Assembly: GCF_057098645.1 (NCBI RefSeq) | Contig: NZ_CM169472.1 | Direction: 5' to 3' (one strand) | Length of the DNA stretch: 64,000 bases | Part shown: positions 1-64,000 of the stretch, in pieces | Layout of the letters: the number at the start of each line of letters is the position of its first letter | How positions within the stretch are numbered: position 1 is the first letter of the stretch | Notes under the pieces: generated by a model | What the model was told of the DNA's origin: nothing | Seen by the model: only the letters and a program-made list of their open reading frames with translations | Database searches by the model: none | Program-made: the position numbers and the translations under genes

Positions 1-258
1 GACAAGCGCCCCCTGCGGGCGCTTTCCTTCGTGATGGCGCTTCTGTTAGCAGGATGTATGTTTTGGGACCCATCACGTTTCGCCGCGAAGACCAGTGATC
101 TGGAAATCTGGCATGGTTTATTGCTGATGTGGGCCGTCTGTGCTGGTGTGATTCACGGCGTGGGCTTTCGTCCGCAGAAGGTTCTTTGGCAAGGGATTTT
201 TTGCCCATTGCTTGCCGATATTGTTCTCATTGTCGGGCTGATTTTCTTCTTCTTTTAA
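1..258 (+). CDS. ybgE: YbgE (cyd operon small membrane protein), 5-prime end lies before the window
   Basis: Frame 1 is open from nt 1 (DKRPLRALSFVMALLLAGCMFWDPSRF...FFFF) and matches recalled YbgE; stop at 256-258. Confidence 0.8.
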   Translation, partial: DKRPLRALSFVMALLLAGCMFWDPSRFAAKTSDLEIWHGLLLMWAVCAGVIHGVGFRPQKVLWQGIFCPLLADIVLIVGLIFFFF

Positions 259-281
259 ATCAGAATTCTCTTTAAAAAATT

Positions 282-309
282 ATGGGCCGCGCCAGGCCCA
301 TAAATTTTT
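282..309 (+). terminator. Intrinsic terminator after ybgE
   Basis: GC hairpin atgggcc-gcgcca-ggcccat followed by a T-run (aaattttt). Confidence 0.5.
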
Positions 310-407
310 ACGCTCCCTTAACTTGCCCTCATTCCCAAACCTCAATCGCGCGCGTATAGTAGCAGCGTTTAAAAGCTCTAACTTTTGTTGCATTACCGGG
401 ATGTAAA

Positions 408-1501
<1,094 letters not shown>

Positions 1502-1504
1502 GCC

Positions 1505-1933
1505 ATGGCCAGAGCGCGTGGACGAGGTCGTCGCGATCTCAAGTCCGAAATCAACATTGTACCGTTGCTGGACGTACTGCTGGTGCTGTTGCTGATCTTT
1601 ATGGCGACAGCGCCCATCATCACCCAGAGCGTGGAGGTCGATCTGCCAGACGCTACTGAATCACAGGCGGTGAGCAGTAACGATAATCCGCCAGTGATTG
1701 TTGAAGTGTCTGGTATTGGTCAGTACACCGTGGTGGTTGAGAAAGATCGCCTGGAGCGTTTACCACCAGAGCAGGTGGTGGCGGAAGTGTCCAGCCGTTT
1801 CAAGGCCAACCCGAAAACGGTCTTTCTGATCGGTGGCGCAAAAGATGTGCCTTACGATGAAATAATTAAAGCACTGAACTTGTTACATAGTGCGGGTGTG
1901 AAATCGGTTGGTTTAATGACGCAGCCTATCTAA
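1505..1933 (+). CDS. tolR: TolR
   Basis: 142 aa, MARARGRGRRDLKSEINIVPLLDVLLVLLLIFM... Confidence 0.95.
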   Translation: MARARGRGRRDLKSEINIVPLLDVLLVLLLIFMATAPIITQSVEVDLPDATESQAVSSNDNPPVIVEVSGIGQYTVVVEKDRLERLPPEQVVAEVSSRFKANPKTVFLIGGAKDVPYDEIIKALNLLHSAGVKSVGLMTQPI

Positions 1934-1997
1934 ACATCTGCGTTTCCCTTGCTTGAAAGAGAGCGGGTAACAGGCGAACAGTTTTTGGAAACCGAGA

Positions 1998-3263
1998 GTG
2001 TCAAAGGCAACCGAACAAAACGACAAGCTCAAGCGGGCGATAATTATTTCAGCAGTGCTGCATGTCATCTTATTTGCGGCGCTGATCTGGAGTTCGTTCG
2101 ATGAGAATATAGAAGCTTCAGCTGGAGGCGGCGGTGGTTCGTCCATCGACGCTGTCATGGTTGATTCAGGTGCGGTAGTTGAGCAGTACAAACGCATGCA
2201 AAGCCAGGAATCAAGCGCGAAGCGTTCTGATGAGCAGCGCAAGATGAAGGAACAGCAGGCTGCTGAAGAACTGCGTGAGAAGCAAGCGGCTGAACAGGAA
2301 CGCCTGAAGCAACTTGAGAAAGAGCGGTTAGCTGCTCAGGAACAGAAAAAGCAGGCTGAAGAAGCCGCAAAACAGGCCGAGTTAAAGCAGAAGCAAGCGG
2401 AAGAGGCGGCAGCGAAAGCGGCGGCAGATGCTAAAGCGAAGGCCGAAGCGGATGCTAAAGCTGCGGAAGATGCAGCGAAGAAAGCGGCTGCAGATGCGAA
2501 GAAAAAAGCAGAAGCAGAAGCCGCCAAAGCCGCAGCCGAAGCGCAGAAAAAAGCCGAGGCAGCAGCTGCGGCGCTGAAGAAGAAAGCGGAAGCGGCAGAA
2601 GCAGCTGCAGCTGAAGCAAGAAAGAAAGCGGCAACTGAAGCTGCTGAAAAAGCCAAGGCAGAAGCTGAGAAGAAAGCGGCTGCTGAAAAGGCTGCAGCTG
2701 ATAAGAAAGCGGCAGCAGAGAAAGCTGCAGCCGACAAAAAAGCAGCAGAAAAAGCGGCTGCAGAAAAGGCAGCAGCTGATAAGAAAGCAGCGGCGGAAAA
2801 AGCCGCCGCAGACAAAAAAGCGGCAGCTGCAAAAGCAGCAGCTGAAAAAGCCGCTGCAGCAAAAGCTGCCGCAGAGGCAGATGATATTTTCGGTGAGCTA
2901 AGCTCTGGTAAGAATGCACCGAAAACGGGGGGAGGGGCGAAAGGGAACAATGCTTCGCCTGCCGGGAGTGGTAATACTAAAAACAATGGCGCATCAGGGG
3001 CCGATATCAATAACTATGCCGGGCAGATTAAATCTGCTATTGAAAGTAAGTTCTATGACGCATCGTCCTATGCAGGCAAAACCTGTACGCTGCGCATAAA
3101 ACTGGCACCCGATGGTATGTTACTGGATATCAAACCTGAAGGTGGCGATCCCGCACTTTGTCAAGCTGCGTTGGCAGCAGCTAAACTTGCGAAGATCCCG
3201 AAACCACCAAGCCAGGCAGTATATGAAGTGTTCAAAAACGCGCCATTGGACTTCAAACCGTAA
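1998..3263 (+). CDS. tolA: TolA, with long Ala/Lys/Glu-rich helical domain II
   Basis: 421 aa, MSKATEQNDKLKRAIIISAVLHVILFAALIW..., repetitive (A/K/E)n domain at about 2300-2880, GTG start. Confidence 0.95.
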   Translation: MSKATEQNDKLKRAIIISAVLHVILFAALIWSSFDENIEASAGGGGGSSIDAVMVDSGAVVEQYKRMQSQESSAKRSDEQRKMKEQQAAEELREKQAAEQERLKQLEKERLAAQEQKKQAEEAAKQAELKQKQAEEAAAKAAADAKAKAEADAKAAEDAAKKAAADAKKKAEAEAAKAAAEAQKKAEAAAAALKKKAEAAEAAAAEARKKAATEAAEKAKAEAEKKAAAEKAAADKKAAAEKAAADKKAAEKAAAEKAAADKKAAAEKAAADKKAAAAKAAAEKAAAAKAAAEADDIFGELSSGKNAPKTGGGAKGNNASPAGSGNTKNNGASGADINNYAGQIKSAIESKFYDASSYAGKTCTLRIKLAPDGMLLDIKPEGGDPALCQAALAAAKLAKIPKPPSQAVYEVFKNAPLDFKP

Positions 3264-3395
3264 TCGCGATGTTGACTGTTCCGACGGTCAACATCAGGCA
3301 CCGGTTGCCACGGGGTTCTGGTAGTTTTGTGTATTTTAGTTTGTTAACATTCTGCTAAATTATCGTGGGCCATCGGTCCAGATAAGGGAGATATG

Positions 3396-4688
3396 ATGAA
3401 GCAGGCATTACGAGTAGCATTTGGTTTTCTCATACTGTGGGCATCAGTTCTGCATGCTGAAGTCCGCATTGTGATCGACAGCGGTGTAGATTCCGGTCGT
3501 CCTATTGGAGTTGTTCCTTTCCAGTGGGCGGGCCCTGGTGCGGCACCTGAAGATATTGGCGGCATCGTTGCTGCCGACTTGCGTAACAGCGGTAAATTTA
3601 ATCCGTTAGATCGCGCTCGTCTGCCACAGCAGCCGGGTAGTGCGCAGGAAGTACAACCAGCTGCATGGTCCGCGCTGGGCATTGACGCTGTAGTTGTCGG
3701 TCAGGTCACTCCGAATCCGGATGGTTCTTACAATGTTGCTTATCAACTTGTTGACACTGGCGGCGCACCGGGTACTGTACTTGCTCAGAACTCGTACAAA
3801 GTGAACAAGCAGTGGCTGCGTTATGCTGGTCATACCGCCAGTGATGAAGTGTTTGAAAAACTGACCGGTATTAAAGGTGCGTTCCGTACCCGTATTGCCT
3901 ACGTTGTTCAGACCAACGGCGGTCAGTTCCCGTATGAACTGCGCGTATCTGACTATGACGGTTACAACCAGTTTGTCGTTCACCGTTCACCACAGCCGCT
4001 GATGTCCCCGGCGTGGTCACCAGACGGTTCTAAACTGGCTTATGTGACCTTCGAAAGCGGTCGTTCCGCGCTGGTTATCCAAACGCTGGCAAACGGCGCT
4101 GTACGTCAGGTGGCTTCATTCCCGCGTCACAACGGTGCGCCTGCATTCTCGCCAGACGGCAGCAAACTGGCATTCGCCTTGTCGAAAACCGGTAGCCTGA
4201 ACCTGTACGTAATGGATTTGGCTTCTGGCCAGATCCGCCAGGTGACTGATGGTCGCAGTAACAATACCGAACCGACCTGGTTCCCGGACAGCCAGAACCT
4301 GGCATTTACTTCTGACCAGGCCGGTCGTCCACAGGTTTATAAAGTGAATATCAACGGCGGTGCGCCACAACGTATTACCTGGGAAGGTTCGCAGAACCAG
4401 GATGCGGATGTCAGCAGCGACGGTAAATTTATGGTAATGGTCAGCTCCAACGGTGGGCAGCAGCACATTGCCAAACAAGATCTGGCAACGGGAGGCGTAC
4501 AAGTTCTGTCGTCCACGTTCCTGGATGAAACGCCAAGTCTGGCACCTAACGGCACTATGGTAATCTACAGCTCTTCTCAGGGGATGGGATCCGTGCTGAA
4601 TTTGGTTTCTACAGATGGGCGTTTCAAAGCGCGTCTTCCGGCAACTGATGGACAGGTCAAATTCCCTGCCTGGTCGCCGTATCTGTGA
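3396..4688 (+). CDS. tolB: TolB periplasmic beta-propeller protein
   Basis: [21 protein letters not shown] signal peptide; 430 aa from the second ATG of the ORF. Confidence 0.95.
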
Positions 4689-4698
4689 TAATAATTAA

Positions 4699-5244
<546 letters not shown>

Positions 5245-5253
5245 GAGAATTGC

Positions 5254-6045
5254 ATGAGCAGTAACTTCAGACATCAACTATTGAGTCTGTCGTTACTGGT
5301 TGGTATAGCGGCCCCCTGGGCCGCTTTTGCTCAGGCACCAATCAGTAGTGTCGGCTCAGGCTCGGTCGAAGACCGCGTCACTCAACTTGAGCGTATTTCT
5401 AATGCTCACAGCCAGCTTTTAACCCAACTCCAGCAACAACTCTCTGATAATCAATCCGATATTGATTCCCTGCGTGGTCAGATTCAGGAAAATCAGTATC
5501 AACTGAATCAGGTCGTGGAGCGGCAAAAGCAGATCCTGTTGCAGATCGACAGCCTCAGCAGCGGTGGTGCAGCGGCGCAATCAACCAGCGGTGATCAAAG
5601 CGGTGCGGCGGCATCAACGACGCCGACAGCTGATGCTGGTACTGCGAATGCTGGCGCGCCGGTGAAAAGCGGTGATGCAAACACGGATTACAATGCAGCT
5701 ATTGCGCTGGTGCAGGATAAATCCCGCCAGGATGACGCAATGGTGGCATTTCAGAATTTCATCAAAAATTACCCTGATTCAACTTACCTGCCAAACGCCA
5801 ATTATTGGCTGGGTCAGTTAAACTACAACAAGGGTAAAAAAGATGATGCGGCGTACTATTTTGCTTCGGTAGTGAAAAACTATCCGAAGTCACCAAAGGC
5901 TGCAGATGCGATGTTTAAAGTCGGCGTCATCATGCAGGACAAAGGTGACACCGCAAAAGCGAAAGCCGTATACCAGCAGGTTATCAGTAAATACCCTGGT
6001 ACTGATGGCGCTAAACAGGCGCAAAAACGTCTGAACGCGATGTAA
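5254..6045 (+). CDS. cpoB: CpoB (YbgF), TPR-containing cell-division coordinator
   Basis: 263 aa, signal peptide, coiled-coil then TPR-like C-terminus; last gene of tol-pal. Confidence 0.9.
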   Translation: MSSNFRHQLLSLSLLVGIAAPWAAFAQAPISSVGSGSVEDRVTQLERISNAHSQLLTQLQQQLSDNQSDIDSLRGQIQENQYQLNQVVERQKQILLQIDSLSSGGAAAQSTSGDQSGAAASTTPTADAGTANAGAPVKSGDANTDYNAAIALVQDKSRQDDAMVAFQNFIKNYPDSTYLPNANYWLGQLNYNKGKKDDAAYYFASVVKNYPKSPKAADAMFKVGVIMQDKGDTAKAKAVYQQVISKYPGTDGAKQAQKRLNAM

Positions 6046-6209
6046 TGCATAACACACGACCAGAAGTCGCATTATTTCTGGTCGTGTCGTGCGAATCATA
6101 AGCAGTTGAGTGATCTACATCGAAATTTTTGTTGCGCTCAAGTCTGAAATCAGTAATATATGCCGCCGTTGCCACGGGATATCAAACAAACCGAAAGCAA
6201 CGAAAAAGT

Positions 6210-6285
6210 GGGTCGTTAGCTCAGTTGGTAGAGCAGTTGACTTTTAATCAATTGGTCGCAGGTTCGAATCCTGCACGACCCACCA
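6210..6285 (+). tRNA. lysT: tRNA-Lys (anticodon UUU)
   Basis: GGGTCGTTAGCTCAGTTGGTAGAGCAGTTGACTTTTAATCAATTGGTCGCAGGTTCGAATCCTGCACGACCCACCA; cloverleaf with encoded CCA. Confidence 0.9.
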
Positions 6286-6320
6286 CTAACCTAGTTAGTT
6301 GTAGTATCCAGCGTAGTATC

Positions 6321-6396
6321 GGGTGATTAGCTCAGCTGGGAGAGCACCTCCCTTACAAGGAGGGGGTCGGCGGTTCGATCCCGTCATCACCCACCA
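6321..6396 (+). tRNA. valT: tRNA-Val (anticodon UAC)
   Basis: GGGTGATTAGCTCAGCTGGGAGAGCACCTCCCTTACAAGGAGGGGGTCGGCGGTTCGATCCCGTCATCACCCACCA. Confidence 0.9.
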
Positions 6397-6398
6397 CC

Positions 6399-6474
6399 GG
6401 GTCGTTAGCTCAGTTGGTAGAGCAGTTGACTTTTAATCAATTGGTCGCAGGTTCGAATCCTGCACGACCCACCA
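6399..6474 (+). tRNA. lysW: tRNA-Lys (UUU)
   Basis: Identical 76-nt tRNA-Lys unit, 2 nt after valT. Confidence 0.9.
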
Positions 6475-6525
6475 CTAATTACGGTGGGTTCGGTGGAAGT
6501 AGTTTGTAGTATCCAGCGCAGTATC

Positions 6526-6601
6526 GGGTGATTAGCTCAGCTGGGAGAGCACCTCCCTTACAAGGAGGGGGTCGGCGGTTCGATCCCGTCATCACCCACC
6601 A
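6526..6601 (+). tRNA. valZ: tRNA-Val (UAC)
   Basis: Identical 76-nt tRNA-Val unit. Confidence 0.9.
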
Positions 6602-6604
6602 CTC

Positions 6605-6680
6605 GGGTCGTTAGCTCAGTTGGTAGAGCAGTTGACTTTTAATCAATTGGTCGCAGGTTCGAATCCTGCACGACCCACCA
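6605..6680 (+). tRNA. lysY: tRNA-Lys (UUU)
   Basis: Identical 76-nt tRNA-Lys unit. Confidence 0.9.
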
Positions 6681-6733
6681 ATTTTAACATCAAACTCAGA
6701 TGTTAAGCGTGAAGGATAACGTTGCGCCAGCAA

Positions 6734-6778
6734 CGGCCCGTAGGGCGAGCGAAGCGAGTCATCCTGCACGACCCACCA
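6734..6778 (+). repeat. tRNA-Lys 3-prime-end remnant repeat, copy 1
   Basis: CGGCCCGTAGGGCGAGCGAAGCGAGTCATCCTGCACGACCCACCA ends in the last 17 nt of tRNA-Lys; near-identical copy at 7123..7166. Confidence 0.6.
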
Positions 6779-6826
6779 ATCTTAAAGATTGGCCCCGAGT
6801 AAAAATCTTTCAGGTAACACCCGTAT

Positions 6827-6902
6827 GGGTCGTTAGCTCAGTTGGTAGAGCAGTTGACTTTTAATCAATTGGTCGCAGGTTCGAATCCTGCACGACCCAC
6901 CA
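6827..6902 (+). tRNA. lysZ: tRNA-Lys (UUU)
   Basis: Identical 76-nt tRNA-Lys unit. Confidence 0.9.
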
Positions 6903-6935
6903 TCCTGAATGATTAAAGCAGCATAATCCCGCAAG

Positions 6936-7011
6936 GGGTCGTTAGCTCAGTTGGTAGAGCAGTTGACTTTTAATCAATTGGTCGCAGGTTCGAATCCTGC
7001 ACGACCCACCA
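6936..7011 (+). tRNA. lysQ: tRNA-Lys (UUU)
   Basis: Identical 76-nt tRNA-Lys unit, last of the array. Confidence 0.9.
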
Positions 7012-7015
7012 ATGT

Positions 7016-7043
7016 AAAAAAGCGCCCTAAAGGCGCTTTTTTG
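7016..7043 (+). terminator. Intrinsic terminator after lysQ
   Basis: aaaaagcgcc-ctaa-aggcgc followed by TTTTTT. Confidence 0.75.
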
Positions 7044-7122
7044 CTATCTGCGATACTCAAAGATTCGAACCTGCAGCAGGTTTGAGTTGAGCGCAGCGAA
7101 ACAACGGAGCCGCTCGCGGCGA

Positions 7123-7166
7123 CGGCCCGAAGGGCGAGCGAAGCGAGTCATCCTGCACGACCCACC
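7123..7166 (+). repeat. tRNA-Lys 3-prime-end remnant repeat, copy 2
   Basis: CGGCCCGAAGGGCGAGCGAAGCGAGTCATCCTGCACGACCCACC; followed by a second copy of the terminator. Confidence 0.6.
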
Positions 7167-7172
7167 CGTGTT

Positions 7173-7199
7173 AAAAGGCGCCCTAAAGGCGCTTTTTTG
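7173..7199 (+). terminator. Second copy of the tRNA-operon intrinsic terminator
   Basis: aaaaggcgccctaaaggcgctttttt, same hairpin as 7016..7043. Confidence 0.7.
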
Positions 7200-7444
7200 C
7201 TATTCAGGCATCTCTCAATTTCAATTCTTAACCCTGATGAAATACTCCGCGCTTGCTGCGTAAATAACTTTACGTCGGAGGAATAAGATGCAAAGAGTGG
7301 CATTCGGCATCTCATACGTAATTCGAGTGACTTTTCCCCACCATTCGACTATCTTGTTTAGCATATAAAACAAATTACACCGATAACAGCGAATATGACG
7401 CTTATGTCGGTTTTAACGTTAAGCCTGTAAAACGAGATGGTAAG

Positions 7445-8488
7445 ATGAGCGTGATGTTTGATCCAGACACGGCGATTTATCCTTTCCCCCCGAAGCCGAC
7501 GCCGTTAAGCATTGATGAAAAAGCGTATTACCGCGAGAAGATAAAACGTCTGCTAAAAGAACGTAATGCGGTGATGGTTGCCCATTACTATACCGATCCC
7601 GAAATTCAACAACTGGCAGAAGAAACCGGTGGCTGTATTTCTGATTCTTTGGAAATGGCGCGCTTCGGTGCAAAGCATCCCGCTTCTACGTTGTTAGTCG
7701 CTGGGGTGAGATTTATGGGAGAAACCGCCAAAATTCTCAGTCCGGAAAAAACAATTCTGATGCCGACACTTCAGGCTGAGTGTTCACTGGATCTCGGCTG
7801 CCCTGTTGAAGAATTTAACGCATTTTGCGATGCCCATCCCGATCGTACTGTCGTCGTCTACGCCAACACTTCTGCTGCGGTAAAAGCGCGCGCAGATTGG
7901 GTGGTAACTTCAAGCATTGCCGTCGAACTTATTGATCATCTTGATAGTTTGGGTGAAAAAATCATCTGGGCACCCGACAAACATCTGGGGCGTTACGTGC
8001 AAAAACAGACGGGCGCAGACATTTTATGCTGGCAGGGTGCTTGCATTGTGCATGATGAATTTAAGACTCAGGCGTTAACCCGCTTGCAAGAAGAATACCC
8101 GGATGCTGCCATACTGGTGCATCCAGAATCACCACAAGCTATTGTCGATATGGCGGATGCGGTCGGTTCCACCAGTCAACTGATCGCTGCTGCAAAAACA
8201 TTGCCACATCAGCGGCTTATCGTGGCAACCGATCGGAGTATTTTCTACAAAATGCAGCAGGCGGTGCCAGATAAAGAGTTACTGGAAGCACCAACCGCAG
8301 GTGAGGGTGCAACCTGCCGCAGCTGCGCGCATTGTCCGTGGATGGCCATGAATGGCCTTCAGGCCATCGCAGAGGCATTAGAACAGGAAGGAAGCAATCA
8401 CGAGGTTCATGTTGATGAAAGGCTGCGAGAGAGGGCGCTGGTGCCGCTCAATCGTATGCTGGATTTTGCGGCTACACTACGTGGATAA
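7445..8488 (+). CDS. nadA: Quinolinate synthase NadA
   Basis: 347 aa, [37 protein letters not shown]... Confidence 0.95.
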
Positions 8489-8525
8489 CGAATAATAAGG
8501 CGTAACGTTACGCTTTGGGGGAAAG

Positions 8526-9245
8526 ATGGATTTTTTTAGTGTGCAGAATATCCTGGTACATATACCAATAGGAGCAGGCGGTTATGATCTCTCATGGATC
8601 GAAGCGGTAGGCACGATCGCCGGGTTGCTGTGTATTGGCCTTGCCAGTCTGGAGAAGATCAGCAACTACTTCTTTGGCCTGATCAACGTCACCTTGTTTG
8701 GCATTATTTTCTTTCAGATTCAGCTGTATGCCAGCCTGCTATTACAGGTGTTTTTCTTTGCCGCGAATATTTACGGTTGGTATGCGTGGTCGCGACAAAC
8801 CAGTCAGAACGAGGCGGAGTTGAAAATTCGCTGGTTGCCATTGCCGAAGGCGCTAAGCTGGTTGGCGGTTTGCGTTGTTTCGATTGGTCTGATGACGGTA
8901 TTTATCAATCCGGTGTTTGCATTTTTGACCCGCGTGGCAGTCATGATCATGCAAGCATTAGGATTACAGGTTGTGATGCCTGAACTGCAACCGGACGCTT
9001 TCCCGTTCTGGGATTCATGCATGATGGTGTTATCTATCGTGGCAATGATTCTGATGACGCGTAAGTATGTGGAAAACTGGCTGTTGTGGGTGATTATTAA
9101 CGTGATTAGCGTCGTTATTTTTGCACTTCAGGGCGTTTACGCCATGTCTCTGGAGTACATCATCCTGACCTTTATTGCGCTCAACGGCAGCCGGATGTGG
9201 ATCAACAGCGCACGTGAAAGAGGCTCACGCGCGCTGTCCCATTAA
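8526..9245 (+). CDS. pnuC: Nicotinamide riboside transporter PnuC
   Basis: 239 aa polytopic membrane protein immediately downstream of nadA. Confidence 0.9.
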
Positions 9246-10183
9246 TGGTGATGATGTGAATGGCCAGACACCCCTTCATTCAGGTGGCAGTCTGGCCCAT
9301 GACAAGGTTGATATTCCATCTGAATGGTGGCGTGCTCAATCTGATAGTGATCCATCAGGTAGTGTTGGATCTGATCCAACAAGGCATCGTGATCGTGTGG
9401 CGGGATCACCTGCACATGCAACGTCATCACCGGCTTCTCGCCTACCATCCATACATGCACATGGTGCACATTGCGGACTTCCGGGATTTCCCGGCACATA
9501 CGACGCTTCAGTTCAGCGATATCCAGCGATACCGGTGCACCTTCAAGTAATTCATTCACGCTATCTTTCAACAGTCGCCACGCGCTACGCAGAACCAGAA
9601 GCGACACCAGTATCGAGAGAATGGGGTCAGCAGGTGTCCAGCCGGTCCAGATAATAATCAACGCGGCAATAATAGCCCCAACCAAACCCAGCAGGTCCCC
9701 GAGCACATGCAGTGCCGCTGCGCGCACGTTGAGGTTTTTCTCTTCGCTGCCGTGATGAAGTAACCAGAAAGAAAGTATATTTGCCAGCAACCCAGCCACG
9801 GCAATTGCCATCATCATGCCGCCCTCGACCGGACGCGGTGTGCGGAAGCGTTCTATCGCCTCCCAGACAATCAAAATGGTAATCACCACCAGGGCGATGG
9901 CATTCACAAACGCCGCGAGCGTGGTCAATCTTAGCCAACCGAAAGTGTGGCGAATGGTGGGAGGTCGACGTGAAAATTGCACGGCGAGTAGGGCGAAAAG
10001 CAGGGCAGCAGTATCGGTCAACATATGACCCGCATCGGCCAGCAATGCCAGAGAACCAGAAAGAAAACCACCAACGACTTCTACCAGCATAAACCCGGCA
10101 GTCACGCCGAAAGCATACAACAAGCGACGAGCATTATTATCTTCTGGCAGGTGTGAGGACGTGTGTGAGTGTGAGTGCGCCAT
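9242..10183 (-). CDS. zitB: Zinc efflux cation-diffusion facilitator ZitB
   Basis: 313 aa, His-rich N- and C-termini ([15 protein letters not shown]), CDF transmembrane core. Confidence 0.9.
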
Positions 10184-10296
10184 GACGAGTCATCCCTTAA
10201 TTATTCTCACTTAACTTTATGACATCATACTGCTTTTAGAAGTGAAAAATTAAAAGGGAGAGACTCCGCTCTCCCATTATTGGCTATTTTGCAGGG

Positions 10297-10677
10297 TTAC
10301 TGCGTGGTACCGTCGGTTTTGGTATCGACATCATTATTGATGCCATCACCGGTTTGTACCTTTTTATTGATATCCGGACAGCGATCATCTTTGCACATGG
10401 TGTTCTTGTGCTCTTCATCTTTGGTCATTCCGTCATTGTTCATTGAAGAACCATCCGAATGCAGCATTGTGCCGCCAGAACCGGTATTTACCCCGTTATT
10501 GTCGACGTTATTTGGCGCGACATTTTCACGGGCGTCAGGGGCTACCTGGCCCGCATCAGCTGCGGCGTTTGCCTGGCCGTTATTAGTTTGCGCTCCGCTA
10601 TCGGCAGCCAGTGCGGCACCGCTGGCAAGGCTTAGAGTGGCAGTCAGAAATAGTGTGGCCAGTTTTGTCATTTTCAT
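10297..10677 (-). CDS. ybgS: YbgS, small secreted protein
   Basis: 126 aa with signal peptide ([24 protein letters not shown]), Asn/Gly/Asp-rich. Confidence 0.8.
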
Positions 10678-10992
10678 AGGATGCTCCTGTTATGGTCGTT
10701 ATGTCGGATAACCTCTTCCAACAGTGCATTTGCAGGTGAATATAAGGCATTGGTTTAAGATTTCAGCCAGGTTATGAAACGCAGCAGAGAATCTTGAAAT
10801 AATTAACAAACAAAGGAGTTACAGTTAGAAATTGTAGGAGAGATCTCGTTTTTCGCGACAATCTGGCGTTTTTCTTGCTAATTCCAGGATTAATCCGTTC
10901 ATAGTGTAAAACCCCGTTTACACATTCTGACGGAAGATATAGATTGGAAGTATTGCATTCACTAAGATAAGTATGGCAACACTGGAACAGAC

Positions 10993-12045
10993 ATGAATTA
11001 TCAGAACGACGATTTACGCATCAAAGAAATCAAAGAGTTACTTCCTCCTGTCGCATTGCTGGAAAAATTCCCCGCTACTGAAAATGCCGCGAATACGGTT
11101 GCCCATGCCCGAAAAGCGATCCATAAGATCCTGAAAGGTAATGATGATCGCCTGTTGGTGGTGATTGGCCCGTGCTCAATTCATGATCCTGTCGCGGCTA
11201 AAGAGTATGCCACTCGCTTGCTGGCGCTACGTGAAGAGCTGCAAGATGAGCTGGAAATCGTGATGCGCGTCTATTTTGAAAAGCCGCGGACCACGGTGGG
11301 CTGGAAAGGGCTGATTAACGATCCGCATATGGATAACAGCTTCCAGATCAACGACGGTTTGCGTATTGCCCGTAAATTGCTGCTCGATATTAACGACAGC
11401 GGTCTGCCAGCTGCGGGTGAATTCCTCGATATGATCACTCCTCAGTATCTCGCTGACCTGATGAGCTGGGGCGCAATTGGTGCACGTACCACGGAATCGC
11501 AGGTGCACCGCGAACTGGCGTCTGGTCTTTCTTGTCCGGTAGGTTTTAAAAATGGCACAGACGGTACGATTAAAGTGGCTATCGATGCCATTAATGCCGC
11601 CGGTGCGCCGCACTGCTTCCTGTCCGTAACGAAATGGGGGCATTCGGCGATTGTGAATACCAGCGGTAACGGCGATTGCCATATCATTCTGCGCGGCGGT
11701 AAAGAGCCTAACTACAGCGCGAAGCACGTTGCTGAAGTGAAAGAAGGGCTGAACAAAGCAGGTCTGCCAGCTCAGGTGATGATCGATTTCAGCCATGCTA
11801 ACTCGTCAAAACAATTCAAAAAGCAGATGGATGTTTGTGCTGACGTTTGCCAGCAGATTGCCGGTGGCGAAAAGGCCATTATTGGCGTGATGGTGGAAAG
11901 CCATCTGGTGGAAGGCAATCAGAGCCTCGAGAGCGGGGAGCCGCTGGCCTACGGTAAGAGTATCACCGATGCCTGCATTGGCTGGGATGATACCGATGCT
12001 CTGTTACGTCAACTGGCGAATGCAGTAAAAGCGCGTCGCGGGTAA
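10993..12045 (+). CDS. aroG: Phe-sensitive DAHP synthase AroG
   Basis: 350 aa, MNYQNDDLRIKEIKELLPPVALLEKFPATE... Confidence 0.95.
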   Translation: MNYQNDDLRIKEIKELLPPVALLEKFPATENAANTVAHARKAIHKILKGNDDRLLVVIGPCSIHDPVAAKEYATRLLALREELQDELEIVMRVYFEKPRTTVGWKGLINDPHMDNSFQINDGLRIARKLLLDINDSGLPAAGEFLDMITPQYLADLMSWGAIGARTTESQVHRELASGLSCPVGFKNGTDGTIKVAIDAINAAGAPHCFLSVTKWGHSAIVNTSGNGDCHIILRGGKEPNYSAKHVAEVKEGLNKAGLPAQVMIDFSHANSSKQFKKQMDVCADVCQQIAGGEKAIIGVMVESHLVEGNQSLESGEPLAYGKSITDACIGWDDTDALLRQLANAVKARRG

Positions 12046-12095
12046 AGTTTAATTGTCGGATGCGCCGTCAGAGTGGCGTATCCGATGAATCACCG

Positions 12096-12130
12096 TAGGC
12101 CTGATAAGACGCGCAGCGTCGCATCAGGCA
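12096..12130. repeat. REP (repetitive extragenic palindromic) element
   Basis: gtaggcctgataagacgcgcagcgtcgcatcaggc, imperfect palindrome typical of E. coli REP. Confidence 0.6.
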
Positions 12131-12151
12131 ATGTGCTCCATTGTTAGCAAC

Positions 12152-12190
12152 AAAAAAGCCGACTCACTTGCAGTCGGCTTTCTCATTTTT
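12152..12190. terminator. Bidirectional intrinsic terminator between aroG and gpmA
   Basis: aaaaaagccgact-cacttgc-agtcggc with T/A runs on both sides. Confidence 0.6.
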
Positions 12191-12203
12191 AAACGAATGA
12201 CGT

Positions 12204-12956
12204 TTACTTCGCTTTACCCTGGTTCGCAACGGCTGCTGCTTTCGCCGCGATCTCGTCAGCATTACCCAGATAATAGCGTTTCAGCGGTTTGAAATTCTCG
12301 TCGAACTCATACACCAGCGGCACGCCAGTCGGAATATTCAGCTCAAGAATCTCTTCTTCGCTCATGTTATCGAGATATTTCACCAGCGCACGTAACGAGT
12401 TACCATGTGCAGCGATGATTACGCGCTCACCGCTCTTCATACGCGGCAGAATGGTTTCATTCCAGTAAGGGATCACGCGGTCAATGGTCAGCGCCAGGCT
12501 TTCCGTCAGCGGCAGCTCTTTCTCGCTCAGTTTCGCGTAACGCGGATCGTGACCCGGATAACGCTCATCATCTTTAGTCAGTTCCGGCGGAGTCACGGCA
12601 AAACCACGACGCCACTGTTTCACCTGCTCGTCGCCATACTTTTCAGCAGTTTCCGCTTTGTTCAGACCCTGCAGCGCACCGTAGTGACGTTCGTTCAGTT
12701 TCCAGGATTTCTCAACGGGCAGCCATGCCTGATCCAGTTCGTCCAGCACATTCCACAGGGTATGGATAGCGCGTTTCAGCACAGAGGTGTAAGCAAAGTC
12801 AAAGCTGTAACCTTCCTCTTTCAGCAGCTTACCTGCTGCTTTTGCTTCGCTTACGCCTTTCTCAGACAGATCCACGTCGTACCAACCGGTGAAACGGTTT
12901 TCTTTGTTCCACTGACTTTCGCCATGACGAACCAGAACCAGCTTAGTTACAGCCAT
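12204..12956 (-). CDS. gpmA: 2,3-bisphosphoglycerate-dependent phosphoglycerate mutase
   Basis: [25 protein letters not shown]..., 250 aa from the internal ATG. Confidence 0.9.
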
Positions 12957-13157
12957 ATACTTACTCCTCAAATCATCTTTTAATGATAATAATTCTCATT
13001 ATATTGCTGTGACGAAGCAACAGCAATGCTTACGCATAACCATAGCGAAAATAGTGGCGCAGTGTAAGGTTGTTGTGAATATTGAGTTGCAAATATGTCG
13101 GTGTTTGCTGGTGATTTGAACAATATGAGATAAAGCCCTCATGACGAGGGCTTAACA

Positions 13158-14198
13158 TTACTCAGCAATAAACTGATATTCCGTCAGGCTGGAATACTCT
13201 TCGCCAGCACGGAGAAAGCAGTCCGGTTGCGGCCATTCAGGGTGGTTCGGGCTGTCCGGTAGAAACTCGCTTTCCAGAGCCAGCCCTTGCCAGTCGGCGT
13301 AAGGTTCGGTTCCCCGCGACGGTGTGCCGCCGAGGAAGTTGCCGGAGTAGAATTGCAGAGCCGGAGCGGTGGTGTAGACCTTCAACTGCAATTTTTCATC
13401 TGCTGACCAGAGATGTGCCGCCACTTTCTTGCCATCGCCTTTGGCCTGTAACAAGAACGCGTGATCGTAACCTTTCACTTTGCGCTGATCGTCGTCGGCA
13501 AGAAACTCACTGGCGATGATTTTGGCATTGCGGAAATCAAAAGATGTTCCGGCGACAGATTTCAGGCCGTCGAGGGGAATGCCGCCTTCATCAACCGGCA
13601 GATATTCGTCCGCCAGAATCTGCAACTTGTGATTGCGCACGTCAGACTGCTCGCCGTCGAGATTGAAATAGACGTGATTAGTCATATTCACCGGGCAAGG
13701 TTTATCAACTGTGGCGCGATAAGTAATGGAGATACGGTTATCGTCGGTCAGACGATATTGCACTGTCGCGCCGAGATTACCCGGGAAGCCCTGATCGCCA
13801 TCATCTGAACTCAGGGCAAACAGCACCTGACGATCGTTCTGGTTCACAATCTGCCAGCGACGTTTGTCGAACCCTTCCGGGCCGCCGTGCAGTTGGTTGA
13901 CGCCCTGACTTGGCGAAAGCGTCACGGTTTCACCGTCAAAGGTATAACGGCTATTGGCGATGCGGTTGGCATAACGACCAATAGAGGCCCCCAGAAACGC
14001 GGCCTGAACCTGATAGCATTCCGGGCTGGCACAGCCGAGCAGCGCCTCGCGGACGCTGCCATCGGAAAGCGGAATACGGGCTGAAAGTAAAGTCGCACCC
14101 CAGTCCATCAGCGTGACTACCATCCCTGCGTTGTTACGCAAAGTTAACAGTCGGTACGGCTGACCATCGGGTGCCAGTGCGGGAGTTTCGTTCAGCAC
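13158..14198 (-). CDS. galM: Aldose 1-epimerase (mutarotase)
   Basis: 346 aa, [23 protein letters not shown]... Confidence 0.95.
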
Positions 14199-15340
14199 TG
14201 TCCTGCTCCTTGTGATGGTTTACAAACGTAGAAAGTCTCTTTAATACCTGTTTTTGCTTCATATTGTTCAGCGACAGCTTGCTGTACGGCAGGCACCAGC
14301 TCTTCCGGGAGCAGCGCGACGATACAGCCGCCAAATCCGCCGCCGGTCATGCGTACGCCACCTTTGTCGCCAATCACAGCTTTGACGATTTCTACCAGAG
14401 TGTCAATTTGCGGAACGGTGATTTCGAAATCATCGCGCATAGAGGCATGAGACTCCGCCATCAACTCGCCCATACGTTTCAGGTCGCCTTGCTCCAGCGC
14501 GCTGGCAGCTTCAACGGTGCGGGCGTTTTCAGTCAGAATATGACGCACGCGTTTCGCCACGATTGGGTCCAGTTCATGCGCAACAGCGTTGAACTCTTCA
14601 ATGGTGACATCGCGCAGGGCTGGCTGCTGGAAGAAACGCGCACCGGTTTCGCACTGTTCACGACGGGTGTTGTATTCGCTGCCAACCAGGGTACGTTTGA
14701 AGTTACTGTTGATGATGACCACAGCCACACCTTTCGGCATGGAAACTGCTTTGGTACCCAGTGAGCGGCAGTCAATCAGCAAGGCGTGATCTTTTTTGCC
14801 GAGCGCGGAAATAAGTTGATCCATGATCCCGCAGTTACAGCCAACAAACTGGTTTTCTGCTTCCTGACCGTTAAGCGCGATTTGTGCGCCGTCCAGCGGT
14901 AGATGATAAAGCTGCTGCAATACGGTTCCGACCGCCACTTCCAGTGAGGCGGAAGAACTTAACCCGGCACCCTGCGGCACGTTGCCGCTGATCACCATGT
15001 CCACGCCGCCGAAGTTGTTGTTACGCAGTTGCAGATGTTTCACCACGCCACGAACGTAGTTAGCCCATTGATAGTTTTCATGAGCGACAATGGGCGCATC
15101 AAGGGAAAACTCATCAAGCTGATTTTCATAATCGGCTGCCATTACGCGAACTTTACGGTCATCGCGTGGCGCACAGCTGATCACGGTTTGATAATCAATC
15201 GCGCAGGGCAGAACGAAACCGTCGTTGTAGTCGGTGTGTTCACCAATCAAATTCACGCGGCCAGGCGCCTGAATGGTATGAGTGGCAGGGTAGCCAAATG
15301 CGTTGGCAAACAGAGATTGTGTTTTTTCTTTCAGACTCAT
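14192..15340 (-). CDS. galK: Galactokinase
   Basis: 382 aa, GHMP kinase motifs ([11 protein letters not shown]). Confidence 0.95.
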
Positions 15341-15343
15341 TTC

Positions 15344-16390
15344 TTACACTCCGGATTCGCGAAAATGGATATCGCTGACTGCGCGCAAACGCTCTGCTGC
15401 CTGTTCTGCGGTCAGGTCTCGCTGGGTTTCTGCCAGCATTTCATAACCAACCATAAATTTACGTACGGTGGCGGAGCGCAACAGAGGCGGATAAAAGTGC
15501 GCGTGCAGCTGCCAGTGTTGATTTTCTTCGCCATTAAATGGCGCGCCGTGCCAGCCCATAGAGTAGGGGAAGGAGCACTGGAAGAGGTTGTCATAACGAC
15601 TGGTCAGCTTTTTCAACGCCAGCGCCAGATCGCTGCGCTGGGCGTCGGTCAAATCGGTGATCCGTAAAACGTGGGCTTTGGGCAGCAGTAGCGTTTCGAA
15701 CGGCCAGGCAGCCCAGTAAGGCACTACGGCTAACCAGTGTTCGGTTTCGACAACGGTACGGCTACCGTCTGCCAGCTCGCGCTGAACATAATCCACCAGC
15801 ATTGGTGATTTCTGCTCGGCAAAATATTCTTTTTGCAGGCGGTCTTCGCGCTCAGCTTCGTTAGGCAGGAAGCTATTTGCCCAAACCTGTCCGTGCGGAT
15901 GCGGGTTAGAGCAGCCCATCGCCGCACCTTTGTTTTCAAAGACCTGCACCCACGGGTACGTTTTTCCCAGCTCTGCGGTTTGCTCCTGCCAGGTTTTGAC
16001 GATTTCCGTCAATGCCGCAACACTGAGCTCTGGCAGCGTTTTACTGTGATCCGGTGAAAAGCAGATCACCCGGCTGGTACCGCGCGCGCTCTGGCAACGC
16101 ATCAAAGGATCGTTGCTTTCTGGCGCATCTGGCGTGTCAGACATCAAGGCCGCAAAGTCATTAGTGAAAACGTAAGTCCCGGTGTAATCGGGGTTTTTAT
16201 CGCCTGTCACCCGCACATTACCTGCGCAGAGGAAGCAATCTGGATCGTGCGCAGGTAACACCTGTTTGGCTGGCGTTTCCTGCGCCCCCTGCCAGGGGCG
16301 CTTAGCGCGGTGCGGTGAAACCAGAATCCATTGCCCGGTGAGCGGGTTGTAGCGGCGATGTGGATGATCAACGGGATTAAATTGCGTCAT
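15344..16390 (-). CDS. galT: Galactose-1-phosphate uridylyltransferase
   Basis: 348 aa, HPHGQ active-site motif. Confidence 0.95.
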
Positions 16391-16399
16391 GGTCGTTCC

Positions 16400-17416
16400 T
16401 TAATCGGGATATCCCTGTGGATGGCGTGACTGCCAGTGCCAGGTGTCCTGCGCCATTTCATCGAGTGTGCGCGTTACGCGCCAGTTCAGTTCACGGTCGG
16501 CTTTGCTGGCGTCCGCCCAGTAGGCCGGAAGGTCGCCCTCGCGACGCGGTGCAAAATGATAATTAACCGATTTGCCGCAGGCTTTGCTGAAGGCATTAAC
16601 CACGTCCAGCACGCTGCTGCCTACGCCAGCACCGAGGTTGTAGATGTGTACGCCTGGCTTGTTCGCCAGTTTTTCCATCGCCACGACGTGACCGTCCGCC
16701 AGATCCATTACGTGGATGTAATCGCGTACGCCAGTACCGTCTTCGGTCGGATAATCGTTACCAAAAATCGCCAGCGAGTCGCGACGGCCTACAGCAACCT
16801 GGGCGATGTATGGCATCAGGTTATTCGGAATGCCTTGCGGATCTTCGCCCATATCGCCCGACGGATGCGCGCCAACCGGGTTGAAGTAGCGCAGCAGGGC
16901 AATGCTCCAGTCCGGCTGGGCTTTTTGCAGATCGGTGAGGATCTGTTCCACCATCAGCTTGCTTTTGCCGTAAGGGCTTTGCGGTGTGCCGGTCGGGAAG
17001 CTTTCAACGTATGGAATTTTGGGCTGATCGCCATAAACGGTGGCGGAGGAGCTAAAAATAAAGTTTTTGACGTTAGCGGCGCGCATGGCGCTAATCAGGC
17101 GCAGAGTACCGTTGACATTGTTGTCGTAATATTCCAGCGGTTTTTGTACCGATTCGCCAACGGCTTTCAGCCCGGCGAAGTGGATCACGGTGTCGATAGC
17201 GTGATCGTGCAGGATCTCGGTCATCAACGCTTCGTTACGGATATCGCCTTCAACAAATGTTGGATGTTTGCCGCCTAAACGCTCGATAACAGGCAGTACG
17301 CTGCGCTTACTGTTACAGAGGTTATCAAGAATGATGACATCATGACCGTTTTGCAGTAGTTGCACGCAGGTATGACTTCCAATGTAACCGCTACCACCGG
17401 TAACCAGAACTCTCAT
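16400..17416 (-). CDS. galE: UDP-glucose 4-epimerase
   Basis: MRVLVTGGSGYIGSHTCVQLL..., 338 aa from the internal ATG at 17416. Confidence 0.95.
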   Translation of the reverse strand: MRVLVTGGSGYIGSHTCVQLLQNGHDVIILDNLCNSKRSVLPVIERLGGKHPTFVEGDIRNEALMTEILHDHAIDTVIHFAGLKAVGESVQKPLEYYDNNVNGTLRLISAMRAANVKNFIFSSSATVYGDQPKIPYVESFPTGTPQSPYGKSKLMVEQILTDLQKAQPDWSIALLRYFNPVGAHPSGDMGEDPQGIPNNLMPYIAQVAVGRRDSLAIFGNDYPTEDGTGVRDYIHVMDLADGHVVAMEKLANKPGVHIYNLGAGVGSSVLDVVNAFSKACGKSVNYHFAPRREGDLPAYWADASKADRELNWRVTRTLDEMAQDTWHWQSRHPQGYPD

Positions 17417-17512
17417 AATTCGCTCCATTAGGCTTATGGTATGAAATAACCATAGCATAACAAAGATGCGAAAAGTGTGACATGGAATAAATTAGTGGAA
17501 TCGTTTACACAA
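17381..17512 (-). promoter_or_regulatory. gal operon control region: internal operator in galE, P1/P2 promoters, CRP site, external operator
   Basis: Internal operator (reverse complement) at 17381-17396, TATGGTTAT -10 region, GTGTGACATGGAATAA CRP-like site, external operator gtggaatcgtttacac at 17495-17510. Confidence 0.7.
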
Positions 17513-17677
17513 GAGTTTAGCCATTTTTTATGTGCGATTAAGTGATTATAAAACAGAGGGTTTATGAATGATTGCGCTTTTTATCTGAAAAAAAGACGCG
17601 GTTTCATGCCTGCATGCGTCGAACCGTTGGCCGGAGAGGGCGCTTAGGCCGCCTCCGGCAAGGTCAGCACTACCGAC

Positions 17678-19150
17678 TCAATATATTTTTGTCAGCACAT
17701 AGCGATAGAGTCCACCGTCCGGCACGAACTCAAGACGATGGGTAATACAGGCAGGCGCATCTTCAGCGTGGTGCGAAACAAACAACAATTGCGTTTCACC
17801 TTCGCTAATCAGCACATCAACAAAACGGCGGATAAGCTGGCGATTCAGCGGATCAAGCCCCTGTAGTGGTTCATCGAGAATAAGCAACGTCGGATGTTTC
17901 ACCAGTGCGCGGACAATCAGCGCCAGACGTTGCTGTCCCCAGGAAAGACTATGGAACGGAGCGTCAGCCGTGCGTTTATCAATGCCGAGAATATCCAGCC
18001 ACTGCTGCACCAGTTTTTGCTGGCGATCCGAAACGGCCTGATAAATGCCAATCGAATCGAAATAGCCAGAAAGAATCACATTACGCACCGTGGTACTGAC
18101 CCGGTAATCCAGATGCAAACTACTGCTGACGTAACCGATATGCTTTTTGATGTCCCAGATGGTTTCGCCGCTGCCGCGACGTCGGCCGAAAAGCGTCAAA
18201 TCGTTGCTGTAACCTTGCGGATGATCGCCAGTAATCAGGCTTAATAACGTCGATTTTCCCGCACCATTTGGCCCGACAATTTGCCAGTGCTCGCCAGGAT
18301 TCACCTGCCAGCTAAGGTTATTAAGAATGGGGCGATCGTTATAAGAAACCACGCCATTATTCAGCACAATGCGCGGTTCGTTGGTGGGTAAGGCGTGACG
18401 TGCTGAAGGTTCATCCGGCTCCGGCAGTTGCACACCTTCAAGCTGTTCACTATGCGCCAGTTGCGCGACGAGTGCTTGTTGGAGCAGTTCCTTTTTAGCG
18501 CCAGTTTCCGCTAACGTACAATCCGCCAGCACGCCAGCAAACTGGACAAATTCCGGGATCTCATCGAAGCGATTGAGCACCAGTACCAGAGTAATACCGG
18601 ACTGATGTAACGAGGCGAGTAGCTCAGCCAGCTGCTGACGTGAGGCAACATCCAGGCCATCGAACGGCTCATCAAGAATCAACAAGTCAGGCTCCGACAT
18701 CAGCGCCTGACACAGCAGGGTTTTTCGCGTCTCGCCAGTGGAAAGGTATTTAAAGCGTCGGTCGAGGAGGGCGGTAATACCGAACTGCTGTGCCAGTTGC
18801 ATGCAGCGCGGTGCATCCTTTACTTCATCCTGAATAATCTCAGCCGTAGTGCGTCCGGTGTCATCTTCGCCAGGGCCGAGCATATCGGTGTTATTCCGCT
18901 GCCATTCGTCGCTGACGAGCTTTTGCAATTGCTCGAAGGAGAGACGAGTGATGTGGGAAAACTGGCTTTGCCGTTCACCTTTCAAAAGCGGAAGTTCCCC
19001 CGCCAGCGCGCGGGCCAGGGCCGATTTCCCGCTTCCATTCGAACCGACAAACGCCCAACTATCACCCGCGTTTAACGTTAGCTGAGGCAATTGCAGCGTT
19101 TTTGTGTCGCTAAGACGAAATGTGCCTTGCAAAATTTGCAACGATGACAT
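17678..19150 (-). CDS. modF: ModF, ABC-type ATPase with duplicated nucleotide-binding domains
   Basis: MSSLQILQGTFRLSD..., two Walker A motifs (GSNGSGKS, GPNGAGKS). Confidence 0.9.
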   Translation of the reverse strand: MSSLQILQGTFRLSDTKTLQLPQLTLNAGDSWAFVGSNGSGKSALARALAGELPLLKGERQSQFSHITRLSFEQLQKLVSDEWQRNNTDMLGPGEDDTGRTTAEIIQDEVKDAPRCMQLAQQFGITALLDRRFKYLSTGETRKTLLCQALMSEPDLLILDEPFDGLDVASRQQLAELLASLHQSGITLVLVLNRFDEIPEFVQFAGVLADCTLAETGAKKELLQQALVAQLAHSEQLEGVQLPEPDEPSARHALPTNEPRIVLNNGVVSYNDRPILNNLSWQVNPGEHWQIVGPNGAGKSTLLSLITGDHPQGYSNDLTLFGRRRGSGETIWDIKKHIGYVSSSLHLDYRVSTTVRNVILSGYFDSIGIYQAVSDRQQKLVQQWLDILGIDKRTADAPFHSLSWGQQRLALIVRALVKHPTLLILDEPLQGLDPLNRQLIRRFVDVLISEGETQLLFVSHHAEDAPACITHRLEFVPDGGLYRYVLTKIY

Positions 19151-19217
19151 TTTATATCCCATTTTGTGCAGCGATTACTGACAGGGATACGTGTTTCATA
19201 ACAAATTGTCAACACGC

Positions 19218-20006
19218 TTAGCACAGCGTGGCGATAATCACGCTGTCGGCATTAAAGTAGGCCGTGACATTCTGTCCTTGCTGAAGAGAAGTCGCTTCAT
19301 TTACCGGCACTGTGGCGCACAGTGTTTGCCCGTCCGGTAGCGCCATTAATACTTCGCACTGCTCTGCGCCGCGCTCAATATGACTAATAATACCCGGTAA
19401 TTGGTTGTCAGCGTTTTGCGCGACCGCTTCGTCCTGAGTAATGCCTACCCACGGCGCTTTTAGCAATATCAACACTTCCTTGCCTTCATCCAGCCCCAGA
19501 CGCGCGCCGCTTTGTGCGGTAATTGCGACTTTCAGGCGTGTTTTTCCATCAGCCAGTAAGACATCAACATGCTGTTGAACGTCATCATGATCGCGGGCGG
19601 TGATGGTACCGAACCACTGGTTACGGGCGCTGGTTTGCAGTGAAAAACGTGAGATCGCGGCCAGCAGGCTGTTCAGCGGCAGGGCGTCATCGTCACTTAA
19701 CACATCAAAGGCTTTTTGCTGGATTTGCGCCAGTAAGTCATAGAGCTGAATCAGTCGCTGACCATAGCGGGTCAGTACTGCGCCGCCGCCACCTTTACCG
19801 CCTGTTGCGCGCTCGACCAGAATATGCTCACTTAACTGATTCATCTCGTTAATGGCATCCCAGGCGCTTTTATAGCTGATACCGGCATCTTTCGCTCCCT
19901 GGCTAATGGAACCGGAAAGCGCAATGTGTTTTAGTAGCGAAATGCGGCGCGGGTCGGCGAATAATTTTTGTTGGAGCTTAAGGGTGAGAAGGATTTCGGC
20001 CTGCAT
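19218..20006 (-). CDS. modE: Molybdate-responsive regulator ModE
   Basis: 262 aa, N-terminal HTH plus tandem Mop domains. Confidence 0.95.
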   Translation of the reverse strand: MQAEILLTLKLQQKLFADPRRISLLKHIALSGSISQGAKDAGISYKSAWDAINEMNQLSEHILVERATGGKGGGGAVLTRYGQRLIQLYDLLAQIQQKAFDVLSDDDALPLNSLLAAISRFSLQTSARNQWFGTITARDHDDVQQHVDVLLADGKTRLKVAITAQSGARLGLDEGKEVLILLKAPWVGITQDEAVAQNADNQLPGIISHIERGAEQCEVLMALPDGQTLCATVPVNEATSLQQGQNVTAYFNADSVIIATLC

Positions 20007-20116
20007 AACAATGTCCTGGCAAAAGTCTTATTGTGACGGAAAACGAACGCCACGCAAAGCTGACCGCACAAAAGGGGAGTGCTTTTCTGAGCTTAGCGGT
20101 TAGAATAATCTCATGA

Positions 20117-20284
<168 letters not shown>

Positions 20285-20407
20285 TTCCCTGAATGCCCGC
20301 TTAGTCGGGCATTTTCTTTTTCTCAACTTCCTGCTTTTCCTGCCGATATTTTTTCTTATCTACCTCACAAAGGTTAGCAATAACTGCTGGGAAAATTCCG
20401 AGTTAGT

Positions 20408-20431
20408 CGTTATATTGTCGCCTACATAACG
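20408..20431 (+). promoter_or_regulatory. ModE operator in the modA promoter
   Basis: Palindrome CGTTATATTGTCGCCTACATAACG about 20 bp upstream of modA. Confidence 0.7.
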
Positions 20432-20450
20432 TTACATTAAGGGGTTACCA

Positions 20451-21224
20451 ATGGCTCGTAAATGGTTGAACTTGTTTGCCGGGGCGGCACTCTCTTTCGC
20501 TGTTGCTGGCAATGCACTAGCAGATGAAGGGAAAATCACGGTGTTCGCCGCCGCATCACTGACTAACGCAATGCAGGACATTGCTACGCAGTATAAAAAA
20601 GAGAAAGGCGTGGATGTGGTTTCTTCTTTCGCTTCGTCATCTACTCTCGCCCGTCAGATTGAAGCGGGTGCGCCTGCGGATCTGTTTATTTCTGCCGATC
20701 AGAAATGGATGGATTATGCGGTTGATAAAAAAGCGATCGATACAGCTACGCGTCAGACACTGCTCGGCAATAGCCTGGTCGTTATAGCACCGAAAGCCAG
20801 CGAGCAGAAAGATTTCATCATCGACAGCAAAACTAACTGGACTTCGCTGCTGAATGGCGGTCGCCTCGCGGTTGGCGATCCGGAACATGTCCCTGCTGGC
20901 ATTTATGCAAAAGAAGCACTGCAAAAACTGGGCGCATGGGATACGCTCTCCCCGAAACTGGCTCCGGCGGAAGATGTTCGTGGCGCGCTGGCGTTGGTCG
21001 AACGCAATGAAGCGCCGTTGGGCATTGTTTACGGTTCTGACGCAGTTGCCAGCAAAGGGGTAAAAGTGGTTGCCACCTTCCCGGAAGATTCACATAAAAA
21101 AGTGGAATATCCGGTTGCTGTTGTGGAAGGGCATAACAATGCGACAGTGAAAGCATTTTATGATTATCTGAAGGGACCGCAGGCTGCGGAAATCTTTAAA
21201 CGTTACGGATTTACAACCAAGTAA
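20451..21224 (+). CDS. modA: Molybdate ABC transporter periplasmic binding protein
   Basis: 257 aa with signal peptide. Confidence 0.95.
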   Translation: MARKWLNLFAGAALSFAVAGNALADEGKITVFAAASLTNAMQDIATQYKKEKGVDVVSSFASSSTLARQIEAGAPADLFISADQKWMDYAVDKKAIDTATRQTLLGNSLVVIAPKASEQKDFIIDSKTNWTSLLNGGRLAVGDPEHVPAGIYAKEALQKLGAWDTLSPKLAPAEDVRGALALVERNEAPLGIVYGSDAVASKGVKVVATFPEDSHKKVEYPVAVVEGHNNATVKAFYDYLKGPQAAEIFKRYGFTTK

Positions 21225-21913
21225 TGATACTGACCGATCCAGAATGGCAGGCAGTTTTATTAAGCCTGAAAGTTTCTTCCCTGGCTGTGCTGTTTAGCCT
21301 GCCGTTTGGGATCTTTTTTGCCTGGTTACTGGTGCGTTGCACGTTTCCGGGCAAATCTCTGCTCGACAGCGTACTGCATCTACCGCTGGTGTTACCGCCC
21401 GTGGTCGTCGGTTACTTATTATTAGTTTCGATGGGGCGGCGCGGATTTATCGGTGAACGTCTGTATGACTGGTTTGGTATAACCTTCGCCTTTAGCTGGC
21501 GCGGCGCGGTTCTCGCTGCCGCCGTCATGTCGTTTCCGCTGATGGTGCGGGCAATTCGTCTGGCGCTGGAAGGGGTTGATGTCAAACTGGAACAGGCCGC
21601 AAGAACACTGGGGGCCGGGCGCTGGCGCGTTTTCTTTACTATCACGTTACCGCTGACCTTACCGGGAATTATTGTTGGTACGGTACTGGCTTTTGCTCGT
21701 TCTCTCGGTGAATTTGGCGCAACCATCACCTTTGTGTCGAACATTCCTGGTGAAACGCGAACCATTCCTTCTGCCATGTATACCCTGATTCAGACCCCCG
21801 GCGGGGAAAGTGGCGCAGCGAGACTGTGCATTATTTCTATTGCGCTGGCGATGATCTCCCTGTTGGTTTCAGAATGGTTGGCCAGAATCAGCCGTGAACG
21901 GGCGGGGCGCTAA
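21224..21913 (+). CDS. modB: Molybdate ABC transporter permease
   Basis: 229 aa, permease EAA-type loop. Confidence 0.95.
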
Positions 21914-21915
21914 TC

Positions 21916-22974
21916 ATGCTGGAACTGAATTTTTCCCAGACGTTGGGCAACCATTGCCTGACTATTAATGAAACGCTGCCCGCCAATGGCATCACTGCTA
22001 TCTTTGGCGTCTCCGGTGCCGGAAAAACTTCGCTGATTAACGCCATCAGTGGACTGACGCGCCCGCAAAAAGGGAGGATTGTCCTCAATGGTCGGGTACT
22101 AAATGACGCGGATAAAGGTATCTGCCTGACGCCAGAAAAACGTCGCGTTGGCTATGTTTTTCAGGATGCGCGGCTGTTTCCGCATTACAAAGTGCGTGGC
22201 AATCTGCGCTACGGCATGGCGAAAAGCATGGTCGATCAGTTCGATAAGCTGGTGGCGCTTTTAGGCATTGAACCGTTGCTTGACCGTTTACCAGGCAGCC
22301 TGTCCGGAGGCGAAAAACAGCGCGTAGCGATTGGGCGGGCTTTGCTGACGGCACCAGAATTGCTGTTGCTGGATGAACCGCTGGCGTCACTGGATATTCC
22401 GCGGAAACGCGAACTGTTGCCTTATCTGCAACGTCTGACGCGGGAAATCAACATCCCGATGTTGTATGTCAGCCATTCGCTGGATGAGATCCTCCATCTG
22501 GCAGACAGAGTGATGGTACTGGAAAACGGTCAGGTGAAAGCCTTTGGCGCGCTGGAAGAAGTCTGGGGTAGTAGCGTGATGAATCCGTGGCTGCCGAAAG
22601 AGCAACAAAGTAGCATTCTGAAAGTGACGGTGCTTGAGCATCATCCGCATTACGCGATGACCGCGCTGGCGCTGGGCGATCAGCATTTGTGGGTCAATAA
22701 GCTGGACGAACCGCTGCAAGCTGCGCTACGTATCCGCATTCAGGCTTCCGATGTTTCTCTGGTTTTACAACCGCCGCAGCAAACCAGCATTCGTAACGTA
22801 TTGCGGGCAAAAGTTGTTAATAGTTATGACGACAACGGCCAGGTGGAAGTGGAGCTGGAAGTCGGCGGTAAAACGCTGTGGGCGCGTATCAGCCCGTGGG
22901 CCAGGGATGAACTGGCGATCAAACCTGGCCTGTGGCTGTACGCGCAAATTAAAAGTGTGTCGATAACCGCCTGA
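21916..22974 (+). CDS. modC: Molybdate ABC transporter ATPase
   Basis: 352 aa, Walker [18 protein letters not shown] signature, C-terminal Mop domain. Confidence 0.95.
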
Positions 22975-23793
22975 TTAAATCAGGTGGCTATAAATGAACT
23001 GGGCAATGCTGTCGGTGGTGTTATCACCAATCACAATGTTGGCGCGCGCTTTTACCGCGTCATCGGCGTTGCCCATCGCCACACCTGTACCAGCGGCCTC
23101 CAGCATACTGATATCATTAAAGTTATCGCCGAACGCCACGACGTTTTCCATCGACCAGCCTTGCGCCTCAACCCATTTCGTCAAACGTTTACCTTTGCTG
23201 TTGCCGCCGCGTGCAATATCAACCTGATCGTGCCAGGACCATTCACACTCCAGTCCCAGTTCATGTTCGACATGCTTACCAAAATGCTGCAATTGCGGCA
23301 GGTCATCGTGCGTCAGGGCGAACTTCCATACGGCGTTAACTTGTTGCGCCGTTTCAGCCAGAGAAGCGACTTGTGTGAAAGTCGGACGCTGTTCCGGCGG
23401 CAGGGTTTGCGCCCAGTTAGACGTGCGAATGACATGCCCGGTCGGGTGCTCATAGACCATTGCATCATCCACATACATCAGACCGTGAATGTGGTGTTCA
23501 TTCAGCATCTCAATGAGTTGCAGGGCTTTATTAACGGGCATTGGGTCCGCTTCCAGCACGGTTTTTGCATGATAATCATACAAATAGGTGCCATTACAGC
23601 AAATAGCAGGTGTATCCAGCGCCAGCGCCTGATAAAAAGGATGAATAGCGACGTGATGGCGACCTGTGACGATGATTAATTGATAGCCTGCTTCGCGAGC
23701 GCGGGTCAGGGCTTCTATCGATGAAGGAAGCAGGGTCTTTTTCGGGGTCAATAAGGTGCCGTCTAAGTCGAGAGCAATCACGCGTGTGGTCAT
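22975..23793 (-). CDS. ybhA: HAD-family sugar-phosphate / pyridoxal-phosphate phosphatase YbhA
   Basis: MTTRVIALDLDGTLL HAD motif I; 272 aa from the internal ATG. Confidence 0.85.
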   Translation of the reverse strand: MTTRVIALDLDGTLLTPKKTLLPSSIEALTRAREAGYQLIIVTGRHHVAIHPFYQALALDTPAICCNGTYLYDYHAKTVLEADPMPVNKALQLIEMLNEHHIHGLMYVDDAMVYEHPTGHVIRTSNWAQTLPPEQRPTFTQVASLAETAQQVNAVWKFALTHDDLPQLQHFGKHVEHELGLECEWSWHDQVDIARGGNSKGKRLTKWVEAQGWSMENVVAFGDNFNDISMLEAAGTGVAMGNADDAVKARANIVIGDNTTDSIAQFIYSHLI

Positions 23794-23911
23794 GGCGTAT
23801 TCCAGATTAAGGTTAAGAATTTTCGTCTGCGCGAATGGTACACCGATACCACTATCGGACAAAATTCTGCGTTTTAATTCAGCATTCACCGCCAAAAGCG
23901 ACTAATTTTAG

Positions 23912-24943
<1,032 letters not shown>

Positions 24944-24983
24944 CCGCTGATTTACCCGGCGCAGTCTCTCCTGCGCCGGTGTA

Positions 24984-25941
24984 TTAACCTATCTCCTGTA
25001 ACGCATGTCTCTGGCGTTCGACGATATTGGTCCACAAATTGTCTTTATCGTCAGTCCACAAATTAATCAGCAAGGCAAAAAAGCGTTCAGCTGCCGGAGA
25101 AAGCACGGCATCTTTGCGGCGAATAATCCCCAATGTCCGACGTATAACGGGTTCCACCAGTGGGATACCAATAATCGAAGAATAGGGCGCATGGGGCATT
25201 GCCAGACCAGGAAGCGCTGAAATCCCCAGTCCTGCCTCCACCAGTCCTAATGACGTCGAAAGATGACGCACTTCGTAAAACCAGTCCAGCTTCCAGGGCT
25301 TGTCGGCTAGCTGTTGTTCTATCAACAGTCGGTTGCCGCTGGAGGAGCGTACGCCAATCATTTTGTAACCCACTAACTCCTGCCATTCTACAAGCTGCTT
25401 TTTGGCCAATGGATGAATTTGTGACGTTGTTCATGTTTATGCCAAAGTCTGATTCGTTACATAGCTCCGATTCCATGCAATTATTCGTGCCTTGTTCCAG
25501 AATCCGCACTTTAATATTGGGATACAGCTCATTAAATTTACCGATTGCCAGCGGTAAAAAATAAAATACTGCGGTCGGAATACACGCTAACGTCACCATA
25601 CCACGATGATAAGCATTCATATCACGAATATTAAAAAGCGTTTCATCGAATTTCTTTATTAATTCCCGCGCCTCCGGGAGCAACCTTTTTCCTGCTTTTG
25701 TTAACGTAACCTTGCGAGTTGTACGCTCAAATAGTTGAATATGTAAATCTTCCTCCATCTTTTTTATTCTTCGCGTTAATGCAGGTTGCGTAATGTTGAG
25801 TAATTTAGCGGCATTGTTAAATGAACTGGACTCTGCCAGTATGACAAATGCCTTCATACTTGATAATTCATGCTTCATTATTACTCCGGAAAATGGAAGC
25901 GTTGATTTTGGGTGGCTGGCCGTTAAAAATTTTAACTGCAT
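24984..25941 (-). pseudogene. ybhD: LysR-family regulator YbhD, apparently frameshifted at an A5 run
   Basis: N-terminal HTH half is in one frame (to about 25410) and the LysR C-terminal half is in the +1 frame (25409..24984); the switch coincides with the homopolymer at 25403-25407. Confidence 0.6.
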
Positions 25942-26061
25942 TTAGCCAACTTAAATTAATGAAAAAATGTTATTAATCGTTGAGCTAAAGTCATTAGAGA
26001 TGCTTTGCCCTTAATGTAACCATATCGCAATAAGTTATGTTTTTAAATTGAGGGCATTATT

Positions 26062-27114
26062 ATGAAAAAAATACCCTGCGTGATGATGCGAGGTGGAACC
26101 TCGAGGGGCGCGTTCCTGTTAGCGGAACATTTACCCGAAGATCAAACGCAGCGCGATAAAATATTGATGGCAATTATGGGTTCCGGTAACGATCTGGAAA
26201 TTGACGGTATTGGCGGCGGTAATCCACTGACCAGTAAAGTCGCCATTATAAGCCGTTCCAGCGATCCGCGTGCTGATGTTGATTATCTGTTTGCTCAAGT
26301 TATCGTCCATGAGCAACGTGTCGATACCACGCCTAACTGCGGCAATATGCTGTCTGGCGTTGGGGCATTCGCCATTGAAAATGGTTTGATTGCAGCGACT
26401 TCGCCAGTTACTCGCGTACGTATCCGCAACGTCAATACGGGTACGTTTATCGAAGCTGATGTGCAAACGCCAAATGGTGTAGTCGAGTACGAGGGTAGCG
26501 CCAGAATTGACGGCGTACCGGGTACTGCCGCACCGGTTGCACTCACTTTCCTGAATGCCGCTGGAACCAAAACCGGAAAAGTTTTCCCGACTGATAATCA
26601 GATTGATTATTTTGACGATGTCCCGGTGACCTGTATCGATATGGCGATGCCAGTCGTCATTATTCCGGCTGAATATCTGGGAAAAACAGGCTATGAATTA
26701 CCGGCGGAACTGGATGCCGACAAAGCATTATTAGCCCGCATTGAATCTATCCGTCTACAAGCGGGTAAAACAATGGGCTTAGGCGATGTCAGTAATATGG
26801 TTATCCCTAAACCTGTGCTTATTTCTCCAGCGCAGAAAGGCGGGGCAATTAATGTGCGTTATTTTATGCCGCATTCTTGCCATCGCGCGCTGGCGATAAC
26901 CGGTGCTATTGCTATTTCCAGTAGTTGTGCATTGGAAGGCACCGTCACCCGACAAATCGTCCCTTCTGTAGGATACGGCAATATCAATATTGAACACCCC
27001 AGTGGTGCGCTCGACGTTCATTTAAGTAATGAAGGTCAGGATGCCACGACGTTACGCGCATCTGTTATTCGGACAACCAGAAAAATATTTTCCGGTGAAG
27101 TTTATCTTCCCTGA
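26062..27114 (+). CDS. ybhH: YbhH, PrpF/AcnD-accessory-like isomerase family
   Basis: 350 aa, synteny ybhD-ybhH-ybhI. Confidence 0.8.
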   Translation: MKKIPCVMMRGGTSRGAFLLAEHLPEDQTQRDKILMAIMGSGNDLEIDGIGGGNPLTSKVAIISRSSDPRADVDYLFAQVIVHEQRVDTTPNCGNMLSGVGAFAIENGLIAATSPVTRVRIRNVNTGTFIEADVQTPNGVVEYEGSARIDGVPGTAAPVALTFLNAAGTKTGKVFPTDNQIDYFDDVPVTCIDMAMPVVIIPAEYLGKTGYELPAELDADKALLARIESIRLQAGKTMGLGDVSNMVIPKPVLISPAQKGGAINVRYFMPHSCHRALAITGAIAISSSCALEGTVTRQIVPSVGYGNINIEHPSGALDVHLSNEGQDATTLRASVIRTTRKIFSGEVYLP

Positions 27115-27189
27115 AAAAATTCGTTGTCAGGATAAGGACAATCAATAAAGGACTTCTGTATGAGTCATACAGAAAGAACAGGATTTTAA

Positions 27190-28623
27190 ATGAATAAGAA
27201 ATCGTTATGGAAGCTAATTCTGATATTAGCGATCCCATGTATTATTGGTTTTATGCCAGCTCCGGCAGGATTAAGCGAACTGGCGTGGGTGCTTTTTGGT
27301 ATTTACCTGGCGGCCATTGTGGGGCTGGTTATCAAGCCTTTCCCGGAACCTGTCGTACTGTTAATTGCTGTTGCTGCCTCCATGGTGGTGGTCGGTAACT
27401 TATCCGACGGTGCGTTTAAGACCACCGCCGTATTAAGCGGTTACTCTTCAGGTACCACCTGGCTGGTGTTCTCGGCGTTTACCTTAAGCGCCGCATTTGT
27501 GACCACCGGCTTAGGTAAACGTATTGCCTATTTGCTGATTGGTAAAATTGGTAGCACTACCCTGGGGCTGGGTTACGTTACGGTATTTCTCGATCTGGTA
27601 CTGGCTCCGGCAACACCGTCTAACACCGCGCGTGCGGGCGGCATTGTGTTACCGATCATCAACAGCGTGGCGGTGGCTTTGGGGTCCGAACCGGAAAAAA
27701 GTCCGCGTCGTGTCGGACATTACCTGATGATGTCCATTTACATGGTCACCAAAACCACCAGCTATATGTTCTTTACCGCAATGGCGGGGAACATTCTGGC
27801 GCTGAAAATGATCAACGACATTCTGCACCTGCAAATTAGCTGGGGGGGATGGGCGCTGGCCGCCGGATTGCCGGGCATCATTATGCTGCTGGTTACTCCG
27901 CTGGTGATTTACACCATGTATCCGCCAGAAATTAAGAAGGTGGATAATAAAACCATCGCCAAAGCGGGCCTTGCCGAACTGGGACCGATGAAAATCCGCG
28001 AAAAAATGCTGCTCGGTGTCTTTGTGCTGGCGCTGCTGGGCTGGATTTTCAGTAAGTCCCTGGGGGTTGATGAATCCACCGTGGCAATCGTTGTTATGGC
28101 GACCATGCTGCTGCTGGGTATCGTTACCTGGGAAGACGTGGTTAAAAATAAAGGCGGCTGGAATACCTTAATCTGGTACGGCGGTATTATCGGCTTAAGC
28201 TCCTTATTATCGAAAGTTAAATTCTTCGAATGGTTAGCTGAAGTCTTTAAAAATAACCTGGCATTTGATGGTCACGGTAACGTTGCTTTCTTCGTTATTA
28301 TTTTCCTCAGCATCATCGTGCGTTATTTCTTCGCTTCCGGTAGTGCCTATATCGTTGCCATGTTGCCGGTATTTGCCATGCTGGCGAACGTCTCCGGCGC
28401 ACCGTTAATGTTAACCGCGCTGGCACTGTTGTTCTCCAACTCCTATGGCGGCATGGTTACTCACTATGGCGGCGCGGCAGGTCCGGTCATCTTTGGCGTG
28501 GGTTACAACGATATTAAATCCTGGTGGTTGGTCGGTGCGGTACTGACGATATTAACCTTCCTGGTGCATATCACCCTCGGCGTGTGGTGGTGGAATATGC
28601 TGATCGGCTGGAACATGCTGTAA
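27190..28623 (+). CDS. ybhI: YbhI, DASS-family di/tricarboxylate transporter
   Basis: 477 aa polytopic membrane protein. Confidence 0.85.
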   Translation: MNKKSLWKLILILAIPCIIGFMPAPAGLSELAWVLFGIYLAAIVGLVIKPFPEPVVLLIAVAASMVVVGNLSDGAFKTTAVLSGYSSGTTWLVFSAFTLSAAFVTTGLGKRIAYLLIGKIGSTTLGLGYVTVFLDLVLAPATPSNTARAGGIVLPIINSVAVALGSEPEKSPRRVGHYLMMSIYMVTKTTSYMFFTAMAGNILALKMINDILHLQISWGGWALAAGLPGIIMLLVTPLVIYTMYPPEIKKVDNKTIAKAGLAELGPMKIREKMLLGVFVLALLGWIFSKSLGVDESTVAIVVMATMLLLGIVTWEDVVKNKGGWNTLIWYGGIIGLSSLLSKVKFFEWLAEVFKNNLAFDGHGNVAFFVIIFLSIIVRYFFASGSAYIVAMLPVFAMLANVSGAPLMLTALALLFSNSYGGMVTHYGGAAGPVIFGVGYNDIKSWWLVGAVLTILTFLVHITLGVWWWNMLIGWNML

Positions 28624-28805
28624 ATATACTCGTCATACTTCAAGTTGCATGTGCTGCGTCTGTGTTCGCTCACCCCAGTCACTTACTTATGTAAGTGACT
28701 GGGGATTCACTCGCTTGTCGCCTTCCTGCAACTCGAATTATTTAGAGTATATCCATTTATTATCTTTCTGCGCACTTCACGGTGCGCAGATATCTGGAGC
28801 ATTTG

Positions 28806-31067
28806 ATGATCAAGTTATCTGAAAAAGGCGTGTTTCTCGCCAGTAATAACGAAATAATTGCCGAAGAACATTTCACCGGCGAAATTAAAAAAGAAGAAGC
28901 CAAAAAAGGCACTATTGCCTGGTCTATTCTCTCTTCGCATAATACGTCCGGAAATATGGATAAACTTAAAATTAAGTTTGATTCATTAGCCTCTCACGAT
29001 ATTACCTTTGTTGGTATTGTACAGACCGCTAAAGCGTCCGGTATGAAACGTTTCCCGCTGCCGTATGTGCTGACCAACTGCCATAACTCACTCTGCGCCG
29101 TCGGTGGCACCATTAACGGTGATGACCATGTTTTTGGTTTATCGGCGGCTCAGCGTTATGGCGGTATTTTTGTGCCTCCGCACATTGCGGTCATCCATCA
29201 ATATATGCGTGAGATGATGGCAGGCGGTGGCAAAATGATCCTCGGGTCAGACAGCCACACCCGTTACGGTGCATTAGGGACAATGGCAGTCGGTGAGGGC
29301 GGCGGTGAGTTGGTAAAACAGCTGCTTAATGACACCTGGGATATCGACTATCCGGGAGTTGTTGCGGTGCATCTGACCGGAAAACCAGCGCCGTATGTGG
29401 GGCCGCAGGATGTGGCGTTGGCTATCATCGGTGCCGTGTTCAAAAACGGCTACGTCAAAAACAAAGTGATGGAATTCGTAGGTCCCGGTGTTGCTGCGCT
29501 CTCTACCGATTTCCGTAACAGCGTTGACGTTATGACCACTGAAACGACCTGTTTAAGTTCTGTCTGGCAAACCGATGAAGAAGTCCATAACTGGCTGGCG
29601 CTGCACGGTCGCGGCCAGGATTACTGCCAGCTTAACCCTCAACCGATGGCGTACTACGATGGCTGCATCAGCGTTGATTTAAGCGCCATCAAACCAATGA
29701 TTGCGCTGCCGTTCCACCCGAGCAACGTGTATGAAATCGACACGCTGAACCAGAACCTGACCGACATTCTACGTGAGATTGAAATTGAGTCCGAGCGCGT
29801 GGCGCACGGTAAAGCCAAACTCTCGCTGCTGGATAAAGTGGAAAATGGCCGCCTGAAAGTGCAGCAGGGGATTATCGCGGGCTGTTCTGGCGGTAACTAC
29901 GAAAACGTTATCGCGGCGGCGAATGCACTGCGCGGTCAATCCTGTGGCAATGACACCTTCTCGCTGGCGGTTTACCCGTCATCACAGCCGGTGTTTATGG
30001 ATTTAGCCAAAAAAGGTGTGGTAGCAGATTTGATTGGCGCAGGCGCAATTATCAGAACCGCGTTCTGTGGCCCATGCTTTGGCGCGGGCGATACGCCAAT
30101 CAACAACGGTTTGAGTATTCGCCACACCACGCGTAACTTCCCGAACCGCGAAGGCTCTAAGCCAGCTAATGGGCAGATGTCAGCGGTGGCGTTGATGGAC
30201 GCTCGTTCTATCGCTGCGACTGCGGCAAACGGTGGCTATTTAACCTCTGCCAGCGAACTCGATTGCTGGGACAACGTGCCGGAGTACGCCTTCGATGTAA
30301 CGCCGTATAAAAATCGCGTCTATCAAGGCTTTGTGAAAGGGGCGACCCAGCAACCGCTGATTTACGGACCGAACATTAAAGACTGGCCGGAATTGGGTGC
30401 GCTGACTGACAATATCGTCCTCAAAGTGTGCTCGAAGATCCTCGACGAAGTGACCACCACCGACGAATTGATTCCTTCCGGTGAAACCTCTTCTTATCGT
30501 TCAAATCCGATTGGTCTGGCGGAGTTTACCCTGTCTCGCCGTGATCCCGGTTATGTTGGCAGAAGTAAAGCGACTGCTGAGCTGGAAAATCAGCGTCTGG
30601 CGGGGAATGTCAGCGAGCTGACAGAGGTGTTTGCGCGCATTAAGCAGATTGCTGGTCAGGAGCATATTGATCCGCTGCAAACTGAAATTGGCAGCATGGT
30701 CTATGCGGTGAAACCAGGCGATGGTTCTGCGCGTGAACAGGCGGCGAGCTGCCAGCGTGTGATTGGCGGTCTGGCGAATATTGCCGAGGAGTACGCGACT
30801 AAACGCTACCGTTCTAACGTCATCAACTGGGGGATGTTACCTTTGCAGATGGCGGAAGTGCCAACCTTTGAAGTGGGGGATTACATTTACATCCCTGGTA
30901 TTAAAGCGGCGCTGGATAATCCGGGTACGACGTTTAAAGGTTATGTGATCCATGAAGATGCGCCGGTAACGGAAATTACGCTCTATATGGAAAGTCTGAC
31001 TGCTGAAGAGCGCGAGATTATCAAGGCGGGTAGTTTGATTAACTTCAATAAAAACCGTCAGATGTAA
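28806..31067 (+). CDS. ybhJ: YbhJ, aconitase-family protein
   Basis: [23 protein letters not shown]..., aconitase-like cysteine ligands (GSDSHT, CGPCFG). Confidence 0.85.
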
Positions 31068-31077
31068 AAAGCACCAT

Positions 31078-31191
<114 letters not shown>

Positions 31192-31207
31192 AAATAGTTA
31201 ATAGCTC

Positions 31208-32491
31208 TTACTTCTTCGCCTCTGCAACCACTTTGCTACCCACGCCGCGGTTATTGTATTCCCACATGCGGTTGTAGTTAGTGTCATTCAGATTGCGCTG
31301 TATTTCGTCGCTATCGTCAACGCTGCCGGTATTACCCGCAAACGGACGATTAGAGCTCACCGCATCGGCCCATGGTTTAGCCGTGTTAAAACCTTCGTTG
31401 ATGGCGCTATCACGGATCACCACCTGACCGTTGGTATTGGCATCAACATCCAGCGAGCGGCCCATTTGTGCCACGCCATCACCGGAAGCATTGAAACGGC
31501 TGTTTACGGCGAGGAAACCGTAGTAAATGTTGGACAGCGTAGCCGGTGCAAACACATACGCTTCTTGCTGAGTACGTGAGTTCACCACGCGGAATTCGGT
31601 GTTATCGAACACCACTGCGCCGCGACCAGAAACGATATCCACATCCCCTTCAATGTAGCTGTTGGTCACCAGCGTACGCGGCTGACGATTCGTTTCCAGA
31701 CGGTTCTGCACACCGCTGTTGGTGACAAAGAAGGTGTTCTGACGACCGAGAATGTTAACGTTGTTAATCTGTACCTGGTCACCGTCAGTACGCAGTGCCA
31801 CCGCCGGATGGTTACCTGCATCTACGCTATCGCCCAGCGTGTTTTCGATGGTCAGATTTTGCAGTTGCAGGCCATTGTTTTGTGACCAGAAGACCGCAGA
31901 ACAGAGAACACCGATACTGTCGCTGCGTTTGCTCTGGCAGCTATCGTACATATACCACGCTGGTTTACCTGGCATATATTTGCCGCGCGGGTTGACGTCG
32001 TGACGCCAGTCGGCAGGGCTCATGCCCCCATCAAGGGAAAGCCCAATCTTCACATCAATCGGTTTTTCACCTGTACCGTACAGAGTAATTCCACCTGGAG
32101 CAGCAGGGACATACACCGTTCCCTGATACTCACCAGGCATCACGGCAATATACTGGCGCTTGTTGGTACGCTTGATAATTGCCGCATCTACCGCCGCCTG
32201 AATCGTGGTATGCGTTACACCTTGAGTACCCGCCGGGCCGACAACAAAGTCAGGTTGCGCAGGCAGGGTTATCGGGGACGGATTCCACGCTGCAGCACCT
32301 GGTGTCAGGGATGCAAAATAGTGTTGCGCATCGAAATTCTGCGCTTCTTTTGCCGACAGAATCGGGCGAGAAGAGGTACCAGGCGCAGTTTGATCAGAAG
32401 GACGTTGATCGGGTGGTGTTGAGCTACAGGCGGTCAGCGTCACGCCAAAAGCCAATGCCAGCGCCAGACGGGAAACTGAAAATGTGTTCAC
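31208..32491 (-). CDS. ybhC: YbhC, outer-membrane lipoprotein with pectinesterase-like beta-helix
   Basis: 427 aa, lipobox LTAC; last host gene before the lambda attachment site. Confidence 0.9.
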   Translation of the reverse strand: MNTFSVSRLALALAFGVTLTACSSTPPDQRPSDQTAPGTSSRPILSAKEAQNFDAQHYFASLTPGAAAWNPSPITLPAQPDFVVGPAGTQGVTHTTIQAAVDAAIIKRTNKRQYIAVMPGEYQGTVYVPAAPGGITLYGTGEKPIDVKIGLSLDGGMSPADWRHDVNPRGKYMPGKPAWYMYDSCQSKRSDSIGVLCSAVFWSQNNGLQLQNLTIENTLGDSVDAGNHPAVALRTDGDQVQINNVNILGRQNTFFVTNSGVQNRLETNRQPRTLVTNSYIEGDVDIVSGRGAVVFDNTEFRVVNSRTQQEAYVFAPATLSNIYYGFLAVNSRFNASGDGVAQMGRSLDVDANTNGQVVIRDSAINEGFNTAKPWADAVSSNRPFAGNTGSVDDSDEIQRNLNDTNYNRMWEYNNRGVGSKVVAEAKK

Positions 32492-32537
32492 AGGTTGCTC
32501 CGGGCTATGAAATAGAAAAATGAATCCGTTGAAGCCT

Positions 32538-32552
32538 GCTTTTTTATACTAA
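32538..32552. other. attL: Lambda attachment core (attL) at the chromosome/prophage junction
   Basis: GCTTTTTTATACTAA core followed by the lambda P-prime arm (AGTTGGCATTATAAAAAAGCATTGCTTATCAATTTGTTGCAACGAACAGGTCACTATCAGTC). Confidence 0.85.
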
Positions 32553-32625
32553 GTTGGCATTATAAAAAAGCATTGCTTATCAATTTGTTGCAACGAACAG
32601 GTCACTATCAGTCAAAATAAAATCA

Positions 32626-33696
32626 TTATTTGATTTCAATTTTGTCCCACTCCCTGCCTCTGTCATCACGATACTGTGATGCCATGGTGTCCGACTTATG
32701 CCCGAGAAGATGTTGAGCAAACTTATCGCTTATCTGCTTCTCATAGAGTCTTGCAGACAAACTGCGCAACTCGTGAAAGGTAGGCGGATCCCCTTCGAAG
32801 GAAAGACCTGATGCTTTTCGTGCGCGCATAAAATACCTTGATACTGTGCCGGATGAAAGCGGTTCACGACGAGTAGATGCAATTATGGTTTCTCCGCCAA
32901 GAATCTCTTTGCATTTATCAAGTGTTTCCTTCATTGATATCCCGAGAGCATCAACATGCAATGTTGTAGGGATGGCAATTTTTACGCCTGTTTTGCTTTG
33001 TTCGACATAAAGATATCCATCTACGATATCAGACCACTTCATTTCGCATAAATCACCAACTCGCTGCCCGGTAACAACAGCCAGTTCCATTGCAAGTCTG
33101 AGCCAACATGGTGATGATTCTGCTGCTTGATAAATTTTCAGGTATTCGTCAGCCGTAAGTCTTGATCTCCTTACCTCTGATTTTGCTGCGCGAGTGGCAG
33201 CGACCGGGTTTGTTGTTATATGGCCTTCAGCTATTGCCTCTCGGAATGCATCGCTCAGTGTTGATCTGATTAACTTGGCTGACGCCGCCTTGCCCTCGTC
33301 TATGTATCCATTGAGCATTGCCGCAATTTCTTTTGTGGTGATGTCTTCAAGTGGAGCATCAGGCAGCCCCCTCCTTATTGCTTTAATTTTGCTCATGTAA
33401 TTTATGAGTGTCTTCTGCTTGATTCCTCTGCTGGCGAGGATTTTTTCGTAGCGATCAAGCCATGAATGTAACGTAACAGAATTATCACTGTTGATTCTCG
33501 CTGTCAGAGGCTTGTGTTTGTGTCCTGAAAATAACTCAATATTGGCCTGTATTGCTTCAGTGATTGCTATCCTCCTGTCTCGGCCTAAACCAAACTCTTT
33601 ACCCGTCCTTGGGTCCCTGTAGCAGTAATATCCATTGTTTCTTATATAAAGGTTAGGGGGTAAATCCCGGCGCTCATGACTTCGCCTTCTTCCCAT
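32626..33696 (-). CDS. int: Lambda integrase
   Basis: 356 aa, MGRRRSHERRDLPPNLYIRNNGYYCYRDPRTGKEFGLGRDRRIAITEAIQ..., matches recalled lambda Int. Confidence 0.97.
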   Translation of the reverse strand: MGRRRSHERRDLPPNLYIRNNGYYCYRDPRTGKEFGLGRDRRIAITEAIQANIELFSGHKHKPLTARINSDNSVTLHSWLDRYEKILASRGIKQKTLINYMSKIKAIRRGLPDAPLEDITTKEIAAMLNGYIDEGKAASAKLIRSTLSDAFREAIAEGHITTNPVAATRAAKSEVRRSRLTADEYLKIYQAAESSPCWLRLAMELAVVTGQRVGDLCEMKWSDIVDGYLYVEQSKTGVKIAIPTTLHVDALGISMKETLDKCKEILGGETIIASTRREPLSSGTVSRYFMRARKASGLSFEGDPPTFHELRSLSARLYEKQISDKFAQHLLGHKSDTMASQYRDDRGREWDKIEIK

Positions 33697-33892
33697 TTCT
33701 GATCCTCTTCAAAAGGCTACCTGTTACTGGTCGATTTAAGTCAACCTTTACCGCTGATTCGTGGAACAGATACTCTCTTCCATCCTTAACCGGAGGAGGG
33801 AATATCCTGCATTCGCGCACCCATCGACGAACTGTTTCAAGGCTTCTTGGGCGTCGCTGGCGTGCGTTCCACTCCTGAAGTGTCAAGTACAT
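33674..33892 (-). CDS. xis: Lambda excisionase
   Basis: 72 aa, MYLTLQEWNARQRRPRSLETVRRWVRECRIFPPPVKDGREYLFHESAVKVDLNRP... Confidence 0.95.
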   Translation of the reverse strand: MYLTLQEWNARQRRPRSLETVRRWVRECRIFPPPVKDGREYLFHESAVKVDLNRPVTGSLLKRIRNGKKAKS

Positions 33893-33918
33893 CGCAAAGT
33901 CTCCGCAATTACACGCAA

Positions 33919-33940
33919 GAAAAAGCCGCCATCAGGCGGC
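33919..33940 (-). terminator. Intrinsic terminator for leftward transcription near orf55/xis
   Basis: On the minus strand gccgcc-tgat-ggcggc followed by TTTTT. Confidence 0.5.
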
Positions 33941-34099
33941 TTGGTGTTCTTTCAGTTCTTCAATTCGAATATTGGTTATGTCTGCATGTGCTATCTGCGC
34001 CCATATCATCCAGTGGTCATAGCAGTCATTGATGTTCTCTGCTTCGATAACTCTGTTGAATGGTTCTCCATTCCATTCACCTGTGACTCGGAAGTGCAT
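33932..34099 (-). CDS. Lambda orf55-like small protein
   Basis: 55-aa ORF MHFRVTGEWNGEPFNRVIEAENINDCYDHWMIWAQIAHADITNIRIEELKEHQAA, below the ORF-track cutoff. Confidence 0.7.
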   Translation of the reverse strand: MHFRVTGEWNGEPFNRVIEAENINDCYDHWMIWAQIAHADITNIRIEELKEHQAA

Positions 34100-34341
34100 T
34101 TATCATCTCCATAAAACAAAACCCGCCGTAGCGAGTTCAGATAAAAGAAATCCTCGTCAGTGCGAGGATGCTGTTCATTGCTGCTATACACTTTTTTGCT
34201 CTCAACGTAAGCGGTAGCTCATTCTGTTGGGTTGGTGCAGTTGCTTTTAGGAAATGCTATTTACCCCTTAAACGTCGGCTGAAAGAGCTAAAATCCATGC
34301 AAAAAATTTACGCAATTTTGTGTATTATTGTGCAGTAAGTA

Positions 34342-34944
34342 ATGAGCTATTTTCTGCGCAAAAAATGGATGGTAAATTTGTCCGGGGCAGGAAAAATTTT
34401 ATGGGCGCTAAACATGAAAAAAGATTCGTATCCTTATTTGATTTGCATGACAGTTTCAGGCCTGATCTTTATTTTCCTTTTCTTCTGGTGGCGGGCAGAT
34501 ATTTACAGGGTCACGTTTCTTAATCAGAGTATATCCCACTATTACATTCTGTTTAGCATGGGAATAGCTTTTCTGTTATCTCTGTTTTGGGTTAAGAAGG
34601 GGATAGTAAAACAAAGCGGCTGGAAGAGTCTGTCAGCATACCTTAAGGTTTATGCAGGGATGTGCATATTTGCTGGATTTTTTCTGATTATACCCCTTAC
34701 AACACTAACTTATTTTTTGCCTGGAGAGACATCGTCTTATGTTGCACCGTATCGGTATACTTCCGGTAGTTCAAAAAGTTGTTCTGGAGCTGAGGTGGAT
34801 GACCCCGATCTACATGAGAATATTCGCATTTGCTATCCGTATGGCAATTATGAGTACGATAATATTATCTATGTTGAAAAGAAAATTAATACATTAGGTG
34901 CGGTAGTAACATATGCACAGACCGCGCGTGATGATACTGAATGA
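34342..34944 (+). CDS. Hypothetical membrane protein (3-4 predicted TM helices plus C-terminal soluble domain); start uncertain
   Basis: 200-aa ORF, visibly AT-rich, opposite strand to the pL operon, occupying the lambda ea8.5/ea22 slot. Confidence 0.5.
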   Translation: MSYFLRKKWMVNLSGAGKILWALNMKKDSYPYLICMTVSGLIFIFLFFWWRADIYRVTFLNQSISHYYILFSMGIAFLLSLFWVKKGIVKQSGWKSLSAYLKVYAGMCIFAGFFLIIPLTTLTYFLPGETSSYVAPYRYTSGSSKSCSGAEVDDPDLHENIRICYPYGNYEYDNIIYVEKKINTLGAVVTYAQTARDDTE

Positions 34945-35154
34945 GATAGTATATAGCGGGCAAGTTTTAGTTAATTTATCGAGGTAATATAATTTACCTC
35001 GACTCGTTTATTCTGGTATTAATATTTCGCTTTACGATCGATTTTTATCTGATGATATCATGCGGTTTTCATATACTGACTTACTGTCTTTTCTCCGTTA
35101 GCGATTTTCTCCTGCTCAGCGATGATTTTATCTTTGGCTTCTAGTTAATTTCGC

Positions 35155-35376
35155 TCACTTCGAACCTCTCTGTTTACTGATAAGTTCCAGATCCTCCTGG
35201 CAACTTGCACAAGTCCGACAACCCTGAACGGCCAGGCGTCTTCGCTCATCTATGGGATCGCCACACTCACAACAATGAGTGGCAGATATAGCCTGGTGGT
35301 TCAGGCGGCGCATTTTTATTGCTGTGTTGCGCTGTAATTCTTCAATTTCTGATGCTGAATCAATGATGTCTGCCAT
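35155..35376 (-). CDS. TraR/DksA-family C4 zinc-finger protein
   Basis: 73 aa, CxxC-x17-CxxC (HCCECGDPIDERRRLAVQGCRTCASCQ). Confidence 0.75.
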   Translation of the reverse strand: MADIIDSASEIEELQRNTAIKMRRLNHQAISATHCCECGDPIDERRRLAVQGCRTCASCQEDLELISKQRGSK

Positions 35377-35474
35377 CTTCCATTAATCCCTGAATTGTTG
35401 GTTAATACGCTTGAGGGTGAATGCGAACAATAAAAAAGGAGCCTGTAGCTCCCTGATGATTTTGCTTTTCATGC

Positions 35475-35690
35475 TCACCGTTCCTTAAAGACGCCGTTTA
35501 ACATGCCGATCGCCAGGCTTAAATGAGTCGGTGTGAATCCCATCAGCGTTACCGTTTCGCGGTGCTTCTTCAGTACGCTACGGCAAATGTCATCGACGTT
35601 TTTATCCGGAAACTGCTGTCTGGCTTTTTTGATTTCAGAATTAGCCTGACGGGCAATACTGCGAAGGGCGTTTTCTTGCTGAGGTGTCAT
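35475..35690 (-). CDS. Hypothetical small protein (71 aa from MTPQQENALRSIARQ...)
   Basis: ORF in the pL operon between the TraR-like gene and orf63. Confidence 0.5.
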   Translation of the reverse strand: MTPQQENALRSIARQANSEIKKARQQFPDKNVDDICRSVLKKHRETVTLMGFTPTHLSLAIGMLNGVFKER

Positions 35691-35766
35691 TGAACAAGTC
35701 CCATGTCGGCAAGCATAAGCACACAGAATATGAAGCCCGCTGCCAGAAAAATGCATTCAGTGGTTG

Positions 35767-35958
35767 TCATACCAGGTCTCTCTCATCTGCTTCTGCTTTC
35801 GCCACCATCATTTCCAGCTTTTGCGAAAGGGATGTGGCTAACGTATGAAATTCTTCGTCTGTTTCTACTGGTATTGGCACAAACCTGACTCCAATTTGAG
35901 CAAGGCTATGTGCCATCTCAATACTCGTTCTTAACTCAACAGGAGATGCTTTGTGCAT
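35767..35958 (-). CDS. Lambda orf63-like protein
   Basis: 63 aa, position upstream of orf60a/exo as in lambda. Confidence 0.55.
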   Translation of the reverse strand: MHKASPVELRTSIEMAHSLAQIGVRFVPIPVETDEEFHTLATSLSQKLEMMVAKAEADERDLV

Positions 35959-36113
35959 ATCGCCTCCCGTTTATTATTTATCTCCTCAGCCAGCCGCTGG
36001 GCTTTCAGCGGATTTCGGATAACAGAAAGGCCGGGAAATACCCAGCCTCGCTTCGTAACGGAGTAGACGAAAGTGATCGTGCCTACGCGGATATTATCGT
36101 GAGGATGCTTCAT
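35931..36113 (-). CDS. Lambda orf60a-like protein
   Basis: 60 aa from [24 protein letters not shown]..., immediately upstream of exo. Confidence 0.55.
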
Positions 36114-36790
36114 CGCCATTGCTCCCCAAATACAAAACCAATTTCAGCCAGTGCCTCGTCCATTTTTTCGATGAACTCCGGCACCATCTCGTCAAAACCC
36201 GCCATGTACTTTTCATCCCGCTCAACCACGACATAATGCAGGCCTTCACGCTTCATACGCGGGTCATAGTTGGCAAAGTACCAGGCATCTTTTCGCGTCA
36301 CCCACATGCTGTACTGCACCTGGGCCATGTAAGCCGACTTTATGGCCTCGAAACCACCGAGCCTGAACTTCATGAAATCCCGGGAGGTAAACGGGCATTT
36401 CAGCTCAAGGCCGTTGCCGTCACTGCATAAACCATCGGGAGAGCAGGCGGTGCGCATACTTTCGTCGCGATAGATGATCGGGGATTCAGTAACATTCACG
36501 CCGGAAGTGAATTCAAACAGGGTTCTGGCGTCGTTCTCGTACTGTTTTCCCCAGGCCAGCGCCTTAGCATTAACTTCCGGAGCCACACCGGTGCAAACCT
36601 CAGCCAGCAGGGTGTGGAAGTAGGACATTTTCATGTCAGGCCACTTCTTTCCTGAGCGGGGCTTTGCTATCACGTTGTGAACTTCTGAAGCGGTGATGAC
36701 GCCGAGCCGTAATTTGTGCCATGCATCATCCCCCTGTTCGACAGCTCTCACGTCGATCCCGGTACGCTGCAGGATAATGTCCGGTGTCAT
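36110..36790 (-). CDS. exo: Lambda exonuclease (Red-alpha)
   Basis: 226 aa, [58 protein letters not shown]... Confidence 0.95.
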
Positions 36791-37572
36791 GCTGCCACCT
36801 TCTGCTCAGTGGCTTTCTGTTTCAGGAATCCAAGAGCTTTCACTGCTTCGGCCTGTGTCAGTTCTGACGATGCGCGAATGTCGCGGCGAAATATCTGGGA
36901 ACAGAGCGGCAATAAGTCGTCATCCCATGTTTTATCCAGGGCGATTAGCAGAGTGTTAATCTCCTGCATGGTTTCATCGTTAACCGGAGTGATGTCGCGT
37001 TCCGGCTGGCGTTCTGCAGTGTATGCAGTATTTTCGACAATGCGCTCGGCTTCATCCTTGTCATAGATACCAGCAAATCCGAAGGCCAGACGGGCACACT
37101 GAATCATGGCTTTATGCCGTAACATCCGTTTAGGATGCGACTGCCACGGCCCCGTGATTTCTCTGCCTTCGCGGGTTTTGAATGGTTCGCGGCGGCATTC
37201 ATCCATCCATTCGGTAACGCAGATCGGATGATTACGGTCCTTGCGGTAAATCCGGCATGTACAGGATTCATTGTCCTGCTCAAAGTCCATGCCATCAAAC
37301 TGCTGGTTTTCATTGATGATGCGGGACCAGCCATCAACGCCCACCACCGGAACGATGCCGTTCTGCTTATCAGGGAAGGCGTAAATTTCTTTCGTCCACG
37401 GATTAAGGCCGTACTGGTTGGCGACGATCAACAATGCGATGAACTGCGCATCGCTGGCATCGCCTTTAAATGCCGTCTGGCGAAGAGTGGTGATCAGTTC
37501 CTGTGGGTCGACAGAATCCATGCCGACACGTTCAGCCAGCTTCCCTGCCAGCGTTGCGAGTGCTGTACTCAT
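36787..37572 (-). CDS. bet: Lambda Bet (Red-beta) single-strand annealing protein
   Basis: 261 aa, [59 protein letters not shown]... Confidence 0.95.
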
Positions 37573-37577
37573 CCGTT

Positions 37578-37994
37578 TTATACCTCTGAATCAATATCAA
37601 CCTGATGGTGAGCAATGGTTTCAACCATGTACCGGATGTGTTCTGCCATGCGCTCCTGAAACTCAACATCGTCATCAAACGCACGGGTAATGGCTTTTTT
37701 GCTGGCCCCGTGGCGTTGCAAATGACCGATGCATAGCGATTCAAACAGGTGCTGGGGCAGGCCTTTTTCCATGTCGTCTGCCAGTTCTGCCTCTTTCTCT
37801 TCACGGGCTATCTGCTGGTAGTGACGCGCCCAGCTCTGAGCCTCAAGACGATCCTGAATGTAATAAGCGTTCATGGCCGAACTCCTGAAATAGCTGTGAA
37901 AATATCGCCCGCGAAATGCCGGGCTGATTAGGAAAACAGGAAAGGGGGTTAGTGAATGCTTTTGCTTGATCTCAGTTTCAGTATTAATATCCAT
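37578..37994 (-). CDS. gam: Lambda Gam (RecBCD inhibitor)
   Basis: 138 aa, [61 protein letters not shown]... Confidence 0.95.
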
Positions 37995-38092
37995 TTTTTA
38001 TAAGCGTCGACGGCCTCACGAAACATCTTTTCATCGCCAATAAAAGTGGCGATAGTGAATTTAGTCTGGATAGCCATAATTGTTTGATCCAT
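37949..38092 (-). CDS. kil: Lambda Kil (FtsZ inhibitor)
   Basis: 47 aa, [47 protein letters not shown]. Confidence 0.85.
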
Positions 38093-38225
38093 TTTTTGGG
38101 ACTCCTGGCTGATTAAGTATGTCGATAAGGCGTTTCCATCCGTCACGTAATTTACGGGTGATTCGTTCAAGTAAAGATTCGGAAGGGCAGCCAGCAACAG
38201 GCCACCCTGCAATGGCATATTGCAT
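38061..38225 (-). CDS. cIII: Lambda cIII (FtsH inhibitor)
   Basis: 54-aa ORF beginning MQYAIAGWPVAGCPSESLLER, overlapping kil by 32 nt as in lambda; below the ORF-track cutoff. Confidence 0.85.
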   Translation of the reverse strand: MQYAIAGWPVAGCPSESLLERITRKLRDGWKRLIDILNQPGVPKNGSNNYGYPD

Positions 38226-38297
38226 GGTGTGCTCCTTATTTATACATAACGAAAAACGCCTCGAGTGAAGCGTAATTGGTATGCGGTAACGCCGCGC

Positions 38298-38666
38298 TCA
38301 GGCGGCCTTGATAGTCATATCATCTGAATCAAATATTTCTGATGTATCGATATCGGTAATTCTTATTCCTTCACTACCATCCATTGGAGGCCATCCTTCC
38401 TGACCATTTCCATCATTCCAGTCGAACTCACACACAACACCATATGCATTTAAGTCGCTTGAAATTGCTATAAGCAGAGCATGTTGCGCCAGCATGATTA
38501 ATACAGCATTTAATACAGAGCCGTGTTTATTGAGTCGGTATTCAGAGTCTGACCAGAAATTATTAATCTGGTGAAGTTTTTCCTCTGTCATTACGTCATG
38601 GTCGATTTCAATTTCTATTGATGCTTTCCAGTCGTAATCAATGATGTATTTTTTGATGTTTGACAT
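38298..38666 (-). CDS. ea10: Lambda Ea10-like protein
   Basis: 122 aa, MSNIKKYIIDYDWKASIEIEIDHDVMTEEKLHQINNFWSDSEYRL... Confidence 0.8.
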   Translation of the reverse strand: MSNIKKYIIDYDWKASIEIEIDHDVMTEEKLHQINNFWSDSEYRLNKHGSVLNAVLIMLAQHALLIAISSDLNAYGVVCEFDWNDGNGQEGWPPMDGSEGIRITDIDTSEIFDSDDMTIKAA

Positions 38667-38685
38667 CTGTTCATATCCTCACAGA

Positions 38686-38712
38686 TAAAAAATCGCCCTC
38701 ATCTTGGAGGGC
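38686..38712 (-). terminator. Intrinsic terminator in the pL operon, upstream of ea10
   Basis: Minus strand gccctc-caagat-gagggc followed by gATTTTTT. Confidence 0.55.
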
Positions 38713-38854
38713 AAAGAAGATTTCCAATAATCAGAACAAGTCGGCTCCTGTTTAGTTACGAGCGACATTGCTCCGTGTATTCACTCGTTGGAATGAATAC
38801 ACAGCGCTGTGTTTATTCTGTTGTTTGCGTGAAAATGAAATCCGCCTGAGCGGG

Positions 38855-39736
38855 TTATGACCACTTTTTGTTTGGGTTTCGTTGGTGAGCGTGGTTTACA
38901 GGATTATTTGATATACCCCATAACTCTGACTCGCTTATCTCTACACGAGAGAAAGACCTGCTTTCTTTCAGTTCTTTTATAAACCTAGAACCTAAGATGA
39001 CATCTATTGTACCAGAAAGTTCTTGTAAAAGATCTTTGTTTTTTCTGAGGAAGAAAATATCTTCTTTATATTTAATTTTTACATAGAATTTATTCTGTAT
39101 TTTTAATATATCAAAGCATGGCAGATATCTATATCCCTCATATTTTCGCCACTGCTTAACAATTATAACATCTTTTTCATTTACTGCATTAATCAGCCCA
39201 AGACCAAGTACAGGTATGAATATTCTATTGTCTGCCGAAAGCGTACAATTATCACCACCAGGCAAATATGTATAAATCATGTCGGAATTTTTATACGCAT
39301 CAACGAATGCACGTAAGAAGCGTACATATTTTTGCCATCCGTTTATACCGAATTTACCATATAAGTATTCTTTATTTGTTAGAAGAAAACTATTTGTATC
39401 AGGATCCTTATCTACAGACCTGTCGATAAGATCTCCAACTACGTTTACAAAGTCAAAGACAGAGTTTAATAAGAACAATTGTCTTTCAGTAGGGCGAATT
39501 TCAATTATGTAGCCAGGATGAAGACGATATTGCATCTGCTTACGAAGTATACCGAACGCTTGGGTCCGAGCATCTGAAAGCAACTTCTTGTCGCCATCGC
39601 CGTGAGCATTGTTTCTAATAAAACTGATATAATTTGCTAATTTTTCAGCCTCTTTTTTGTGTTTTTTTCGCTCTGATGCTGAGTCTATTGGTTTTGGTAT
39701 GGACTTGTAATCAATCTTCTTCATTACGTACCTCAT
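38855..39736 (-). CDS. Uncharacterised 293-aa protein translationally coupled to N (lambda ral/sieB slot)
   Basis: Start ATG overlaps the N stop (ATGA), visibly AT-rich, lambda ral/sieB absent at this position; no motif I can assign. Confidence 0.6.
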   Translation of the reverse strand: MRYVMKKIDYKSIPKPIDSASERKKHKKEAEKLANYISFIRNNAHGDGDKKLLSDARTQAFGILRKQMQYRLHPGYIIEIRPTERQLFLLNSVFDFVNVVGDLIDRSVDKDPDTNSFLLTNKEYLYGKFGINGWQKYVRFLRAFVDAYKNSDMIYTYLPGGDNCTLSADNRIFIPVLGLGLINAVNEKDVIIVKQWRKYEGYRYLPCFDILKIQNKFYVKIKYKEDIFFLRKNKDLLQELSGTIDVILGSRFIKELKESRSFSRVEISESELWGISNNPVNHAHQRNPNKKWS

Positions 39737-40056
39737 GCCAATGGAATGGATTCCCCTTTAACCTTTTGTCTTCCTTGACAAGTTATACCGAACTCACCTG
39801 GCTTGCTATACCAAACTCGATGATTCTTGCGCTCAATACGTTGCAGGTTGCTTTCAATCTGTTCGTGGTATTCAGCCAGCACCGTAAGGTCTATCGGATT
39901 CAGTGCGCTTTCTACTCGTGATTTCGGTTTGCGATTCAGCGAGAGAATAGGGCGGTTAACTGGTTTAGCGCTTACCCCAACCAACAGGGGATTTGCTGCT
40001 TTCCATTGAGCCTGTTTCTCTGCGCGACGTTCGCGGCGGCGTGTTTGTGCATCCAT
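39733..40056 (-). CDS. N: Lambda antiterminator N
   Basis: 107 aa, MDAQTRRRERRAEKQAQWKAANPLLVGVSAKPVNRPILSLNRKPKSRVESALNPIDLTVLAEYH... Confidence 0.9.
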   Translation of the reverse strand: MDAQTRRRERRAEKQAQWKAANPLLVGVSAKPVNRPILSLNRKPKSRVESALNPIDLTVLAEYHEQIESNLQRIERKNHRVWYSKPGEFGITCQGRQKVKGESIPLA

Positions 40057-40213
40057 CTGGATTCTCCTGTCAGTTAGCTTTGGTTGTGTGTGGGAGTCGT
40101 AGTCCTGAACGAAAACACCCCGCAATGGCACATTGGCAGCTAATCCGGATTCGCACTTCCGGCCAATGCTTCGTTTCGTATCACACACACCAAAGCCTTC
40201 TGCTTTGAATGCT

Positions 40214-40228
40214 GCCCTTCTTCAGGGC
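40214..40228 (-). promoter_or_regulatory. nutL boxB hairpin
   Basis: Minus-strand GCCCTGAAGAAGGGC, the lambda boxB sequence, between pL and N. Confidence 0.65.
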
Positions 40229-40279
40229 TTAATTTTTAAGAGCCTCACCTTCAATGGTGGTCAGTGCGTCCTGCTGATG

Positions 40280-40348
40280 GCTTAAAATTACAAGGAAGAT
40301 TGTATGTTGTAAACAAGAAATATTGTAAAAAAGGGACGTGAAAAACAA
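40280..40348 (-). promoter_or_regulatory. 434-type left operators (OL1-OL3) with the pL promoter
   Basis: Three 14-bp ACAA-N6-TTGT sites: ACAAGGAAGATTGT, ACAAGAAATATTGT, ACAAACTCCATTGT. Confidence 0.7.
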
Positions 40349-40408
40349 ACTCCATTGTTTTTAAACGGAAAATAGTTTGTTTTTTTGTTATCGAGATTGA
40401 GGTGGGGA

Positions 40409-41454
<1,046 letters not shown>

Positions 41455-41473
41455 TTATTTACCCCCAATCTTC

Positions 41474-41532
41474 ACAAGAAAAACTGTATTTGACAAACAA
41501 GATACATTGTATGAAAATACAAGAAAGTTTGT
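41474..41532. promoter_or_regulatory. 434-type right operators OR3-OR2-OR1 with pRM/pR
   Basis: ACAAGAAAAACTGT (41474-41487), ACAAGATACATTGT (41497-41510), ACAAGAAAGTTTGT (41519-41532). Confidence 0.8.
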
Positions 41533-41545
41533 TGATGGAGGCGAT

Positions 41546-41575
41546 ATGCAAACTCTTTCTGAACGCCTCAAGAAG
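41546..41575 (+). pseudogene. cro: 434-type cro truncated after codon 10 by an IS insertion
   Basis: ATG CAA ACT CTT TCT GAA CGC CTC AAG AAG (MQTLSERLKK) runs directly into the IS terminal repeat TGAACCGCCCC. Confidence 0.75.
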
Positions 41576-41617
41576 TGAACCGCCCCGGGTTTCCTGGAGA
41601 GTATTTTATCTGTGAAC

Positions 41618-42508
41618 TCAGGCTGCCAGATCATTATTTCCGATGGAAGCATAATAAGCTTTTTCTGCTTCTGCCGGAGGAATATGGCCCAGCCTTTCCA
41701 GCAATCGTCGATTGTTATACCAGTCCACCCACGTGAGTGTGGCCAGTTCCACTTCTGCACGGTTTTTCCAGCTCTTACGGTGTATTACCTCCGCTTTGTA
41801 AAGACCATTGATGCTCTCCGCCATCGCGTTGTCATACGAGTCGCCAGTACTCCCTGTTGATGCCAGTAATCCGGCTTCCTTAAGCCGCTGCGTGTAGGCC
41901 AGCGATACATACTGAGAACCTTTATCACTGTGATGGATTGTGCCGGACGGCCGACGGGCCCACAACGCCTGCTCCAGTGCATCCAGCACGAATGTTGTTT
42001 CCATGGATGATGAGACCTGCCATCCCACGATGTATCCGGCGAACACATCAATGATGAACGCCACATAAACGAAGCCCCGCCATGTGCTGACGTAAGTAAA
42101 ATCAGCCACCCACAGCTGGTCAGGTCGTTCTGCCACGAACTGACGGTTTACGCGGTCGCCTGCGGCAACGGCTTTCCGGCTGATGGTCGTACGGACCTTT
42201 TTACCCCGGAGAACACCGGCAAGTCCCATAACTGCCATGAGACGTGCCACAGTGCATCTGGCCACTCTGATACCTTCCCGTAACAACTGACGCCAGACTT
42301 TACGCACACCGTATACCTGGTGATTTTCATCGTATACGCGCTGTATCTCTTTCTTCAGCCAGTCATCGTGCTGCGCACGGGCACTGCGTTTATCCGGATG
42401 ATGTCGCTGTTGCTGACAGTGGTAATACGTTGACGGGGCAATATGCAGTTCGCTGCATAGCGGTCCGACCCCGTACTGCTCACGCAGCTTATCCAGCAGT
42501 GGCATCAT
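41618..42508 (-). CDS. IS629-like transposase OrfB (DDE/integrase domain)
   Basis: 296-aa ORF with IS3-family DDE region ([10 protein letters not shown]...[11 protein letters not shown]). Confidence 0.85.
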
Positions 42509-42831
42509 TTTTTCCAGAGGCGGTCGAACTCCGCCTTCGCAAAATAAGCGGAAGCCTGGCGAAGGATATCGTTACTGCGGCGCAGTTCACGATTTTCACG
42601 CTCCAGCTCTTTCAGACGCTGACGTTCAGCGGTGGTGAGCCCGCCATCACCGCCCCCGGTATCCCGCTCATGCTGGCGAACCCAGACACGCAGAGTCTCC
42701 GGCGTACAGCCAATCTTTGGAGCAATGGAACAAATTGTCGCCCATTGTGAGTCATATTCATCCTGACTTTCCAGAACCATACGAATCGCCCGCTGACGGA
42801 CTTCGGGGGAAAAACGAGTATTTTTAGTCAT
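42505..42831 (-). CDS. IS629-like transposase OrfA (HTH)
   Basis: 108 aa, [50 protein letters not shown]... Confidence 0.85.
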
Positions 42832-42885
42832 CCTGTTTACCTCTTTCTCAGGGAGTTTAGTCTCCAGGATTTCCGGGGCGGTTCA

Positions 42886-43265
42886 ACCAGCCAGAAAACG
42901 ACCTTTCTGTGGTGAAACCTGATGCTGCATGGGGGACAGCAGAAGACCTGACCGCCGCAGAGTGGATGTTTGACATGGTGAAGACTATCGCGCCATCAGC
43001 CAGAAAACCGAATTTTGCAGGGTGGGCTAACGATATCCGCCTGATGCGTGAACGTGACGGACGTAACCACCGCGATATGTGTGTGCTGTTCCGCTGGGCC
43101 TGCCAGGACAACTTCTGGTCCGGTAATGTGCTGAGCCCGGCCAAACTCCGCGACAAGTGGACCCAGCTCGAAATCAACCGTAACAAGCAACAGGCAGTCG
43201 TGACAGCCAGCAAACCAAAACTCGACCTGACAAACACAGACTGGATTTACGGGGTGGATTTATGA
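42886..43265 (+). pseudogene. O: Lambda O replication initiator, C-terminal fragment only
   Basis: ...WGTAEDLTAAEWMFDMVKTIAPSARKPNFAGWANDIRLMRERDGRNHRDMCVLFRW...TDWIYGVDL; begins at the IS boundary. Confidence 0.8.
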
Positions 43266-43963
43266 AAAACATCGCCGCACAGATGGTTAACTTTGACCGT
43301 GAGCAGATGCGTCGGATCGCCAACAACATGCCGGAACAGTACGACGAAAAGCCTCAGGTACAGCAGGTAGCGCAGATCATCAACGGTGTGTTCAGCCAGT
43401 TACTGGCAACTTTCCCGGCGAGCCTGGCTAACCGTGACCAGAACGAACTGAACGAAATCCGCCGCCAGTGGGTTCTGGCTTTCCGGGAAAACGGGATCAC
43501 CACAATGGAACAGGTTAACGCAGGAATGCGCGTAGCCCGTCGGCAGAATCGACCATTTCTGCCATCACCCGGGCAGTTTGTTGCATGGTGCCGGGAAGAA
43601 GCATCCGTTATCGCCGGACTGCCAAACGTCAGCGAGCTGGTTGATATGGTTTACGAGTATTGCCGGAAGCGAGGCCTGTATCCGGATGCGGAGTCTTATC
43701 CGTGGAAATCAAACGCGCACTACTGGCTGGTTACCAACCTGTATCAGAACATGCGGGCCAATGCGCTTACTGATGCGGAATTACGGCGCAAGGCTGCCGA
43801 TGAACTGTCCTGTATGACCGCACGAATTAACCGTGGTGAGGCTATACCTGAACCAGTAAAACAACTTCCTGTCATGGGCGGTAGACCTCTAAATCGTGCA
43901 CAGGCTCTGGCGAAGATCGCAGAAATCAAAGCTAAGTTTGGGCTGAAAGGAGCAAGTGTATGA
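43262..43963 (+). CDS. P: Lambda P (DnaB helicase loader)
   Basis: 233 aa, MKNIAAQMVNFDREQMRRIANNMPEQYDEKPQVQQVAQIINGVFSQLLATFPASLANRDQNELNEIRRQW... Confidence 0.95.
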   Translation: MKNIAAQMVNFDREQMRRIANNMPEQYDEKPQVQQVAQIINGVFSQLLATFPASLANRDQNELNEIRRQWVLAFRENGITTMEQVNAGMRVARRQNRPFLPSPGQFVAWCREEASVIAGLPNVSELVDMVYEYCRKRGLYPDAESYPWKSNAHYWLVTNLYQNMRANALTDAELRRKAADELSCMTARINRGEAIPEPVKQLPVMGGRPLNRAQALAKIAEIKAKFGLKGASV

Positions 43964-44250
43964 CGGGCAAAGAGGCAATTATTCATTACCTGGGGACGCA
44001 TAATAGCTTCTGTGCGCCGGACGTTGCCGCGTTAACAGGCGCAACAGTAACCAGCATAAATCAGGCCGCGGCTAAAATGGCACGGGCAGGTCTTCTGGTT
44101 ATCGAAGGTAAGGTCTGGCGAACGGTGTATTACCGGTTCGCTACTAGGGAAGAACGGGAAGGAAAGATGAGCACGAACCTGATTTTTAAGGAGTGTCGCC
44201 AGAGTGCCGCGATGAAACGGGTATTGGCGGTATATGGAGTTAAAAGATGA
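43960..44250 (+). CDS. ren: Lambda Ren
   Basis: 96 aa, MTGKEAIIHYLGTHNSFCAPDVAALTGATVTSINQAAAKMARAGLLVIEGKVWRTVYYRF... Confidence 0.9.
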   Translation: MTGKEAIIHYLGTHNSFCAPDVAALTGATVTSINQAAAKMARAGLLVIEGKVWRTVYYRFATREEREGKMSTNLIFKECRQSAAMKRVLAVYGVKR

Positions 44251-44323
44251 CCATCTACATCACTGAGCTAATAACAGGCCTGCTGGTAATCGCAGGCCTT
44301 TTTATTTGGGGGAGAGGGAAGTC

Positions 44324-44764
44324 ATGAAAAAACTAACCTTTGAAATTCGATCTCCAGCACATCAGCAAAACGCTATTCACGCAGTACAGCAAATCCTTCC
44401 AGACCCAACCAAACCAATCGTAGTAACCATTCAGGAACGCAACCGCAGCTTAGACCAAAACAGGAAGCTATGGGCCTGCTTAGGTGACGTCTCTCGTCAG
44501 GTTGAATGGCATGGTCGCTGGCTGGATGCAGAAAGCTGGAAGTGTGTGTTTACCGCAGCATTAAAGCAGCAGGATGTTGTTCCTAACCTTGCCGGGAATG
44601 GCTTTGTGGTAATAGGCCAGCCAACCAGCAGGATGCGTGTAAGCGAATTTGCGGAGCTATTAGAGCTTATACAGGCATTCGGTACAGAGCGTGGCGTTAA
44701 GTGGTCAGACGAAGCGCGACTGGCTCTCGAATGGAAAGCGCGATGGGGAGATCGGGCTGCATGA
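44324..44764 (+). CDS. ninB: NinB (Orf recombination mediator)
   Basis: 146 aa from MKKLTFEIRSPAHQQNAIHAVQQILPDPTKPIVVTIQERNRSLDQNRKLW... Confidence 0.9.
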   Translation: MKKLTFEIRSPAHQQNAIHAVQQILPDPTKPIVVTIQERNRSLDQNRKLWACLGDVSRQVEWHGRWLDAESWKCVFTAALKQQDVVPNLAGNGFVVIGQPTSRMRVSEFAELLELIQAFGTERGVKWSDEARLALEWKARWGDRAA

Positions 44765-45288
44765 CTATCAAATCAAATACGCCAGCACACGACAAGGACT
44801 GCTGGCAAACGCCGCTTTGGCTTTTTGATGCACTGGATATTGAGTTTGGATTCTGGCTGGATTCGGCAGCGAGCGACAAAAACGCTCTGTGCGCTCACTG
44901 GCTAACTGAGGCTGACGACGCGCTAAATTCTGAGTGGATAAGCCACGGTGCAATCTGGAATAACCCACCGTACAGCAATATCAGGCCGTGGGTGGAAAAA
45001 GCCGCTGAGCAGTGCATACAACAGCGACAGACGGTAGTGATGCTTGTGCCAGAGGATATGTCTGTCGGATGGTTCAGCAAGGCTCTGGAGAGTGTTGACG
45101 AAGTTCGTATTATCACTGATGGACGGATTAATTTTATCGAACCATCGACAGGGCTGGAGAAGAAGGGAAACAGCAAAGGCTCCATGCTGCTGATTTGGCG
45201 ACCGTTCATTAGTCCTCGACGGATGTTTACTATCGTATCCAAAGCGGCATTGATGGCGATCGGGCAGGGCGTCAGGAGGGCGGCATGA
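44761..45288 (+). CDS. Phage N6-adenine DNA methyltransferase (orphan, NPPY motif)
   Basis: 175 aa with WQTPLWLFD and NPPY motifs; ATG overlaps the ninB stop; in the nin-region slot. Confidence 0.7.
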
Positions 45289-45467
45289 GGCGACAACGAC
45301 GAAGTTTCACCGACATCATCTGCGAAAACTGCAAATACCTTCCAACGAAACGCTCCAGAAATAAACGCAAGCCAATCCCAAAAGAATCTGACGTAAAAAC
45401 CTTCAACTACACGGCTCACCTGTGGGATATCCGGTGGCTAAGACATCGTGCGAGGAATACAAGGTGA
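45285..45467 (+). CDS. ninE: NinE-like protein
   Basis: 60 aa, [52 protein letters not shown]... Confidence 0.75.
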
Positions 45468-45634
45468 TTGACCCAAATCGAAGTTACGAACAAGAAAGCG
45501 TCGAGCGGGCTTTAACGTGCGCTAATTGCGGTCAGAAGCTGCATGTGCTGGAAGTTCACGTGTGTGAGCACTGCTGTGCAGAGCTGATGAGCGATTCGAA
45601 TAGCTCGATGCACGAGGAAGAAGATGATGGCTAA
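45464..45634 (+). CDS. ninF: NinF-like protein (GTG start)
   Basis: 56 aa, [42 protein letters not shown]..., cysteine-rich. Confidence 0.7.
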
Positions 45635-46238
45635 ACCAGCGCGAAGACGATGTAAAAACGATGAATGTCGGGAATGGTTTCACCCTGCATTCGCTAATCA
45701 GTGGTGGTGCTCTCCAGAGTGTGGAACCAAGATAGCACTCGAACGACGAAGTAAAGAACGCGAAAAAGCGGAAAAAGCAGCAGAGAAGAAACGACGACGA
45801 GAGGAGCAGAAACAGAAAGATAAACTTAAGATTCGAAAACTCGCCTTAAAGCCCCGCAGTTACTGGATTAAACAAGCCCAACAAGCCGTAAACGCCTTCA
45901 TCAGAGAAAGAGACCGCGACTTACCATGTATCTCGTGCGGAACGCTCACGTCTGCTCAGTGGGATGCCGGACATTACCGGACAACTGCTGCGGCACCTCA
46001 ACTCCGATTTGATGAACGCAATATTCACAAGCAATGCGTGGTGTGCAACCAGCACAAAAGCGGAAATCTCGTTCCGTATCGCGTCGAACTGATTAGCCGC
46101 ATCGGGCAGGAAGCAGTAGACGAAATCGAATCAAACCATAACCGCCATCGCTGGACTGTCGAAGAGTGCAAGGCGATCAAGGCAGAGTACCAACAGAAAC
46201 TCAAAGACCTGCGAAACAGCAGAAGTGAGGCTGCATGA
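45624..46238 (+). CDS. ninG: NinG (Rap Holliday-junction endonuclease)
   Basis: 204 aa, [56 protein letters not shown]... Confidence 0.9.
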
Positions 46239-46900
46239 ATATCTACGAAAGAATTGATGGCAGCAAATACCGAAATATTTGGGTAGCTGGCGACCTGCAC
46301 GGATGCTACACGAACCTGATGAACAAACTGGATACGATTGGATTCGACACCAAAAAAGACCTGCTCATCTCGGTTGGCGATTTGGTTGATCGCGGTACAG
46401 AGAACGTCGAATGTCTGGAATTAATCACATTCCCCTGGTTCAGAGCTGTGCGTGGAAACCATGAGCAAATGATGATTGATGGCTTATCAGAGCGTGGAAA
46501 CGTTAATCACTGGCTGCTTAATGGCGGTGGCTGGTTCTTTAATCTCGATTACGACAAAGAGACTCTGGCTAAAGTTCTTGCCCATAAAGCAGAAGAACTT
46601 CCGTTAATCATCGAACTGGTGAGCAAAGATAAAAAATATGTCATTTGCCACGCCGATTATCCTTGTGATAAATACGAGTTTGGAAAGCCAGTTGATCATC
46701 AGCAGGTAATCTGGAACCGCGAACGAATCAGCAACTCACAAGACGGGATCGTGAAAGAAATCAAAGGCGCGGACACGTTCATCTTTGGTCATACGCCAGC
46801 AGTGAAACCACTCAAATTTGCCAACCAGATGTATATCGATACTGGCGCAGTGTTCTGCGGAAACCTCACATTGATTCAGGTACAGGGAGAAGGCGCATGA
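46235..46900 (+). CDS. ninI: NinI Ser/Thr protein phosphatase (metallophosphatase)
   Basis: 221 aa, GDLHGC and GNHE metallophosphoesterase motifs. Confidence 0.9.
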
Positions 46901-46986
46901 GACTCGAAAGCGTAGCTAAATTTCATTCGCCAAAAAGCCCGATGATGAGCGACTCACTACTGGCCATAGTTTATTGGTTTTCGTAA
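46897..46986 (+). pseudogene. Q: Lambda Q antiterminator, N-terminal stub only
   Basis: [20 protein letters not shown] matches the start of lambda Q, then diverges and stops after 29 codons. Confidence 0.7.
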
Positions 46987-47111
46987 CTGAGTCATTTTAT
47001 TATTTTATTGCAACTTTTAATCTTTTATAGTGCGAAATAAATGGAGCTGGCATTCATTTCGCACTTTATGTTTTTGTTGGACTTATGTTATTTTGATTGA
47101 ATTCAATTCAG

Positions 47112-48071
47112 TTAAAAAAAGAAGGTGATTGCTCCATTTATAAATGAATAGTCATCCCCTGTCTTGAATTCTGATGTTACTTTATTAAATGCTAGTGTGA
47201 AGGCTACAGGTGCATACCCAATTGTTGCGCCAACTTGATATTCATCAACAGTTTTGTTTAGCGATACTGTTGTTTGTTTCGTCTGTATTGTTTTTCCTTC
47301 GAGAGTATAGTTGCGATTGACATCTCGTCTTTCCATACCTGCAAAAATCTTGTATTTGAATCCGCTTGTATCGGACATATGCATTAAACCACGGGGAGCC
47401 AGCAGACCAAAGCCATTATCCGAATTGAAGGTTTTATCATTACCAATGGCAATGGTTGCGCCATATGCTACATATTGAAATAAGTTTCCAGTAACAGCAG
47501 AAACTTCAGGGTATAATCCAACATTAGCACCTAAAATATCCATACTTGGTGTCATGGATAGCATCCCTTTTACAGTATAACCGTAGCGATTCTCTATTTG
47601 ATCATCCCATGCATGATATTTTTCTGCCCCAATAATCTCATGAGCTTTATTTTGTACTTTCTGACCGCCTGCGTCGGGGCCAACAACACCTATGTCAGTA
47701 CCTAATCGATAGCGAATCCAGTCATTCGCAAGGGAGTTCCATTCAATACCAGTGTGAGTGTATGCACTAAAAGCTCTGTCTCCAGTTACAGCTGTGTTGT
47801 GTCTTTTATTACTGCCTGATGGAGAGTAAATATCTTGCGCAATATGGAGAGATAATTGGCTCGAGTCTGAGATATCGTGGCTATATCCCAGAAATAAGCC
47901 TTGTGAGTAATCATCTCTGTTTTCATGTTTATTGCCATAAATATCATTAAGTATTGGTTGAAACTTCCCTGCATCATCATTTGCTAATGATAATGCAAGG
48001 CTGTTCGCGATAGCTGAACACGTGGTAAATGACAGAGCAATAAAGACGCCAGCGATGACACTTTTTTTCAT
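47112..48071 (-). CDS. Outer-membrane beta-barrel protein, LpxR (lipid A 3-prime-O-deacylase)-like by length and architecture
   Basis: 319 aa, signal peptide MKKSVIAGVFIALSFTTCSAIA, C-terminal aromatic residues (ITFFF); visibly AT-rich with a long AT-rich upstream region. Confidence 0.45.
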   Translation of the reverse strand: MKKSVIAGVFIALSFTTCSAIANSLALSLANDDAGKFQPILNDIYGNKHENRDDYSQGLFLGYSHDISDSSQLSLHIAQDIYSPSGSNKRHNTAVTGDRAFSAYTHTGIEWNSLANDWIRYRLGTDIGVVGPDAGGQKVQNKAHEIIGAEKYHAWDDQIENRYGYTVKGMLSMTPSMDILGANVGLYPEVSAVTGNLFQYVAYGATIAIGNDKTFNSDNGFGLLAPRGLMHMSDTSGFKYKIFAGMERRDVNRNYTLEGKTIQTKQTTVSLNKTVDEYQVGATIGYAPVAFTLAFNKVTSEFKTGDDYSFINGAITFFF

Positions 48072-48462
48072 ATGTTATTGTCTTCCTTTTTTTTGAATGG
48101 TGCGCGTATTTTACATACATGAGTTTGTAATACAAGGTGCGTAATCAATATGATGTTTTATAATTGCGTGAGACAATTGATTTATTCGTTTTTTATTGCG
48201 GTTTTATTATCTTTTAATGTAATGGTGTTTTTATTAAGTGTGTTTGCGTGGTGTTTTATGTTTTTTATAATTTTTTATTTTATTAAATTTAAATGCATTA
48301 GTAATGGCTATTCTATATAGCAATATAAGAACTGTTACAAAAAAAGGGGGGGCAATTACAGGTAGTTATGGATGATGAGTGAAACAGATATTGGAGAACC
48401 GGGGAATGAATGATGTCTGAGTCTTATATATCAGAACTCCTTCGCTGTCGCTGGGGGCTCCT

Positions 48463-49236
48463 GTGCTTATGTCGTTTCCCCGATTCGGTTTTGAACGATT
48501 ACCGAATGTTGAAGAATTATGCCAAAATATAGAAAGGATTTACTGCATGAATACCCAATATTTACAGTATGTTCGTGAGCAACTTATGGCAGCTACTGCT
48601 GACTTGAACGGAGCAACGAAAGGCCAGCTCGAAGCCTGGCAGGAGCATGCACAATTTGATACTGGTACATACAAACGAAAGAAGCCGCGCATTCTGGATG
48701 TGGTAACTGGCAAGATGATTACGCTGGATAATACGCCGACTTCCGGTAAGCAGTCGTACGCAAAAGGTTCATCCATTGCTTTGGTCAGCCCGGTTGAATT
48801 CTCAACCTCTTCATGGCGCCGCGCGGTTTTGTCTCTCGATGAACATCAGAAAGCATGGTTGCTTTGGTGTTACAGCGAAAGCGTTCGATGGGGGCATCAG
48901 GTCACCATAACGCAATGGGCATGGAGCGAGTTTAAAGATTTGTTAAGTAACAGAAAAATTGCAGGTAAGACACTGGATCGCCTGAAGACGTTAATCTGGC
49001 TGGCTGCACAGGATGTGAAGAGCGAACTTGCAGGGCGTGAGGCCTATGAATACCAGACACTGGCATCATTGGTGGGAGTGACAACAAAAAACTGGTCCGA
49101 GACATTTACTGAACGCTGGGTTGCAATGAAGCACATTTTTCTACAGCTTGATAGTGATGCTTTATTGCTTGTGACGAGAACACGTTCAAAACAAAAGGCA
49201 GCATTTTTACAGCAAAATATTGCAAAACTGGATTAA
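48463..49236 (+). CDS. Hypothetical protein, possibly a non-lambda late-gene regulator; start uncertain (alternative ATG at 48547)
   Basis: 257-aa ORF downstream of the Q stub, no zinc-finger cysteines; function not assignable from sequence. Confidence 0.35.
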   Translation: MLMSFPRFGFERLPNVEELCQNIERIYCMNTQYLQYVREQLMAATADLNGATKGQLEAWQEHAQFDTGTYKRKKPRILDVVTGKMITLDNTPTSGKQSYAKGSSIALVSPVEFSTSSWRRAVLSLDEHQKAWLLWCYSESVRWGHQVTITQWAWSEFKDLLSNRKIAGKTLDRLKTLIWLAAQDVKSELAGREAYEYQTLASLVGVTTKNWSETFTERWVAMKHIFLQLDSDALLLVTRTRSKQKAAFLQQNIAKLD

Positions 49237-49405
49237 AAGCCATATACTTCATGCAAATTTGGTATGTTGTAAAAAATGTATAAACCCGCTGCCGAGTGGG
49301 TTTTTTTTATGCCCTGAGTTGTACTTGTACGGTAAACATGCTGGCTGCTATGTAATAGAGTTTTTTTAGCCTGTAACCTCTTGACGGCATTGAATTGCTT
49401 TTGTT

Positions 49406-50164
49406 ATGAGTTGTAAGCCAATGTTATCATCTTGTATTGGGGTGGTTATGAAGGATGGTGCGCTGCTCAGGAGTTCTTCACTTTTTATTGCCTACATGGG
49501 ATGCCTTGGATGGGGGAGTGCTTATTTCTATGGATGGGGTACTTCTTTTTACTACGGCTTCCCATGGTGGATTGTAGGTGCAGGTGTTGATGATGTTGCC
49601 AGAAGTTTATTTTTTGCAGTTATCGTCATTGCTATATTTCTTATCGGTTGGGGTATTGGTGTTGTATTCTTTTTCGCAGTGAAAAGAAAACATTCTATGC
49701 AAGAGCTAAATGTATTTCGCCTTTATTTTGCTGTGGAATTATTGTTTGTGCCGGCAATTATTGAGTTTTCTATATTGAGACAGAAGATTCAGGTACCTCT
49801 TTTGCTACTGTCAGCAGCGATTGCGCTGGCGGTTACAATTTCGATAAGATCTTATGGGCGATTTTTATCGGTATCATGCTTCTATGATAAGCCATTTATA
49901 AAAAAACATTTTTTTGAGATTGTGATGATTGCTTTTGTGGCATATTTTTGGCTTTTTTCATTTCTGACAGGATATTACAAACCACAGTTTAAGAAAGAAT
50001 ATGAAATGATTAATTATAATGATGGTTGGTATTATGTTCTTGCTCGTTATGATAATTGTCTGGTTTTGTCTACTTCTTTCAATGCAGGTAGTAAAAGGTT
50101 TGTCATTTATCAATCAGCACAAGATAAGAATCTTCAGGTTGATATTGTAAGGACCAGAATTTAA
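49406..50164 (+). CDS. Hypothetical polytopic membrane protein (cargo gene in the Q-to-lysis region)
   Basis: 252-aa ORF, several hydrophobic helices, visibly AT-rich. Confidence 0.5.
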   Translation: MSCKPMLSSCIGVVMKDGALLRSSSLFIAYMGCLGWGSAYFYGWGTSFYYGFPWWIVGAGVDDVARSLFFAVIVIAIFLIGWGIGVVFFFAVKRKHSMQELNVFRLYFAVELLFVPAIIEFSILRQKIQVPLLLLSAAIALAVTISIRSYGRFLSVSCFYDKPFIKKHFFEIVMIAFVAYFWLFSFLTGYYKPQFKKEYEMINYNDGWYYVLARYDNCLVLSTSFNAGSKRFVIYQSAQDKNLQVDIVRTRI

Positions 50165-50297
50165 TTGGCTGCATAAATAATATTTTAAGTTGCAAGTTGG
50201 CTATTCGTAGGAATAGAACCTTAGGCATGCTGAATGCGTTTTCTGAACATTGTTTTATAAACTGTGTCTGCTTGCTGTTGTGATCCTGCTTTTAGTG

Positions 50298-50408
50298 ATG
50301 GTGATGATGGATTTCACCAGCAGGATAATGTTGGTACTGACTGATGGCGCTCTGGTCTGCGGCATTGTGGTATTGCTGTGGCCGATGATGAAAGAACAGA
50401 ATGAATAA
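50298..50408 (+). CDS. Putative 36-aa hydrophobic peptide
   Basis: MVMMDFTSRIMLVLTDGALVCGIVVLLWPMMKEQNE, one TM-like segment; below the ORF-track cutoff. Confidence 0.3.
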   Translation: MVMMDFTSRIMLVLTDGALVCGIVVLLWPMMKEQNE

Positions 50409-50593
50409 TTCTTGACTTTTTTGTTTACTGTTTATTAAAAAATCAACCGCATGGTGAATCCTCCTTGGAGGGGCTAAATGATCGAGTTTTAAGGGCACGT
50501 AGCGAGTTCTGTTTGATCATTGCAGAACTTAGCGGGAGGCGCCATGCGTACATCACTAGTGTTATTCCTTTTATCATTTTCCTTGTGAGTTCT

Positions 50594-50620
50594 GGCTGCG
50601 CATTGCGCAGCCTTTTTTTT
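50594..50620 (+). terminator. Intrinsic terminator (possible late-leader terminator)
   Basis: ggctgcgca-t-tgcgcagcc followed by TTTTTTTT. Confidence 0.6.
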
Positions 50621-50706
50621 ATGACCTGCCACTGGCAGATGGTCATCCTGTGATTTGATTCCGCTTCCGGCTTTTTAACTCTGTTCCTCTACACGGGAGA
50701 AATTCG

Positions 50707-52556
50707 ATGTCGATTAAACATTACGATGTTGTCAGGGCGGCGTCGCCGTCAGACCTTGCGGAAAAGCTGACACACAAACTGAAAGAGGGCTGGCAGCCAT
50801 ACGGCGGACCGGTTGCCATTACGCCGTACACACTGATGCAGGCGGTGGCTATTGAAGGAGAGCCACAGGTCGGCCCTTCATCTGAGCCGGATTGGTACTA
50901 CGTCATCGTACTGGCCGGGCAGTCCAATGCCATGGCTTACGGTGAAGGGCTTCCGCTGCCGGATTCATACGATGCTCCGGATCCGCGCATTAAACAGCTG
51001 GCGCGCCGCAGTACAGTGACGCCGGGCGGGGCTGCCTGCAGATATAACGATATTATTCCGGCTGACCACTGTCTGCATGATGTGCAGGATATGAGTACGC
51101 TGAATCATCCGAGGGCTGACCTGAGCAAAGGGCAGTACGGCTGTGTCGGTCAGGGTTTACATATTGCCAAAAAACTGCTCCCGTATATCCCGAATAACGC
51201 GGGGATCCTGCTGGTACCATGCTGTCGTGGTGGTTCGGCATTTACCCAGGGCGCGGAGGGGACATTCAGCGAGTCCACGGGGGCCAGTCAGGATTCGGCA
51301 CGCTGGGGGTGGGCAAGCCGTTATATCAGGATCTGATTTCCCGCACAAAAGCGGCATTGCAGAAAAATCCCAAAAACGTTCTGCTGGCCGTCTGCTGGAT
51401 GCAGGGTGAGTTTGACATGAGCGCCGCCACCCACGCACAGCAACCTGCGCTGTTTACAGCCATGCTGACACAGTTTCGTGCTGACCTCTCCGTGTTTAAC
51501 GCGCAGTGCCATGGTGGCAGTGCTGCAGATGTGCCGTGGATTTGTGGTGACACGACGTATTACTGGAAAAATACATACGCTACCCAGTACGACACCGTGT
51601 ACGGCGGGTATAAAAACAGGGAGAGTGAGGGCGTTTATTTTGTGCCCTTCATGACAGACGGTAACGGCGTCAATACCGCCACTAACGCGCCGGCAGAAGA
51701 TCCGGATATTCCGGCATCAGGATATTACGGTGCGGCATCGAGAACGAATGGAAACCAGGTATCATCAAACCGCCCGACACATTTCAGTTCATGGGCGCGC
51801 AGGAGCATTATTCCGGATCGTCTGGCAACCGCTATTCTGAACGCAGCCGGGCGCACCTCAGCCTTCATCAGTGGTAAGGCACCGGAAATCAAACCCTCGC
51901 CCGGCGGCAACACGCCATCGGGTCCGTCTGCAGATACGTCCGTTCGCACAATCTCCCTGCTGCCGGCAGCCGGAGAGGCTGCTGCGCAGGGCTGGAGCAT
52001 TAAGGATGGCGGAATTCAGTTGTCAGATGGTGTATTTAAGATCACCAAGCAGAGCAATAAAACCTGGTCCCTGACGCATCCGGTGGATGACGCAATTACC
52101 CTGCTGACACAGGGCGGCAGACTGACCTGTAAGTTCCGCCTGTCAGGCGCACTGACCAACAATCAGTTCGGGCTGGGGATTTATCTGTATACGGATGCTC
52201 CCGTTCCTGATGGTGTGGCGATGACGGGTACCGGTAATCCGTTCCTGATGTCGTACTTCACTCAGACCACTGACGGCAGAGTGAATCTGATGCATCACAG
52301 GAAAGCCGGAAACACGAAGCTGGGGGAGTTCGGCGATTACGGTAACGACTGGCAGACGCTGGAGCTGGTGTTCACCGCCGGCAGTGCCACGGTTACTCCG
52401 AAACTGAATGGAGTGGCTGGCCCGGCATTCCAGGTTATAAAAGACAGTCTGACACTGGGACTGAATGCGCTGACGCTGACGGATGTTACAAAAAATGCAG
52501 CGTATGGCGTTGAGATAGAAAGTCTGATGCTGGAGATAAATGCACCGGCAGCATAA
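50707..52556 (+). pseudogene. Prophage sialate O-acetylesterase-like (NanS-p family) gene, split by a frameshift at a G5 run
   Basis: N-terminal esterase half (GQSN motif) in ORF 50707..51336 and C-terminal half in ORF 51219..52556; the frames meet at the G-run near 51281-51285. Confidence 0.6.
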
Positions 52557-52728
52557 TAAAAAAAGCCAGCGACTGACCTGAAAAAGAAGACGCTGGCTAA
52601 AAGGCCTTATATGTTTGTAGAGACTTATTTTTCACAGACAGCAATGATGCCTGTCAATATATTATCAATATGCGGATTGTTTCAGTTACAGATGCCTTAT
52701 TAAGGAAAAAAACAGCCAGCTGTAGTGG

Positions 52729-53756
<1,028 letters not shown>

Positions 53757-53760
<4 letters not shown>

Positions 53761-54197
53761 TGCCACTGCTGGATAAGCTGCGTGAGCAGTACGGGGTCGG
53801 ACCGCTATGCAGCGAACTGCATATTGCCCCGTCAACGTATTACCACTGTCAGCAACAGCGACATCATCCGGATAAACGCAGTGCCCGTGCGCAGCGCGAT
53901 GACTGGCTGAAGAAAGAGATACAGCGCGTATACGATGAAAATCACAAGGTATACGGTGTGCGTAAAGTCTGGCGTCAGTTGTTACGGGAAGGTATCAGAG
54001 TGGCCAGATGCACTGTGGCACGTCTCATGGCGGTTATGGGACTTGCCGGTGTTCTCCGGGGTAAAAAGGTCCGTACGACCATCAGCCGGAAAGCCGTTGC
54101 CGCAGGCGACCGCGTAAACCGTCAGTTCGTGGCAGAACGACCTGACCAGCTGTGGGTGGCTGATTTTACTTACGTCAGCACATGGCAGGGCTTCGTG
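53757..54197 (+). pseudogene. IS629-like OrfB, N-terminal part (copy 2), interrupted by IS21-family insertion
   Basis: Matches copy-1 OrfB up to ...[14 protein letters not shown], then reads into the foreign element. Confidence 0.8.
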
Positions 54198-54294
54198 CGT
54201 ATTCCGCTCTATTCGATCACGGATTGGCATCGAAGTCCGATCAGCGATTCGCATCCATTCGATCAACCGGGAACTTAACTTTTTCTACCGCTTT

Positions 54295-55050
54295 TTAACG
54301 CGTTTTTTCGCTGCTTTCCACTACCGGGGGATTTTTCCTCAGTGACTCTCCCTGAAGGACCACTCGGTGTGAGTTATGTACCAGTCTGTCCAGGATGGCA
54401 TCTGCTGTTGTTGGGTTCTCCATCAGACCATGCCATTTATCTACCGGGAACTGGCTTACCACTATCGTGCTGCTTTGTCCGTAACGATCCTCTATGAGCT
54501 CCAGAAGGTCATTACACTGGGCGTTACTTAACTGTTCCAGCCCCAGATCGTCCAGGATTAGAACCTGTATTTTTTGCAACTGTTTCAGATATTTCAGCCA
54601 GCTGCCATCAACACGTCCCTGAGCCAGTTGTTCCAGTAATCGCCCGGTTCTACAGTACCGGACGCTGTGTTTCTGTCGACATGCCTGTTCGCCCAGCGCA
54701 TTGGCTATCCAGCTCTTGCCACATCCTGTCGGACCGGTTATCAGCAGGTTTTTCCTGTGGGTTATGTAGTGGCCGTTCAGCAGTTCTCTCATCTGTTCAG
54801 CCCGCAGACCTCTTGAGGCCGGATAGCGCAGCCCTTCCGGTGTTGCCTGGTATTTCAGGCCGGCATTTTTTCTCAACCGTGCCACACGGCTGTTTTCCCT
54901 GCTCAGAAGCTCGTCATCAACCAGCAGCGTCAGCCTTTCCTCGAACGACAGTTCGTCGTAGGTCTGAGGCGTTTCCCGCTGCCGTATCAGGCTCCCGGCC
55001 ATCGCCGGGAGTTTCAGTTGGGTCAGTTTGTTTAACAGGTTATCACTCAT
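54295..55050 (-). CDS. istB: IstB-like ATPase helper of IS21-family transposition
   Basis: Walker A GPTGCGKS; start taken at MSDNLLNKLTQLKLP within the longer ORF. Confidence 0.8.
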   Translation of the reverse strand: MSDNLLNKLTQLKLPAMAGSLIRQRETPQTYDELSFEERLTLLVDDELLSRENSRVARLRKNAGLKYQATPEGLRYPASRGLRAEQMRELLNGHYITHRKNLLITGPTGCGKSWIANALGEQACRQKHSVRYCRTGRLLEQLAQGRVDGSWLKYLKQLQKIQVLILDDLGLEQLSNAQCNDLLELIEDRYGQSSTIVVSQFPVDKWHGLMENPTTADAILDRLVHNSHRVVLQGESLRKNPPVVESSEKTR

Positions 55051-55066
55051 ACTGTTGTTCCTTCTG

Positions 55067-56602
55067 TCAGTGGTAGTAGCCCGGACCACGCAGGTTTTCA
55101 TGCTCTGAAGCATATGCCGGATGTTGTTCGCCCTGGCGGGATAATGGAAGCTCCAGGTTCTCCCGATGGTGACGCAGCAGATTGTCGATAAAGCGTCTGT
55201 CAGGGGCGTTATAGTGCAGGGCAACGTAACAGGCCTTTTCCAGCCGTTCCGGGCCGTATTTTTTCTGAAGTGCCAGCAGCCCCAGAACTGCACGATAAGC
55301 CAGTTCCGGATGGGGTTTTGCCTTCAGCATGGATTCAACCACCCGGCCTGTGGACGGGCCCGTACGTTTTCCCTGCTCGATCAGGCGTTCCGGTGTCCAT
55401 GTCCCGTGCTGCCGGTGGCGCTCTGGCATGTGAAGCGGATTGGTTGTGTGTTTATATTCATGTGTGCTGCGCGGATGTTGCGCCACACACTGCCCCTTGT
55501 GCCAGAGCTGTACCACCGACTGCCCCGCCTTCAGTGACAGACGCTGACCGACCAGTTCGTGTGGAACGGAGTACCAGTGACGGGCATATTCAACGTGGTA
55601 GTCAGGGCCAACCTTCACAGCTTTGTATTCCGTGTATTCATAAGGTGCCAGAGGCAGCGGAGAGAGTGCTGGCGCATCCAGTATGCGGAAGCGTTCTGCA
55701 CGGGTTTGATTGCCGTACCCCTTCATTGGCCGGTTATTCATGTCTGTCAGTAACTCCCTAAGGCGCGCATTCAGCGCCCTGAGCGTGTGGAAGGTTTCAT
55801 TACGGATGCGGGCAAGAAGCCATCGTTCAACGATGAGGACGCCGTTTTCTGCTTTTGGTTTATCTTTAGGTTTGCGTGGTCGGGCCGGGATGATAACCGT
55901 GCCATAGTGCTCAGCCAGTGCCTGATAACTGTCGTTGATGACAGGCTCATATCGATCGGCCTTTTTCACTGCGCTTCTGAGGTTATCGGGGATGAGCAGC
56001 TTCGGTACGCCGCCCAGGAAGGTCAGGCAACGGCTGTGGGCATTTAACCATGACATCATGTCCTGACCTTCGCACGCTTCAACGTAGGTATAGTTGGACG
56101 CCCCCATTACGGCCACGAAGATTGCCACGCGGCGTATCTCACCGGTGTCCGGATTAATAACAGGAACCGTAGGACCACAGAAGTCGATAAAAAGCTTTTC
56201 GCCGGCACGATGCTCCTGGCGCATGGAGAGACGTCGCGTTTTTTTCCACTCCCGGTAGCAACGGCAGAAGTGCGAGTATCCCATCGCTTTGTTACCCGCC
56301 TGTGCCTTGTATTCCATCCACAACAGTTGCCGCGTCACACCTGGTTTTCTCATTTCCGTATCGAAGTACAACATGTCAGGCATTACAAGCTCTGATGCAA
56401 AGGTGTCTTTGGGCGGAAAAATGAGTTTCTCCAGCGTGTCATGGGATATATCAGCAGGTAATGGCCATGACAGAGAAGAGGCTTTGAAGCGGGCAAGAAC
56501 CTCAAAAACGGTTGAGGCGCTGATGTGTAACGTCAGTCCGATACAACGGTTAGTCAGCTTCTTGTCGAACTTGAGCTGAAGGATCTTAAAACAGGTTTCC
56601 AT
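55067..56602 (-). CDS. istA: IstA-like IS21-family transposase; start uncertain
   Basis: Long ORF with N-terminal HTH and DDE-type core, ends 16 nt upstream of istB. Confidence 0.7.
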   Translation of the reverse strand: METCFKILQLKFDKKLTNRCIGLTLHISASTVFEVLARFKASSLSWPLPADISHDTLEKLIFPPKDTFASELVMPDMLYFDTEMRKPGVTRQLLWMEYKAQAGNKAMGYSHFCRCYREWKKTRRLSMRQEHRAGEKLFIDFCGPTVPVINPDTGEIRRVAIFVAVMGASNYTYVEACEGQDMMSWLNAHSRCLTFLGGVPKLLIPDNLRSAVKKADRYEPVINDSYQALAEHYGTVIIPARPRKPKDKPKAENGVLIVERWLLARIRNETFHTLRALNARLRELLTDMNNRPMKGYGNQTRAERFRILDAPALSPLPLAPYEYTEYKAVKVGPDYHVEYARHWYSVPHELVGQRLSLKAGQSVVQLWHKGQCVAQHPRSTHEYKHTTNPLHMPERHRQHGTWTPERLIEQGKRTGPSTGRVVESMLKAKPHPELAYRAVLGLLALQKKYGPERLEKACYVALHYNAPDRRFIDNLLRHHRENLELPLSRQGEQHPAYASEHENLRGPGYYH

Positions 56603-56742
56603 AGTGCTCCTGGATTTTCTCTTTCTGGACATTGACGTCTCCACTGGTTTAAACACGGCAATGGAGACTGTGGTGAAAAGAGTTAATTCCCGGAGTGACT
56701 GGCAGGATGCCAATCAATGATCGGAAGCATGCCAAATCGTGA

Positions 56743-57291
<549 letters not shown>

Positions 57292-57303
57292 GTTCACAGA
57301 TAA

Positions 57304-58017
<714 letters not shown>

Positions 58018-58140
58018 TGACAGACAGTGACGGATGTTGTCAAGATATTGTGTCATTTATAACCTGAATCAGGGGAGGCCGGAATGTTATCTGGCATTTT
58101 TAGCAGAGCCTGAATGCCATAATCACGGCTCCCGGCGTTG

Positions 58141-58172
58141 GCCGTCAGTGGGTGACACTGGCGGCTTTTTTG
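58141..58172 (+). terminator. Intrinsic terminator upstream of the lysis cassette
   Basis: gccgtcagtg-ggtga-cactggcggc followed by TTTTTTG. Confidence 0.55.
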
Positions 58173-58221
58173 TTTTTCTTTACTTTCATTTTCTGTCGGC
58201 GGTGACGGAGACATACATCAG

Positions 58222-58428
58222 ATGGAAAAAATCACAACAGGTGTGTCATACACCACGTCAGCGGTGGGGACGGGATACGGGTTACTGCAGCTGCTGGACA
58301 AAGTCTCTCCGTCCCAGTGGGTGGCAATAGGTGTGCTGGGAAGTCTGCTGTTTGGCCTGCTGACGTATCTGACAAATCTTTATTTCAAGATTAAAGAAGA
58401 TAAGCGTAAGGCTGCGAGAGGTGAATAA
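58222..58428 (+). CDS. S: Class II holin, phage 21 S-type (pinholin-like)
   Basis: 68 aa, two TM segments, ...[41 protein letters not shown]. Confidence 0.85.
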
Positions 58429-58925
58429 TGTCGCCGTCATTACGCAAGGCTGTTGCAGCTGCTATTGGTGGTGGGGCTGTTGCCATAGCGTCTGTGCTCA
58501 TCACTGGTCCAGGTGGTAACGATGGTCTGGAAGGTGTCAGCTACATACCATACAAAGATATCGTTGGCGTATGGACTGTATGTCACGGACACACCGGAAA
58601 AGACATCATGCCCGGTAAAACGTATACCGAAGCAGAATGCAAAGCCCTCCTGAATAAAGACCTTGCCACGGTCGCCAGACAAATTAACCCGTACATCAAA
58701 ATCGATATACCGGAAACAACGCGCGGCGCTCTTTACTCGTTCGTTTACAACGTGGGCGCTGGCAATTTCAGAACATCGACGCTTCTTCGCAAAATAAACC
58801 AGGGCGATATCAAAGGCGCATGTGATCAGCTACGGCGCTGGACATACGCTGGCGGTAAGCAATGGAAAGGGCTGATGACTCGCCGTGAGATTGAGCGTGA
58901 AGTCTGTTTGTGGGGGCAACAATGA
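58428..58925 (+). CDS. R: SAR-endolysin, T4-lysozyme-like muramidase
   Basis: 165 aa, N-terminal Gly/Ala-rich SAR segment followed by a lysozyme-type catalytic region. Confidence 0.85.
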
Positions 58926-59359
58926 GCAGAGTAACCGCGATTATCTACGTTCTGGTCATCTGCCTCATCGTCTGCCTTTCATGGGCTGTTAATCATTACC
59001 GTGATAACGCCATCGCCTACAAAGAGCAGCGCGATAAAGCCACATCCATCATCGCTGATATGCAGAAGCGGCAACGTGATGTAGCAGAACTTGACGCCAG
59101 ATACACAAAGGAGCTTGCTGATGCTAATGCGACTATCGAAAGTCTCCGTGCTGATGTTTCTGCTGGGCGTAAGCGCCTGCAAGTCTCCGCCACCTGTGCA
59201 AAGTCAACGACCGGAGCCAGCAGCATGGGCGATGGAGAAAGCCCAGGACTTACAGCAGATGCTGAACTCAATTATTACCGTCTCCGAGGTGGAATCGACA
59301 AGATAACCGCGCAGGTTAACTACCTGCAGGAATACATCAGGACGCAGTGCTTAAAATAA
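58922..59359 (+). CDS. Rz: Rz-like inner-membrane spanin
   Basis: [25 protein letters not shown] segment then coiled-coil; ATG overlaps the R stop. Confidence 0.8.
59121..59306 (+). CDS. Rz1: Rz1-like outer-membrane lipoprotein spanin, embedded in Rz in the +1 frame
   Basis: [20 protein letters not shown] lipobox followed by a Pro-rich segment. Confidence 0.6.
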
Positions 59360-59577
59360 TTTTAATTTCACTGAAATTTAACAAGTGACTTTCAGGAAAA
59401 TGCCTCGCAGATGCGGGGCATTTTTGTACCGGTATTTCACCGCGCACCGCAGCGCACAATAAACACCGAACCTGACCCTTTGGAATGGGCCTTTGAGGAT
59501 ACCAGTTAGTGCTGGCGAGCCTCGGTGGGCTGGTTTCCTATGCGGCAAAGGTTCATTTCAAAGAAGCAGGCAACGCC

Positions 59578-60126
59578 ATGAATGAATTAATTGCGAATCA
59601 TGACTTCGACTTTCGCCAGTTAGTTACCGCAGCAGAAGGTCAACCGGTAACTGACACCTTCCAGATTGCCAGGGCATTTGGTAAACGCCATCAGCATGTG
59701 ATTAGGGCTATTAAATGTTTGAGATGTTCTGAGGAATTCTCGACAACCCATTTTTGGGCCGTCGAGAAAATCAATGACTTAGGTATTTTTGACAAGAAAC
59801 AGATTTACTACCGCATGGACTTTAGTGGCTTCGTTATGCTGGTTATGGGATTTAACGGGGCAAAAGCCGATGCTGTTAAAGAAGCCTATATCAATGCGTT
59901 TAACTGGATGTCAGCAGAACTCCGTAAGTACAGCGAAAGTTATGAAGCAGAACGTAACGCCGTAATGCTGGAGTACATGAAAGAGAAGGATGTCGCCAGC
60001 ATGTCAGGCCGTCTGCTCAATCGCTGGGGGAGAACGAAAAAACCTCAATTGCTTGCAAAGCTGGAACGTCTGGAGAGACAGGGACAGTTTTTATTACCGG
60101 GATTCGATAAAGGTATTCAAGCCTGA
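59578..60126 (+). CDS. Rha-family phage regulatory protein
   Basis: MNELIANHDFDFRQLVTAAEGQPVTDTFQIARAFGKRHQHVIRAI..., start taken at the internal ATG. Confidence 0.55.
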   Translation: MNELIANHDFDFRQLVTAAEGQPVTDTFQIARAFGKRHQHVIRAIKCLRCSEEFSTTHFWAVEKINDLGIFDKKQIYYRMDFSGFVMLVMGFNGAKADAVKEAYINAFNWMSAELRKYSESYEAERNAVMLEYMKEKDVASMSGRLLNRWGRTKKPQLLAKLERLERQGQFLLPGFDKGIQA

Positions 60127-60313
60127 CACATTATGCGCTGTATCGTCGCCGTATTCCCGCATTAACCATGACCGTAGCCCGACGGGGAATTCCTTCTGCG
60201 TGAGTGTGCGGGAATAATCAAAAACGATGCACACCGGGTTTTACTGTGCTGACAGACGCAGGGTTACCCTCATAGTCGCTTTTCCGGTGCGATGGTGGAA
60301 GAAACCGGGATGT

Positions 60314-60508
60314 TCATCCATCATCACTTTGGATTGATGTATATGCTCTCTTTTCTGACGTTAGTCTCCGACGGCAGGCTTCAATGACCCAGGCTGAGAA
60401 ATTCCCAGACCCTTTTTGCTCAAGAGCGATGTTAATTTGTTCAATCATTTGGTTAGGAAAGCGGATGTTGCGGGTTGTTGTTCTGCGGGTTCTGTTCTTC
60501 GTTGACAT
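60314..60508 (-). CDS. Hypothetical small basic protein, possible ribbon-helix-helix DNA binder
   Basis: 64-aa ORF, Arg/Thr-rich N-terminus. Confidence 0.35.
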   Translation of the reverse strand: MSTKNRTRRTTTRNIRFPNQMIEQINIALEQKGSGNFSAWVIEACRRRLTSEKRAYTSIQSDDG

Positions 60509-60707
60509 GAGGTTGCCCCGTATTCAGTGTCGCTGATTTGTATTGTCTGAAGTTGTTTTTACGTTAAGTTGACGCAGATCAATTAATACGATACCTGCGT
60601 CATAATTGATTATTTGACGTGGTTTGATGGCGTAGATGCACGTTGTGACATGTAGATGATAATTATTATCATTTTGCGGGTCCTTTCCGGCGATCCGACA
60701 GGTTACG

Positions 60708-60719
60708 GGGCGGCGACCT
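60708..60719. other. cos: Lambda cosN cohesive-end site, with cosB immediately downstream
   Basis: GGGCGGCGACCT followed by CGCGGGTTTTCGCTATTTATGAAAATTTTCCGG, the lambda left-end sequence. Confidence 0.8.
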
Positions 60720-60902
60720 CGCGGGTTTTCGCTATTTATGAAAATTTTCCGGGAACCATGTCCGGTTTCTCTGCAAGTTAACTACATGAAAAATATAAGA
60801 ACGGGCTTTCCGTGAACCGGACATGCGCAAAAAATGGACATATAAACCGGACATGATCGGTTTTGTGCTAATTGTGAGGTGAGAGTTTTTGCGAGGTGAG
60901 GA

Positions 60903-61412
60903 GTGGCTACGCAGACTGAAGTTGCCAGGCATTTAAGTCTGACCGATCGCCAGCTTCGCAGATTGCAGAAATTGCCGGGTGCCCCGATATCAAATAAGCG
61001 AGGGCAACTGGATCTGGATGCCTGGCGCGATTTTTACATATCGTATCTGAGGAGAAGTAAAAACGATGTGCCTGATGGCGATAGCGAAGACGACTATGAG
61101 GAGAAATTGCTTATTGCCAGATGGGAACTGACAGCAGAACAGGCTGTTACACAGCAGTTAAAAAATGAGGTGTCAAAAGGAAAACTTATTGACACCGGGT
61201 TCTGTATTTTTGCCCTCAGTAAGCTGGCAATGGCGTTATCCAGTACGCTTGATTCCATCCCTTTATCCATGCAGCGACAGTTTCCTGATTTAACACCGCG
61301 CCATCTTGACCATCTGAAAACCCTTATTGCTAAGGGGGCAAATCAGTGTGCGCGGGCAGGGGATAAATTACCGGATTTACTCGATGAATATATCAGAGCA
61401 ACAACTGAATAA
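60903..61412 (+). CDS. Terminase small subunit (Nu1-like), GTG start
   Basis: 169 aa, N-terminal wHTH, C-terminal region resembles recalled lambda Nu1. Confidence 0.8.
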   Translation: MATQTEVARHLSLTDRQLRRLQKLPGAPISNKRGQLDLDAWRDFYISYLRRSKNDVPDGDSEDDYEEKLLIARWELTAEQAVTQQLKNEVSKGKLIDTGFCIFALSKLAMALSSTLDSIPLSMQRQFPDLTPRHLDHLKTLIAKGANQCARAGDKLPDLLDEYIRATTE

Positions 61413-63312
61413 TATGATGGCTGCCGTTTCGGTTGCGCTGCAGCCTCTGGTCAGGGTTGTACCAATGACGGCAGTTGAATGGGCTGATCAAAATTATTAT
61501 CTGCCTAAAGAATCCTCATACGGTGAGGGCGAATGGAAAACGCTGCCATTCCAGATCGCCATTATGAACTGTATGGGTAACGACCAGGTTCGCACGGTTA
61601 ACCTGATTAAATCTGCCCGTGTTGGCTATACAAAGATGTTGCTGGGGGTGGTCGGGTATTTTATTGAGCATAAATCCCGAAACAGTCTGCTTTTTCAGCC
61701 CACGGATTCTGCCGCTGAAGATTTTATGAAGTCTCACGTGGAGGCGACGATTCGGAACGTGCCATGCCTGAAAGACCTTTCCCCATGGCTGGGTCGTAAA
61801 CATCGTGACAATACTCTCACGCTGAAACGCTTTTCATCGGGCGTCGGTTTCTGGTGCCTGGGCGGCGCTGCCGCCAAAAACTACCGTGAAAAATCCGTGG
61901 ACGTGGTCTGCTATGACGAACTTTCCTCGTTCGAGCCGGATGTCGAAAAAGAGGGCTCGCCAACCCTGCTGGGGGATAAGCGTATTGAGGGGTCGGTGTG
62001 GCCAAAATCCATTCGCGGCTCGACGCCTAAAATCAAAGGCACCTGCCAGATCGAAAAAGCCGCTAACGAGTCGGCGCATTTTATGCGTTTTTATGTGCCC
62101 TGCCCGCACTGTGGGGAGGCGCAGTATCTGAAATTTGGCGATGAGTCCACGCCTTTTGGGCTTAAATGGGAGAAGGACAGCCCCGAAAGTGTTTTCTACC
62201 TCTGTGAACATCATGGCTGCGTGATCCATCAGTCTGAACTGGACCAGAGCAACGGGCGGTGGATCTGTGAAAACACGGGCATGTGGACCCGTGACGGTCT
62301 GACGTTTTTCAGCGCCCGGGGTGATGAAATTCCGCCGCCGCGCTCCATCACGTTCCATATCTGGACGGCGTACAGTCCGTTTACCACCTGGGTACAGATA
62401 GTCTATGACTGGCTGGATGCACTGAAAGATCCCAACGGCCTGAAAACCTTTGTGAACACCACGCTGGGCGAGACCTGGGAAGAAGCCGTGGGCGAAAAAC
62501 TCGATCACCAGGTACTGATGGATAAGGTGGTGCATTACACGGCGGCGGTACCTGCCCGGGTGGTTTATCTGACGGCGGGCATTGACTCGCAGCGAAACCG
62601 TTTTGAGATGTATGTCTGGGGATGGGCACCGGGAGAGGAAGCTTTTCTGGTGGATAAAATCATCATTATGGGCCGTCCCGATGAGGAAGAGACGCTGTTA
62701 CGTGTGGATGCGGCGATCAACAAAAAATACTGCCATGCAGACGGAACCGAAATGACCATTTCCCGTGTCTGCTGGGACACCGGGGGGATCGATGGTGAAA
62801 TTGTCTATCAGAGGTCAAAAAAACACGGTGTTTTCCGGGTGCTGCCGGTAAAAGGCGCATCTGTCTATGGCAAGCCGGTGATCACCATGCCGAAAACCCG
62901 CAATCAGCGGGGCGTGTATCTGTGTGAAGTGGGAACGGACACCGCAAAAGAAATTCTCTATGCCCGTATGAAAGCCGATCCCACGCCTGCGGATGAAGCC
63001 ACGTCGTATGCCATCCGTTTTCCTGATGATCCGGAGATTTTTTCGCAGACAGAGGCGCAGCAACTGGTGGCGGAAGAGCTTGTGGAGAAGTGGGAAAAAG
63101 GAAAGATGCGTCTGCTGTGGGATAACAAAAAGCGGCGTAACGAAGCGCTGGACTGCCTGGTGTATGCCTACGCGGCATTACGTGTGTCCGTGCAACGCTG
63201 GCAGCTTGATCTGGCTGTACTGGCAAAATCCCGGGAAGAAGAGACGACCCGGCCAACCCTGAAAGAACTGGCAGCGAAGCTGTCCGGAGGAGTGAATGGT
63301 TACAGTCGCTGA
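61384..63312 (+). CDS. A: Terminase large subunit (lambda gpA homologue)
   Basis: About 642 aa from MNISEQQLNNMMAAV...; TAVEWADQNYYLPKES and other blocks match recalled lambda A. Confidence 0.9.
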   Translation: MNISEQQLNNMMAAVSVALQPLVRVVPMTAVEWADQNYYLPKESSYGEGEWKTLPFQIAIMNCMGNDQVRTVNLIKSARVGYTKMLLGVVGYFIEHKSRNSLLFQPTDSAAEDFMKSHVEATIRNVPCLKDLSPWLGRKHRDNTLTLKRFSSGVGFWCLGGAAAKNYREKSVDVVCYDELSSFEPDVEKEGSPTLLGDKRIEGSVWPKSIRGSTPKIKGTCQIEKAANESAHFMRFYVPCPHCGEAQYLKFGDESTPFGLKWEKDSPESVFYLCEHHGCVIHQSELDQSNGRWICENTGMWTRDGLTFFSARGDEIPPPRSITFHIWTAYSPFTTWVQIVYDWLDALKDPNGLKTFVNTTLGETWEEAVGEKLDHQVLMDKVVHYTAAVPARVVYLTAGIDSQRNRFEMYVWGWAPGEEAFLVDKIIIMGRPDEEETLLRVDAAINKKYCHADGTEMTISRVCWDTGGIDGEIVYQRSKKHGVFRVLPVKGASVYGKPVITMPKTRNQRGVYLCEVGTDTAKEILYARMKADPTPADEATSYAIRFPDDPEIFSQTEAQQLVAEELVEKWEKGKMRLLWDNKKRRNEALDCLVYAYAALRVSVQRWQLDLAVLAKSREEETTRPTLKELAAKLSGGVNGYSR

Positions 63313-63502
63313 ACTGCAGGCGCTGCGTCAGGCGCGCCTTGATTTATTAACCGGTAAACGGGTGGTGTCTGTCCAGAAAGATGGTCGCAGAATTGAATAT
63401 ACGGCGGCTTCTCTGGATGAGCTTAACCGGGCGATCAATGATGCGGAGTCGGTACTGGGGACAACCCGGCGTCGCCGTCGTCCGCTGGGAGTGAGGTTAT
63501 GA
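63296..63502 (+). CDS. W: Head-tail joining protein W
   Basis: 68 aa, MVTVAELQALRQARLDLLTGKRVVSVQKDGRRIEYTAASLDELNRAINDAESVL... Confidence 0.85.
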   Translation: MVTVAELQALRQARLDLLTGKRVVSVQKDGRRIEYTAASLDELNRAINDAESVLGTTRRRRRPLGVRL

Positions 63503-64000
63503 AACGAACGCCTGTCCTGATTGATGTGAACGGCGTTCCGCTTCGGGAGAGCCTCAGCTACAACGGGGGCGGCGCAGGATTTGGCGGGCAAATGGCGGAG
63601 TGGTTGCCACCGGCGCAGAGTGCCGATGCAGCTCTGTTGCCCGCGTTGCGTCTGGGGAATGCCCGTGCAGATGATCTGGTACGCAATAACGGGATAGCGG
63701 CTAATGCGGTGGCACTGCATAAGGATCACATTGTCGGGCATATGTTTCTGATCAGCTACCGTCCGAACTGGCGCTGGCTGGGGATGCGGGAGACCGCAGC
63801 AAAAAGCTTTGTCGATGAGGTGGAGGCGGCCTGGTCGGAATACGCCGAAGGGATGTCTGGCGAGATCGACGTGGAAGGAAAACGCACGTTCACGGAATTT
63901 ATCCGTGAAGGTGTGGGCGTTCATGCGTTTAACGGCGAAATCTTTGTGCAGCCGGTCTGGGATACGGAGAGCACGCAACTGTTTCGTACGCGTTTTAAAG
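63499..64000 (+). CDS. B: Portal protein B, N-terminal part (runs off the window)
   Basis: MKRTPVLIDVNGVPLRESLSYNGGGAGFGGQMAEWLPPAQSADAALLPALRLGNARADDLV... Confidence 0.9.
   Translation, partial: MKRTPVLIDVNGVPLRESLSYNGGGAGFGGQMAEWLPPAQSADAALLPALRLGNARADDLVRNNGIAANAVALHKDHIVGHMFLISYRPNWRWLGMRETAAKSFVDEVEAAWSEYAEGMSGEIDVEGKRTFTEFIREGVGVHAFNGEIFVQPVWDTESTQLFRTRFK

Follow-up and report, generated by a model that had tools for sequence, protein, structure and literature searches.

orf289 of phage 434 couples a Nun-type C-terminal peptide to a predicted TnpB/Cas12-like module: a candidate transcription elongation-arrest factor

Introduction

What is encoded by the AT-rich gene that directly follows the antiterminator gene N in a lambdoid prophage, at the position where lambda carries ral and sieB? 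The gene, here called orf289, lies in a 64,000-nt stretch of contig NZ_CM169472.1 (RefSeq assembly GCF_057098645.1), referred to below as the window. An earlier note made from the letters alone had proposed an exclusion, abortive-infection or anti-defence gene. One early-operon protein of this kind is HK022 Nun, a superinfection-exclusion protein whose arginine-rich motif binds boxB RNA for target choice. To our knowledge, Nun is the lone textbook phage protein that jams elongating RNA polymerase with a C-terminal peptide. In the literature searched we found no functional study of orf289, no exclusion phenotype of phage 434 tied to it, and no work treating TnpB together with Nun; the 434 genome announcement makes no mention of the gene.

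Results

orf289 follows N in the first pL unit of a 434 prophage

The orf289 region is 99.9-100% identical to phage 434, and the window carries a 434 prophage. Its protein is 100% identical to 434 CPT_434_48, a "Nun C-terminal peptide-containing protein" according to GenBank. In a set of 50,697 phage records the identical protein occurs only in 434 and 434B. The gene turns up in 92 of 5426 complete E. coli genomes (approximately 1.7%), each time under the label "hypothetical protein", and the ORF is intact in 82-92 of the 5426. The elements of the transcription unit are as follows.

approximately 40278, minus strand: pL transcript start, with the nutL boxB hairpin GCCCTGAAGAAGGGC at 40229-40213; both transferred from the 434 annotation through a 99.9% alignment, and the sequence read
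39733-40056, minus strand: antiterminator N, lambda type, 107 aa; 92% DNA identity to lambda N, "antiterminator" in 434
38855-39724, minus strand: orf289, 434 gene CPT_434_48; an alternative start, for 293 aa, is the ATG at 39736; full-length match to PHROG 12139 (unknown function)
38832-38854, minus strand: weak terminator-like hairpin, CCCGCTCAGGCGG plus T-rich ATTTCATTTT, immediately 3' of the orf289 stop
38685-38714, minus strand: strong intrinsic terminator with an 8-bp stem and T run, the end of the pL-N-orf289 unit; a terminator in the 434 annotation

The boxB hairpin was also picked up on the opposite strand. Divergent orf289 homologues have strong terminators where 434 has the weak post-stop hairpin.

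A 293-aa ORF is present on the minus strand at 38855-39736, and its first ATG shares the sequence ATGA with the N stop codon. A second ATG at 39724, 12 nt downstream of the first and 8 nt past the N stop, gives 289 aa and is preceded by an AGG Shine-Dalgarno sequence that overlaps the N stop. This second ATG is the start used in GenBank (434) and in RefSeq, it matches the N-termini of all homologues, and it is likely the true start. Translational coupling to N had been proposed on the strength of the ATGA overlap. The ORF, the overlap and the tight linkage to N are all there, while coupling through the ATGA itself is probably not, given the conserved start at 39724.

The other parts of the first description fared well. 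At 34.6% GC, compared with 48.8% for N, 51.9% for exo-bet-gam and 49.5% for the whole window, the orf289 ORF is AT-rich as described, and it is an accessory gene and the first after N. The intrinsic terminator that had been seen downstream was found again at 38714-38685 on the minus strand. BLAST against lambda gave homology over window 40279-39743 (N, 92%) and again from 38826 (98%); between them lambda 34065-35046 is swapped for window 38827-39742, so that ral, orf28 and sieB are absent, as had been stated for ral and sieB. Like orf289, lambda SieB and Ral are products of accessory genes in the pL interval between N and ea10, but they have no sequence or family similarity to it.

IS3 (window 41576-42885, minus strand; orfB 41618-42508, orfA 42505-42831) lies in a 1310-bp segment that replaces 1133 bp of 434. 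Compared with 434, the prophage has lost nutR and cII together with the 3' part of cro and the 5' part of O; cro ends after approximately 10 codons, and the prophage is therefore defective. Both cI-hex and pL-nutL-N-orf289 are intact in it. A consensus scan of window 40409-40056 (hex stop to N start, minus strand) gave no intrinsic terminator; read-through from pRM into N and orf289 might occur in the lysogen, and Rho-dependent termination is also possible.

The C-terminus is a conserved Nun-type peptide

Four regions were distinguished in the 289-aa protein, and a block of DNA shared with HK022 begins within the last of them.

39527-39724, minus strand: aa 1-66, Lys-rich helical hairpin with a conserved LP(K/R)P(I/L)D (AlphaFold2 helices 16-38 and 43-65; pI 9.9)
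39065-39526, minus strand: aa 67-220, predicted TnpB/Cas12-like WED-REC module, with strand 1, a helical REC insert and the WED strands (predicted structure)
38900-39064, minus strand: aa 221-275, long helix (221-258), then a linker that is variable and disordered (AlphaFold2)
38858-38899, minus strand: aa 276-289, VNHAHQRNPNKKWS, Nun-type RNA polymerase arrest peptide at the extreme C-terminus
38788-38900, minus strand: mosaic block in common with HK022, 94.7% DNA identity, beginning within the tail codons

The last 14 residues are identical at 14 of 14 positions to residues 96-109 of HK022 Nun (P18683; PDB 6ALG). PHROG 5632, "Nun-like transcription termination factor", matches aa 274-293 in the 293-aa numbering (E 7e-5), and both the PHROG and the BLAST matches to Nun are confined to this tail. 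The view that no known motif could be assigned to the protein was thus wrong; the Nun tail is already on record in the 434 GenBank annotation.

Of Nun, residues 87-109 alone are ordered in the published structure of its complex with elongating polymerase, with N97, H98 and H100 contacting the beta' rudder, RNA and template DNA (Kang et al.). Residues 102-109 fill a pocket that has the hybrid on one side and the downstream duplex on the other, and the terminal carboxylate pairs with R102. Removal of the last 13 residues of Nun abolishes RNAP binding, and R94A, in a pair of residues (H93, R94) that contact upstream DNA, strongly weakens it (PMC5386594). The orf289 tail has every residue from N97 to S109 that contacts RNAP, RNA or DNA in Nun, keeping N97, H98, H100, R102, K106, K107, W108 and the terminal carboxylate, whose partners in the Nun structure are the beta' rudder, RNA, and template and downstream DNA. 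Like that of Nun, it stands at the extreme C-terminus, and it is predicted to be disordered. The resemblance ends there. At 289 aa rather than 109, orf289 has no recognisable arginine-rich motif of the boxB-binding kind, and it lacks Nun 87-95 with the (D/E)DxMH(R/K)VV sequence, including H93 and R94; the stretch before V276 is variable and holds no H-R pair. Both absences count against an arrest function.

At the DNA level, 434 and HK022 are 94.7% identical from approximately 43 nt before the orf289 stop to the HK022 IS903, and then again past IS903 (window 38788-38900 compared with HK022 27658-27770 and 26489-26600). Since the block starts inside the tail codons, there is a mosaic junction within orf289, and recent transfer contributes to the identity of the 434 tail allele to that of HK022. 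IS903 interrupts the common block in HK022 60-70 nt after the nun stop; its 9-bp target duplication matches window 38796-38788 on both sides.

A junction at this place could also be what is left of a chance in-frame fusion between a nun-type phage and an unrelated gene, a mosaic relic with no function, and the shared block that begins approximately 43 nt before the stop and continues beyond it fits such an event. However, homologues that are 68, 48, 47, 42 and 37% identical to orf289, and further IMG/VR variants, all end in VNHAH(Q/R/A/N)R(N/D)xxKKW(S). Over 13 tail codons, pairs within the family show 2-8 synonymous changes against 0-3 nonsynonymous ones, which fall at Nun positions 101 and 103-105; over the 19 codons before the tail, the differences are almost all nonsynonymous. 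Because homologues at 37-68% identity keep the tail with mostly synonymous codon changes, this comparison indicates that the tail is under purifying selection in the orf289 family, and because those divergent homologues keep it, an accidental fusion is ruled out. Since several other lineages, and at least 82 E. coli genomes, also have an intact ORF, the relic explanation is largely refuted, and we regard it as extremely improbable.

The same evidence bears on whether the tail might be idle on RNA polymerase, with orf289 acting by some other mechanism (such as a block to replication through nucleic-acid binding, or the triggering of abortive infection) or regulating its own early operon. The missing Nun 87-95, which contribute to RNAP binding, would be expected of such a protein. 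Strong purifying selection exactly on the Nun contact residues would not, nor would placement of the tail at the extreme C-terminus, which Nun requires for the pairing of its terminal carboxylate with R102. We consider an idle tail unlikely, and return to it below with the homologues that lack a Nun tail and with the position of the gene.

A pattern scan of IMG/VR for NHAHxRxxxKKW listed more than 120 loci. In-frame ORFs among the matches listed fall into two architectures, small Nun-like proteins and the approximately 290-aa orf289 family. The small proteins among these matches, most of them 79-123 aa, have diverse N-terminal arginine-rich motifs, in some cases with a lambda-N-like N-terminus, and all have (D/E)DxM(H/N/Y)(R/K)VV before the tail, corresponding to Nun 88-96, which the approximately 290-aa family is without. 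The other ORFs among the matches listed are fragments at contig ends and one ORF of 767 aa that has the pattern elsewhere than at its C-terminus. The loci L047, L048, L099, L111 and L112 encode 88-aa proteins with a lambda-N-like N-terminus, MDAQARRREKRKEKQEEWK, and a Nun tail, which by sequence look like N/Nun hybrids, and L083 has two different Nun-tail ORFs at 3257-3591, approximately 260 nt apart.

The body is predicted to adopt a nuclease-less TnpB/Cas12-like fold

The AlphaFold2 model of the 434 protein has a mean pLDDT of 74, with 80-90 in the core, and comprises helices 16-38 and 43-65, a strand at 72-77, a helical bundle at 80-145, strands within 152-218, a helix at 221-258 and a disordered tail. 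Its fold matches are limited to RNA-guided proteins, with the matched part being their WED-REC half. A TnpB/Cas12-like WED-REC fold of the core is well supported by these models, which were predicted from shallow alignments of 12-13 sequences; it is a likeness of structure, and homology to TnpB is not demonstrated. The predicted fold, covering approximately 150 residues that have no counterpart in Nun, is that of the N-terminal half of ISDra2 TnpB (8H1J) and RdCas12n (9UDI), and weak motifs can be followed by eye in the same order, h-h-x-h-x-P-x-x-x-Q in strand 1 and R-h-x-h-P-x-L-G in the WED strands.

Unlike TnpB and Cas12, orf289 has no RuvC D-E-D nuclease, zinc-ribbon/TNB, transposon ends or detectable guide RNA, and its context is a lambdoid pL operon rather than IS200/IS605 or CRISPR. 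The model leaves no room for a RuvC domain or zinc ribbon, with only one helix and the disordered tail after the WED strands. No significant sequence similarity came from Pfam, NCBIfam or hhalign: Pfam OrfB_IS605 and OrfB_Zn_ribbon do not match the orf289 family even at E<=10, hhalign against ISDra2 TnpB is not significant, and against a profile of 63 TnpB N-terminal sequences its probability is 6-8%, with an alignment limited to 27-29 columns that are equivalent in position and run from strand 1 into the beginning of helix 1. More broadly, Pfam and NCBIfam gave no match to the orf289 protein, Pfam gave none on any family member, PADLOC-DB v2 gave 0 families at E<=1, and a profile search of PDB sequences gave nothing relevant.

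Two word-indexed searches and one exhaustive search found approximately 20 relatives in all. The exhaustive search brought in a distant group of 210-250 aa at 22-26% identity that is without the first approximately 70 residues and ends in a basic tail, ...G(K/R)xVxGGxxExGKKR, in place of the Nun tail. The N-terminal hairpin (aa 1-66) is thus limited to the Nun-tailed subfamily. For an idle tail, these same-fold homologues ending in ...GKxVxGGxxExGKKR are a point in favour, as the core may act by itself.

The distant homologues P0010-P0018 (loci L014-L017) have the same predicted WED-REC-only fold. The contigs that carry P0018 are plasmid-like; its gene is preceded there by a Rep gene (PF03090) and a conserved 108-aa ORF, and a MazE/PemK pair is close by. 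Five uncharacterised AFDB proteins of 219-448 aa from Neisseria, Paraburkholderia and Crenobacter (A0A7X2GW32, A0A7W8L906, K0DNP6, A0A5C6VAF2 and A0A4T0UIY2) match the orf289 model over approximately 150 columns (Foldseek E 1e-5 to 2e-6, approximately 20% identity). These may be, from their models, further nuclease-less WED-REC proteins with other added domains.

The orf289 N-terminus is a Lys-rich helix whose sequence varies among homologues even beside the same N type. By eye it contains AEKLANY, resembling AEKQAQW of N and WEKRIAY of Nun, and we considered it as a boxB-binding motif; this candidate was rejected, as the resemblance is lost in locus L003 beside the same N type.

The WED-REC half of TnpB and Cas12 holds the guide-RNA scaffold and reads TAM or PAM DNA. 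Arrest by orf289 could accordingly be imagined as RNA-guided, with WED-REC holding a guide RNA whose base pairing puts the Nun peptide on polymerases transcribing a complementary target. Two observations suit this idea: the fold matches are to RNA-guided proteins only, and nuclease-dead TnpB relatives are described as RNA-guided transcription regulators (PMC10705468, PMC12259091). Nevertheless, the RuvC/zinc-ribbon half, the source of much of the guide-RNA binding in TnpB, is missing, and the flanks of the gene offer little space or sign of a guide. N fills the 5' side, there are no IS200/IS605 ends, and Rfam found no RNA adjoining orf289, its only find being the cIII thermoregulator. On the 3' side, six divergent loci share nothing except a terminator hairpin; an intrinsic terminator stands 5-30 nt past the stop in every lineage, and the flank is otherwise unconserved. 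We therefore rate RNA-guided arrest as very unlikely.

The gene keeps its place after N or in the nun slot

The homologue lies 1-22 nt after an N gene in the window and at L003, L006/L107, L040 and L059, and the N proteins upstream differ in their arginine-rich motifs. At L018/L132 there is no N; here the homologue follows the repressor gene and an HK022-type oL/pL-putL leader, which is 74% identical to that of HK022 overall and approximately 95% over putL. L018 (2800-3983) and L132, from IMG/VR and Logan contigs, thus represent an HK022-type phage with a 290-aa homologue, P0017 (42% identical), where HK022 has nun. By position, orf289 is interchangeable with nun. Both genes belong to the pL early operon at or beside the N position, and one orf289 lineage occupies the same slot after putL; orf289 differs from nun in that it mostly coexists with N rather than replacing it.

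The gene had been taken for one occupant of a variable slot. Its placement is not random, since divergent lambdoid phages keep the gene either directly after N or in the slot of nun, and this points to a functional tie to early transcription control. The exchange with nun is also difficult to reconcile with a tail that is idle on RNA polymerase.

In L006 (6864-7049) and L107 (8852-9037), a frame just past the homologue encodes ...SVCLP(E/D)(I/V)A(I/L)Y..., which resembles the way the N-like ORFs of L040 and L059 end. From its sequence this looks like the scar of an N gene left after insertion of an N-orf289 cassette.

An anti-Nun decoy was also considered as the role of orf289 and rejected: the HK022-type put phage, which needs no protection from Nun, has the orf289 homologue instead of nun.

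The linkage to N could have another meaning if orf289 jammed RNA polymerase in general. Any unmodified elongation complex would then be arrested, resulting in host shut-off or broad exclusion, and the phage would be immune where N or put RNA had already remodelled the cleft needed by the tail, with N and orf289 linked as antidote and poison. The gene does adjoin N and is co-transcribed with it in at least five lineages, or follows putL. In addition, lambda N reportedly traverses the RNAP hybrid cavity (PMC9378689), the region of the Nun tail, and Nun at saturating levels arrests complexes without nut. General jamming would nonetheless leave the upkeep of a 150-residue nucleic-acid-recognition fold and a conserved N-terminal domain unexplained. 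It would also poison late transcription of the phage and leaky lysogens, which is hard to square with an intact gene in 82-92 of 5426 E. coli genomes. On balance, jamming of this kind seems improbable, about as much so as an idle tail.

Discussion

We favour, with moderate confidence at most, the reading that orf289 is a Nun-class elongation-arrest factor in which the arginine-rich motif is replaced by a TnpB-like targeting module. In this model orf289 would be transcribed from pL with N in the first unit, pL-nutL-N-orf289-terminator. Its disordered C-terminal peptide would enter the active-site cleft of elongating E. coli RNA polymerase like that of HK022 Nun, tethering the polymerase to nucleic acids and blocking translocation. 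WED-REC and the basic N-terminal hairpin would recognise a specific nucleic-acid feature of a competing phage or of some other target transcription unit, be it duplex DNA or structure in the nascent RNA, and rival phages would be excluded in a Nun-like manner. Binding and arrest of RNA polymerase by orf289 are inferred from analogy with Nun, and the role of WED-REC as a nucleic-acid targeting device in place of the arginine-rich motif is suggested by the predicted structure. As 434 itself uses lambda-type nut sites and would otherwise hit itself, the predicted target differs from lambda-type nut.

Because the protein ends in the Nun RNA polymerase arrest peptide, a role in exclusion is the best-supported reading. 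The exclusion part of the original proposal is therefore supported in part, while there is no support for anti-restriction, anti-defence or abortive infection, with no matches in PADLOC, Pfam or NCBIfam.

The closest parallel in concept is provided by the TldR and dCas12f-type regulators, in which a TnpB-derived recognition scaffold has been turned to control of RNA polymerase. Those proteins keep an inactivated RuvC domain and a guide RNA and work as roadblocks or sigma-factor recruiters, whereas orf289 is without the entire C-terminal half and, from its model, would act through a polymerase-inserted peptide. None of the following was found described in the literature searched: the TnpB-like fold of the body, the conservation of the tail by selection, its distribution over two architectures, and the synteny of the gene with the N/nun slot.

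In orf289 the arrest peptide is predicted to be a portable module, carried on at least two unrelated targeting devices. If the structural prediction holds, a TnpB scaffold has met a new fate, with its nuclease half lost and a polymerase-invading peptide gained, and orf289 could offer a compact natural template on which to base targeted arrest of transcription. A more speculative proposal, which we think quite unlikely, is that the family is a natural programmable polymerase jammer, with a TnpB/Cas12-derived module, perhaps RNA-using or reading a TAM-like motif, that delivers the Nun peptide at chosen sites while N- or put-modified complexes are immune. Were that so, the TnpB scaffold would have been exapted in a manner not seen before, and the Nun arrest peptide would have a second, modular means of being aimed.

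Follow-up and report, generated by a model that had tools for sequence, protein, structure and literature searches.

IS629 accounts for many of the gene inactivations and deletions recorded in EHEC O157, and the deletions that adjoin it can be as short as a few bases or exceed 40 kb, according to two sources (PMC9943667; bioRxiv 10.1101/2023.06.07.543989) that summarise Ooka et al. 2009 and Kusumoto et al. 2011. The same sources set out a model of "sloppy strand transfer", in which a cleaved IS end joins a site other than the opposite end. Deletions that start from the inverted repeat, vary in length, and in some cases leave the IS fully preserved have also been obtained with an IS3 reporter, without IEE (Kanai et al. 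2022, PMC8860574).

Here, we analysed a 64-kb stretch of DNA (hereafter, the window) in which an IS629-family element lies between the first codons of cro and the last part of O in a lambdoid prophage. The locus resembles the IS629 deletions of EHEC, as described in the sources cited above, in the element family, the host group, a deletion edge set exactly at an IS terminus, the missing target-site duplication, and the type of target, a lambdoid prophage. It differs from the IEE-dependent IS629 events studied there, in which the IS is usually excised together with neighbouring DNA, whereas the IS of the window was retained complete. In the work of Kanai et al. (2022, PMC8860574), moreover, an engineered IS3 was followed on a plasmid reporter, whereas the element here is an IS629 in a chromosomal prophage. 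We conclude that this is a real IS629-associated deletion, made in situ in the early-right operon of a lambda-like imm434 prophage beside ybhC, and we give this reading a probability of about 0.88.

The prophage and its sibling prophages

The window starts in the chromosome, with a cluster of Lys and Val tRNA genes at 6.2–7.0 kb followed by ybhJ and ybhC. The ybhC-side end of the prophage carries the integrase gene (32626–33696, minus strand) with the excisionase gene next to it; both assignments come from the annotation of a 100%-identical stretch of RM12761. Because the integrase gene adjoins ybhC, we place the prophage in the lambda attachment region. The annotation of this identical stretch also shows int, xis, exo, bet, kil, cIII, and N as intact genes. 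RefSeq flags a frameshift in gam there, which we did not count as a defect because the window has an open, 98-codon short-form gam at 37578–37874. The far end of the prophage lies beyond the 64-kb window.

Over the 13.6 kb that precede the IS, identity is 100.0% with E. coli O145:H28 RM12761/RM13516 and 99.0% with many other strains. Within the prophage, the comparable part of the left flank (2.9–3.8 kb next to the IS) shows 99.9–100% identity with RM12761, Trh52, and C7. For the right flank, identity is 99.9% with Trh52 (9.8 kb), C7 (4.0 kb), and C325 (10.5 kb). Both flanks lie in the order and orientation seen in the intact siblings. The source strain is very close to EHEC O145:H28.

The junctions of the IS with cro and O

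To the left of the IS, the prophage has an intact cI repressor gene of the 434 immunity type (40810–41442, minus strand; 210 aa), which encodes a helix-turn-helix (HTH) domain and a LexA-like C-terminal domain. Residues 2–70 are identical to the N-terminal domain of the 434 repressor at 69 of 69 positions (PDB comparison), and the C-terminal half matches lambda cI and LexA. Between cI and cro lies a right operator region (41474–41532), which we read from the sequence as OR3 (41474–41487), OR2 (41497–41510), and OR1 (41519–41532), taking the 14-bp ACAA...TTGT-type consensus to identify the three 434-type operators. It is accompanied by promoter-like hexamer pairs for a PR-like site at 41490–41518 (plus strand) and a PRM-like site at 41535–41506 (minus strand), and it is the same as in the sibling prophages.

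The cro remnant starts with an ATG at 41546 and keeps codons 1–10 (MQTLSERLKK; 41546–41575, plus strand). The terminal repeat of the IS, TGAACCGCCCCGGG, begins at 41576, so that the first three bases of the element (41576–41578) provide the TGA that closes the cro frame (ORF 41414–41578). The junction reads TCTGAACGCCTCAAGAAG in cro followed directly by TGAACCGCC in the IS. The ten codons are identical to those of the sibling cro, which, being intact, could be compared over its full length and is identical to the 434 Cro chain at 71 of 71 positions (PDB). Hence, three 14-bp operators are flanked by a cI and a cro of 434 specificity, as in the immunity region of phage 434.

On the other side of the IS, the sequence resumes within a lambda-type O gene, of which only the C-terminal domain is left (42886–43265, plus strand). 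The remnant starts at the second base of codon 168 of 299 and runs to the stop at 43265; tblastn likewise places O residues 168–299 at 42886–43265. Read from 42886, it gives QPENDLSVVKPDAAWGTAEDL...TDWIYGVDL, and the O frame past the IS reads QPENDLSVVKPDAA...TDWIYGVDL before the stop. The string that marks this junction is IS-ACCAGCCAG. The N-terminal domain TIGR01610, found at residues 23–115 of the sibling O, is absent from the remnant, which also lacks, in frame, 18 bp that lambda and Trh52 have (IQSGSK). The gene for replication protein P overlaps the end of O and is intact (43262–43963, plus strand; 233 aa). Its product is identical to the P proteins of Trh52 and C325 and differs from that of lambda at four residues.

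An earlier, sequence-only reading of this DNA had described the same two junctions: a 434-type cro of ten codons that runs into an IS, and an O that resumes in its C-terminal part directly before an intact P. Both descriptions hold to the base, and the comparisons with the PDB chains make the 434 label exact.

A complete IS629-family element without target-site duplication

The element between the two junctions is complete (41576–42885; 1,310 bp), with its transposase genes on the minus strand, its right inverted repeat (IRR) on the cro side, and its left inverted repeat (IRL) on the O side. The first gene, orfA (42505–42831, minus strand; 108 aa), overlaps orfB (41618–42508, minus strand; 296 aa) at 42505–42508. 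A frameshift pseudoknot of the ALIL type spans 42434–42550 (120 bits, with a gathering score of 50), and orfB matches the IS3-family transposase model NF033516 (316.8 bits, with a cut-off of 160). The 25-bp ends of the element are TGAACCGCCCCGGGTTTCCTGGAGA and TGAACCGCCCCGGAAATCCTGGAGA. A search of the window with the pattern of the terminal repeats, for which the chance expectation is 0, returned only both ends of each of two IS copies. The length of about 1.3 kb, the imperfect TG...CA inverted repeats, the orfA/orfB arrangement, the −1 frameshift signal, and the DDE transposase place the element in the IS629 group of the IS3 family.

The flanks of this copy are AAG on the left and ACC on the right, and thus lack the 3-bp direct repeat of a simple insertion. 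This bears on the history of the copy, not on the type of element, and we attribute it to the associated deletion. The second copy (53380–57333, plus strand) has a clean duplication (GCT/GCT), and the contrast between the two copies, already drawn in the sequence-only reading, is confirmed. Copy 2 is split by an IS21-family element, and without this insert it is identical, base for base, to the copy of RM12761. The two copies lie inverted relative to each other. We considered an inversion between them and rejected it because copy 2 has kept its duplication and the genes run collinear with those of the siblings.

The IS at 41576–42885 is 96.4–98.4% identical to copies that RefSeq annotates as IS3-family or IS1203; the value for copies labelled "IS3-like element IS1203 family" is 96.4%, all these names being RefSeq labels. 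We take IS629 and IS1203 to be iso-forms. The best full-length match, out of about 31,000 places in 5,426 complete E. coli genomes, is 98.4% identical. The element is a mosaic, in which O103/C7-like patches alternate with patches of the subtype shared by copy 2 and RM12761, with at least four switches between them. All the IS629 copies that we compared are mosaics of each other, and the pattern may be old. When the window IS was tested as a simple hybrid of two parents, it proved to be a multi-patch mosaic like the other copies. Its own unique combination hints at exchange between copies and is not evidence of a single crossover.

Size and content of the missing segment

In Trh52 (O84:H7), the region is uninterrupted and carries cI, cro, cII, O, and P. 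When both flanks of the window IS were aligned to it, the left one ended at CTCAAGAAG, the right one began at ACCAGCC, and exactly 1,133 bp lay between them. The match coordinates give the same spacing in FHI_NMBU_03, Z1323HEC0016, EC20017429, and CEC12044, i.e., in five complete genomes with Trh52. The missing 1,133 bp comprise codons 11–71 of cro, boxA and boxB of nutR, the tR1 spacer, all of cII, and codons 1–167 of O with the first base of codon 168; they also span the four iterons of ori and its AT-rich region. The identity of the segment to lambda, taken from just past cro, is 97.7%, and the right endpoint of the deletion falls at about lambda position 39187, past iteron 4 (which ends at 39118). 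A functional lambda-type replication module has an iteron-binding O domain, four iterons, and an AT-rich region, and this prophage lacks it, with P intact.

We searched the 64-kb window for the missing segment with blastn, which gave no match beyond the two remnants, and for Cro, CII, and O with tblastn, which found nothing but the cro and O remnants. The sequence-only reading had proposed that cII, nutR/tR1, and the replication origin were lost, and the 1,133-bp gap relative to an intact sibling at the same attachment site substantiates this. The alignment to a reference that it had suggested also gives the deletion its size, and the cII and N-terminal part of O that might have lain elsewhere in the prophage do not do so within the window. 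The IS is thus complete, with precise termini and without duplication, and its flanks are collinear with an intact reference that carries extra DNA exactly between them, which is the pattern of an IS-adjacent deletion.

How the deletion may have arisen

In the scenario that we favour, a single IS629-family element would first have entered the cro–O interval, and the 1,133 bp that separate one of its ends from a second point would then have been lost, which would leave the IS complete, with precise termini and without duplication. We judge that the most likely step, at about even odds, is a transposase-driven one-ended ("sloppy") strand transfer from an IS end into nearby DNA. The sequence-only reading placed the insertion in cro, but an entry in O followed by a leftward deletion is as likely, and related prophages show several independent IS629 hits in O/ori. 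A simple insertion would be marked by IS-AAGAGGCGAATT if it was in cro, and by GAATCCTCTGACC followed by TGAACCGCC if it was in O. Such an intermediate, i.e., an IS with a duplication at either junction, is absent from 5,426 complete E. coli genomes, GTDB representative genomes, and metagenome contigs, and neither of the window junctions (cro-IS and IS-O) was found in these three collections. The order of events and the sub-mechanism proposed here are therefore provisional.

The main competitor concerns the mechanistic step only and leads to the same end product and consequences: cro and O would each have received, independently, an IS629 copy with its own 3-bp duplication, both in the same orientation, and homologous recombination between the two would have dropped the 1,133 bp together with one copy. 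Deletions are known to arise by recombination between IS copies (PMC8860574), and simple IS629 insertions are known inside the missing interval (in the nutR–tR1 spacer of C7/C3 and at iteron 1 in strain 2571). The window IS is, moreover, a unique mosaic of the O103/C7-like and copy 2/RM12761 subtypes, a patchwork that fits exchange between copies, by recombination or gene conversion, no less well than an event involving a single copy. A single crossover is, however, expected to leave one switch instead of the four or more that we count, the pattern may be old since all compared IS629 copies are mosaic, and neither of the single-insertion intermediates was present in any collection searched (the 5,426 E. 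coli genomes, the GTDB representatives, and the metagenome contigs). We therefore regard recombination between two copies as a tentative alternative, somewhat less probable than one-ended transfer from a single IS.

Three other explanations would deny that the IS produced a deletion at this place, and we find all of them hard to credit. If the assembly had collapsed into one two direct IS629 copies that flanked the 1,133 bp, the outcome would be exactly AAG-IS-ACC, and a chimeric consensus IS might explain the unique mosaic; IS629 is a high-copy repeat of 1.3 kb, and it is the commonest of the 124 and 89 IS elements of two O145:H28 genomes (Cooper et al.). Against this, a three-deep nest of IS elements is resolved in the window and copy 2 without its IS21-family insert equals the copy of RM12761, which together argue for a finished assembly. 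The reading frames and the frameshift signal of the IS are intact, and comparable deletions were assembled independently in RM12761/RM13516 and in C325, all of which makes a collapse very improbable. Even less probable is that the IS is the joint between two different prophages, which would have provided an imm434 left arm with an IS in cro and, from another lambdoid phage, a right arm with an IS in O. EHEC genomes do hold many lambdoid prophages with IS629 copies, and RM12761 also has an IS-O'-P arrangement at a distant locus (3.32 Mb, 97.8% identity). We rejected this match as an inter-prophage joint because both arms of the window prophage match the same sibling prophages equally well (99.9–100%). 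The arms are also contiguous at the same site in five genomes, exactly the missing 1,133 bp apart, and the duplication retained by copy 2 argues against an inversion between the inverted copies. The least credible order of events has the deletion first, by slippage or illegitimate recombination independent of any IS, and the IS later, exactly at the scar. It has nothing specific in its favour, it requires a positional coincidence to the single base, and a later simple insertion should have given a 3-bp duplication, as in copy 2, C7, and 2571, whereas none is present here.

Independent IS629 events in related prophages

Several related prophages have IS629 in the same region. Simple insertions are found in C7/C3, in the nutR–tR1 spacer of the cro–cII interval (with a 3-bp duplication, AAC, in C7), and in the O157:H7 strain 2571, at the first iteron of ori (with an ATC duplication). 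In RM12761/RM13516, an IS629-family element without duplication accompanies a deletion that starts at O codon 77 and reaches to the last 69 bp of the gene. In C325, another one without duplication accompanies a loss that begins just past xis and ends within O, 24 bp upstream of the window junction. These last two resemble the window prophage in their 99.9–100% identity, in the IS without duplication, and in a deletion endpoint within O, but they differ from it in the opposite orientation of the IS, in the IS subtype, and in the endpoints. On the sequence evidence, the deletions of RM12761/RM13516 and C325 are events independent of that of the window. C325 and the window have two features in common, namely the O allele that lacks 18 bp in frame and an IS3-family insertion that separates the esterase and holin genes; on these grounds, we regard the two prophages as close relatives with separate IS629 deletions.

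Among the 5,426 complete E. coli genomes, an IS629 end lies no more than about 600 bp from this O segment in ten. By our rough estimate, made with approximate IS629 copy numbers, ten such genomes are not above what the IS density of EHEC prophages would lead one to expect. We therefore find no support for an insertion hot-spot in O/ori, and the recurrence may simply follow from the high density of IS629 in EHEC prophages. We also set aside a match in the O111:H8 strain 8E to 24 bp of the cro-IS junction; it lies in an unrelated HTH gene of a different prophage, and the likeness of the flank is due to chance.

The five independent events between cro and O/ori of this one widespread imm434 prophage (C7/C3, O157 strain 2571, RM12761/RM13516, C325, and the window) might nevertheless be other than random decay and reflect an insertion preference of IS629 or domestication by selection, together with transposase readout toward cI, which we think rather unlikely. 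In terms of preference, IS629 could favour the bent, AT-rich DNA of ori-lambda. In terms of selection, hosts could keep the repressor, immunity, and the SOS-inducible PL operon (Red/Kil) while replication and Cro are disabled; if true, this would be a convergent route of "domestication". In the window, the transposase gene of the IS reads toward cI and could give a PRE-like transcription of the repressor that replaces the lost input of PRE and cII.

Expected consequences and significance

Our expectations for the function of this prophage all come from established lambda biology. It would be unable to start its own replication, having lost ori and retaining an O without its iteron-binding half, and the O of another phage could not rescue replication because ori acts in cis. 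Neither Cro nor CII would be made. With nutR lost and PR directed into the IS, antisense to the transposase, transcription toward P, nin, and Q should be poorly antiterminated and the expression of these genes weak. The 434-type immunity should persist, with cI, PRM, and the operators untouched. SOS should still derepress PL (N, kil, gam/bet/exo, and xis/int), without Cro to turn it down. Both SOS derepression and excision would be possible, given an intact int, xis, N, and PL operon and a full-length cI with its LexA-like domain. The sequence-only reading had concluded that the prophage was "locked in lysogeny", which is probably too strong.

We presume that, in its unchecked derepression of PL without phage growth, the window prophage resembles the cI+ cro-deleted defective lambda prophages of the laboratory. 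The lambda prophages used for recombineering (cI857, with a cro-bioA deletion) likewise keep cI, PL, N, kil, gam, bet, and exo and have neither cro nor the replication functions. The window prophage differs from them in being natural and made by an IS, and in having 434 immunity and a repressor of the SOS-cleavable type. It also retains P, nin, Q, and late genes, unlike the recombineering prophages, and has further IS damage. Among natural prophages, defective ones of EHEC can excise and be complemented by co-resident phages (PMC2669165).

The prophage is best annotated as replication-defective, with cro as a 10-codon stub, O as a C-terminal fragment, and no ori. The deletion event appears private to the source genome, and the two IS junctions provide a private, base-exact marker of the source lineage. 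IS629-linked deletions in EHEC prophages are already well documented, and this deletion is one more case of an ordinary form of prophage decay in pathogenic E. coli, which opens no new question alone. What is mildly interesting is the recurrence, across lineages, of independent IS629 events in the same replication region.

Recurrent IS629-family events between cro and O

The cro–O interval of this prophage has been hit by independent IS629-family insertions or deletions in other lineages, namely C7/C3, O157 2571, O145:H28 RM12761/RM13516, and C325. In the corresponding loci, extracted from E. coli genomes that carry the same prophage, the elements occupy positions 4015–5324 (L001), 4762–6071 (L002), 4494–5803 (L003), and 5665–6974 (L006). 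Three-bp duplications are present at two of these four events and absent from the other two. The C-terminal part of O that remains beside the element in the window also bears an 18-bp in-frame deletion (42929–42930), by which IQSGSK is missing relative to the O proteins of lambda and of Trh52, the uninterrupted sibling prophage. Strain C325 has the same deletion, which is thus older than the IS event and distinguishes a sub-lineage of the prophage.

The element itself (41576–42885) is a patchwork in which two common subtypes of IS629 alternate, and none of the 5,426 complete E. coli genomes searched has a full-length match to it above 98.4%. This mosaic appearance is general among IS629-family copies, each of which resembles a mix of others, suggesting that gene conversion between them is frequent.

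Other features of the prophage and its surroundings

A cargo gene for an LpxR-family lipid A deacylase (47112–48071, minus strand), found in all sibling prophages, separates the nin region from Q and runs opposite to the phage genes. A SASA-family (NanS-p-like) carbohydrate esterase is encoded at 50707–52556 in two overlapping reading frames; Trh52 has it as one gene of 1,851 bp, and the split in the window comes from a 1-bp indel between the two sequences. The esterase gene is separated from the lysis genes by a three-deep nest of insertion sequences (52729–57899). The outermost, an IS3-family element on the minus strand (orfA, 57552–57899; truncated orfB, 52729–53472), is interrupted by a second IS629 copy (53380–57333, GCT duplication), which itself contains an IS21-family element (54197–56834, flanked by CTTCGT) encoding IstA (548 aa) and IstB (332 aa). 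The chromosomal DNA of the window includes seven clustered tRNA genes (five Lys-UUU and two Val-UAC; 6210–7011) upstream of the gal/mod/ybh region.

Orientation of the element relative to cI and PR

The transposase gene of the element at 41576–42885 shares its strand with cI and points out of the element, across the 10-codon cro stub and the operators, towards cI (41576–41618 and 41442–41575). Judging purely from this orientation, transposase read-through could mimic PRE transcription, and a derepressed PR would produce antisense RNA against the transposase.

Follow-up and report, generated by a model that had tools for sequence, protein, structure and literature searches.

The window, that is, the whole 64,000-nucleotide stretch of contig NZ_CM169472.1 (assembly GCF_057098645.1) that was analysed, carries a lambdoid prophage which starts at about 32.6 kb beside ybhC, in the lambda attachment region, and extends to the window end. 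An intact reading frame of 175 aa, referred to here as dam, lies on the plus strand of this prophage at 44761-45288. The gene order around it is P, ren, ninB, dam, ninE, ninF, ninG and a gene for a NinI-like phosphatase. The features of the locus are as follows.

41490-41518, plus strand: pR promoter of the rightward early operon that contains dam, from a TTGACA-17-GAAAAT match
41576-42885, minus strand: IS3-family insertion sequence of 1310 bp, from transposase ORFs, terminal inverted repeats and blastn against phage 434
44276-44309, plus strand: intrinsic terminator in the ren-ninB interval (lambda tR2 position), from its stem-loop and the 434 annotation
44324-44764, plus strand: ninB (orf recombination mediator), upstream of dam, PF05772, E 1e-53
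44745-44748, plus strand: dam ribosome-binding site within the ninB 3' end, from the phage 434 annotation
44761-45288, plus strand: dam-like CDS, phage N-6-adenine-methyltransferase, 175 aa plus stop, from the ORF, PF05869 and TIGR01712
45285-45467, plus strand: ninE, downstream of dam, PF05322, E 1.3e-42

The dam gene overlaps both of its neighbours. Its ATG (44761-44763) shares bases with the TGA stop of ninB (44762-44764) in an ATGA arrangement, and its own TGA stop (45286-45288) shares bases with the ATG of ninE (45285-45287). Such ATGA start/stop overlaps are a general feature of the nin region (PMC8022706). As the earlier note had described, the frame contains an NPPY motif, which is located at aa 68-71, and its ATG overlaps the ninB stop, the four letters standing at 44761-44764. 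The ribosome-binding site was transferred from the annotation of phage 434 (L001, 5985-5988) by an offset of 38760, and the sequence at this position of the window is GGGGAGATCGGGCTGCATG. A GATC site is present at 44750, in the region of the dam ribosome-binding site.

In a blastn comparison, window 38601-50500 agreed with phage 434 at 99.8-99.9% identity, with the exception of one replacement. Window 38601-41575 corresponds to positions 1-2974 of the 434 locus, and the match is resumed at window 42886, which corresponds to position 4108 onward. The IS3-family element lies between pR and dam, where it has taken the place of 1133 bp of 434-type early sequence. According to the 434 annotation, nutR, cII, oop and the ori iterons were lost to it, and two genes were truncated, cro by its 3' part and O by its first 500 bp. 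The element possesses good terminal inverted repeats, and no target-site duplication was found at its ends, as is expected after an IS-associated deletion. In phage 434, the -35 and -10 elements of pR are annotated at the corresponding positions. The ren-ninB terminator is composed of the stem-loop AGGCCTGC...GCAGGCCT, followed by TTTTATTT.

The DNA of dam is 100% identical to the gene annotated as 'DNA adenine methyltransferase' (CPT_434_59) in both 434 genome records, and its protein is identical at 173 of 175 aa to the orf32 product of phage VT2-Sakai (NP_050531). Copies with at least 95% DNA identity were found in 244 phage records, including mEp043, mEp213, HK140, SfI, Sf101 and many Stx1 and Stx2 converting phages. 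At the same identity level, a copy exists in 1565 of 5426 complete E. coli genomes (29%), with up to 5 copies in each. Among the listed E. coli copies, all are annotated as 'phage N-6-adenine-methyltransferase' and all are flanked by ninB, while most are also flanked by ninE. The statement that such methyltransferases are common in this slot thus agrees with the phage records and genomes counted here. The genes of phage 434, HK97, mEp043, mEp213, SfI, Phi24B and the Stx1 and Stx2 phages are equal in length to dam, and the M.EcoVT2Dam-type genes occupy the same ninB-ninE slot with the same start/stop overlaps and match the same family models. With respect to these genes, there is no difference in the gene itself, and only the carrier, here a defective 434-type prophage, differs.

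In lambda, the corresponding interval has other contents. Similarity between the window and lambda reaches the ninB stop (window 44764, lambda 41084) and restarts at window 45292, 7 nt inside lambda ninE. This gap indicates that a 527-bp cassette stands in place of the 1012 bp that hold ninC and ninD in lambda, in accordance with the replacement of these two genes that had been proposed from the letters of the window. This position is a standard slot for dam in lambdoid nin regions. The annotation of phage 434 over the part matching window 38601-50500, and that of a related E. coli prophage, contain no restriction endonuclease gene. Taken with the neighbouring genes and the annotation of the 434-type region, the description of dam as an orphan without a restriction partner stands.

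The protein belongs to a large and well-defined family. It matches Pfam PF05869 'Dam', its sole Pfam match, at aa 4-169 of 175 (E 1.5e-64, 217.2 bits, cutoff 28.1), and the NCBIfam equivalog TIGR01712 at aa 2-168 (262.8 bits, cutoff 97.05). Since both scores lie well over their cutoffs, the assignment is far beyond chance, and the identity as an N6-adenine methyltransferase that the earlier note had recognized is confirmed by these two models. The protein also matches phrog_111 'DNA methyltransferase'. The family comprises 8716 representatives of 50%-identity clusters (E <= 1e-3), and homologs of dam were found in 2132 phage records. An alignment of 54 diverse members, with 31-79% identity to the dam protein, was used to examine conservation. 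The residues T17, D34, N68, P70, R122 and F125 are invariant across the 54 members, and P18, A37, P69, Y71, N137 and S141 are at least 90% conserved; the dam protein has every one of them. NPPY together with R122, F125, N137 and S141 is also invariant in comparison with phage Tls Dam and the homolog from a 936-group lactococcal phage. Loss of catalytic residues, which the earlier note had named as grounds against the assignment, was therefore not observed in the 54-member alignment, where all family-invariant residues including NPPY are kept. The protein thus matches the family HMMs, has NPPY and the other invariant residues, and is predicted to have a class I Rossmann-like fold of AdoMet-dependent methyltransferases. 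The conserved elements are located as follows.

44809-44814, plus strand: conserved T17-P18, before the N-terminal helix, motif X-like
44860-44871, plus strand: D34-S-A-A37, where strand 1 ends, putative equivalent of AdoMet-binding motif I
44962-44973, plus strand: NPPY, catalytic motif IV, aa 68-71, from conserved columns in the 54-member alignment
45121-45183, plus strand: hairpin/loop G121-R-x-x-F125 ... G136-N-x-K-x-S141, candidate DNA-recognition element

Distant members of the family are the Dam of T1-like phages (represented here by Tls Dam), phage HP1 Dam and the lactococcal M.Phi93DAM, which have the elements TP, LDxA, NPPY, GRxxF and GNxKxS in common with dam. Tls Dam and the 936-type homolog are only 33-36% identical to dam, and Tls Dam carries about 55 extra aa in its N-terminal region and an internal insertion that are absent from dam. 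The genomic positions are also different: Tls Dam lies in a replication/recombination module and the 936-type gene between terS and terL, whereas dam lies in the nin region.

Several other enzymes resemble dam in name or in product and belong elsewhere. E. coli Dam, T4 Dam and DpnM have the reported product G-m6A-TC, the cofactor, the Rossmann core and the (N/D)PPY motif in common with dam; however, neither their sequence family (alpha class, PF02086) nor their inserted helical target-recognition domain was found in the dam protein. The enzymes Hia5, Hin1523 and Nma1821 were ruled out as relatives, as they carry DPPY and FxGxG with the catalytic Asp at residue 191-194, and their nearest structural homologs are the alpha-class E. 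coli Dam, DpnM and T4 Dam (PMC3299994). The enzyme of Stx phage PA8, a 'DNA adenine methyltransferase' turned 16S rRNA methyltransferase, was likewise ruled out as an identity for dam, being an MT-A70 protein with DPPW, gp5 of phiPA8, with PNB-2 as partner (PMC10810198). This enzyme, M.EcoPA8orf6770P / M.EcoGV of Stx phages, is also encoded by a prophage gene that in STEC has been annotated as a 'Dam homolog' for GATC; unlike dam, its gene lies outside the nin region, and the enzyme needs a partner subunit and prefers 16S rRNA. The dam protein has no DPPW motif and no PF05063 match, its motif being NPPY.

Searches for solved relatives by sequence, using phmmer with the dam protein and hmmsearch with the 54-member profile, returned chance matches only. 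These were SdiA and Med31, the latter matched through the string 'WCNPPYS', and both were rejected, so that by sequence no solved structure was found for the family. With the 54-sequence alignment as input, AlphaFold2 gave a model with a pLDDT of 95.8 and a pTM of 0.91. In this model the protein forms a compact alpha/beta core, and helices lie near the N terminus (aa 19-29) and the C terminus (aa 161-174). Strand 31-34 ends at the D34 site, and strands 114-119 and 141-146 bound the region of aa 121-141. The model of the 175-aa protein contains no second domain and no separate target-recognition domain. Its structural neighbours, with the value listed for each, are the following.

PCIF1/CAPAM (mRNA cap m6Am writer), the closest solved fold: 11.1
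M.BseCI: 9.6
MmeI: 9.4
M.TaqI: 9.2
CamA: 9.1
Type I HsdM subunits: about 8.8
E. coli Dam, 107 core residues only: 8.6

Foldseek agrees with this list, and METTL3/14 chains were poor matches in the same program, with probabilities of 0.09-0.13. PCIF1 and the gamma-class enzymes are only 12-16% identical to dam and carry large extra domains (target-recognition, helical and WW), whereas dam is a bare core; the substrate of PCIF1 is capped mRNA. The 'group 2' of Iyer et al., the M.EcoKI/M.TaqI type, includes PCIF1, and in its enzymes a residue of the N-terminal helix positions the catalytic Asn (PMC4738411). The predicted model thus suggests that dam has the fold of a minimal M.TaqI/M.EcoKI-type (group 2, gamma-like) Rossmann methyltransferase core. 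As in M.TaqI-type enzymes, the D34 site may take part in AdoMet binding, and T17-P18 with the N-terminal helix may have a motif X-like role. As this fold places dam in group 2 and not in the alpha class of host Dam, the GATC specificity common to both would be convergent.

With regard to target specificity, T1 Dam and HP1 Dam are GATC-specific according to older literature, and the primary paper for M.EcoVT2Dam is reportedly that of Radlinska and Bujnicki in 2001. M.EcoVT2Dam was cloned from VT2-Sakai. The annotation of the 60.9-kb VT2-Sakai genome includes no methyltransferase besides orf32, and orf4, considered as a second candidate, was ruled out because it is a DUF551 protein and not MT-A70. 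Therefore orf32, as the only annotated methyltransferase, is what we take to be M.EcoVT2Dam, by elimination only. In PMC6602927, a secondary source, M.EcoVT2Dam is cited as targeting 5'-GATC-3'. The lactococcal M.Phi93DAM, for which NPPY was the sole motif described, produces G(m6A)TC by SMRT sequencing, and the DNA that it modifies is resistant to DpnII and sensitive to DpnI (PMC4190342). Its counterpart from a 936-group phage, likewise situated between terS and terL, matches PF05869 (E 6e-34) and has all the invariant residues of dam. Tls Dam, from a phage of the Drexlerviridae, is also a PF05869 protein. The target motif, which the earlier note had treated as yet to be identified, can thus be corrected: through 99% identity to orf32, the secondary citation of M.EcoVT2Dam and M.Phi93DAM, GATC can be assigned as the probable target of dam. 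Over-expression of Dam-like enzymes in vivo can yield off-target methylation (PMC10810198), a caution that applies to assignments of this kind.

Counts of GATC in the window show no phage-specific signal. In the non-IS part of the prophage, 72 sites were observed against 96-113 expected, and in the chromosomal part 121 were observed against 158 expected (Markov estimate), both being moderately under-represented.

According to all of these results, dam is most probably (about 0.86) the lambdoid-phage 'Dam', a single-domain AdoMet-dependent DNA N6-adenine methyltransferase that tops up GATC methylation in lytic growth and is likely silent in the present prophage. In the mechanism proposed, the adenine of GATC would be flipped into the NPPY pocket, after strand 4, and the methyl donor AdoMet would be held by the D34 loop (D34/A37, at the end of strand 1). 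The hairpin with R122, F125, N137, K139 and S141 would read GATC in lieu of a target-recognition domain. Translation of the gene would be coupled to that of ninB and ninE, its neighbours in the delayed-early operon that is transcribed from pR under antitermination by N. Its place in this operon implies that the enzyme would be produced in lytic replication, at a time when host Dam is limiting and lambdoid DNA is left under-methylated; virion DNA of lambda and P22 is indeed under-methylated by Dam (PMC8022706). An increase in the GATC methylation of progeny DNA may shield it, on entry into the next host, from m6A-sensitive GATC-cutting restriction (DpnII/MboI type). A guard against MutH incision during Red/Orf/Rap recombination is a probable further effect, an idea prompted by the translational coupling of dam to ninB. 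Completion of GATC methylation on fast-replicating phage DNA is most likely the biological role of dam. E. coli hosts are Dam+, and the gain from a second GATC methylase in such hosts is not obvious.

The state of the gene in the present prophage follows from the architecture of the early region. In phage 434, dam lies in the pR operon beyond the ren-ninB terminator, which makes it a delayed-early gene that depends on N and is under repression in the lysogen. In the prophage of the window, the loss of nutR, ori and the 5' part of O indicates that it is unable to replicate or to antiterminate rightward transcription. Since nutR was lost by the IS-associated deletion, dam is probably unexpressed here even after induction. 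Judged by this architecture, dam is most likely carried silently in a defective prophage, and it is possible that transcripts started in the IS or at weak internal promoters reach it.

Other explanations of the gene were considered. A mainly regulatory function, in which dam supplements host Dam in the lysogen or in early induction, shifts the GATC methylation of phage or host promoters and tunes lysogeny stability or induction frequency, seems unlikely. A study by Murphy et al. in 2008 is said to concern host Dam and 933W lysogeny. The GATC at 44750, in the region of the ribosome-binding site, may be counted in favour of such regulation, and so may observations on Phi24B: antisera raised against lysogen cultures detected its dam product, which is 100% identical to NP_050531, in such cultures, and the authors suggest that it supplements host Dam, which is needed for stable 933W lysogeny (PMC3342100). 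However, the level of Phi24B dam mRNA changes significantly on induction (PMC3342100), and detection in lysogen cultures may reflect spontaneously induced cells. Moreover, dam lies in a repressed early operon, downstream of pR and tR2, nearly all chromosomal GATC is already methylated by host Dam, and in the present prophage the promoter-proximal region including nutR is deleted. A further reading starts from the bare core of the M.TaqI/PCIF1 lineage, which might read GATC in an undescribed way, through a dimer or the R122-S141 hairpin, or might act on a second substrate, such as ssDNA intermediates of NinB/Orf or RNA as in PCIF1; we consider this rather improbable. Such alternative recognition or substrate use would fit phage 434, HK97 and the Stx phages equally and is not specific to the window.

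That dam acts mainly on RNA or another non-duplex-DNA substrate, so that the label 'DNA Dam' would be an annotation artefact, is very unlikely. The resemblance to PCIF1 and the precedent of the PA8 MT-A70 enzyme, which prefers 16S rRNA (PMC10810198), point in this direction, but the latter belongs to another family (MT-A70, DPPW) and requires a partner subunit. Furthermore, the next-best structural neighbours, BseCI, MmeI, TaqI, CamA and HsdM, are DNA adenine methyltransferases, and methylation of GATC in DNA is described for M.Phi93DAM (PMC4190342) and, in PMC6602927, for M.EcoVT2Dam. It is equally improbable that dam has a relaxed or different specificity, similar to Hia5 or M.EcoGII, and serves broad anti-restriction instead of Dam mimicry. 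Small phage-borne non-specific adenine methyltransferases do exist (PMC3299994; the Serratia prophage OS31 enzyme), and loose recognition could follow from the missing target-recognition domain. Nevertheless, Hia5, Hin1523 and Nma1821 are larger DPPY/FxGxG enzymes of a different family (PMC3299994), a protein that is 99% identical to a GATC-assigned enzyme is unlikely to have changed in specificity, and a family member with only 33-36% identity to dam is also GATC-specific. A lambdoid-phage Dam with GATC as its target therefore remains the preferred reading of the gene.

The GATC assignment has a practical consequence, namely that lysogen methylomes will not reveal the dam gene. Because host Dam already methylates GATC, a comparison of the lysogen with a cured strain, as had been suggested for finding the target motif, would show no new motif even with a functional enzyme. 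As dam is repressed in the lysogen and here has no nutR upstream either, the lysogen methylome would be uninformative. In addition, the gene has to be kept apart from the 'Dam homolog' of the MT-A70 family in Stx phages. The dam gene is an already known, ordinary accessory gene of lambdoid phages that is correctly named by the NCBI annotation, and the locus itself, a textbook lambdoid gene identical to the 434 copy, matters little. The questions that it raises pertain to the whole family and not to this locus: how GATC is read by a 175-aa core without a recognition domain, and why phages of Dam+ hosts keep a second Dam.

The left half of the window (1-32500) is E. coli chromosome, and within it 20060-32500 matches an E. 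coli O103:H2 genome over acrZ, modABC, ybhA, pgl and ybhD-ybhC at 98-99% identity. The integrase gene of the prophage is found immediately past ybhC, and this junction is the neighbourhood of the lambda attB site.

As seen in the line below, the immunity and replication region of the 434-type prophage is interrupted by a single replacement.

41576-42885 (with flanks, 41556-42910), transposase on the minus strand: IS3-family element of 1310 bp

In exchange for this element, 1133 bp of the 434-type sequence has been removed, comprising the 3' part of cro, nutR, cII, oop, the 5' part of O and the ori iterons. No target-site duplication is present at its junctions (aag / IS / acc). The cI gene, pR and pRM beside it are intact. 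Because these early-region features were lost, the prophage is defective for replication and rightward antitermination. Additionally, the already truncated remnant of O lacks 17 bp of the phage 434 gene at window position 42929 (positions 4152-4168 of the aligned phage 434 locus).

Compared to the related O103:H2 prophage, a 5.2-kb insertion at 52720-57936, immediately past the SASA-family esterase gene and with the lysis genes downstream, was found to be composed of nested insertion sequences:

52729-53472 and 57552-57899: ORFs of the outer element, IS3 family
53376-54196 and 56835-57333: inside the outer element, two fragments of a relative of the 41576-42885 element
55067-56713, minus strand: gene of a 548-aa protein
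54295-55293, minus strand: gene of a 332-aa protein

The two fragments are separated by the further element encoding the 548-aa and 332-aa proteins, which from their sequences are taken to be IS21-type istA and istB.

At the start of the dam gene, the Shine-Dalgarno-like GGGGAG is followed by one GATC (44750-44753) ahead of the gene's own ATG (GGGGAGATCGGGCTGCATG). Across the non-IS part of the prophage, GATC is moderately under-represented, with 72 sites observed against 96-113 expected; a Markov estimate indicates similar under-representation in the chromosome part of the window. Among representatives of the PF05869 family, to which dam belongs, P0140, P0143, P0144, P0149, P0155 and P0241 are 500-690 aa long and carry the domain C-terminally, for example at residues 321-488 in a 497-aa protein and 487-654 in one of 663 aa. 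In other lineages, the small Dam core has apparently been joined to a large unknown N-terminal region; these long representatives may instead be gene-call fusions.

Downstream of dam, ninG (45624-46238) directly abuts the gene of a ninI-type serine/threonine phosphatase (46235-46900), and ninH, which lambda possesses, is absent at this point (46238-46244). One further gene, on the opposite strand, separates the ninI phosphatase gene from the Q antiterminator gene:

47112-48071, minus strand: LpxR-family outer-membrane lipid A deacylase (PF09982, E 6.8e-40)

The annotation of phage 434 places a fragment resembling the N-terminal part of lambda Q at the corresponding position, immediately upstream of the LpxR gene. 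This gene is a moron, and its product could modify the lipid A of the host.

Follow-up and report, generated by a model that had tools for sequence, protein, structure and literature searches.

Positions 46800-50720 of the window, i.e., of the complete stretch of 64,000 nucleotides of contig NZ_CM169472.1 that was analysed, are in our view best explained as a whole (probability of about 0.9) as part of a coliphage 434-type prophage seated at the lambda attachment site, namely its segment for late control and cargo from Q to the lysis genes. This segment shows 99.6% nucleotide identity to the fully annotated coliphage 434 (OL657226; matching segment 39655-43402) and shares with it the order of Q stub, lpxR, ylcG, Q82-like gene, terminator, membrane protein, DUF3927/TciB, terminator, and esterase (Table 1). 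From 48347 to 51304, a stretch that spans Q, pR', tfpB, DUF3927, and pasD, there are zero differences between the two; those found elsewhere comprise a single SNP (T to I) in the Q stub, a tandem duplication of 8 bp (46994-47001), two SNPs along with small indels in the AT-rich region upstream of lpxR, and, outside the segment itself, two further SNPs and a deletion of 1 bp in the esterase gene that flanks it. The window also holds the int-to-cI arm of phage 434, beginning at the 434 attP core, and the stretch of cI and the OR operators is 100% identical. The region is the late-control part of a coliphage 434-like prophage as described previously; it is ordinary and not new. All features listed in the first-pass annotation were present at or near the positions that it had given when we went back to the sequence, the ORF list, and the scans, and most of what it had left open can be assigned to something known. 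Its view that the late region had been replaced is an overstatement, since the difference from lambda is confined to the control and cargo genes from Q to lysis and the arrangement is that of classical phage 434.

Table 1. Features of the Q-to-esterase region, with positions in the window and the basis of each assignment.
Feature	Position	Strand	Basis
Lambda-type Q remnant, 29-codon ORF	46897..46986	+	Alignment with lambda NC_001416 and phage 434
lpxR, predicted outer-membrane lipid A 3'-O-deacylase, 319 aa including signal peptide	47112..48071	-	Pfam PF09982, PDB 3FID
AT-rich lpxR upstream (putative regulatory) region	48072..48409		Composition profile
ylcG / phage 82 orf45-like small ORF, 40 aa	48410..48532	+	Directly upstream of Q, as in phage 82
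Q antiterminator, phage 82 family, 229 aa	48547..49236	+	PF06323, PHROG 304, Q82 alignment
Late promoter pR', 82 type	49220..49248	+	Consensus scan and conservation
Initial transcribed region (predicted)	49255..49279	+	Alignment and 82 pR' description in PMC5001585
First late terminator tR'	49282..49311	+	Terminator scan; RNA fold; annotated in 434
Putative TfpB-family (PF27470) inner-membrane protein, 238 aa	49448..50164	+	Homologues; PHROG 1521
DUF3927 / "TciB-like" small membrane protein, 52 aa, TTG start	50250..50408	+	Pfam PF13064, PHROG 1470
pasD promoter region (candidate)	50412..50443	+	Sequence reading; just upstream of published PasD2 5' end
pasD2 sRNA gene, 172 nt	50449..50620	+	Identity to E2348/69 PasD2
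SASA-family sialate O-acetylesterase pseudogene (nanS-p / yjhS type)	50707..52556	+	Two ORFs, PHROG 143

At least 80% of the segment 46800-50720 was found in 617 of 5426 complete E. coli genomes, among them EPEC E2348/69 (O127:H6) with its prophage PP2 (NC_011601, 737.6-743.3 kb). PP2 has the same gene order at 99.7% identity over a stretch that begins 13 nt before the stub ATG and extends past the esterase gene as far as the insertion point, and it bears experimentally validated pasD2 and pasA, but its esterase and pasA are intact, unlike here, and its stub follows ninH and not ninI, so the left junction lies in a different nin-region background.

At the left junction in the window, the start of the stub overlaps the ninI stop codon (ATGA), and its first 20 codons are exactly those of lambda Q before nine unrelated codons and a stop follow; nucleotide identity with lambda ends at about 46957-46966. 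The stub is annotated as "antiterminator-like protein, N-terminal fragment" in phage 434 and as a truncated pseudogene in E2348/69, and it does not encode the intact 207-aa protein with a DNA-binding and RNA polymerase-binding body of a lambda-type Q. The alignment with lambda and the translation of lambda Q support the earlier proposal of a recombination that left 20 codons of lambda Q behind and imported foreign DNA.

The first imported gene encodes a protein that had been called LpxR-like based on length and architecture, and this assignment now has a basis in sequence. The protein matches the Pfam family LpxR (PF09982) with an E-value of 1.7e-39 across model positions 2-320 of 323 and the structure of Salmonella LpxR (3FID) with an E-value of 3.6e-153, its residues 24-319 being aligned to chain residues 2-296. 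Homology to the enzymes of Salmonella Typhimurium (3FID) and Yersinia enterocolitica extends over the full length. All catalytic, Ca2+-binding, and substrate-binding residues are kept (N9, D10, D11, K67, Q118, H122, E128, and Y130), and position 34, where either T or S qualifies, is S as in Yersinia. Pocket residues 31, 34, and 35 are indeed D, S, and Q both here and in Y. enterocolitica LpxR, whereas S. Typhimurium LpxR has G, T, and A, and the gene studied here differs from both in being prophage-borne. We conclude that the 319-aa protein is LpxR, with a predicted lipid A 3'-O-deacylase activity. In EHEC, lpxR encodes a 3'-O-deacylase that belongs to the Ler regulon and is activated by Ler and Pch; according to papers citing Ogawa et al. 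2018, it removes the 3'-acyloxyacyl group of lipid A in a Ca2+-dependent manner. Upstream of the gene, GC content drops to 28% across 48100-48399 in the composition profile, and 48072..48409 is the segment most divergent from phage 434, holding four of the ten differences (small indels and SNPs).

Beyond this region follows a pair of genes known in the same order from the late-control unit of phage 82 (rus-orf45-Q, X92588), though phage 82 has rus upstream of orf45-Q where lpxR and the lambda Q stub are found here. The small 40-aa ORF had no match in a Pfam search but is 72% identical to phage 82 orf45, falls into PHROG 2705, and is named YlcG in both phage 434 and E2348/69. The ORF after it had been described as encoding 257 aa of unknown function (48463-49236); it exists, but its start is the ATG at 48547 used in homologues, in Pfam, and in the phage 434 and PGAP annotations, and the resulting 229-aa protein is 89% identical to phage 82 Q across 229/229 aa and matches PF06323 (1.3e-91) and PHROG 304. 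A comparison of this protein with lambda Q found no similarity. These matches identify it as a phage 82-type Q antiterminator, predicted to be a working one, in line with the antitermination assay that had been suggested for this ORF.

The late signals that would go with such a Q protein appear to straddle its end or lie just past it, at 49220-49311. The -35 hexamer of pR' (TTGCAA) sits within the last Q codons and is separated by a 17-nt spacer from a -10 hexamer (TATACT) just past the stop codon; both hexamers are kept in Q82-family phages of E. coli, Salmonella, Klebsiella, and Enterobacter, and the alignment across these four genera shows conservation up to about +17 and divergence beyond. 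We infer +1 at 49255 (AAA), which would place an extended -10-like sigma70 pause element (TGgTATGTT, 49260-49268) at +6 to +14 and a predicted end of the pause at the U at +25 (49279). For phage 82 pR', an extended -10-like element, GCC at +15-17, and a pause at +25/26 have been described, and G/C-to-A substitutions at +15-17 shorten the pause in vitro (PMC5001585). The promoter embedded in the end of Q, the pause element at +6 to +14, and the U at +25 are shared between the two, but the discriminator at +15-17 is GTA here and GCC in the relatives and in 82 pR' (the latter compared via its published description). The intrinsic terminator tR' has a 9-bp stem, a 4-nt loop, and T8 (fold of -15.3 kcal/mol, z -2.7), and termination there would yield a leader of ca. 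55 nt. Apart from GTA at +15-17, the late promoter, sigma70 -10-like pause element, and intrinsic terminator are thus those of a cognate Q82-type unit. That the start of pR' and the pause position are assigned by homology only counts against our reading of the region. Across the region, simple counts of promoter-like (9 versus 12.0±3.5) and terminator-like matches (3 versus 3.4±1.9) are not higher than in shuffled sequence, so that our case for these signals being real is built on homology and published RNA data and not on the scan.

The first-pass annotation had instead sought a late leader with a Q-utilisation site, at which Q would act, in the promoter-terminator pair at 50412-50620. Short terminated late leaders of lambdoid phages may be stable sRNAs (lambda 6S RNA and StxS), and the pair does combine a good -35 hexamer with a strong intrinsic terminator ca. 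170 nt further on; the RNA also has an AATGAT hexamer at about +29 to +34, and the esterase and lysis genes lie downstream. We nevertheless give this proposal next to no credence, because the Q82-family signals at 49220-49311 are co-conserved with Q in four genera and match the register of 82 pR' (PMC5001585), while the pair sits 1.2 kb beyond the end of Q, separated from it by two genes, and does not adjoin and co-vary with the Q gene as a lambdoid late leader does. Moreover, the RNA of 50449-50620 is PasD2: it is identical in 172/172 positions to E2348/69 NC_011601 741157-741328, the locus of this sRNA (Table S6, PMC8550237). PasD2 is a Northern- and RIL-seq-validated, Hfq-dependent sRNA of EPEC E2348/69 (Pearl Mizrahi et al. 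2021; coordinates, probe, and seed in the supplements of PMC8550237) that is abundant in uninduced EPEC cultures and stabilised by Hfq, with expression and Hfq association known for E2348/69 only; in EHEC, PasD corresponds to EcOnc13. The layout comprises a long 5' hairpin, a U-rich single strand with the seed UGUGAG, and a terminator hairpin (50594-50612) with U8 that the terminator scan also picked up, and the RNA folds with -58 kcal/mol (z -3.1). Its full-length match to Rfam STnc100 (RF02076; 41.4 bits, E-value 2.7e-6) stays below the gathering score of 47, which agrees with the published distant relationship of PasD and STnc100. TTGACT (50412-50417) and, as a candidate -10 in an A/T-rich region, TATTAA (50433-50438) were not listed by the consensus scan because their spacer is 15 nt. 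For more than 98% of pasD genes, Q and LpxR are no more than 10 kb away (Zhu et al. 2026), and Q and lpxR indeed lie upstream here, with the sialate esterase downstream. By sequence identity, the unit at 50412-50620 is the pasD2 gene, across which the phage 434 record has a 62-aa "putative membrane protein" annotated.

Between tR' and pasD lie two genes for membrane proteins. The polytopic membrane protein noted earlier is encoded by an ORF of 252 codons (49406-50164), but as homologues have 237-238 aa, its likely start is M15 (49448), giving 238 aa. All 103 of its 103 homologues, one of them 100% identical, carry a precomputed PF27470 (TfpB) label, and an N-terminal Gly/aromatic motif is invariant in their alignment; the protein falls into PHROG 1521, a family of unknown function, and had no match in NCBIfam, PADLOC, PDB, or the Pfam-A release used, which does not include PF27470. 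Similarly, the 36-codon peptide noted earlier is present but forms the ATG-started C-terminal part of a 52-aa, TTG-started ORF that is annotated in phage 434 and E2348/69 and matches PF13064 with residues 7-50 (3.5e-14; model positions 7-49 of 53). For the TfpB-family and DUF3927 genes, "cargo" refers to their position and not to a role. Both are membrane proteins, their genes lie in the predicted Q-dependent late transcript after tR' and ahead of the lysis genes, and they might therefore belong to the lysis or late-control machinery, e.g., as Q-tied timing or exclusion factors, instead of being free-standing cargo. We consider this unlikely given that TfpB homologues also occur alone and away from Q or lysis genes (beside IS elements, sseJ, a two-partner secretion locus, an STb enterotoxin gene, and a plasmid Rep gene); a search of known defence models (PADLOC) found no match, which also counts against it.

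As a cargo slot, the position is familiar from Stx-converting phages (e.g., Stx1_699, LC567827), in which Q, cargo, nanS-p/yjhS esterase, holin, and endolysin follow each other in the same architecture. Comparison with the Stx1 phage bears out that the membrane protein and small peptide are encoded in the interval between Q and esterase in which that phage has stx1AB. The cargo is the TfpB-family gene, DUF3927, and pasD here but stx in Stx phages, the type of Q is different as well, and a search of the slot for tRNA genes found none, unlike in Stx phages. The esterase is the right-hand flank common to these phages, and some 340 Stx phage records match the window only from about 50694 on, with an esterase gene that is ca. 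80-87% identical. In our sequence, this gene is split into ORFs of 209 and 445 aa, each of which matches PHROG 143 end to end, by the 1-bp deletion relative to phage 434 at 51304/51305. In addition, a 5.2-kb nested IS insertion splits pasA and interrupts the late operon in the window.

Taken with the lambda Q stub, these lesions could suggest inert prophage debris in which lpxR, the 82-type Q, and the cargo are decaying remnants without present function. Such a state appears very unlikely to us, since all ORFs of the module are intact, LpxR has retained every catalytic residue, the stretch of 48347-51304 is identical to the viable phage 434, the module is found at no less than 99% identity in hundreds of genomes, and the literature documents expression and activity of lpxR and pasD homologues in EHEC and EPEC.

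For the 434-type segment, we propose an origin in which recombination would have cut the ancestral lambda-type Q after codon 20 and brought in the leftward, independently transcribed lpxR, the orf45(ylcG)-Q pair of a phage 82-type unit together with the promoter, pause element, and terminator that belong to it, and a cargo block of the TfpB-family gene, DUF3927, and pasD upstream of the esterase and lysis genes. Sequence comparison shows what these parts are and how they are conserved; their expression, their activities, and read-through we infer from published work on identical or near-identical genes and from the established lambdoid pathway. Upon induction, following the lambdoid pathway, rightward N-antiterminated transcription would pass the stub, run antisense across lpxR, and lead to production of the 82-type Q, which would act on sigma70-paused RNA polymerase at about +25 of pR' (49279); the modified polymerase would then pass tR', transcribe the cargo genes, and continue through the pasD terminator to reach the genes for esterase and lysis. 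This copy of the prophage may no longer be able to complete the lytic cycle, as its late operon is interrupted by IS elements and its esterase is frameshifted. In the lysogen, judging from the literature, LpxR would be expressed from the AT-rich upstream region and strip the 3'-acyloxyacyl group from lipid A, and pasD would be driven by its own promoter, with PasD working together with Hfq via its seed UGUGAG.

The window holds a chromosomal lysogen of the coliphage 434 type rather than an unknown element, as follows from its matches to that phage, from a Lys/Val tRNA cluster at 6210-7011 and from the best chromosomal matches (O145:H28 strains, ~0.84 Mb). The segment that opens at the 434 attP core (~32538) and takes in int, the early-left genes and cI matches 434 at 99-100%, with 935 bp across cI and the OR operators being 100% identical; 42929-52720, which starts at replication gene O and closes with the esterase gene, matches at 99.8%. 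Around 1.35 kb (41575-42929) was left unaligned to 434 by blastn, following a 100%-identical stretch that ends at 41575 and comprises 434 cI, the OR operators and the initial ~30 nt of cro. In 434, the corresponding interval carries the bulk of cro, cII and the beginning of O, and the alignment suggests a mosaic exchange within it. The module under study (46800-50720) is 99.6% identical to 434 (OL657226), in whose record all of its genes are annotated, and 617 of the 5426 complete E. coli genomes contain 80% of it or more; prophage PP2 of enteropathogenic E. coli (EPEC) E2348/69 has the same gene order. Within the module, the Q stub differs from 434 by one SNP, the spacer between the stub and the lpxR end by a tandem duplication of 8 bp (ATTTTATT, 46994-47001), and the AT-rich region by two SNPs and small indels; 48347-51304 is identical. 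The region is known already from the 434 record and the literature on LpxR, Q82 and PasD, and nothing in the module is new. All features named in the first-pass annotation were found in the sequence; of its interpretation, LpxR and the toxin-slot position held, but the late-leader reading of 50412-50620 is not supported.

At the left junction, a 29-codon ORF (46897-46986) overlaps ninI with its start as ATGA and shares 20 identical codons with lambda Q. Nucleotide identity to lambda ends at ~46957-46966, beyond which the sequences are unrelated, and this alignment agrees with the earlier description of the ORF as a stub of lambda Q. In E2348/69, homology starts 13 nt 5' of the stub ATG, yet the stub comes after ninH, not ninI, and we therefore conclude that it travels with the module.

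The minus-strand 319-aa protein, previously proposed to be LpxR-like, covers the whole model of Pfam PF09982 (1.7e-39) and matches the Salmonella LpxR crystal structure 3FID over residues 24-319 (E 3.6e-153). It keeps N9, D10, D11, K67, Q118, H122, E128 and Y130 (mature numbering), described in the literature as catalytic or substrate-binding residues of LpxR, so that profile, structure-sequence search and conserved residues bear out the proposal and the protein is, judged by its sequence, LpxR. Upstream of its gene, GC content drops to 28%. LpxR, Q, TfpB and the esterase fragments were assigned to no NCBIfam family, and PADLOC gave no match for any of five proteins. At LpxR positions 31, 34 and 35, the prophage protein has D, S and Q like that of Yersinia enterocolitica, whereas Salmonella has G, T and A. 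D31 of the Y. enterocolitica enzyme blocks aminoarabinose-modified lipid A according to the literature, and the shared residues predict substrate latency, i.e., the prophage LpxR pocket may confer latency on lipid A modified in this way. If true, this would be a phage-borne lipid A remodelling coupled to PmrAB status. In enterohemorrhagic E. coli (EHEC), lpxR is reported to be a 3'-O-deacylase gene that is activated by Pch/Ler and belongs to the LEE modulon, though this EHEC copy may be another allele.

The ORF first described as 257 aa of unknown function is indeed present but comprises 229 aa when started at the ATG at 48547, and profile searches identify it as a Q82-type antiterminator (PF06323, 1.3e-91; PHROG 304). 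It aligns end to end with phage 82 Q at 89% identity and is not similar to lambda Q, and profile and alignment make it the predicted functional Q. A PDB sequence search gave no match for it. Upstream, a ylcG-like 40-aa ORF, for which Pfam-A returned nothing significant, shares 72% identity with orf45 of phage 82, so that the window retains the phage 82 pairing of orf45 and Q. Because promoter- and terminator-like matches in this region are no commoner than in shuffled sequence, we judged such signals by homology rather than by count. Alignment of Q82-family regions from phages of Enterobacter, Klebsiella, Salmonella and E. coli continues for ~33 nt beyond the Q stop codon before similarity is lost, and the conserved stretch includes the elements of the late promoter pR' (see table). 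In phage 82, pR' features an extended -10-like pause element, GCC at +15-17 and a pause at +25/26 with U at +25 (PMC5001585). Applied to the window via these relatives, given that X92588 (phage 82) ends at the Q stop codon, this register places the transcript start at 49255 and +25 at the T at 49279, and the predicted late leader, closed by the terminator, is ~55 nt long. At +15-17 (49269-49271) the window has GTA, in contrast to GCC in five Q82-family relatives and, per the literature, in phage 82; G/C-to-A changes at these positions shortened the pause in vitro (PMC5001585). Viable phage 434 has the same GTA-bearing pR' sequence as the window. A weak Rfam match to the Salmonella sRNA STnc240 over the pR' leader and terminator (49243-49312) was discarded as not significant (E 0.92; 28 bits, with the gathering score at 55).

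Features of the late promoter, the pasA gene and the insertion in the late operon (window positions)
Feature	Position	Strand	Remarks
pR' -35, TTGCAA	49220-49225	+	inside last Q codons; kept in Q82-family relatives
pR' -10, TATAyT	49243-49248	+	17 nt after -35; kept in Q82-family relatives
Extended -10-like element, TGnTATnTT	49260-49268	+	kept in relatives; pause element by 82 register
First late terminator	49282-49311	+	9-bp hairpin + T8; scan, RNA fold, annotated in 434
pasA, last 12 nt	52717..52706	-	
Nested IS insertion	52721-57935		5215 bp; 3-bp target duplication
IS3-family transposase fragment	52729-53472	-	
IS3-family transposase fragment	53434-54278	+	
Rfam ALIL pseudoknot	53715-53831		120 bits; IS3 frameshift signal
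IS21-family istA/istB pair	54295-56713	-	
IS3-family transposase fragment	56749-57291	+	
IS3-family transposase fragment	57552-57899	-	
pasA, nt 1-73	58008..57936	-	100% identical to E2348/69

Further downstream, a promoter-terminator pair had been read as a possible late leader with a Q-utilisation site. The scan detected its terminator (50594-50612 plus T8), and the TTGACT/TATTAA pair with its 15-nt spacer is absent from the consensus-scan list. Window positions 50449-50620 are identical at 172/172 nt to PasD2 of E2348/69 (NC_011601 741157-741328, 172 nt), an sRNA validated by Northern blot and RIL-seq that depends on Hfq for stability, pairs via its seed with CUCACA motifs and is homologous to EcOnc13 of EHEC (PMC8550237). 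Its predicted fold has a long hairpin at the 5' end, followed by a U-rich unpaired stretch with UGUGAG and by the terminator. This identity and fold lead us to regard 50412-50620 as an sRNA gene with its own promoter, and the late-leader reading is not supported, with the Q82 promoter and leader being placed by homology at 49220-49311. In Rfam, the unit gave a full-length but sub-threshold match to STnc100 (41.4 bits vs 47), to which PasD is distantly related according to a 2026 preprint that also reports Q and LpxR within 10 kb of >98% of pasD genes and a sialate esterase downstream (Zhu et al. 2026). Of the 50,697 phage records searched, 434 and phage 2B8 alone carry the unit. A 62-aa ORF at 50465-50653 ("putative membrane protein" in 434) was rejected as a gene, having no family match and overlapping the validated sRNA, and is probably an annotation artefact.

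The gene order of Stx1 phage LC567827 (Q, cargo, stx1AB, yjhS esterase, holin, endolysin) supports the earlier placement of the membrane protein and small peptide in the toxin slot of Stx phages, and the esterase flank is the only part that ~340 Stx phage records have in common with the window. Here, a single G missing relative to 434 at 51304/51305 breaks the 616-aa SASA-family sialate O-acetylesterase in two (ORFs of 209 and 445 aa), which leaves this strain with a pseudogene. Between esterase and holin, and thus inside the late operon, nested IS DNA interrupts the minus-strand pasA sRNA gene.

Of the two proteins in the slot, the small peptide belongs to DUF3927 and is 52 aa long. Homologues of the 252-aa ORF number 103 and come from Escherichia, Shigella, Citrobacter, Cronobacter, Klebsiella, Enterobacter, Salmonella and Yersinia; most are 237-238 aa long, which indicates a start at M15 (49448) and a protein of 238 aa. 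All 103 homologues carry the precomputed label PF27470 (TfpB), while the Pfam-A release that we used lacks this family and gave nothing significant. The name "protein tfpB" was traced to one NCBI record only (E. coli EPECa12), and a literature search for "TfpB" found only unrelated uses of the abbreviation and no function. Members share an invariant N-terminal Gly/aromatic motif, and a TfpB profile had no match among PDB sequences. An AlphaFold2 model built on 20 aligned sequences was of poor quality (mean pLDDT 58.7, pTM 0.37); at low confidence, it shows roughly five helices and, at the C-terminus, a small beta domain. Outside prophages, the gene occurs singly beside IS elements, sseJ, two-partner secretion (TPS/ShlB), the STb enterotoxin and a Rep3 plasmid replicon, and no phage genes lie near it in the homologue-bearing contigs L010-L014 (Salmonella, Klebsiella and E. 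coli). This solitary occurrence argues for a self-contained accessory gene and not a lysis component. Together with the Stx cargo slot occupied here, the occurrence of TfpB beside sseJ, STb, two-partner secretion genes and plasmid replicons in other Enterobacteriaceae makes TfpB and DUF3927 candidates for an uncharacterised lysogenic-conversion function, a reading to which we would give about one chance in four, with latency of the Yersinia-type prophage LpxR as a second and smaller candidate. The pair might be an envelope-modifying or exclusion factor travelling with virulence loci.

The main value of these results is a corrected map of the region. The LpxR pocket and the pR' discriminator are two small sequence peculiarities. 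The predicted late-gene switch is an 82-type Q whose promoter lies where the Q gene ends; the promoter-terminator unit further downstream encodes a regulatory RNA that acts in trans and is no leader. One exchangeable block is shared by the classical laboratory phage 434 and by EPEC, EHEC and O145 prophages; at the position where other phages have Shiga toxin, it joins the immune-evasion enzyme LpxR, PasD as a virulence-linked sRNA, and two unstudied membrane proteins.

What the first reader, a model, noticed from the sequence alone, without database searches (positions are those of the whole stretch)
50298..50408. Unannotated 36-codon hydrophobic peptide next to a putative small-RNA region
Seen: ATG-initiated ORF MVMMDFTSRIMLVLTDGALVCGIVVLLWPMMKEQNE with one TM-like segment, followed by a promoter-like element and a strongly structured, terminator-ended 150-200-nt region. 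Established: small membrane peptides paired with structured RNAs occur in type I toxin-antitoxin loci and in phage late leaders. Inference only: it could be a small toxin or regulatory peptide. It does not match any type I toxin I can recall.
Basis: inference. Interest (0 to 1): 0.35.

Follow-up and report, generated by a model that had tools for sequence, protein, structure and literature searches.

The report
Known phage TciB gene beside PasD2
The small hydrophobic ORF is part of an already annotated 52-codon prophage gene (TciB, Pfam DUF3927), and the structured RNA after it is the published Hfq-dependent small RNA PasD2, so this is an ordinary pair of neighbouring prophage cargo genes, not a new toxin-antitoxin locus.

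Summary
The sequence features are real, but the ORF is neither unannotated nor new. ORF 50298-50408 is the last 36 codons of a 52-codon ORF (50250-50408, TTG start). RefSeq annotates it as WP_000499454.1, a DUF3927 protein. It is gene E2348C_0687 in EPEC E2348/69 and "TciB" in phage 434. It aligns end to end with phage P1 TciB.

In seven other lineages sampled, tciB directly follows a TerB-domain gene (P1 tciA), with overlapping or nearly touching stop and start codons. The window copy has no TerB gene and no upstream ribosome-binding site. It sits after an unrelated membrane-protein gene.

The RNA at 50449-50620 is 100% identical to PasD2, an sRNA validated by northern blot and RIL-seq. It has its own promoter, which starts 4 nt after the tciB stop codon.

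The Q-dependent late promoter and its terminator most likely lie 1.2 kb upstream (49220-49312). tciB therefore occupies the late-operon cargo slot that stx occupies in Stx phages.

PasD2 is on the same strand as tciB, does not overlap it, and pairs with its mRNA no better than chance. tciB mRNA is about 300-fold rarer than PasD2 in lysogens. The type I toxin-antitoxin reading is not supported. TciB function remains untested, and this copy may be a relic.

The parts
50250..50408 (+). tciB (DUF3927/PF13064) CDS: 52 codons, TTG start, TAA stop
   Evidence: Pfam PF13064 at 53 bits against a cutoff of 25. PHROG 1470 'TciB-like', E = 2.5e-17. Annotated as WP_000499454.1 in RefSeq and as TciB in phage 434. 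Aligns 1-52 with P1 TciB at 42% identity without gaps. The TTG aligns with homologues' GTG/ATG start codons.
50298..50408 (+).
   Evidence: (51 bits on its own)
50412..50441 (+). Promoter of PasD2: -35 TTGACT at 50412-50417; -10 TAAAAA at 50436-50441 (or TTAAAA at 50435-50440)
   Evidence: Read from the sequence. Conserved in PasD-type and STnc100-type loci. The published PasD2 5' end maps 8 nt downstream, at 50449. Function as a promoter is inferred.
50449..50620 (+). PasD2 small RNA, 172 nt (Hfq-dependent, trans-acting; EHEC homologue EcOnc13; related to Rfam STnc100)
   Evidence: 100% identical over 241 aligned nt to the E2348/69 PasD2 locus, 741157-741328. Rfam STnc100 hit of 41.4 bits, E = 9e-7, below the gathering score of 47. 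Fold z = -3.07.
50582..50589 (+). PasD2 seed region CUUGUGAG (published core UGUGAG)
   Evidence: PMC8550237 fig. S5 and table S7; position located
50594..50620 (+). Intrinsic terminator of PasD2, and of any tciB read-through transcript
   Evidence: 8-bp stem with 7 GC pairs, followed by T8
49220..49312 (+). Probable late promoter pR' with its Q-utilisation region, a short leader and terminator tR': TTGCAA-17-TATACT at 49220-49248, a -10-like TGGTATGTT at 49260-49268, and a hairpin at 49282-49303 followed by a T run
   Evidence: Promoter and terminator scan. The block is conserved with Q82-like Q genes in phages PhiR47_2 and PPompW. In PhiR47_2 it is the only promoter-like site on the coding strand, with terminator-like hairpins, between Q and the holin gene. 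Assignment is inferred.
48547..49236 (+). Q antiterminator, phage-82 type (PF06323)
49421..50164 (+). 247-aa membrane protein (PF27470 'TfpB' family, phrog_1521) that occupies the position TerB/TciA holds upstream of tciB in other lineages
47112..48071 (-). lpxR (lipid A deacylase) cargo gene. It contains a CTCACAAG site at 47900-47907 that is complementary to the PasD2 seed.
   Evidence: The RIL-seq/MEME site in E2348C_0684 comes from PMC8550237.
50707..52556 (+). DUF1737/SASA sialate-esterase gene (nanS-p type), split by a frameshift in this window

Best explanation
The ORF is tciB. It encodes a 52-residue, all-helical small membrane protein of the phage family DUF3927. The prophage is lambdoid, of the phage 434 / Q82 type.

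The gene lies in the late operon, downstream of Q, the probable pR' and tR', and upstream of the esterase and lysis genes. This is the cargo slot that stx occupies in Stx phages.

The RNA after it is the independent sRNA gene pasD2. Its sigma-70 promoter begins 4 nt after the tciB stop codon. PasD2 acts in trans on other mRNAs through a UGUGAG seed. The two genes are neighbours in a conserved cassette, not a toxin and its antidote.

Across the family, tciB is the second gene of a TerB-tciB pair whose stop and start codons overlap or nearly touch (P1 tciA-tciB). The most likely role (inference) is therefore a membrane-embedded partner or anchor of a TerB-domain protein, acting on the cell envelope during phage development.

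In this window, recombination has replaced TerB and the native ribosome-binding site with an unrelated membrane-protein gene. This copy is an orphan. If it is made at all, this should happen mainly when Q lets late transcription read through tR'.

Shown: identity, family, gene order, loss of TerB, identity of the RNA, lack of complementarity. From the literature: PasD2 expression, Hfq dependence and low tciB mRNA. Inferred: the pR'/tR' assignment, late expression, the TerB partnership and any activity.
For: - Family membership: Pfam and PHROG hits, identical annotated proteins and an end-to-end alignment with P1 TciB.
- The family is a real gene family. It has 122 clusters at 50% identity, most of them about 50-64 aa long, many matching nearly the whole profile. 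It has a conserved D21-F-T-S...S28...D32-G...W44-P45 pattern. dN/dS is 0.16-0.5 between deep pairs.
- TerB lies immediately upstream in P1, phage Evi, L099-101, L102, L103, L105 and L087/L093/L095.
- No TerB is present anywhere in the window. Homology to TerB-linked copies ends within a few codons of the start codon.
- PasD2 identity. An STnc100/PasD RNA follows tciB within about 10 nt in every E. coli lambdoid locus examined.
- The pR'/tR' block after Q is conserved in Q82-type phages.
- EPEC RNA-seq BaseMean values: tciB 36.7, pasD2 11,017, and the neighbouring Q, membrane-protein and esterase genes 69-226.
- AlphaFold2 model: a single helix spanning residues 2-51, mean pLDDT 81.6.
Against: - No experiment assigns any activity to a DUF3927 protein. 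The 'tci' name in P1 rests on TerB homology only, and P1 tciB is non-essential.
- The window copy has a TTG start with no Shine-Dalgarno sequence and no upstream gene ending at its start codon.
- It carries Leu at the nearly invariant Ser28 position.
- Among E. coli copies dN/dS is 0.3-2, on very small counts.
- Many variants carry tail frameshifts or in-frame repeats.
- AlphaFold2 gave one long helix rather than a hairpin, so membrane topology is unresolved.
- TerB adjacency was sampled in seven lineages, not surveyed across the whole family.
Confidence: 0.75

Rival explanations
1. This tciB copy is a non-functional relic. When the lpxR/tfpB-like cargo and the Q82 module replaced TerB, tciB lost its upstream partner gene and its ribosome-binding site. 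It persists only because its 3' end abuts the promoter of the useful sRNA gene pasD2 and because the whole module spread recently.
For: - TTG start without a Shine-Dalgarno sequence, with an in-frame stop two codons upstream.
- The window has no TerB.
- tciB mRNA is low in lysogens.
- Ser28 is replaced by Leu.
- Weak constraint among E. coli copies: 1 synonymous against 6 non-synonymous changes versus L106, and 3 against 9 between L108 and L109.
- Length and frame variants are common.
- 84 of the 97 copies found (81 + 2 + 1 DNA variants, all encoding the same protein) point to recent spread, not to maintained selection.
Against: - The frame is intact in 677 genomes and in the viable phage 434.
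- The first hydrophobic segment has diverged at most codons yet stays hydrophobic and in frame.
- The TTG is conserved in all window-type variants examined.
- Late-operon genes are expected to be silent in lysogens anyway.
Confidence: 0.3
2. Type I toxin-antitoxin locus: the hydrophobic peptide is a membrane toxin whose translation is held down by the adjacent structured RNA.
For: Small hydrophobic ORF next to an abundant, structured, Hfq-binding RNA. tciB mRNA is much rarer than the RNA.
Against: - PasD2 is co-directional with tciB and does not overlap it.
- Predicted PasD2-tciB mRNA pairing is no better than chance, and there is no CUCACA seed site.
- No chimeras with E2348C_0687 appear in the stored part of the RIL-seq table.
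- No hit to any type I toxin or defence model.
- The family's conserved partner is a TerB protein gene, not an RNA.
- tciB homologues outside E. coli lambdoids lack the RNA. In L099 only 108 nt separate tciB from the holin gene.
- No antisense promoter was called across the ORF.
Confidence: 0.03
3. The structured RNA is the phage late leader (the pR'-tR' '6S-like' transcript on which Q acts), and the ORF is the last gene of the early operon.
For: - A TTGACT -35 identical to that of lambda pR' (own knowledge).
- A terminated RNA of about 170 nt, similar in size to lambda 6S RNA.
- StxS shows that such leaders can become sRNAs (PMC7547250).
Against: - A promoter, a -10-like pause element and a terminator lie directly after Q at 49220-49312. 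This block is conserved together with Q82-type Q genes in phages where it is the only coding-strand promoter-like site between Q and the holin gene.
- The same STnc100/PasD RNA occurs downstream of both Q families, PF03589 and PF06323. A Q-specific site should not do this.
- STnc100 lies downstream of stx2B in Stx2 phages, whose pR' is upstream of stx (PMC12370729; PMC7547250).
Confidence: 0.05
4. TciB is a lysis-timing factor (holin- or antiholin-like) or a membrane-acting exclusion factor that works on its own, without TerB.
For: Small helical membrane protein encoded in the late region just upstream of the lysis cassette. PHROG category 'moron, auxiliary metabolic gene and host takeover'.
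Against: - No holin family hit.
- A complete class II holin, endolysin and spanin set is present downstream.
- P1 tciB is non-essential.
- The conserved TerB coupling argues for a two-protein unit.
Confidence: 0.07

Closest known systems
Phage P1 TciB (tciA-tciB-tciC operon) / Pfam DUF3927 (PF13064) / PHROG 1470
   Same: Same length and same two hydrophobic stretches. Same D-F-T-S...D-G...W-P motif. 42% identity over residues 1-52 without gaps. Found in temperate phages and prophages. Function untested in both.
   Different: P1 and the other lineages sampled have a TerB-domain gene (tciA) ending at the tciB start codon. The window copy has none. It starts with TTG without a ribosome-binding site and carries Leu at the nearly invariant Ser28. 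P1 has tciC and a tRNA after tciB, not an STnc100/PasD RNA.
PasD1/PasD2 sRNAs of EPEC E2348/69 (EcOnc13 in EHEC); Rfam STnc100 (RF02076)
   Same: The window RNA is identical in sequence to PasD2. It has the same neighbours reported for PasD: Q, LpxR and the sialate esterase (bioRxiv 10.64898/2026.05.13.724894).
   Different: It scores below the STnc100 gathering threshold (41.4 against 47 bits). It shares only the 5' closing stem, the first hairpin and the terminator with true STnc100 copies.
stx / StxS arrangement in Stx phages (cargo genes between pR'-tR' and the nanS-p/lysis genes)
   Same: Same slot in the late operon. A short terminated leader follows Q, then cargo genes, then an STnc100-family RNA, then the esterase and the lysis genes.
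   Different: The cargo here is a TfpB-like membrane protein plus tciB instead of tRNAs and stxAB. The predicted leader is about 54 nt, not 258 nt, and was not tested.
Type I toxin-antitoxin systems (hok/sok, ldr/rdl, ibs/sib, tisB/istR, zor/orz)
   Same: A small hydrophobic ORF near an abundant structured RNA.
   Different: No antisense overlap, no complementarity above chance and no family match. The conserved partner is a protein gene.

Membership tests
DUF3927 / TciB (PF13064, phrog_1470) | Profile HMM match above the curated threshold | tested here: met
   53 bits against a cutoff of 25, E = 3.4e-14. PHROG 1470, E = 2.5e-17.
DUF3927 / TciB (PF13064, phrog_1470) | Protein of about 50-60 residues with two hydrophobic helical stretches, a basic N-terminus and a basic/polar tail | tested here: met
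   52 aa. Hydropathy shows two hydrophobic stretches. The AlphaFold2 model is all-helical. The family alignment covers residues 1-52.
DUF3927 / TciB (PF13064, phrog_1470) | Conserved D21-F-T-S ... S28 ... D32-G ... W44-P45 pattern | tested here: met
   All positions are present except S28, which is Leu in the window copy.
DUF3927 / TciB (PF13064, phrog_1470) | TerB-domain gene (TciA) immediately upstream, with its stop codon overlapping or within a few nt of the tciB start | tested here: not met
   Present in P1, Evi, L099-103, L105 and L087/L093/L095. Absent from the whole window. This is a feature of the usual gene context, not of the protein family itself.
PasD sRNA (PasD1/PasD2, EcOnc13) | Sequence identity to the published PasD2 gene, including the UGUGAG seed and the terminator | tested here: met
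   241 of 241 nt identical to the E2348/69 locus that contains 741157-741328.
PasD sRNA (PasD1/PasD2, EcOnc13) | Expressed as a discrete Hfq-dependent RNA of about 172 nt | not testable with these tools
   Literature only: northern blot, RNA-seq and RIL-seq in EPEC (PMC8550237).
Rfam STnc100 (RF02076) | Covariance-model score at or above the gathering threshold | tested here: not met
   41.4 bits against 47, E = 9e-7, full model length matched. True STnc100 copies score 101.6 bits (L087). It is a relative, not a member by Rfam's cutoff.
Type I toxin-antitoxin | RNA antitoxin that is antisense to, or demonstrably complementary to, the toxin mRNA | tested here: not met
   Same strand and no overlap. 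The duplex energy is reached by 29% of shuffles and 51% of other window segments. No seed site.
Type I toxin-antitoxin | Peptide belongs to a known type I toxin family | tested here: not met
   No Pfam, NCBIfam or PADLOC hit other than DUF3927.
Type I toxin-antitoxin | Peptide is toxic when overexpressed and is neutralised by the RNA | not testable with these tools
   Requires experiment.
Lambdoid late leader (pR'-tR' 6S-type RNA) | Starts at the Q-responsive promoter directly after Q and is conserved together with the Q type | tested here: not met
   This applies to PasD2. A better candidate lies at 49220-49312. The PasD/STnc100 RNA occurs with both Q families.

The most novel reading that the evidence does not exclude
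In E. coli lambdoid prophages, [TerB]-TciB-STnc100/PasD forms one conserved cargo cassette. The tciB stop codon abuts or overlaps the sRNA's -35 hexamer. In this reading TciB is the membrane subunit of a phage TerB system that alters envelope physiology during lytic growth or superinfection (for example colicin or phage tolerance), and orphan copies such as this one still act, alone or with TerB supplied by sibling prophages. Neither this physical link between protein gene and sRNA promoter nor the TerB-TciB partnership is stated explicitly in the papers I read.
Probability: 0.15. Interest if true: 0.4.

Novelty: already known. Interest (0 to 1): 0.15.

Why it matters
Its importance is modest. 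The result removes a false lead: this is not a new type I toxin locus. It attaches correct names to both features, TciB/DUF3927 and PasD2.

Two points may help annotators and sRNA researchers. First, gene callers place spurious ORFs over PasD2. Second, tciB and the STnc100/PasD promoter are physically joined, so any manipulation of one can disturb the other.

The untested TerB-TciB pairing is widespread in temperate phages (122 clusters at 50% identity). It would be a reasonable small project for anyone studying TerB-domain proteins or phage cargo genes.

Tried and rejected
1. Type I toxin-antitoxin. Rejected on strand, overlap, complementarity and family tests.

2. PasD2 as the pR'-tR' late leader. 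Rejected in favour of 49220-49312.

3. The upstream 247-aa membrane protein as TciB's functional partner. Rejected because its homologues occur without DUF3927, next to eltAB on ETEC plasmids and paired with lpxR in Citrobacter rodentium.

4. A mini-ORF in PasD2 (GGAGG-N6-AUG AUC GAG UUU UAA). Considered and dropped: the GGAGG is the 3' arm of the conserved first hairpin.

5. The 62-aa ORF across PasD2 (50465-50653, called 'putative membrane protein' in phage 434) and PGAP's minus-strand pseudo-CDS. Judged spurious, because both run through the sRNA and its terminator.

6. The viral-contig scan returned 80 loci that almost all carry the same tciB sequence, so it added no divergence for a selection test. 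Divergent DNA had to be fetched protein by protein.

7. The AlphaFold2 monomer gave one long helix and does not settle hairpin versus single-pass topology. No fold search was run, because a single helix gives meaningless matches.

8. RNAalifold on 7 PasD/STnc100 sequences found little covariation, with one compensatory pair. Structural support rests on the Rfam model and published work.

9. The Lobocka 2004 paper on the P1 genome could not be retrieved.

Full report
**Observation.** An ATG ORF of 36 codons plus stop lies at 50298-50408 on the + strand with the stated translation. Four bases after its TAA stop comes a TTGACT hexamer (50412-50417). A 172-nt stretch follows (50449-50620) that folds to -58 kcal/mol, with z = -3.07 against 200 dinucleotide shuffles. 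It ends in an 8-bp GC-rich hairpin plus T8. Two parts of the description fail: the ORF is annotated in public records, and it is longer than 36 codons.

**What the ORF is.** The open frame begins at TTG 50250 and encodes 52 residues: MFYKLCLLAVVILLLVMVMMDFTSRIMLVLTDGALVCGIVVLLWPMMKEQNE.
- It matches Pfam DUF3927 (PF13064) at 53 bits against a cutoff of 25.
- It matches PHROG 1470, 'TciB-like inhibition of cell division or resistance to colicin'.
- The identical protein is WP_000499454.1 in RefSeq E. coli genomes. 677 of 5,426 complete genomes carry at least 80% of the 571-nt query around it.
- It is E2348C_0687 in the annotation used for EPEC E2348/69 (PMC8550237).
- It is annotated 'TciB' in the classical lambdoid phage 434 (OL657226).
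- Phage P1 TciB aligns with it from residue 1 to 52 without gaps at 42% identity.

**Family anatomy and the start codon.** A profile search of 1.84 billion representative proteins found 122 clusters at 50% identity. Most are 50-64 residues long, and many match nearly the whole profile. An alignment of 40 diverse members shows the following layout:
- a basic N-terminus (K/R at positions 4-6);
- a first hydrophobic stretch;
- a nearly invariant Asp21 followed by F-T-S;
- Ser28 and Asp32-Gly;
- a second hydrophobic stretch ending in Trp44-Pro45;
- a Lys and a short polar tail.

The polar residues 21, 24/25, 28 and 32 are spaced so that they would lie on one face of a helix. AlphaFold2 with this alignment gives one continuous helix over residues 2-51, mean pLDDT 81.6. 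Whether the protein is a hairpin or another arrangement in the membrane is therefore unresolved. The window's TTG aligns exactly with the GTG or ATG start codons of homologues, and an in-frame stop lies two codons upstream.

**Usual context, and what is different here.** In seven lineages outside the window type, a TerB-domain gene (PF05099, about 142-158 aa, or TerB-like by sequence) lies immediately upstream. Its stop codon overlaps the tciB start (GTGA or ATGA type) or ends within a few bases of it. In the E. coli TerB-linked copies a GGAG also sits about 10 nt upstream. The seven lineages are:
- P1 (tciA-tciB);
- phage Evi;
- three unrelated contig groups;
- a short contig whose upstream fragment has a TerB-like C-terminus;
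- E. coli prophage loci L087/L093/L095, where tblastn finds TerB even though gene callers missed it.

The window contains no TerB anywhere. DNA homology to TerB-linked copies begins within a few codons of the tciB start codon and disappears upstream. The 30 bases before the TTG contain no Shine-Dalgarno sequence.

The upstream gene is instead a 247-aa membrane protein of the PF27470 'TfpB' family. Its homologues occur without DUF3927 next to the LT enterotoxin genes on ETEC plasmids, and divergently paired with lpxR in the Citrobacter rodentium chromosome. The adjacency in the window is therefore a recombination joint, not a partnership. This tciB is an orphan.

**The RNA.** The segment 50400-50640 is identical at all 241 positions to the E2348/69 locus that contains PasD2 (NC_011601.1 741157-741328). 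PasD2 therefore maps to 50449-50620. According to PMC8550237:
- PasD1 and PasD2 were found by RIL-seq and confirmed by northern blot;
- they depend on Hfq;
- they carry a UGUGAG seed, which is window 50584-50589;
- they have a homologue, EcOnc13, in EHEC.

A 2026 preprint (10.64898/2026.05.13.724894) relates PasD to Rfam STnc100. It lists Q, LpxR and the sialate esterase as PasD's conserved neighbours, which is exactly the arrangement in the window. Rfam scores the window RNA at 41.4 bits for STnc100, below the gathering score of 47.

In every E. coli lambdoid locus I examined, a PasD-type or STnc100-type RNA follows tciB. The conserved TTGAC/TT -35 hexamer either starts 4 nt after the tciB stop codon or contains it. 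This explains why the protein's tail varies by frameshift (KEQNE versus KRNSLHNA). Family members outside this group lack the RNA. In L099, for example, only 108 nt separate tciB from the holin gene.

**Where the late promoter is.** The Q gene (48547-49236) is of the phage 82 type (PF06323; 89.6% identical to Q82 over its last 337 nt). Overlapping its stop codon is TTGCAA-17-TATACT (49220-49248). A -10-like TGGTATGTT follows (49260-49268), then a hairpin plus T run (49282-49308). This block is conserved in other phages with Q82-type Q genes. In PhiR47_2 it is the only promoter-like site on the coding strand between Q and the holin gene, followed by terminator-like hairpins.

I infer that this is pR', the Q-utilisation site and tR'. 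On that reading the TfpB-like gene, tciB and pasD2 lie inside the late operon, in the slot that stx occupies in Stx phages. STnc100 is reported 75 nt downstream of stx2B (PMC12370729), and StxS is the pR'-tR' leader upstream of stx (PMC7547250). PasD/STnc100 RNAs occur with both Q families. This also argues against PasD2 being a Q-specific leader.

**Expression evidence (literature).** In EPEC RNA-seq under the activating condition, DESeq2 BaseMean values were as follows (PMC8550237 table S2):

| Gene | BaseMean |
|---|---|
| tciB (E2348C_0687) | 36.7 |
| Q | 69 |
| TfpB-like gene | 226 |
| esterase | 102 |
| lpxR | 2,936 |
| pasD2 | 11,017 |

tciB (159 nt) and pasD2 (172 nt) are of similar length. 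The roughly 300-fold difference therefore means PasD2 comes from its own promoter, while tciB is nearly silent in lysogens, as expected for a late-operon gene behind a terminator. No chimera involving E2348C_0687 appears in the stored part of the RIL-seq table (that file was truncated when stored).

**Test of the toxin-antitoxin idea.**
- PasD2 is co-directional with tciB and does not overlap it.
- Predicted pairing between PasD2 and the tciB mRNA (50200-50420) is matched or beaten by 29% of shuffles and by 51% of other window segments.
- The mRNA has no CUCACA seed site.
- No minus-strand promoter-like site was called across the ORF.
- The peptide matches no toxin or defence model.

PasD2 does have a seed-complementary site in the neighbouring lpxR CDS (47900-47907, minus strand). 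This is the site reported for E2348C_0684.

**Selection.** Nei-Gojobori estimates on 13 tciB genes give dN/dS of 0.16-0.5 for deep pairs, with dS saturated, which fits a real coding family. Among E. coli copies the counts are tiny and dN/dS ranges from 0.3 to about 2. Examples are window versus L108 (5 synonymous, 6 non-synonymous), window versus L106 (1 and 6), and L108 versus L109 (3 and 9). Many variants carry in-frame repeats or tail frameshifts. Constraint on the E. coli prophage copies looks weak.

**Most likely mechanism.** TciB is a small helical membrane protein whose conserved partner is a TerB-domain protein made from the same message. The likeliest role is a membrane-embedded partner or anchor for that protein, acting on the envelope during phage development. 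This is inference. [quoted passage not shown] The window copy has lost TerB and its native initiation region. It would be produced, if at all, from Q-antiterminated late transcripts. I put about 0.3 on it being an untranslated relic that persists beside a useful sRNA gene.

**Verdict.** Both features are already known: an annotated DUF3927/TciB gene and the published PasD2 sRNA. The toxin-antitoxin and late-leader interpretations are not supported. Interest is low. What remains open is the untested TerB-TciB partnership and the physical joining of tciB to the STnc100/PasD promoter.

Noticed in passing
window 49220-49312 (+): Probable late promoter pR' with a sigma-70 pause-like element and terminator tR', directly after the Q82-type Q gene. 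The predicted leader is only about 54 nt. There is a weak Rfam STnc240 hit at 49243-49312 (28 bits against a gathering score of 55).
   Followed up: partly
window 49421-50164 (+); L110-L115: A 247-aa membrane protein of the PF27470 'TfpB' family with low G+C (0.36). Homologues sit next to the LT enterotoxin genes eltAB on ETEC plasmids. They are also divergently paired with lpxR in the Citrobacter rodentium chromosome. This suggests lpxR and the tfpB-like gene were captured as a unit and later split here by the ylcG-Q module.
   Followed up: partly
window 47900-47907 (-) within lpxR 47112-48071: CTCACAAG, complementary to the PasD2 seed, lies inside the neighbouring prophage lpxR gene. RIL-seq in EPEC reported this same site as a PasD2 target. 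The sRNA's local target may therefore be the lipid A deacylase mRNA, not tciB.
   Followed up: partly
window 50707-51336 and 51219-52556 (+): The DUF1737/SASA sialate esterase gene (nanS-p type) is split into two overlapping ORFs by a frameshift. It is intact (1,851 nt) in E2348/69 and in phage 434.
   Followed up: no
window 50465-50653 (+) and about 50489-50730 (-): Two public annotations place protein-coding calls on top of PasD2: a 62-aa 'putative membrane protein' in phage 434 and a PGAP pseudo-CDS on the opposite strand. Both are probably spurious.
   Followed up: partly
window 52729-54278: IS3-family transposase pieces in both orientations (orfA/orfB-like ORFs at 53434-54278 and a reverse rve-type ORF at 52729-53472) lie directly downstream of the broken esterase gene, where the holin and lysis genes sit in related prophages.
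   Followed up: no
window about 46898-46969 (+), next to lpxR: RefSeq annotates a short N-terminal fragment of a lambda-type Q antiterminator just upstream of lpxR in identical loci. This marks where the lpxR/Q82 module replaced an older Q gene (the '434B nonhomology' region of phage 434).
   Followed up: no
proteins P0030, P0048, P0066, P0071 (E. albertii); P0062, P0068 (E. coli): DUF3927 variants carry in-frame tandem repeats inside the second helix, (GGWRLEA)n, or duplicated VVM / LLWP units. Some tails are frameshifted and read into the sRNA promoter. These are signs of weak constraint in prophage copies.
   Followed up: no

Follow-up and report, generated by a model that had tools for sequence, protein, structure and literature searches.

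The window, by which we mean the whole stretch of 64,000 nt analysed (contig NZ_CM169472.1 of assembly GCF_057098645.1), carries a prophage gene that is by descent a member of the NanS-p family and, as written, a pseudogene. Its frame is broken by the lack of a single G in a tract that has six G residues in intact alleles (G6) and five here (G5; 51305-51309). The explanation we prefer, held with about even confidence, is a genuine and very recent slipped-strand deletion in a NanS-p copy that is no longer selected; an error of sequencing or assembly is its main competitor.

Judged from its sequence, the gene encodes a predicted prophage sialate 9-O-acetylesterase of the NanS-p type, composed of DUF1737, an SGNH/SASA domain and a C-terminal lectin-like domain. 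Of 5,426 complete E. coli genomes searched by megablast with 50650-52600, 1,830 contain the region, and the best matches (1,952 nt, against 1,951 nt of the query) bear the annotation of one "SASA family carbohydrate esterase." The gene has the features by which NanS-p is recognized: a central SASA/SGNH domain, an N-terminal DUF1737, a C-terminal lectin-like domain and a late-region position after Q.

In the ORF list the gene appears as two overlapping ORFs of 209 aa (50707-51336) and 445 aa (51219-52556), both on the + strand and sharing 118 nt, as the first-pass annotation had described. The features of the gene are as follows.

50707-51336 (+): upstream ORF, 209 aa; 201 native residues, followed by 8 in the wrong frame (WASRYIRI) and a stop codon
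Residues 4-49 of the upstream ORF: DUF1737 (PF08410; Pfam, E 5.5e-16)
50917-50928 (+): GQSN block-I motif, residues 71-74
51279-51283 (+): G run, the same in intact homologues; not the lesion
51305-51309 (+): actual frameshift site, G5 here and G6 in the intact alleles
51310-52556 (+): downstream remainder, frame shifted by +1; equivalent to intact-protein residues 202-616

According to the Pfam search, positions 4-97 of the SASA profile are matched in the upstream ORF and positions 101-158 in the downstream ORF, which also contains the C-terminal, lectin-like DUF6645 (PF20350; E 2.6e-18). Since the SASA profile is divided contiguously between the two ORFs, they represent halves of one domain, and a chance pairing is excluded. 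The GQSN motif, which had been assigned to the N-terminal part of the protein, lies in the upstream ORF, and its Ser73 (codon TCC, 50923-50925) aligns with the serine of the AGQSNA motif of the solved NanS/YjhS. The downstream remainder holds the C-terminal half of SASA with the QGEFD block, His359 (codon CAT, 51780-51782) and the DUF6645 domain; the downstream ORF as delimited mechanically begins before the shifted part, at the ATG at 51219. Thus, the block-I Ser73 and the block-V His359 are encoded by different ORFs, with no single polypeptide containing the SGNH/SASA apparatus and no single frame covering all three domains; the frame ends at 51336. Because the fragment with GQSN and Ser73 is parted from the QGE block, His359 and the carbohydrate-binding domain, no active esterase would be encoded, and the gene as written is predicted to have lost its activity. 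Exact look-ups of the 445-aa ORF and of an IS-truncated ORF of 173 aa in public records gave no match.

Position of the frameshift and the protein junction

The reference alleles were the 1,851-nt genes for the 616-aa protein WP_049029101.1 in strains 2000-3039 and O103:H2 CEC12044 (loci L001 and L002). Alignment with these two intact genes revealed one base as the sole difference across the 1850-nt gene: the sequence here reads GCT-GGGGG-TGGGC, while the intact alleles have GGGGGG. This agrees with the initial view of one NanS-p-like gene cut by a single-base frameshift in a G homopolymer. The first-pass annotation had, however, located the lesion in the G run near 51281-51285. That run actually spans 51279-51283 and is unchanged in the intact homologues, and the run that does differ lies 26 nt downstream of it.

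One extra G at either run results in an open frame of 616 codons, so the sequence alone leaves the choice undecided and the homologues decide it. The true protein junction is ...STGASQDSARWGVGKPLYQDL... (in a longer stretch, ...TFSESTGASQDSARWGVGKPLYQDL...); at this place the intact alleles have ...STGASQDSARWGVGK... and the solved NanS has ...GASHDACRWGTDTP.... Across the same stretch the sequence of the NanS/YjhS structure (3PT5) is GASHDACRWGTDTPLYQDL, which confirms the frame of the true junction. A G added to the upstream run does give the continuous reading that was proposed, but with the wrong junction, ...STGGQSGFGTLGVGK...: the peptide ...GGQSGFGTLG... given earlier is wrong in eight residues relative to the intact alleles and 3PT5. 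Comparison with intact NanS-p homologues, which had been suggested as a check, thereby supported the single frameshift and moved it to the other run. The size of the product also changes, from about 645 aa to the 616 aa of the intact protein, 645 aa being the length of the 933W-type NanS-p. Apart from the missing G, the gene is 100% identical to the intact alleles, and given this lack of secondary decay the event must be very recent, if it is real at all.

Prophage setting and insertion sequences

The first 34 kb of the window are chromosomal (tol-pal, gal, mod and ybhC) and share about 99.96% identity with O145:H28 strains. The host chromosome is O145:H28-like, and a lambdoid prophage is integrated at the ybhC site. 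The late region has the order Q, hypothetical membrane protein, DUF3927 protein, esterase and lysis cassette, which is the same in annotated relatives. The gene thus lies after Q in a prophage of lambdoid type, the position that the first-pass annotation gave for esterases of this family in enterohaemorrhagic E. coli phages. The coordinates of Q were transferred from L002 by alignment.

41576-42885: IS3-family (IS629-like) copy splitting the replication gene O; insertion point shared with O145:H28 RM13516
48547-49236 (+): antiterminator Q gene (WP_001097238.1 in relatives)
49220-49248: match to the consensus of a pR'-like promoter, after Q
49282-49303: terminator-like hairpin (tR'-like) with a T run, after Q; consensus match
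49421-50164 (+): hypothetical membrane protein, between Q and the esterase
50250-50408 (+): DUF3927 protein, between Q and the esterase
50594-50620 (+): GC-rich hairpin with T8, terminator-like by consensus match only, about 90 nt 5' of the esterase start
52721-57935: triple-nested IS cluster (5.2 kb), between the esterase and the holin
52721-53379 and 57334-57935: outer IS3-family element, split by the IS629/IS1203-like element
53380-54196 and 56835-57333: IS629/IS1203-like element, split by the IS21/ISSso4-like element
54196-56834: IS21/ISSso4-like element (istA/istB), innermost
58222-58428 (+): holin, first gene of the lysis cassette (58222-59359)
58428-58925 (+): lysozyme, lysis cassette
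58922-59359 (+): Rz-like protein, lysis cassette

The two strong terminator-like hairpins upstream of the esterase (49282-49303 and 50594-50620) suggest that its expression depends on Q antitermination. A scan of the region between Q and the lysis genes identified no tRNA genes, and no stx genes are present there. In intact relatives the lysis cassette lies directly 3' of the esterase. Among RefSeq complete genomes none matched the region over its full length, the best one covering 88% of it.

Due to the IS copy in gene O the prophage is replication-defective. An early region of about 9.8 kb (34171-43975), including N, the repressor gene, cII and part of O, is kept here; in the US O145:H28 strain RM11626-C1 (L006) an IS3-family element stands in its place, and the prophage described here looks like a less-deleted form of the RM11626-C1 element.

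The outer insertion of the nested cluster is common to O145:H28 strains, C325 and Z1323HEC0422, and in the last two the esterase is intact with a G6 tract. This insertion has an apparent 3-bp target duplication (L002 positions 8070-8072 align to both sides). Within the innermost element, the istB gene has G5 at 54326 and is intact, whereas Z1323CEC0005 (L003) has G4 and an istB annotated as frameshifted.

The same esterase copy has been broken by IS elements in relatives. It is interrupted by ISEc20 in all the ISEc20-type O145:H28 RefSeq strains examined (RM13514, 16003 type), by an IS21-type insertion in Z1323CEC0005 and by an IS3-family insertion in WL1467. Its repeated loss through IS insertions indicates that the copy is dispensable; the genomes of relatives contain 6-10 esterase paralogues each. 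ISEc20 (IS110 family, about 1.45 kb; L006 43558-45020) is inserted 2 nt past the G6 run, at ...CTGGGGGGTG^GGCAAG, so that two independent kinds of lesion, the slippage or miscall described here and the ISEc20 insertion, occur within 8 nt of each other.

We considered the G5 tract as a scar of ISEc20 excision and rejected this: the IS junction (…GGGGGGTG^GGC…) lies outside the G run, and ISEc20-bearing strains retain G6. No ISEc20 was found in the 64-kb window. As the early region 34171-43975 is kept here and absent from the ISEc20-bearing RM11626-C1, ISEc20 need never have been present in this lineage.

A genuine deletion or an under-called base

In the preferred explanation, a slipped-strand event would have removed one G from the G6 tract. 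Translation would then stop after 201 native and 8 aberrant residues, and no active esterase would be made. Such a loss could be tolerated, the prophage being already defective, with 6-10 paralogues in relatives and the same copy IS-broken there. We infer that the deletion is biological and not an assembly miscall, and this preference is based on the clean window, the decaying prophage and the redundant copies.

The alternative, to which we assign slightly less than an even chance, is an artefact of assembly or consensus calling: the strain would have G6 and an intact 616-aa gene, and one G would have been under-called, either in the sequencing itself (long-read, 454 or the like) or when a multi-copy prophage region was polished. 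Only 1 nt in a G6 run separates the gene from the intact alleles, and the 6-10 near-identical paralogues per genome seen in relatives complicate read mapping and polishing, both of which speak for an artefact. Against it stands the quality of the window, which has no other signs of homopolymer error. Over 33 kb of core sequence no indel was detected relative to RM11626-C1, and besides the esterase lesion there is no coding indel relative to five relatives. Run lengths also agree with the relatives at T8 (50613-50620), at the two G7 runs and at each of the three further G/C6 runs, and the genes adjoining the esterase are all intact, unlike those of error-laden contigs.

A single further indel is private to the window: T6 at 48271 (48271-48276), against T5 in five relatives, in an AT-rich intergenic region. 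It belongs to a series of intergenic homopolymer sites between the lpxR-like gene and ylcG/Q (48201, 48271-48276 and 48346). The T4 versus T5 difference near 48201 has several assemblies on each side, and a G7 versus G6 difference in the same interval is private to CEC12044.

The behavior of the tract in public genomes was assessed with probes of 76-78 nt for the G5, G6 and G7 versions, whose exact matches were counted in RefSeq E. coli. The exact in-frame G6 version (77 nt) occurred in 607 records and the exact G5 version in nine, and this search returned no record for G7. The G6-to-G5 change is thus sporadic (9 of 1146 RefSeq genomes), and it is scattered over serotypes and paralogues. Such an identical change across unrelated assemblies and paralogues, with G5 and never G7 as its product, favors an artefact. 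Likewise, a targeted search for an O145 paralogue that lies between TerB and an IS3 element found G5 in RM8995-C1 and 95-3192, while RM8988-C1, RM8843-C1 and RM12275-C1, which are near-identical, have the gene intact with G6. The change is therefore private to one of several clone-mates, and in the assembly of that strain, RM8995-C1, a C6 run of RM8988-C1 within ISEc20 is likewise shortened to C5.

The exact shortened product of 209 aa is encoded on nine public contigs. Many further 1-nt deletions are present in five of these (L011, L012, L014, L016 and L017), including deletions at GATC and CCWGG motif sites in L011 and L012, and L019 has a second homopolymer deletion; the occurrence of G5 alongside such dense errors again points to an artefact. 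Since the G5 contigs are mostly rich in other 1-nt deletions, we conclude that the tract is a recurrent site of sequencing under-calls, and database counts of "split" nanS-p genes are probably inflated by errors of this type. G/C6-to-5 changes or other 1-nt deletions around NanS-p paralogues were seen in RM8995-C1, 95-3192, FORC_044, GCA_046575805.1, GCA_046575705.1, GCA_974481825.1 and AIGK01000014.1 (L009 position 1873 versus L010; L007 3001-3076; L011-L019).

The remaining readings all have low probability. It is unlikely that the G6 tract (residues 200-201) is a true mutational hot spot, where slippage would recurrently silence NanS-p paralogues in EHEC lineages and which, together with the ISEc20 target 2 nt beyond it, would form a preferred site of inactivation. 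Anything more exotic than a deletion or an artefact is very improbable.

We give even less credit to the tract as a functional switch, either a phase-variable contingency tract or a site of programmed ribosomal or transcriptional slippage that yields the full-length enzyme. The recurrence of tract-length changes in independent genomes and paralogues would fit such a role. However, the 607 G6 records are in frame, and with intact alleles read through G6 the family needs no frameshift. A programmed frameshift gene was rejected accordingly, as homologues show no frame change at the site in these exact records and in intact annotated genes. Phase variation would be heritable and proceed in both directions; the counts (nine G5, 607 G6 and no G7) reflect change in one direction only, which is not inherited within clades and in many cases co-occurs with obvious sequencing errors, and phase variation is therefore not supported. 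In E. coli with functional mismatch repair, a tract of six G residues is short for phase variation.

Finally, that the halves are two natural genes, for a DUF1737 capsid-binding protein and a separate esterase/lectin protein, has a negligible probability: a free DUF1737 product is conceivable in view of its reported release from gp84 of phage phi24B (2026 preprint), but the reading frame breaks within the catalytic SASA domain and not between domains, parting Ser73 from His359, and homologues have single annotated genes of 1851 nt at the same prophage position, which together with the 607 exact in-frame G6 records excludes the naturally separate genes that had been named as grounds for refuting a frameshift.

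The first-pass annotation, which offered a pseudogene or a homopolymer sequencing error, had thus chosen the right pair of alternatives. The loss of one NanS-p copy in a defective prophage is routine and carries little weight for biology; the practical gain is that the lesion is now assigned to the correct run, with the correct protein junction. As the same tract recurrently changes from G6 to G5 in public E. coli assemblies, many of which show clear signs of error, split nanS-p annotations at this position, such as the separate DUF1737 and DUF6645 proteins encoded here, call for caution when functional nanS-p alleles are counted.

Comparison with known NanS-p proteins

Both the family and the type of lesion are already known, NanS-p being a characterized and highly redundant prophage gene family. 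The closest relatives are the WP_049029101.1 loci of E. coli 2000-3039 and O103:H2 CEC12044, in which the gene DNA is identical except for one G and is located in the same lambdoid prophage, with the same upstream neighbors (LpxR, YlcG, Q, hypothetical protein and DUF3927). The locus described here differs from them by G5 at 51305-51309, the resulting two ORFs and the 5.2-kb nest of IS elements that parts the gene from the holin.

The chromosomal NanS (YjhS), a 9-O-acetyl-N-acetylneuraminic acid esterase, aligns over 320 residues (3PT5; E 1e-122) with residues 60-379 of the intact allele, and the alignment takes in the serine of GQSN and the histidine of HFSS. In contrast to the gene analysed here, NanS is not encoded by a prophage and has neither the DUF1737 nor the C-terminal domain. 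The C-terminal part of the intact allele (residues 421-613; 193 residues) matches the lectin-like jelly-roll domain of vb_24B_21 (gp84) of the Stx phage phi24B, deposited as a "NanS-p" chain (6YP6; E 1e-29), and gp84 also has the N-terminal DUF1737 in common with the gene. A 2026 preprint describes the DUF1737 domain of this homologue as proteolytically released and decorating the capsid. Phage phi24B has a short tail and a T=9 capsid that gp84 reportedly decorates, while the prophage in the window has lambda-type head genes, as judged from its relatives.

The published architecture of NanS-p, composed of DUF1737, SASA and a variable lectin-like C-terminal domain (PMC10462455; PMC8065619), is that of the EHEC NanS-p of phage 933W (Z1466/L0105), which has the same three-domain layout and is encoded by a late gene lying after Q (or stx) and before the lysis cassette. 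Seven to ten NanS-p alleles are present in EDL933 and five in O104:H4, and several of them have been published as esterases active on Neu5,9Ac2 and supporting growth on sugars from mucin (PMC8065619). Since the published Neu5,9Ac2 de-O-acetylase activity concerns the EDL933 and O104:H4 alleles only, that of the allele in question is putative. Compared with the 933W-type NanS-p of 645 aa, the intact allele is 616 aa long, its prophage is without stx, and the copy in the window is frameshifted.
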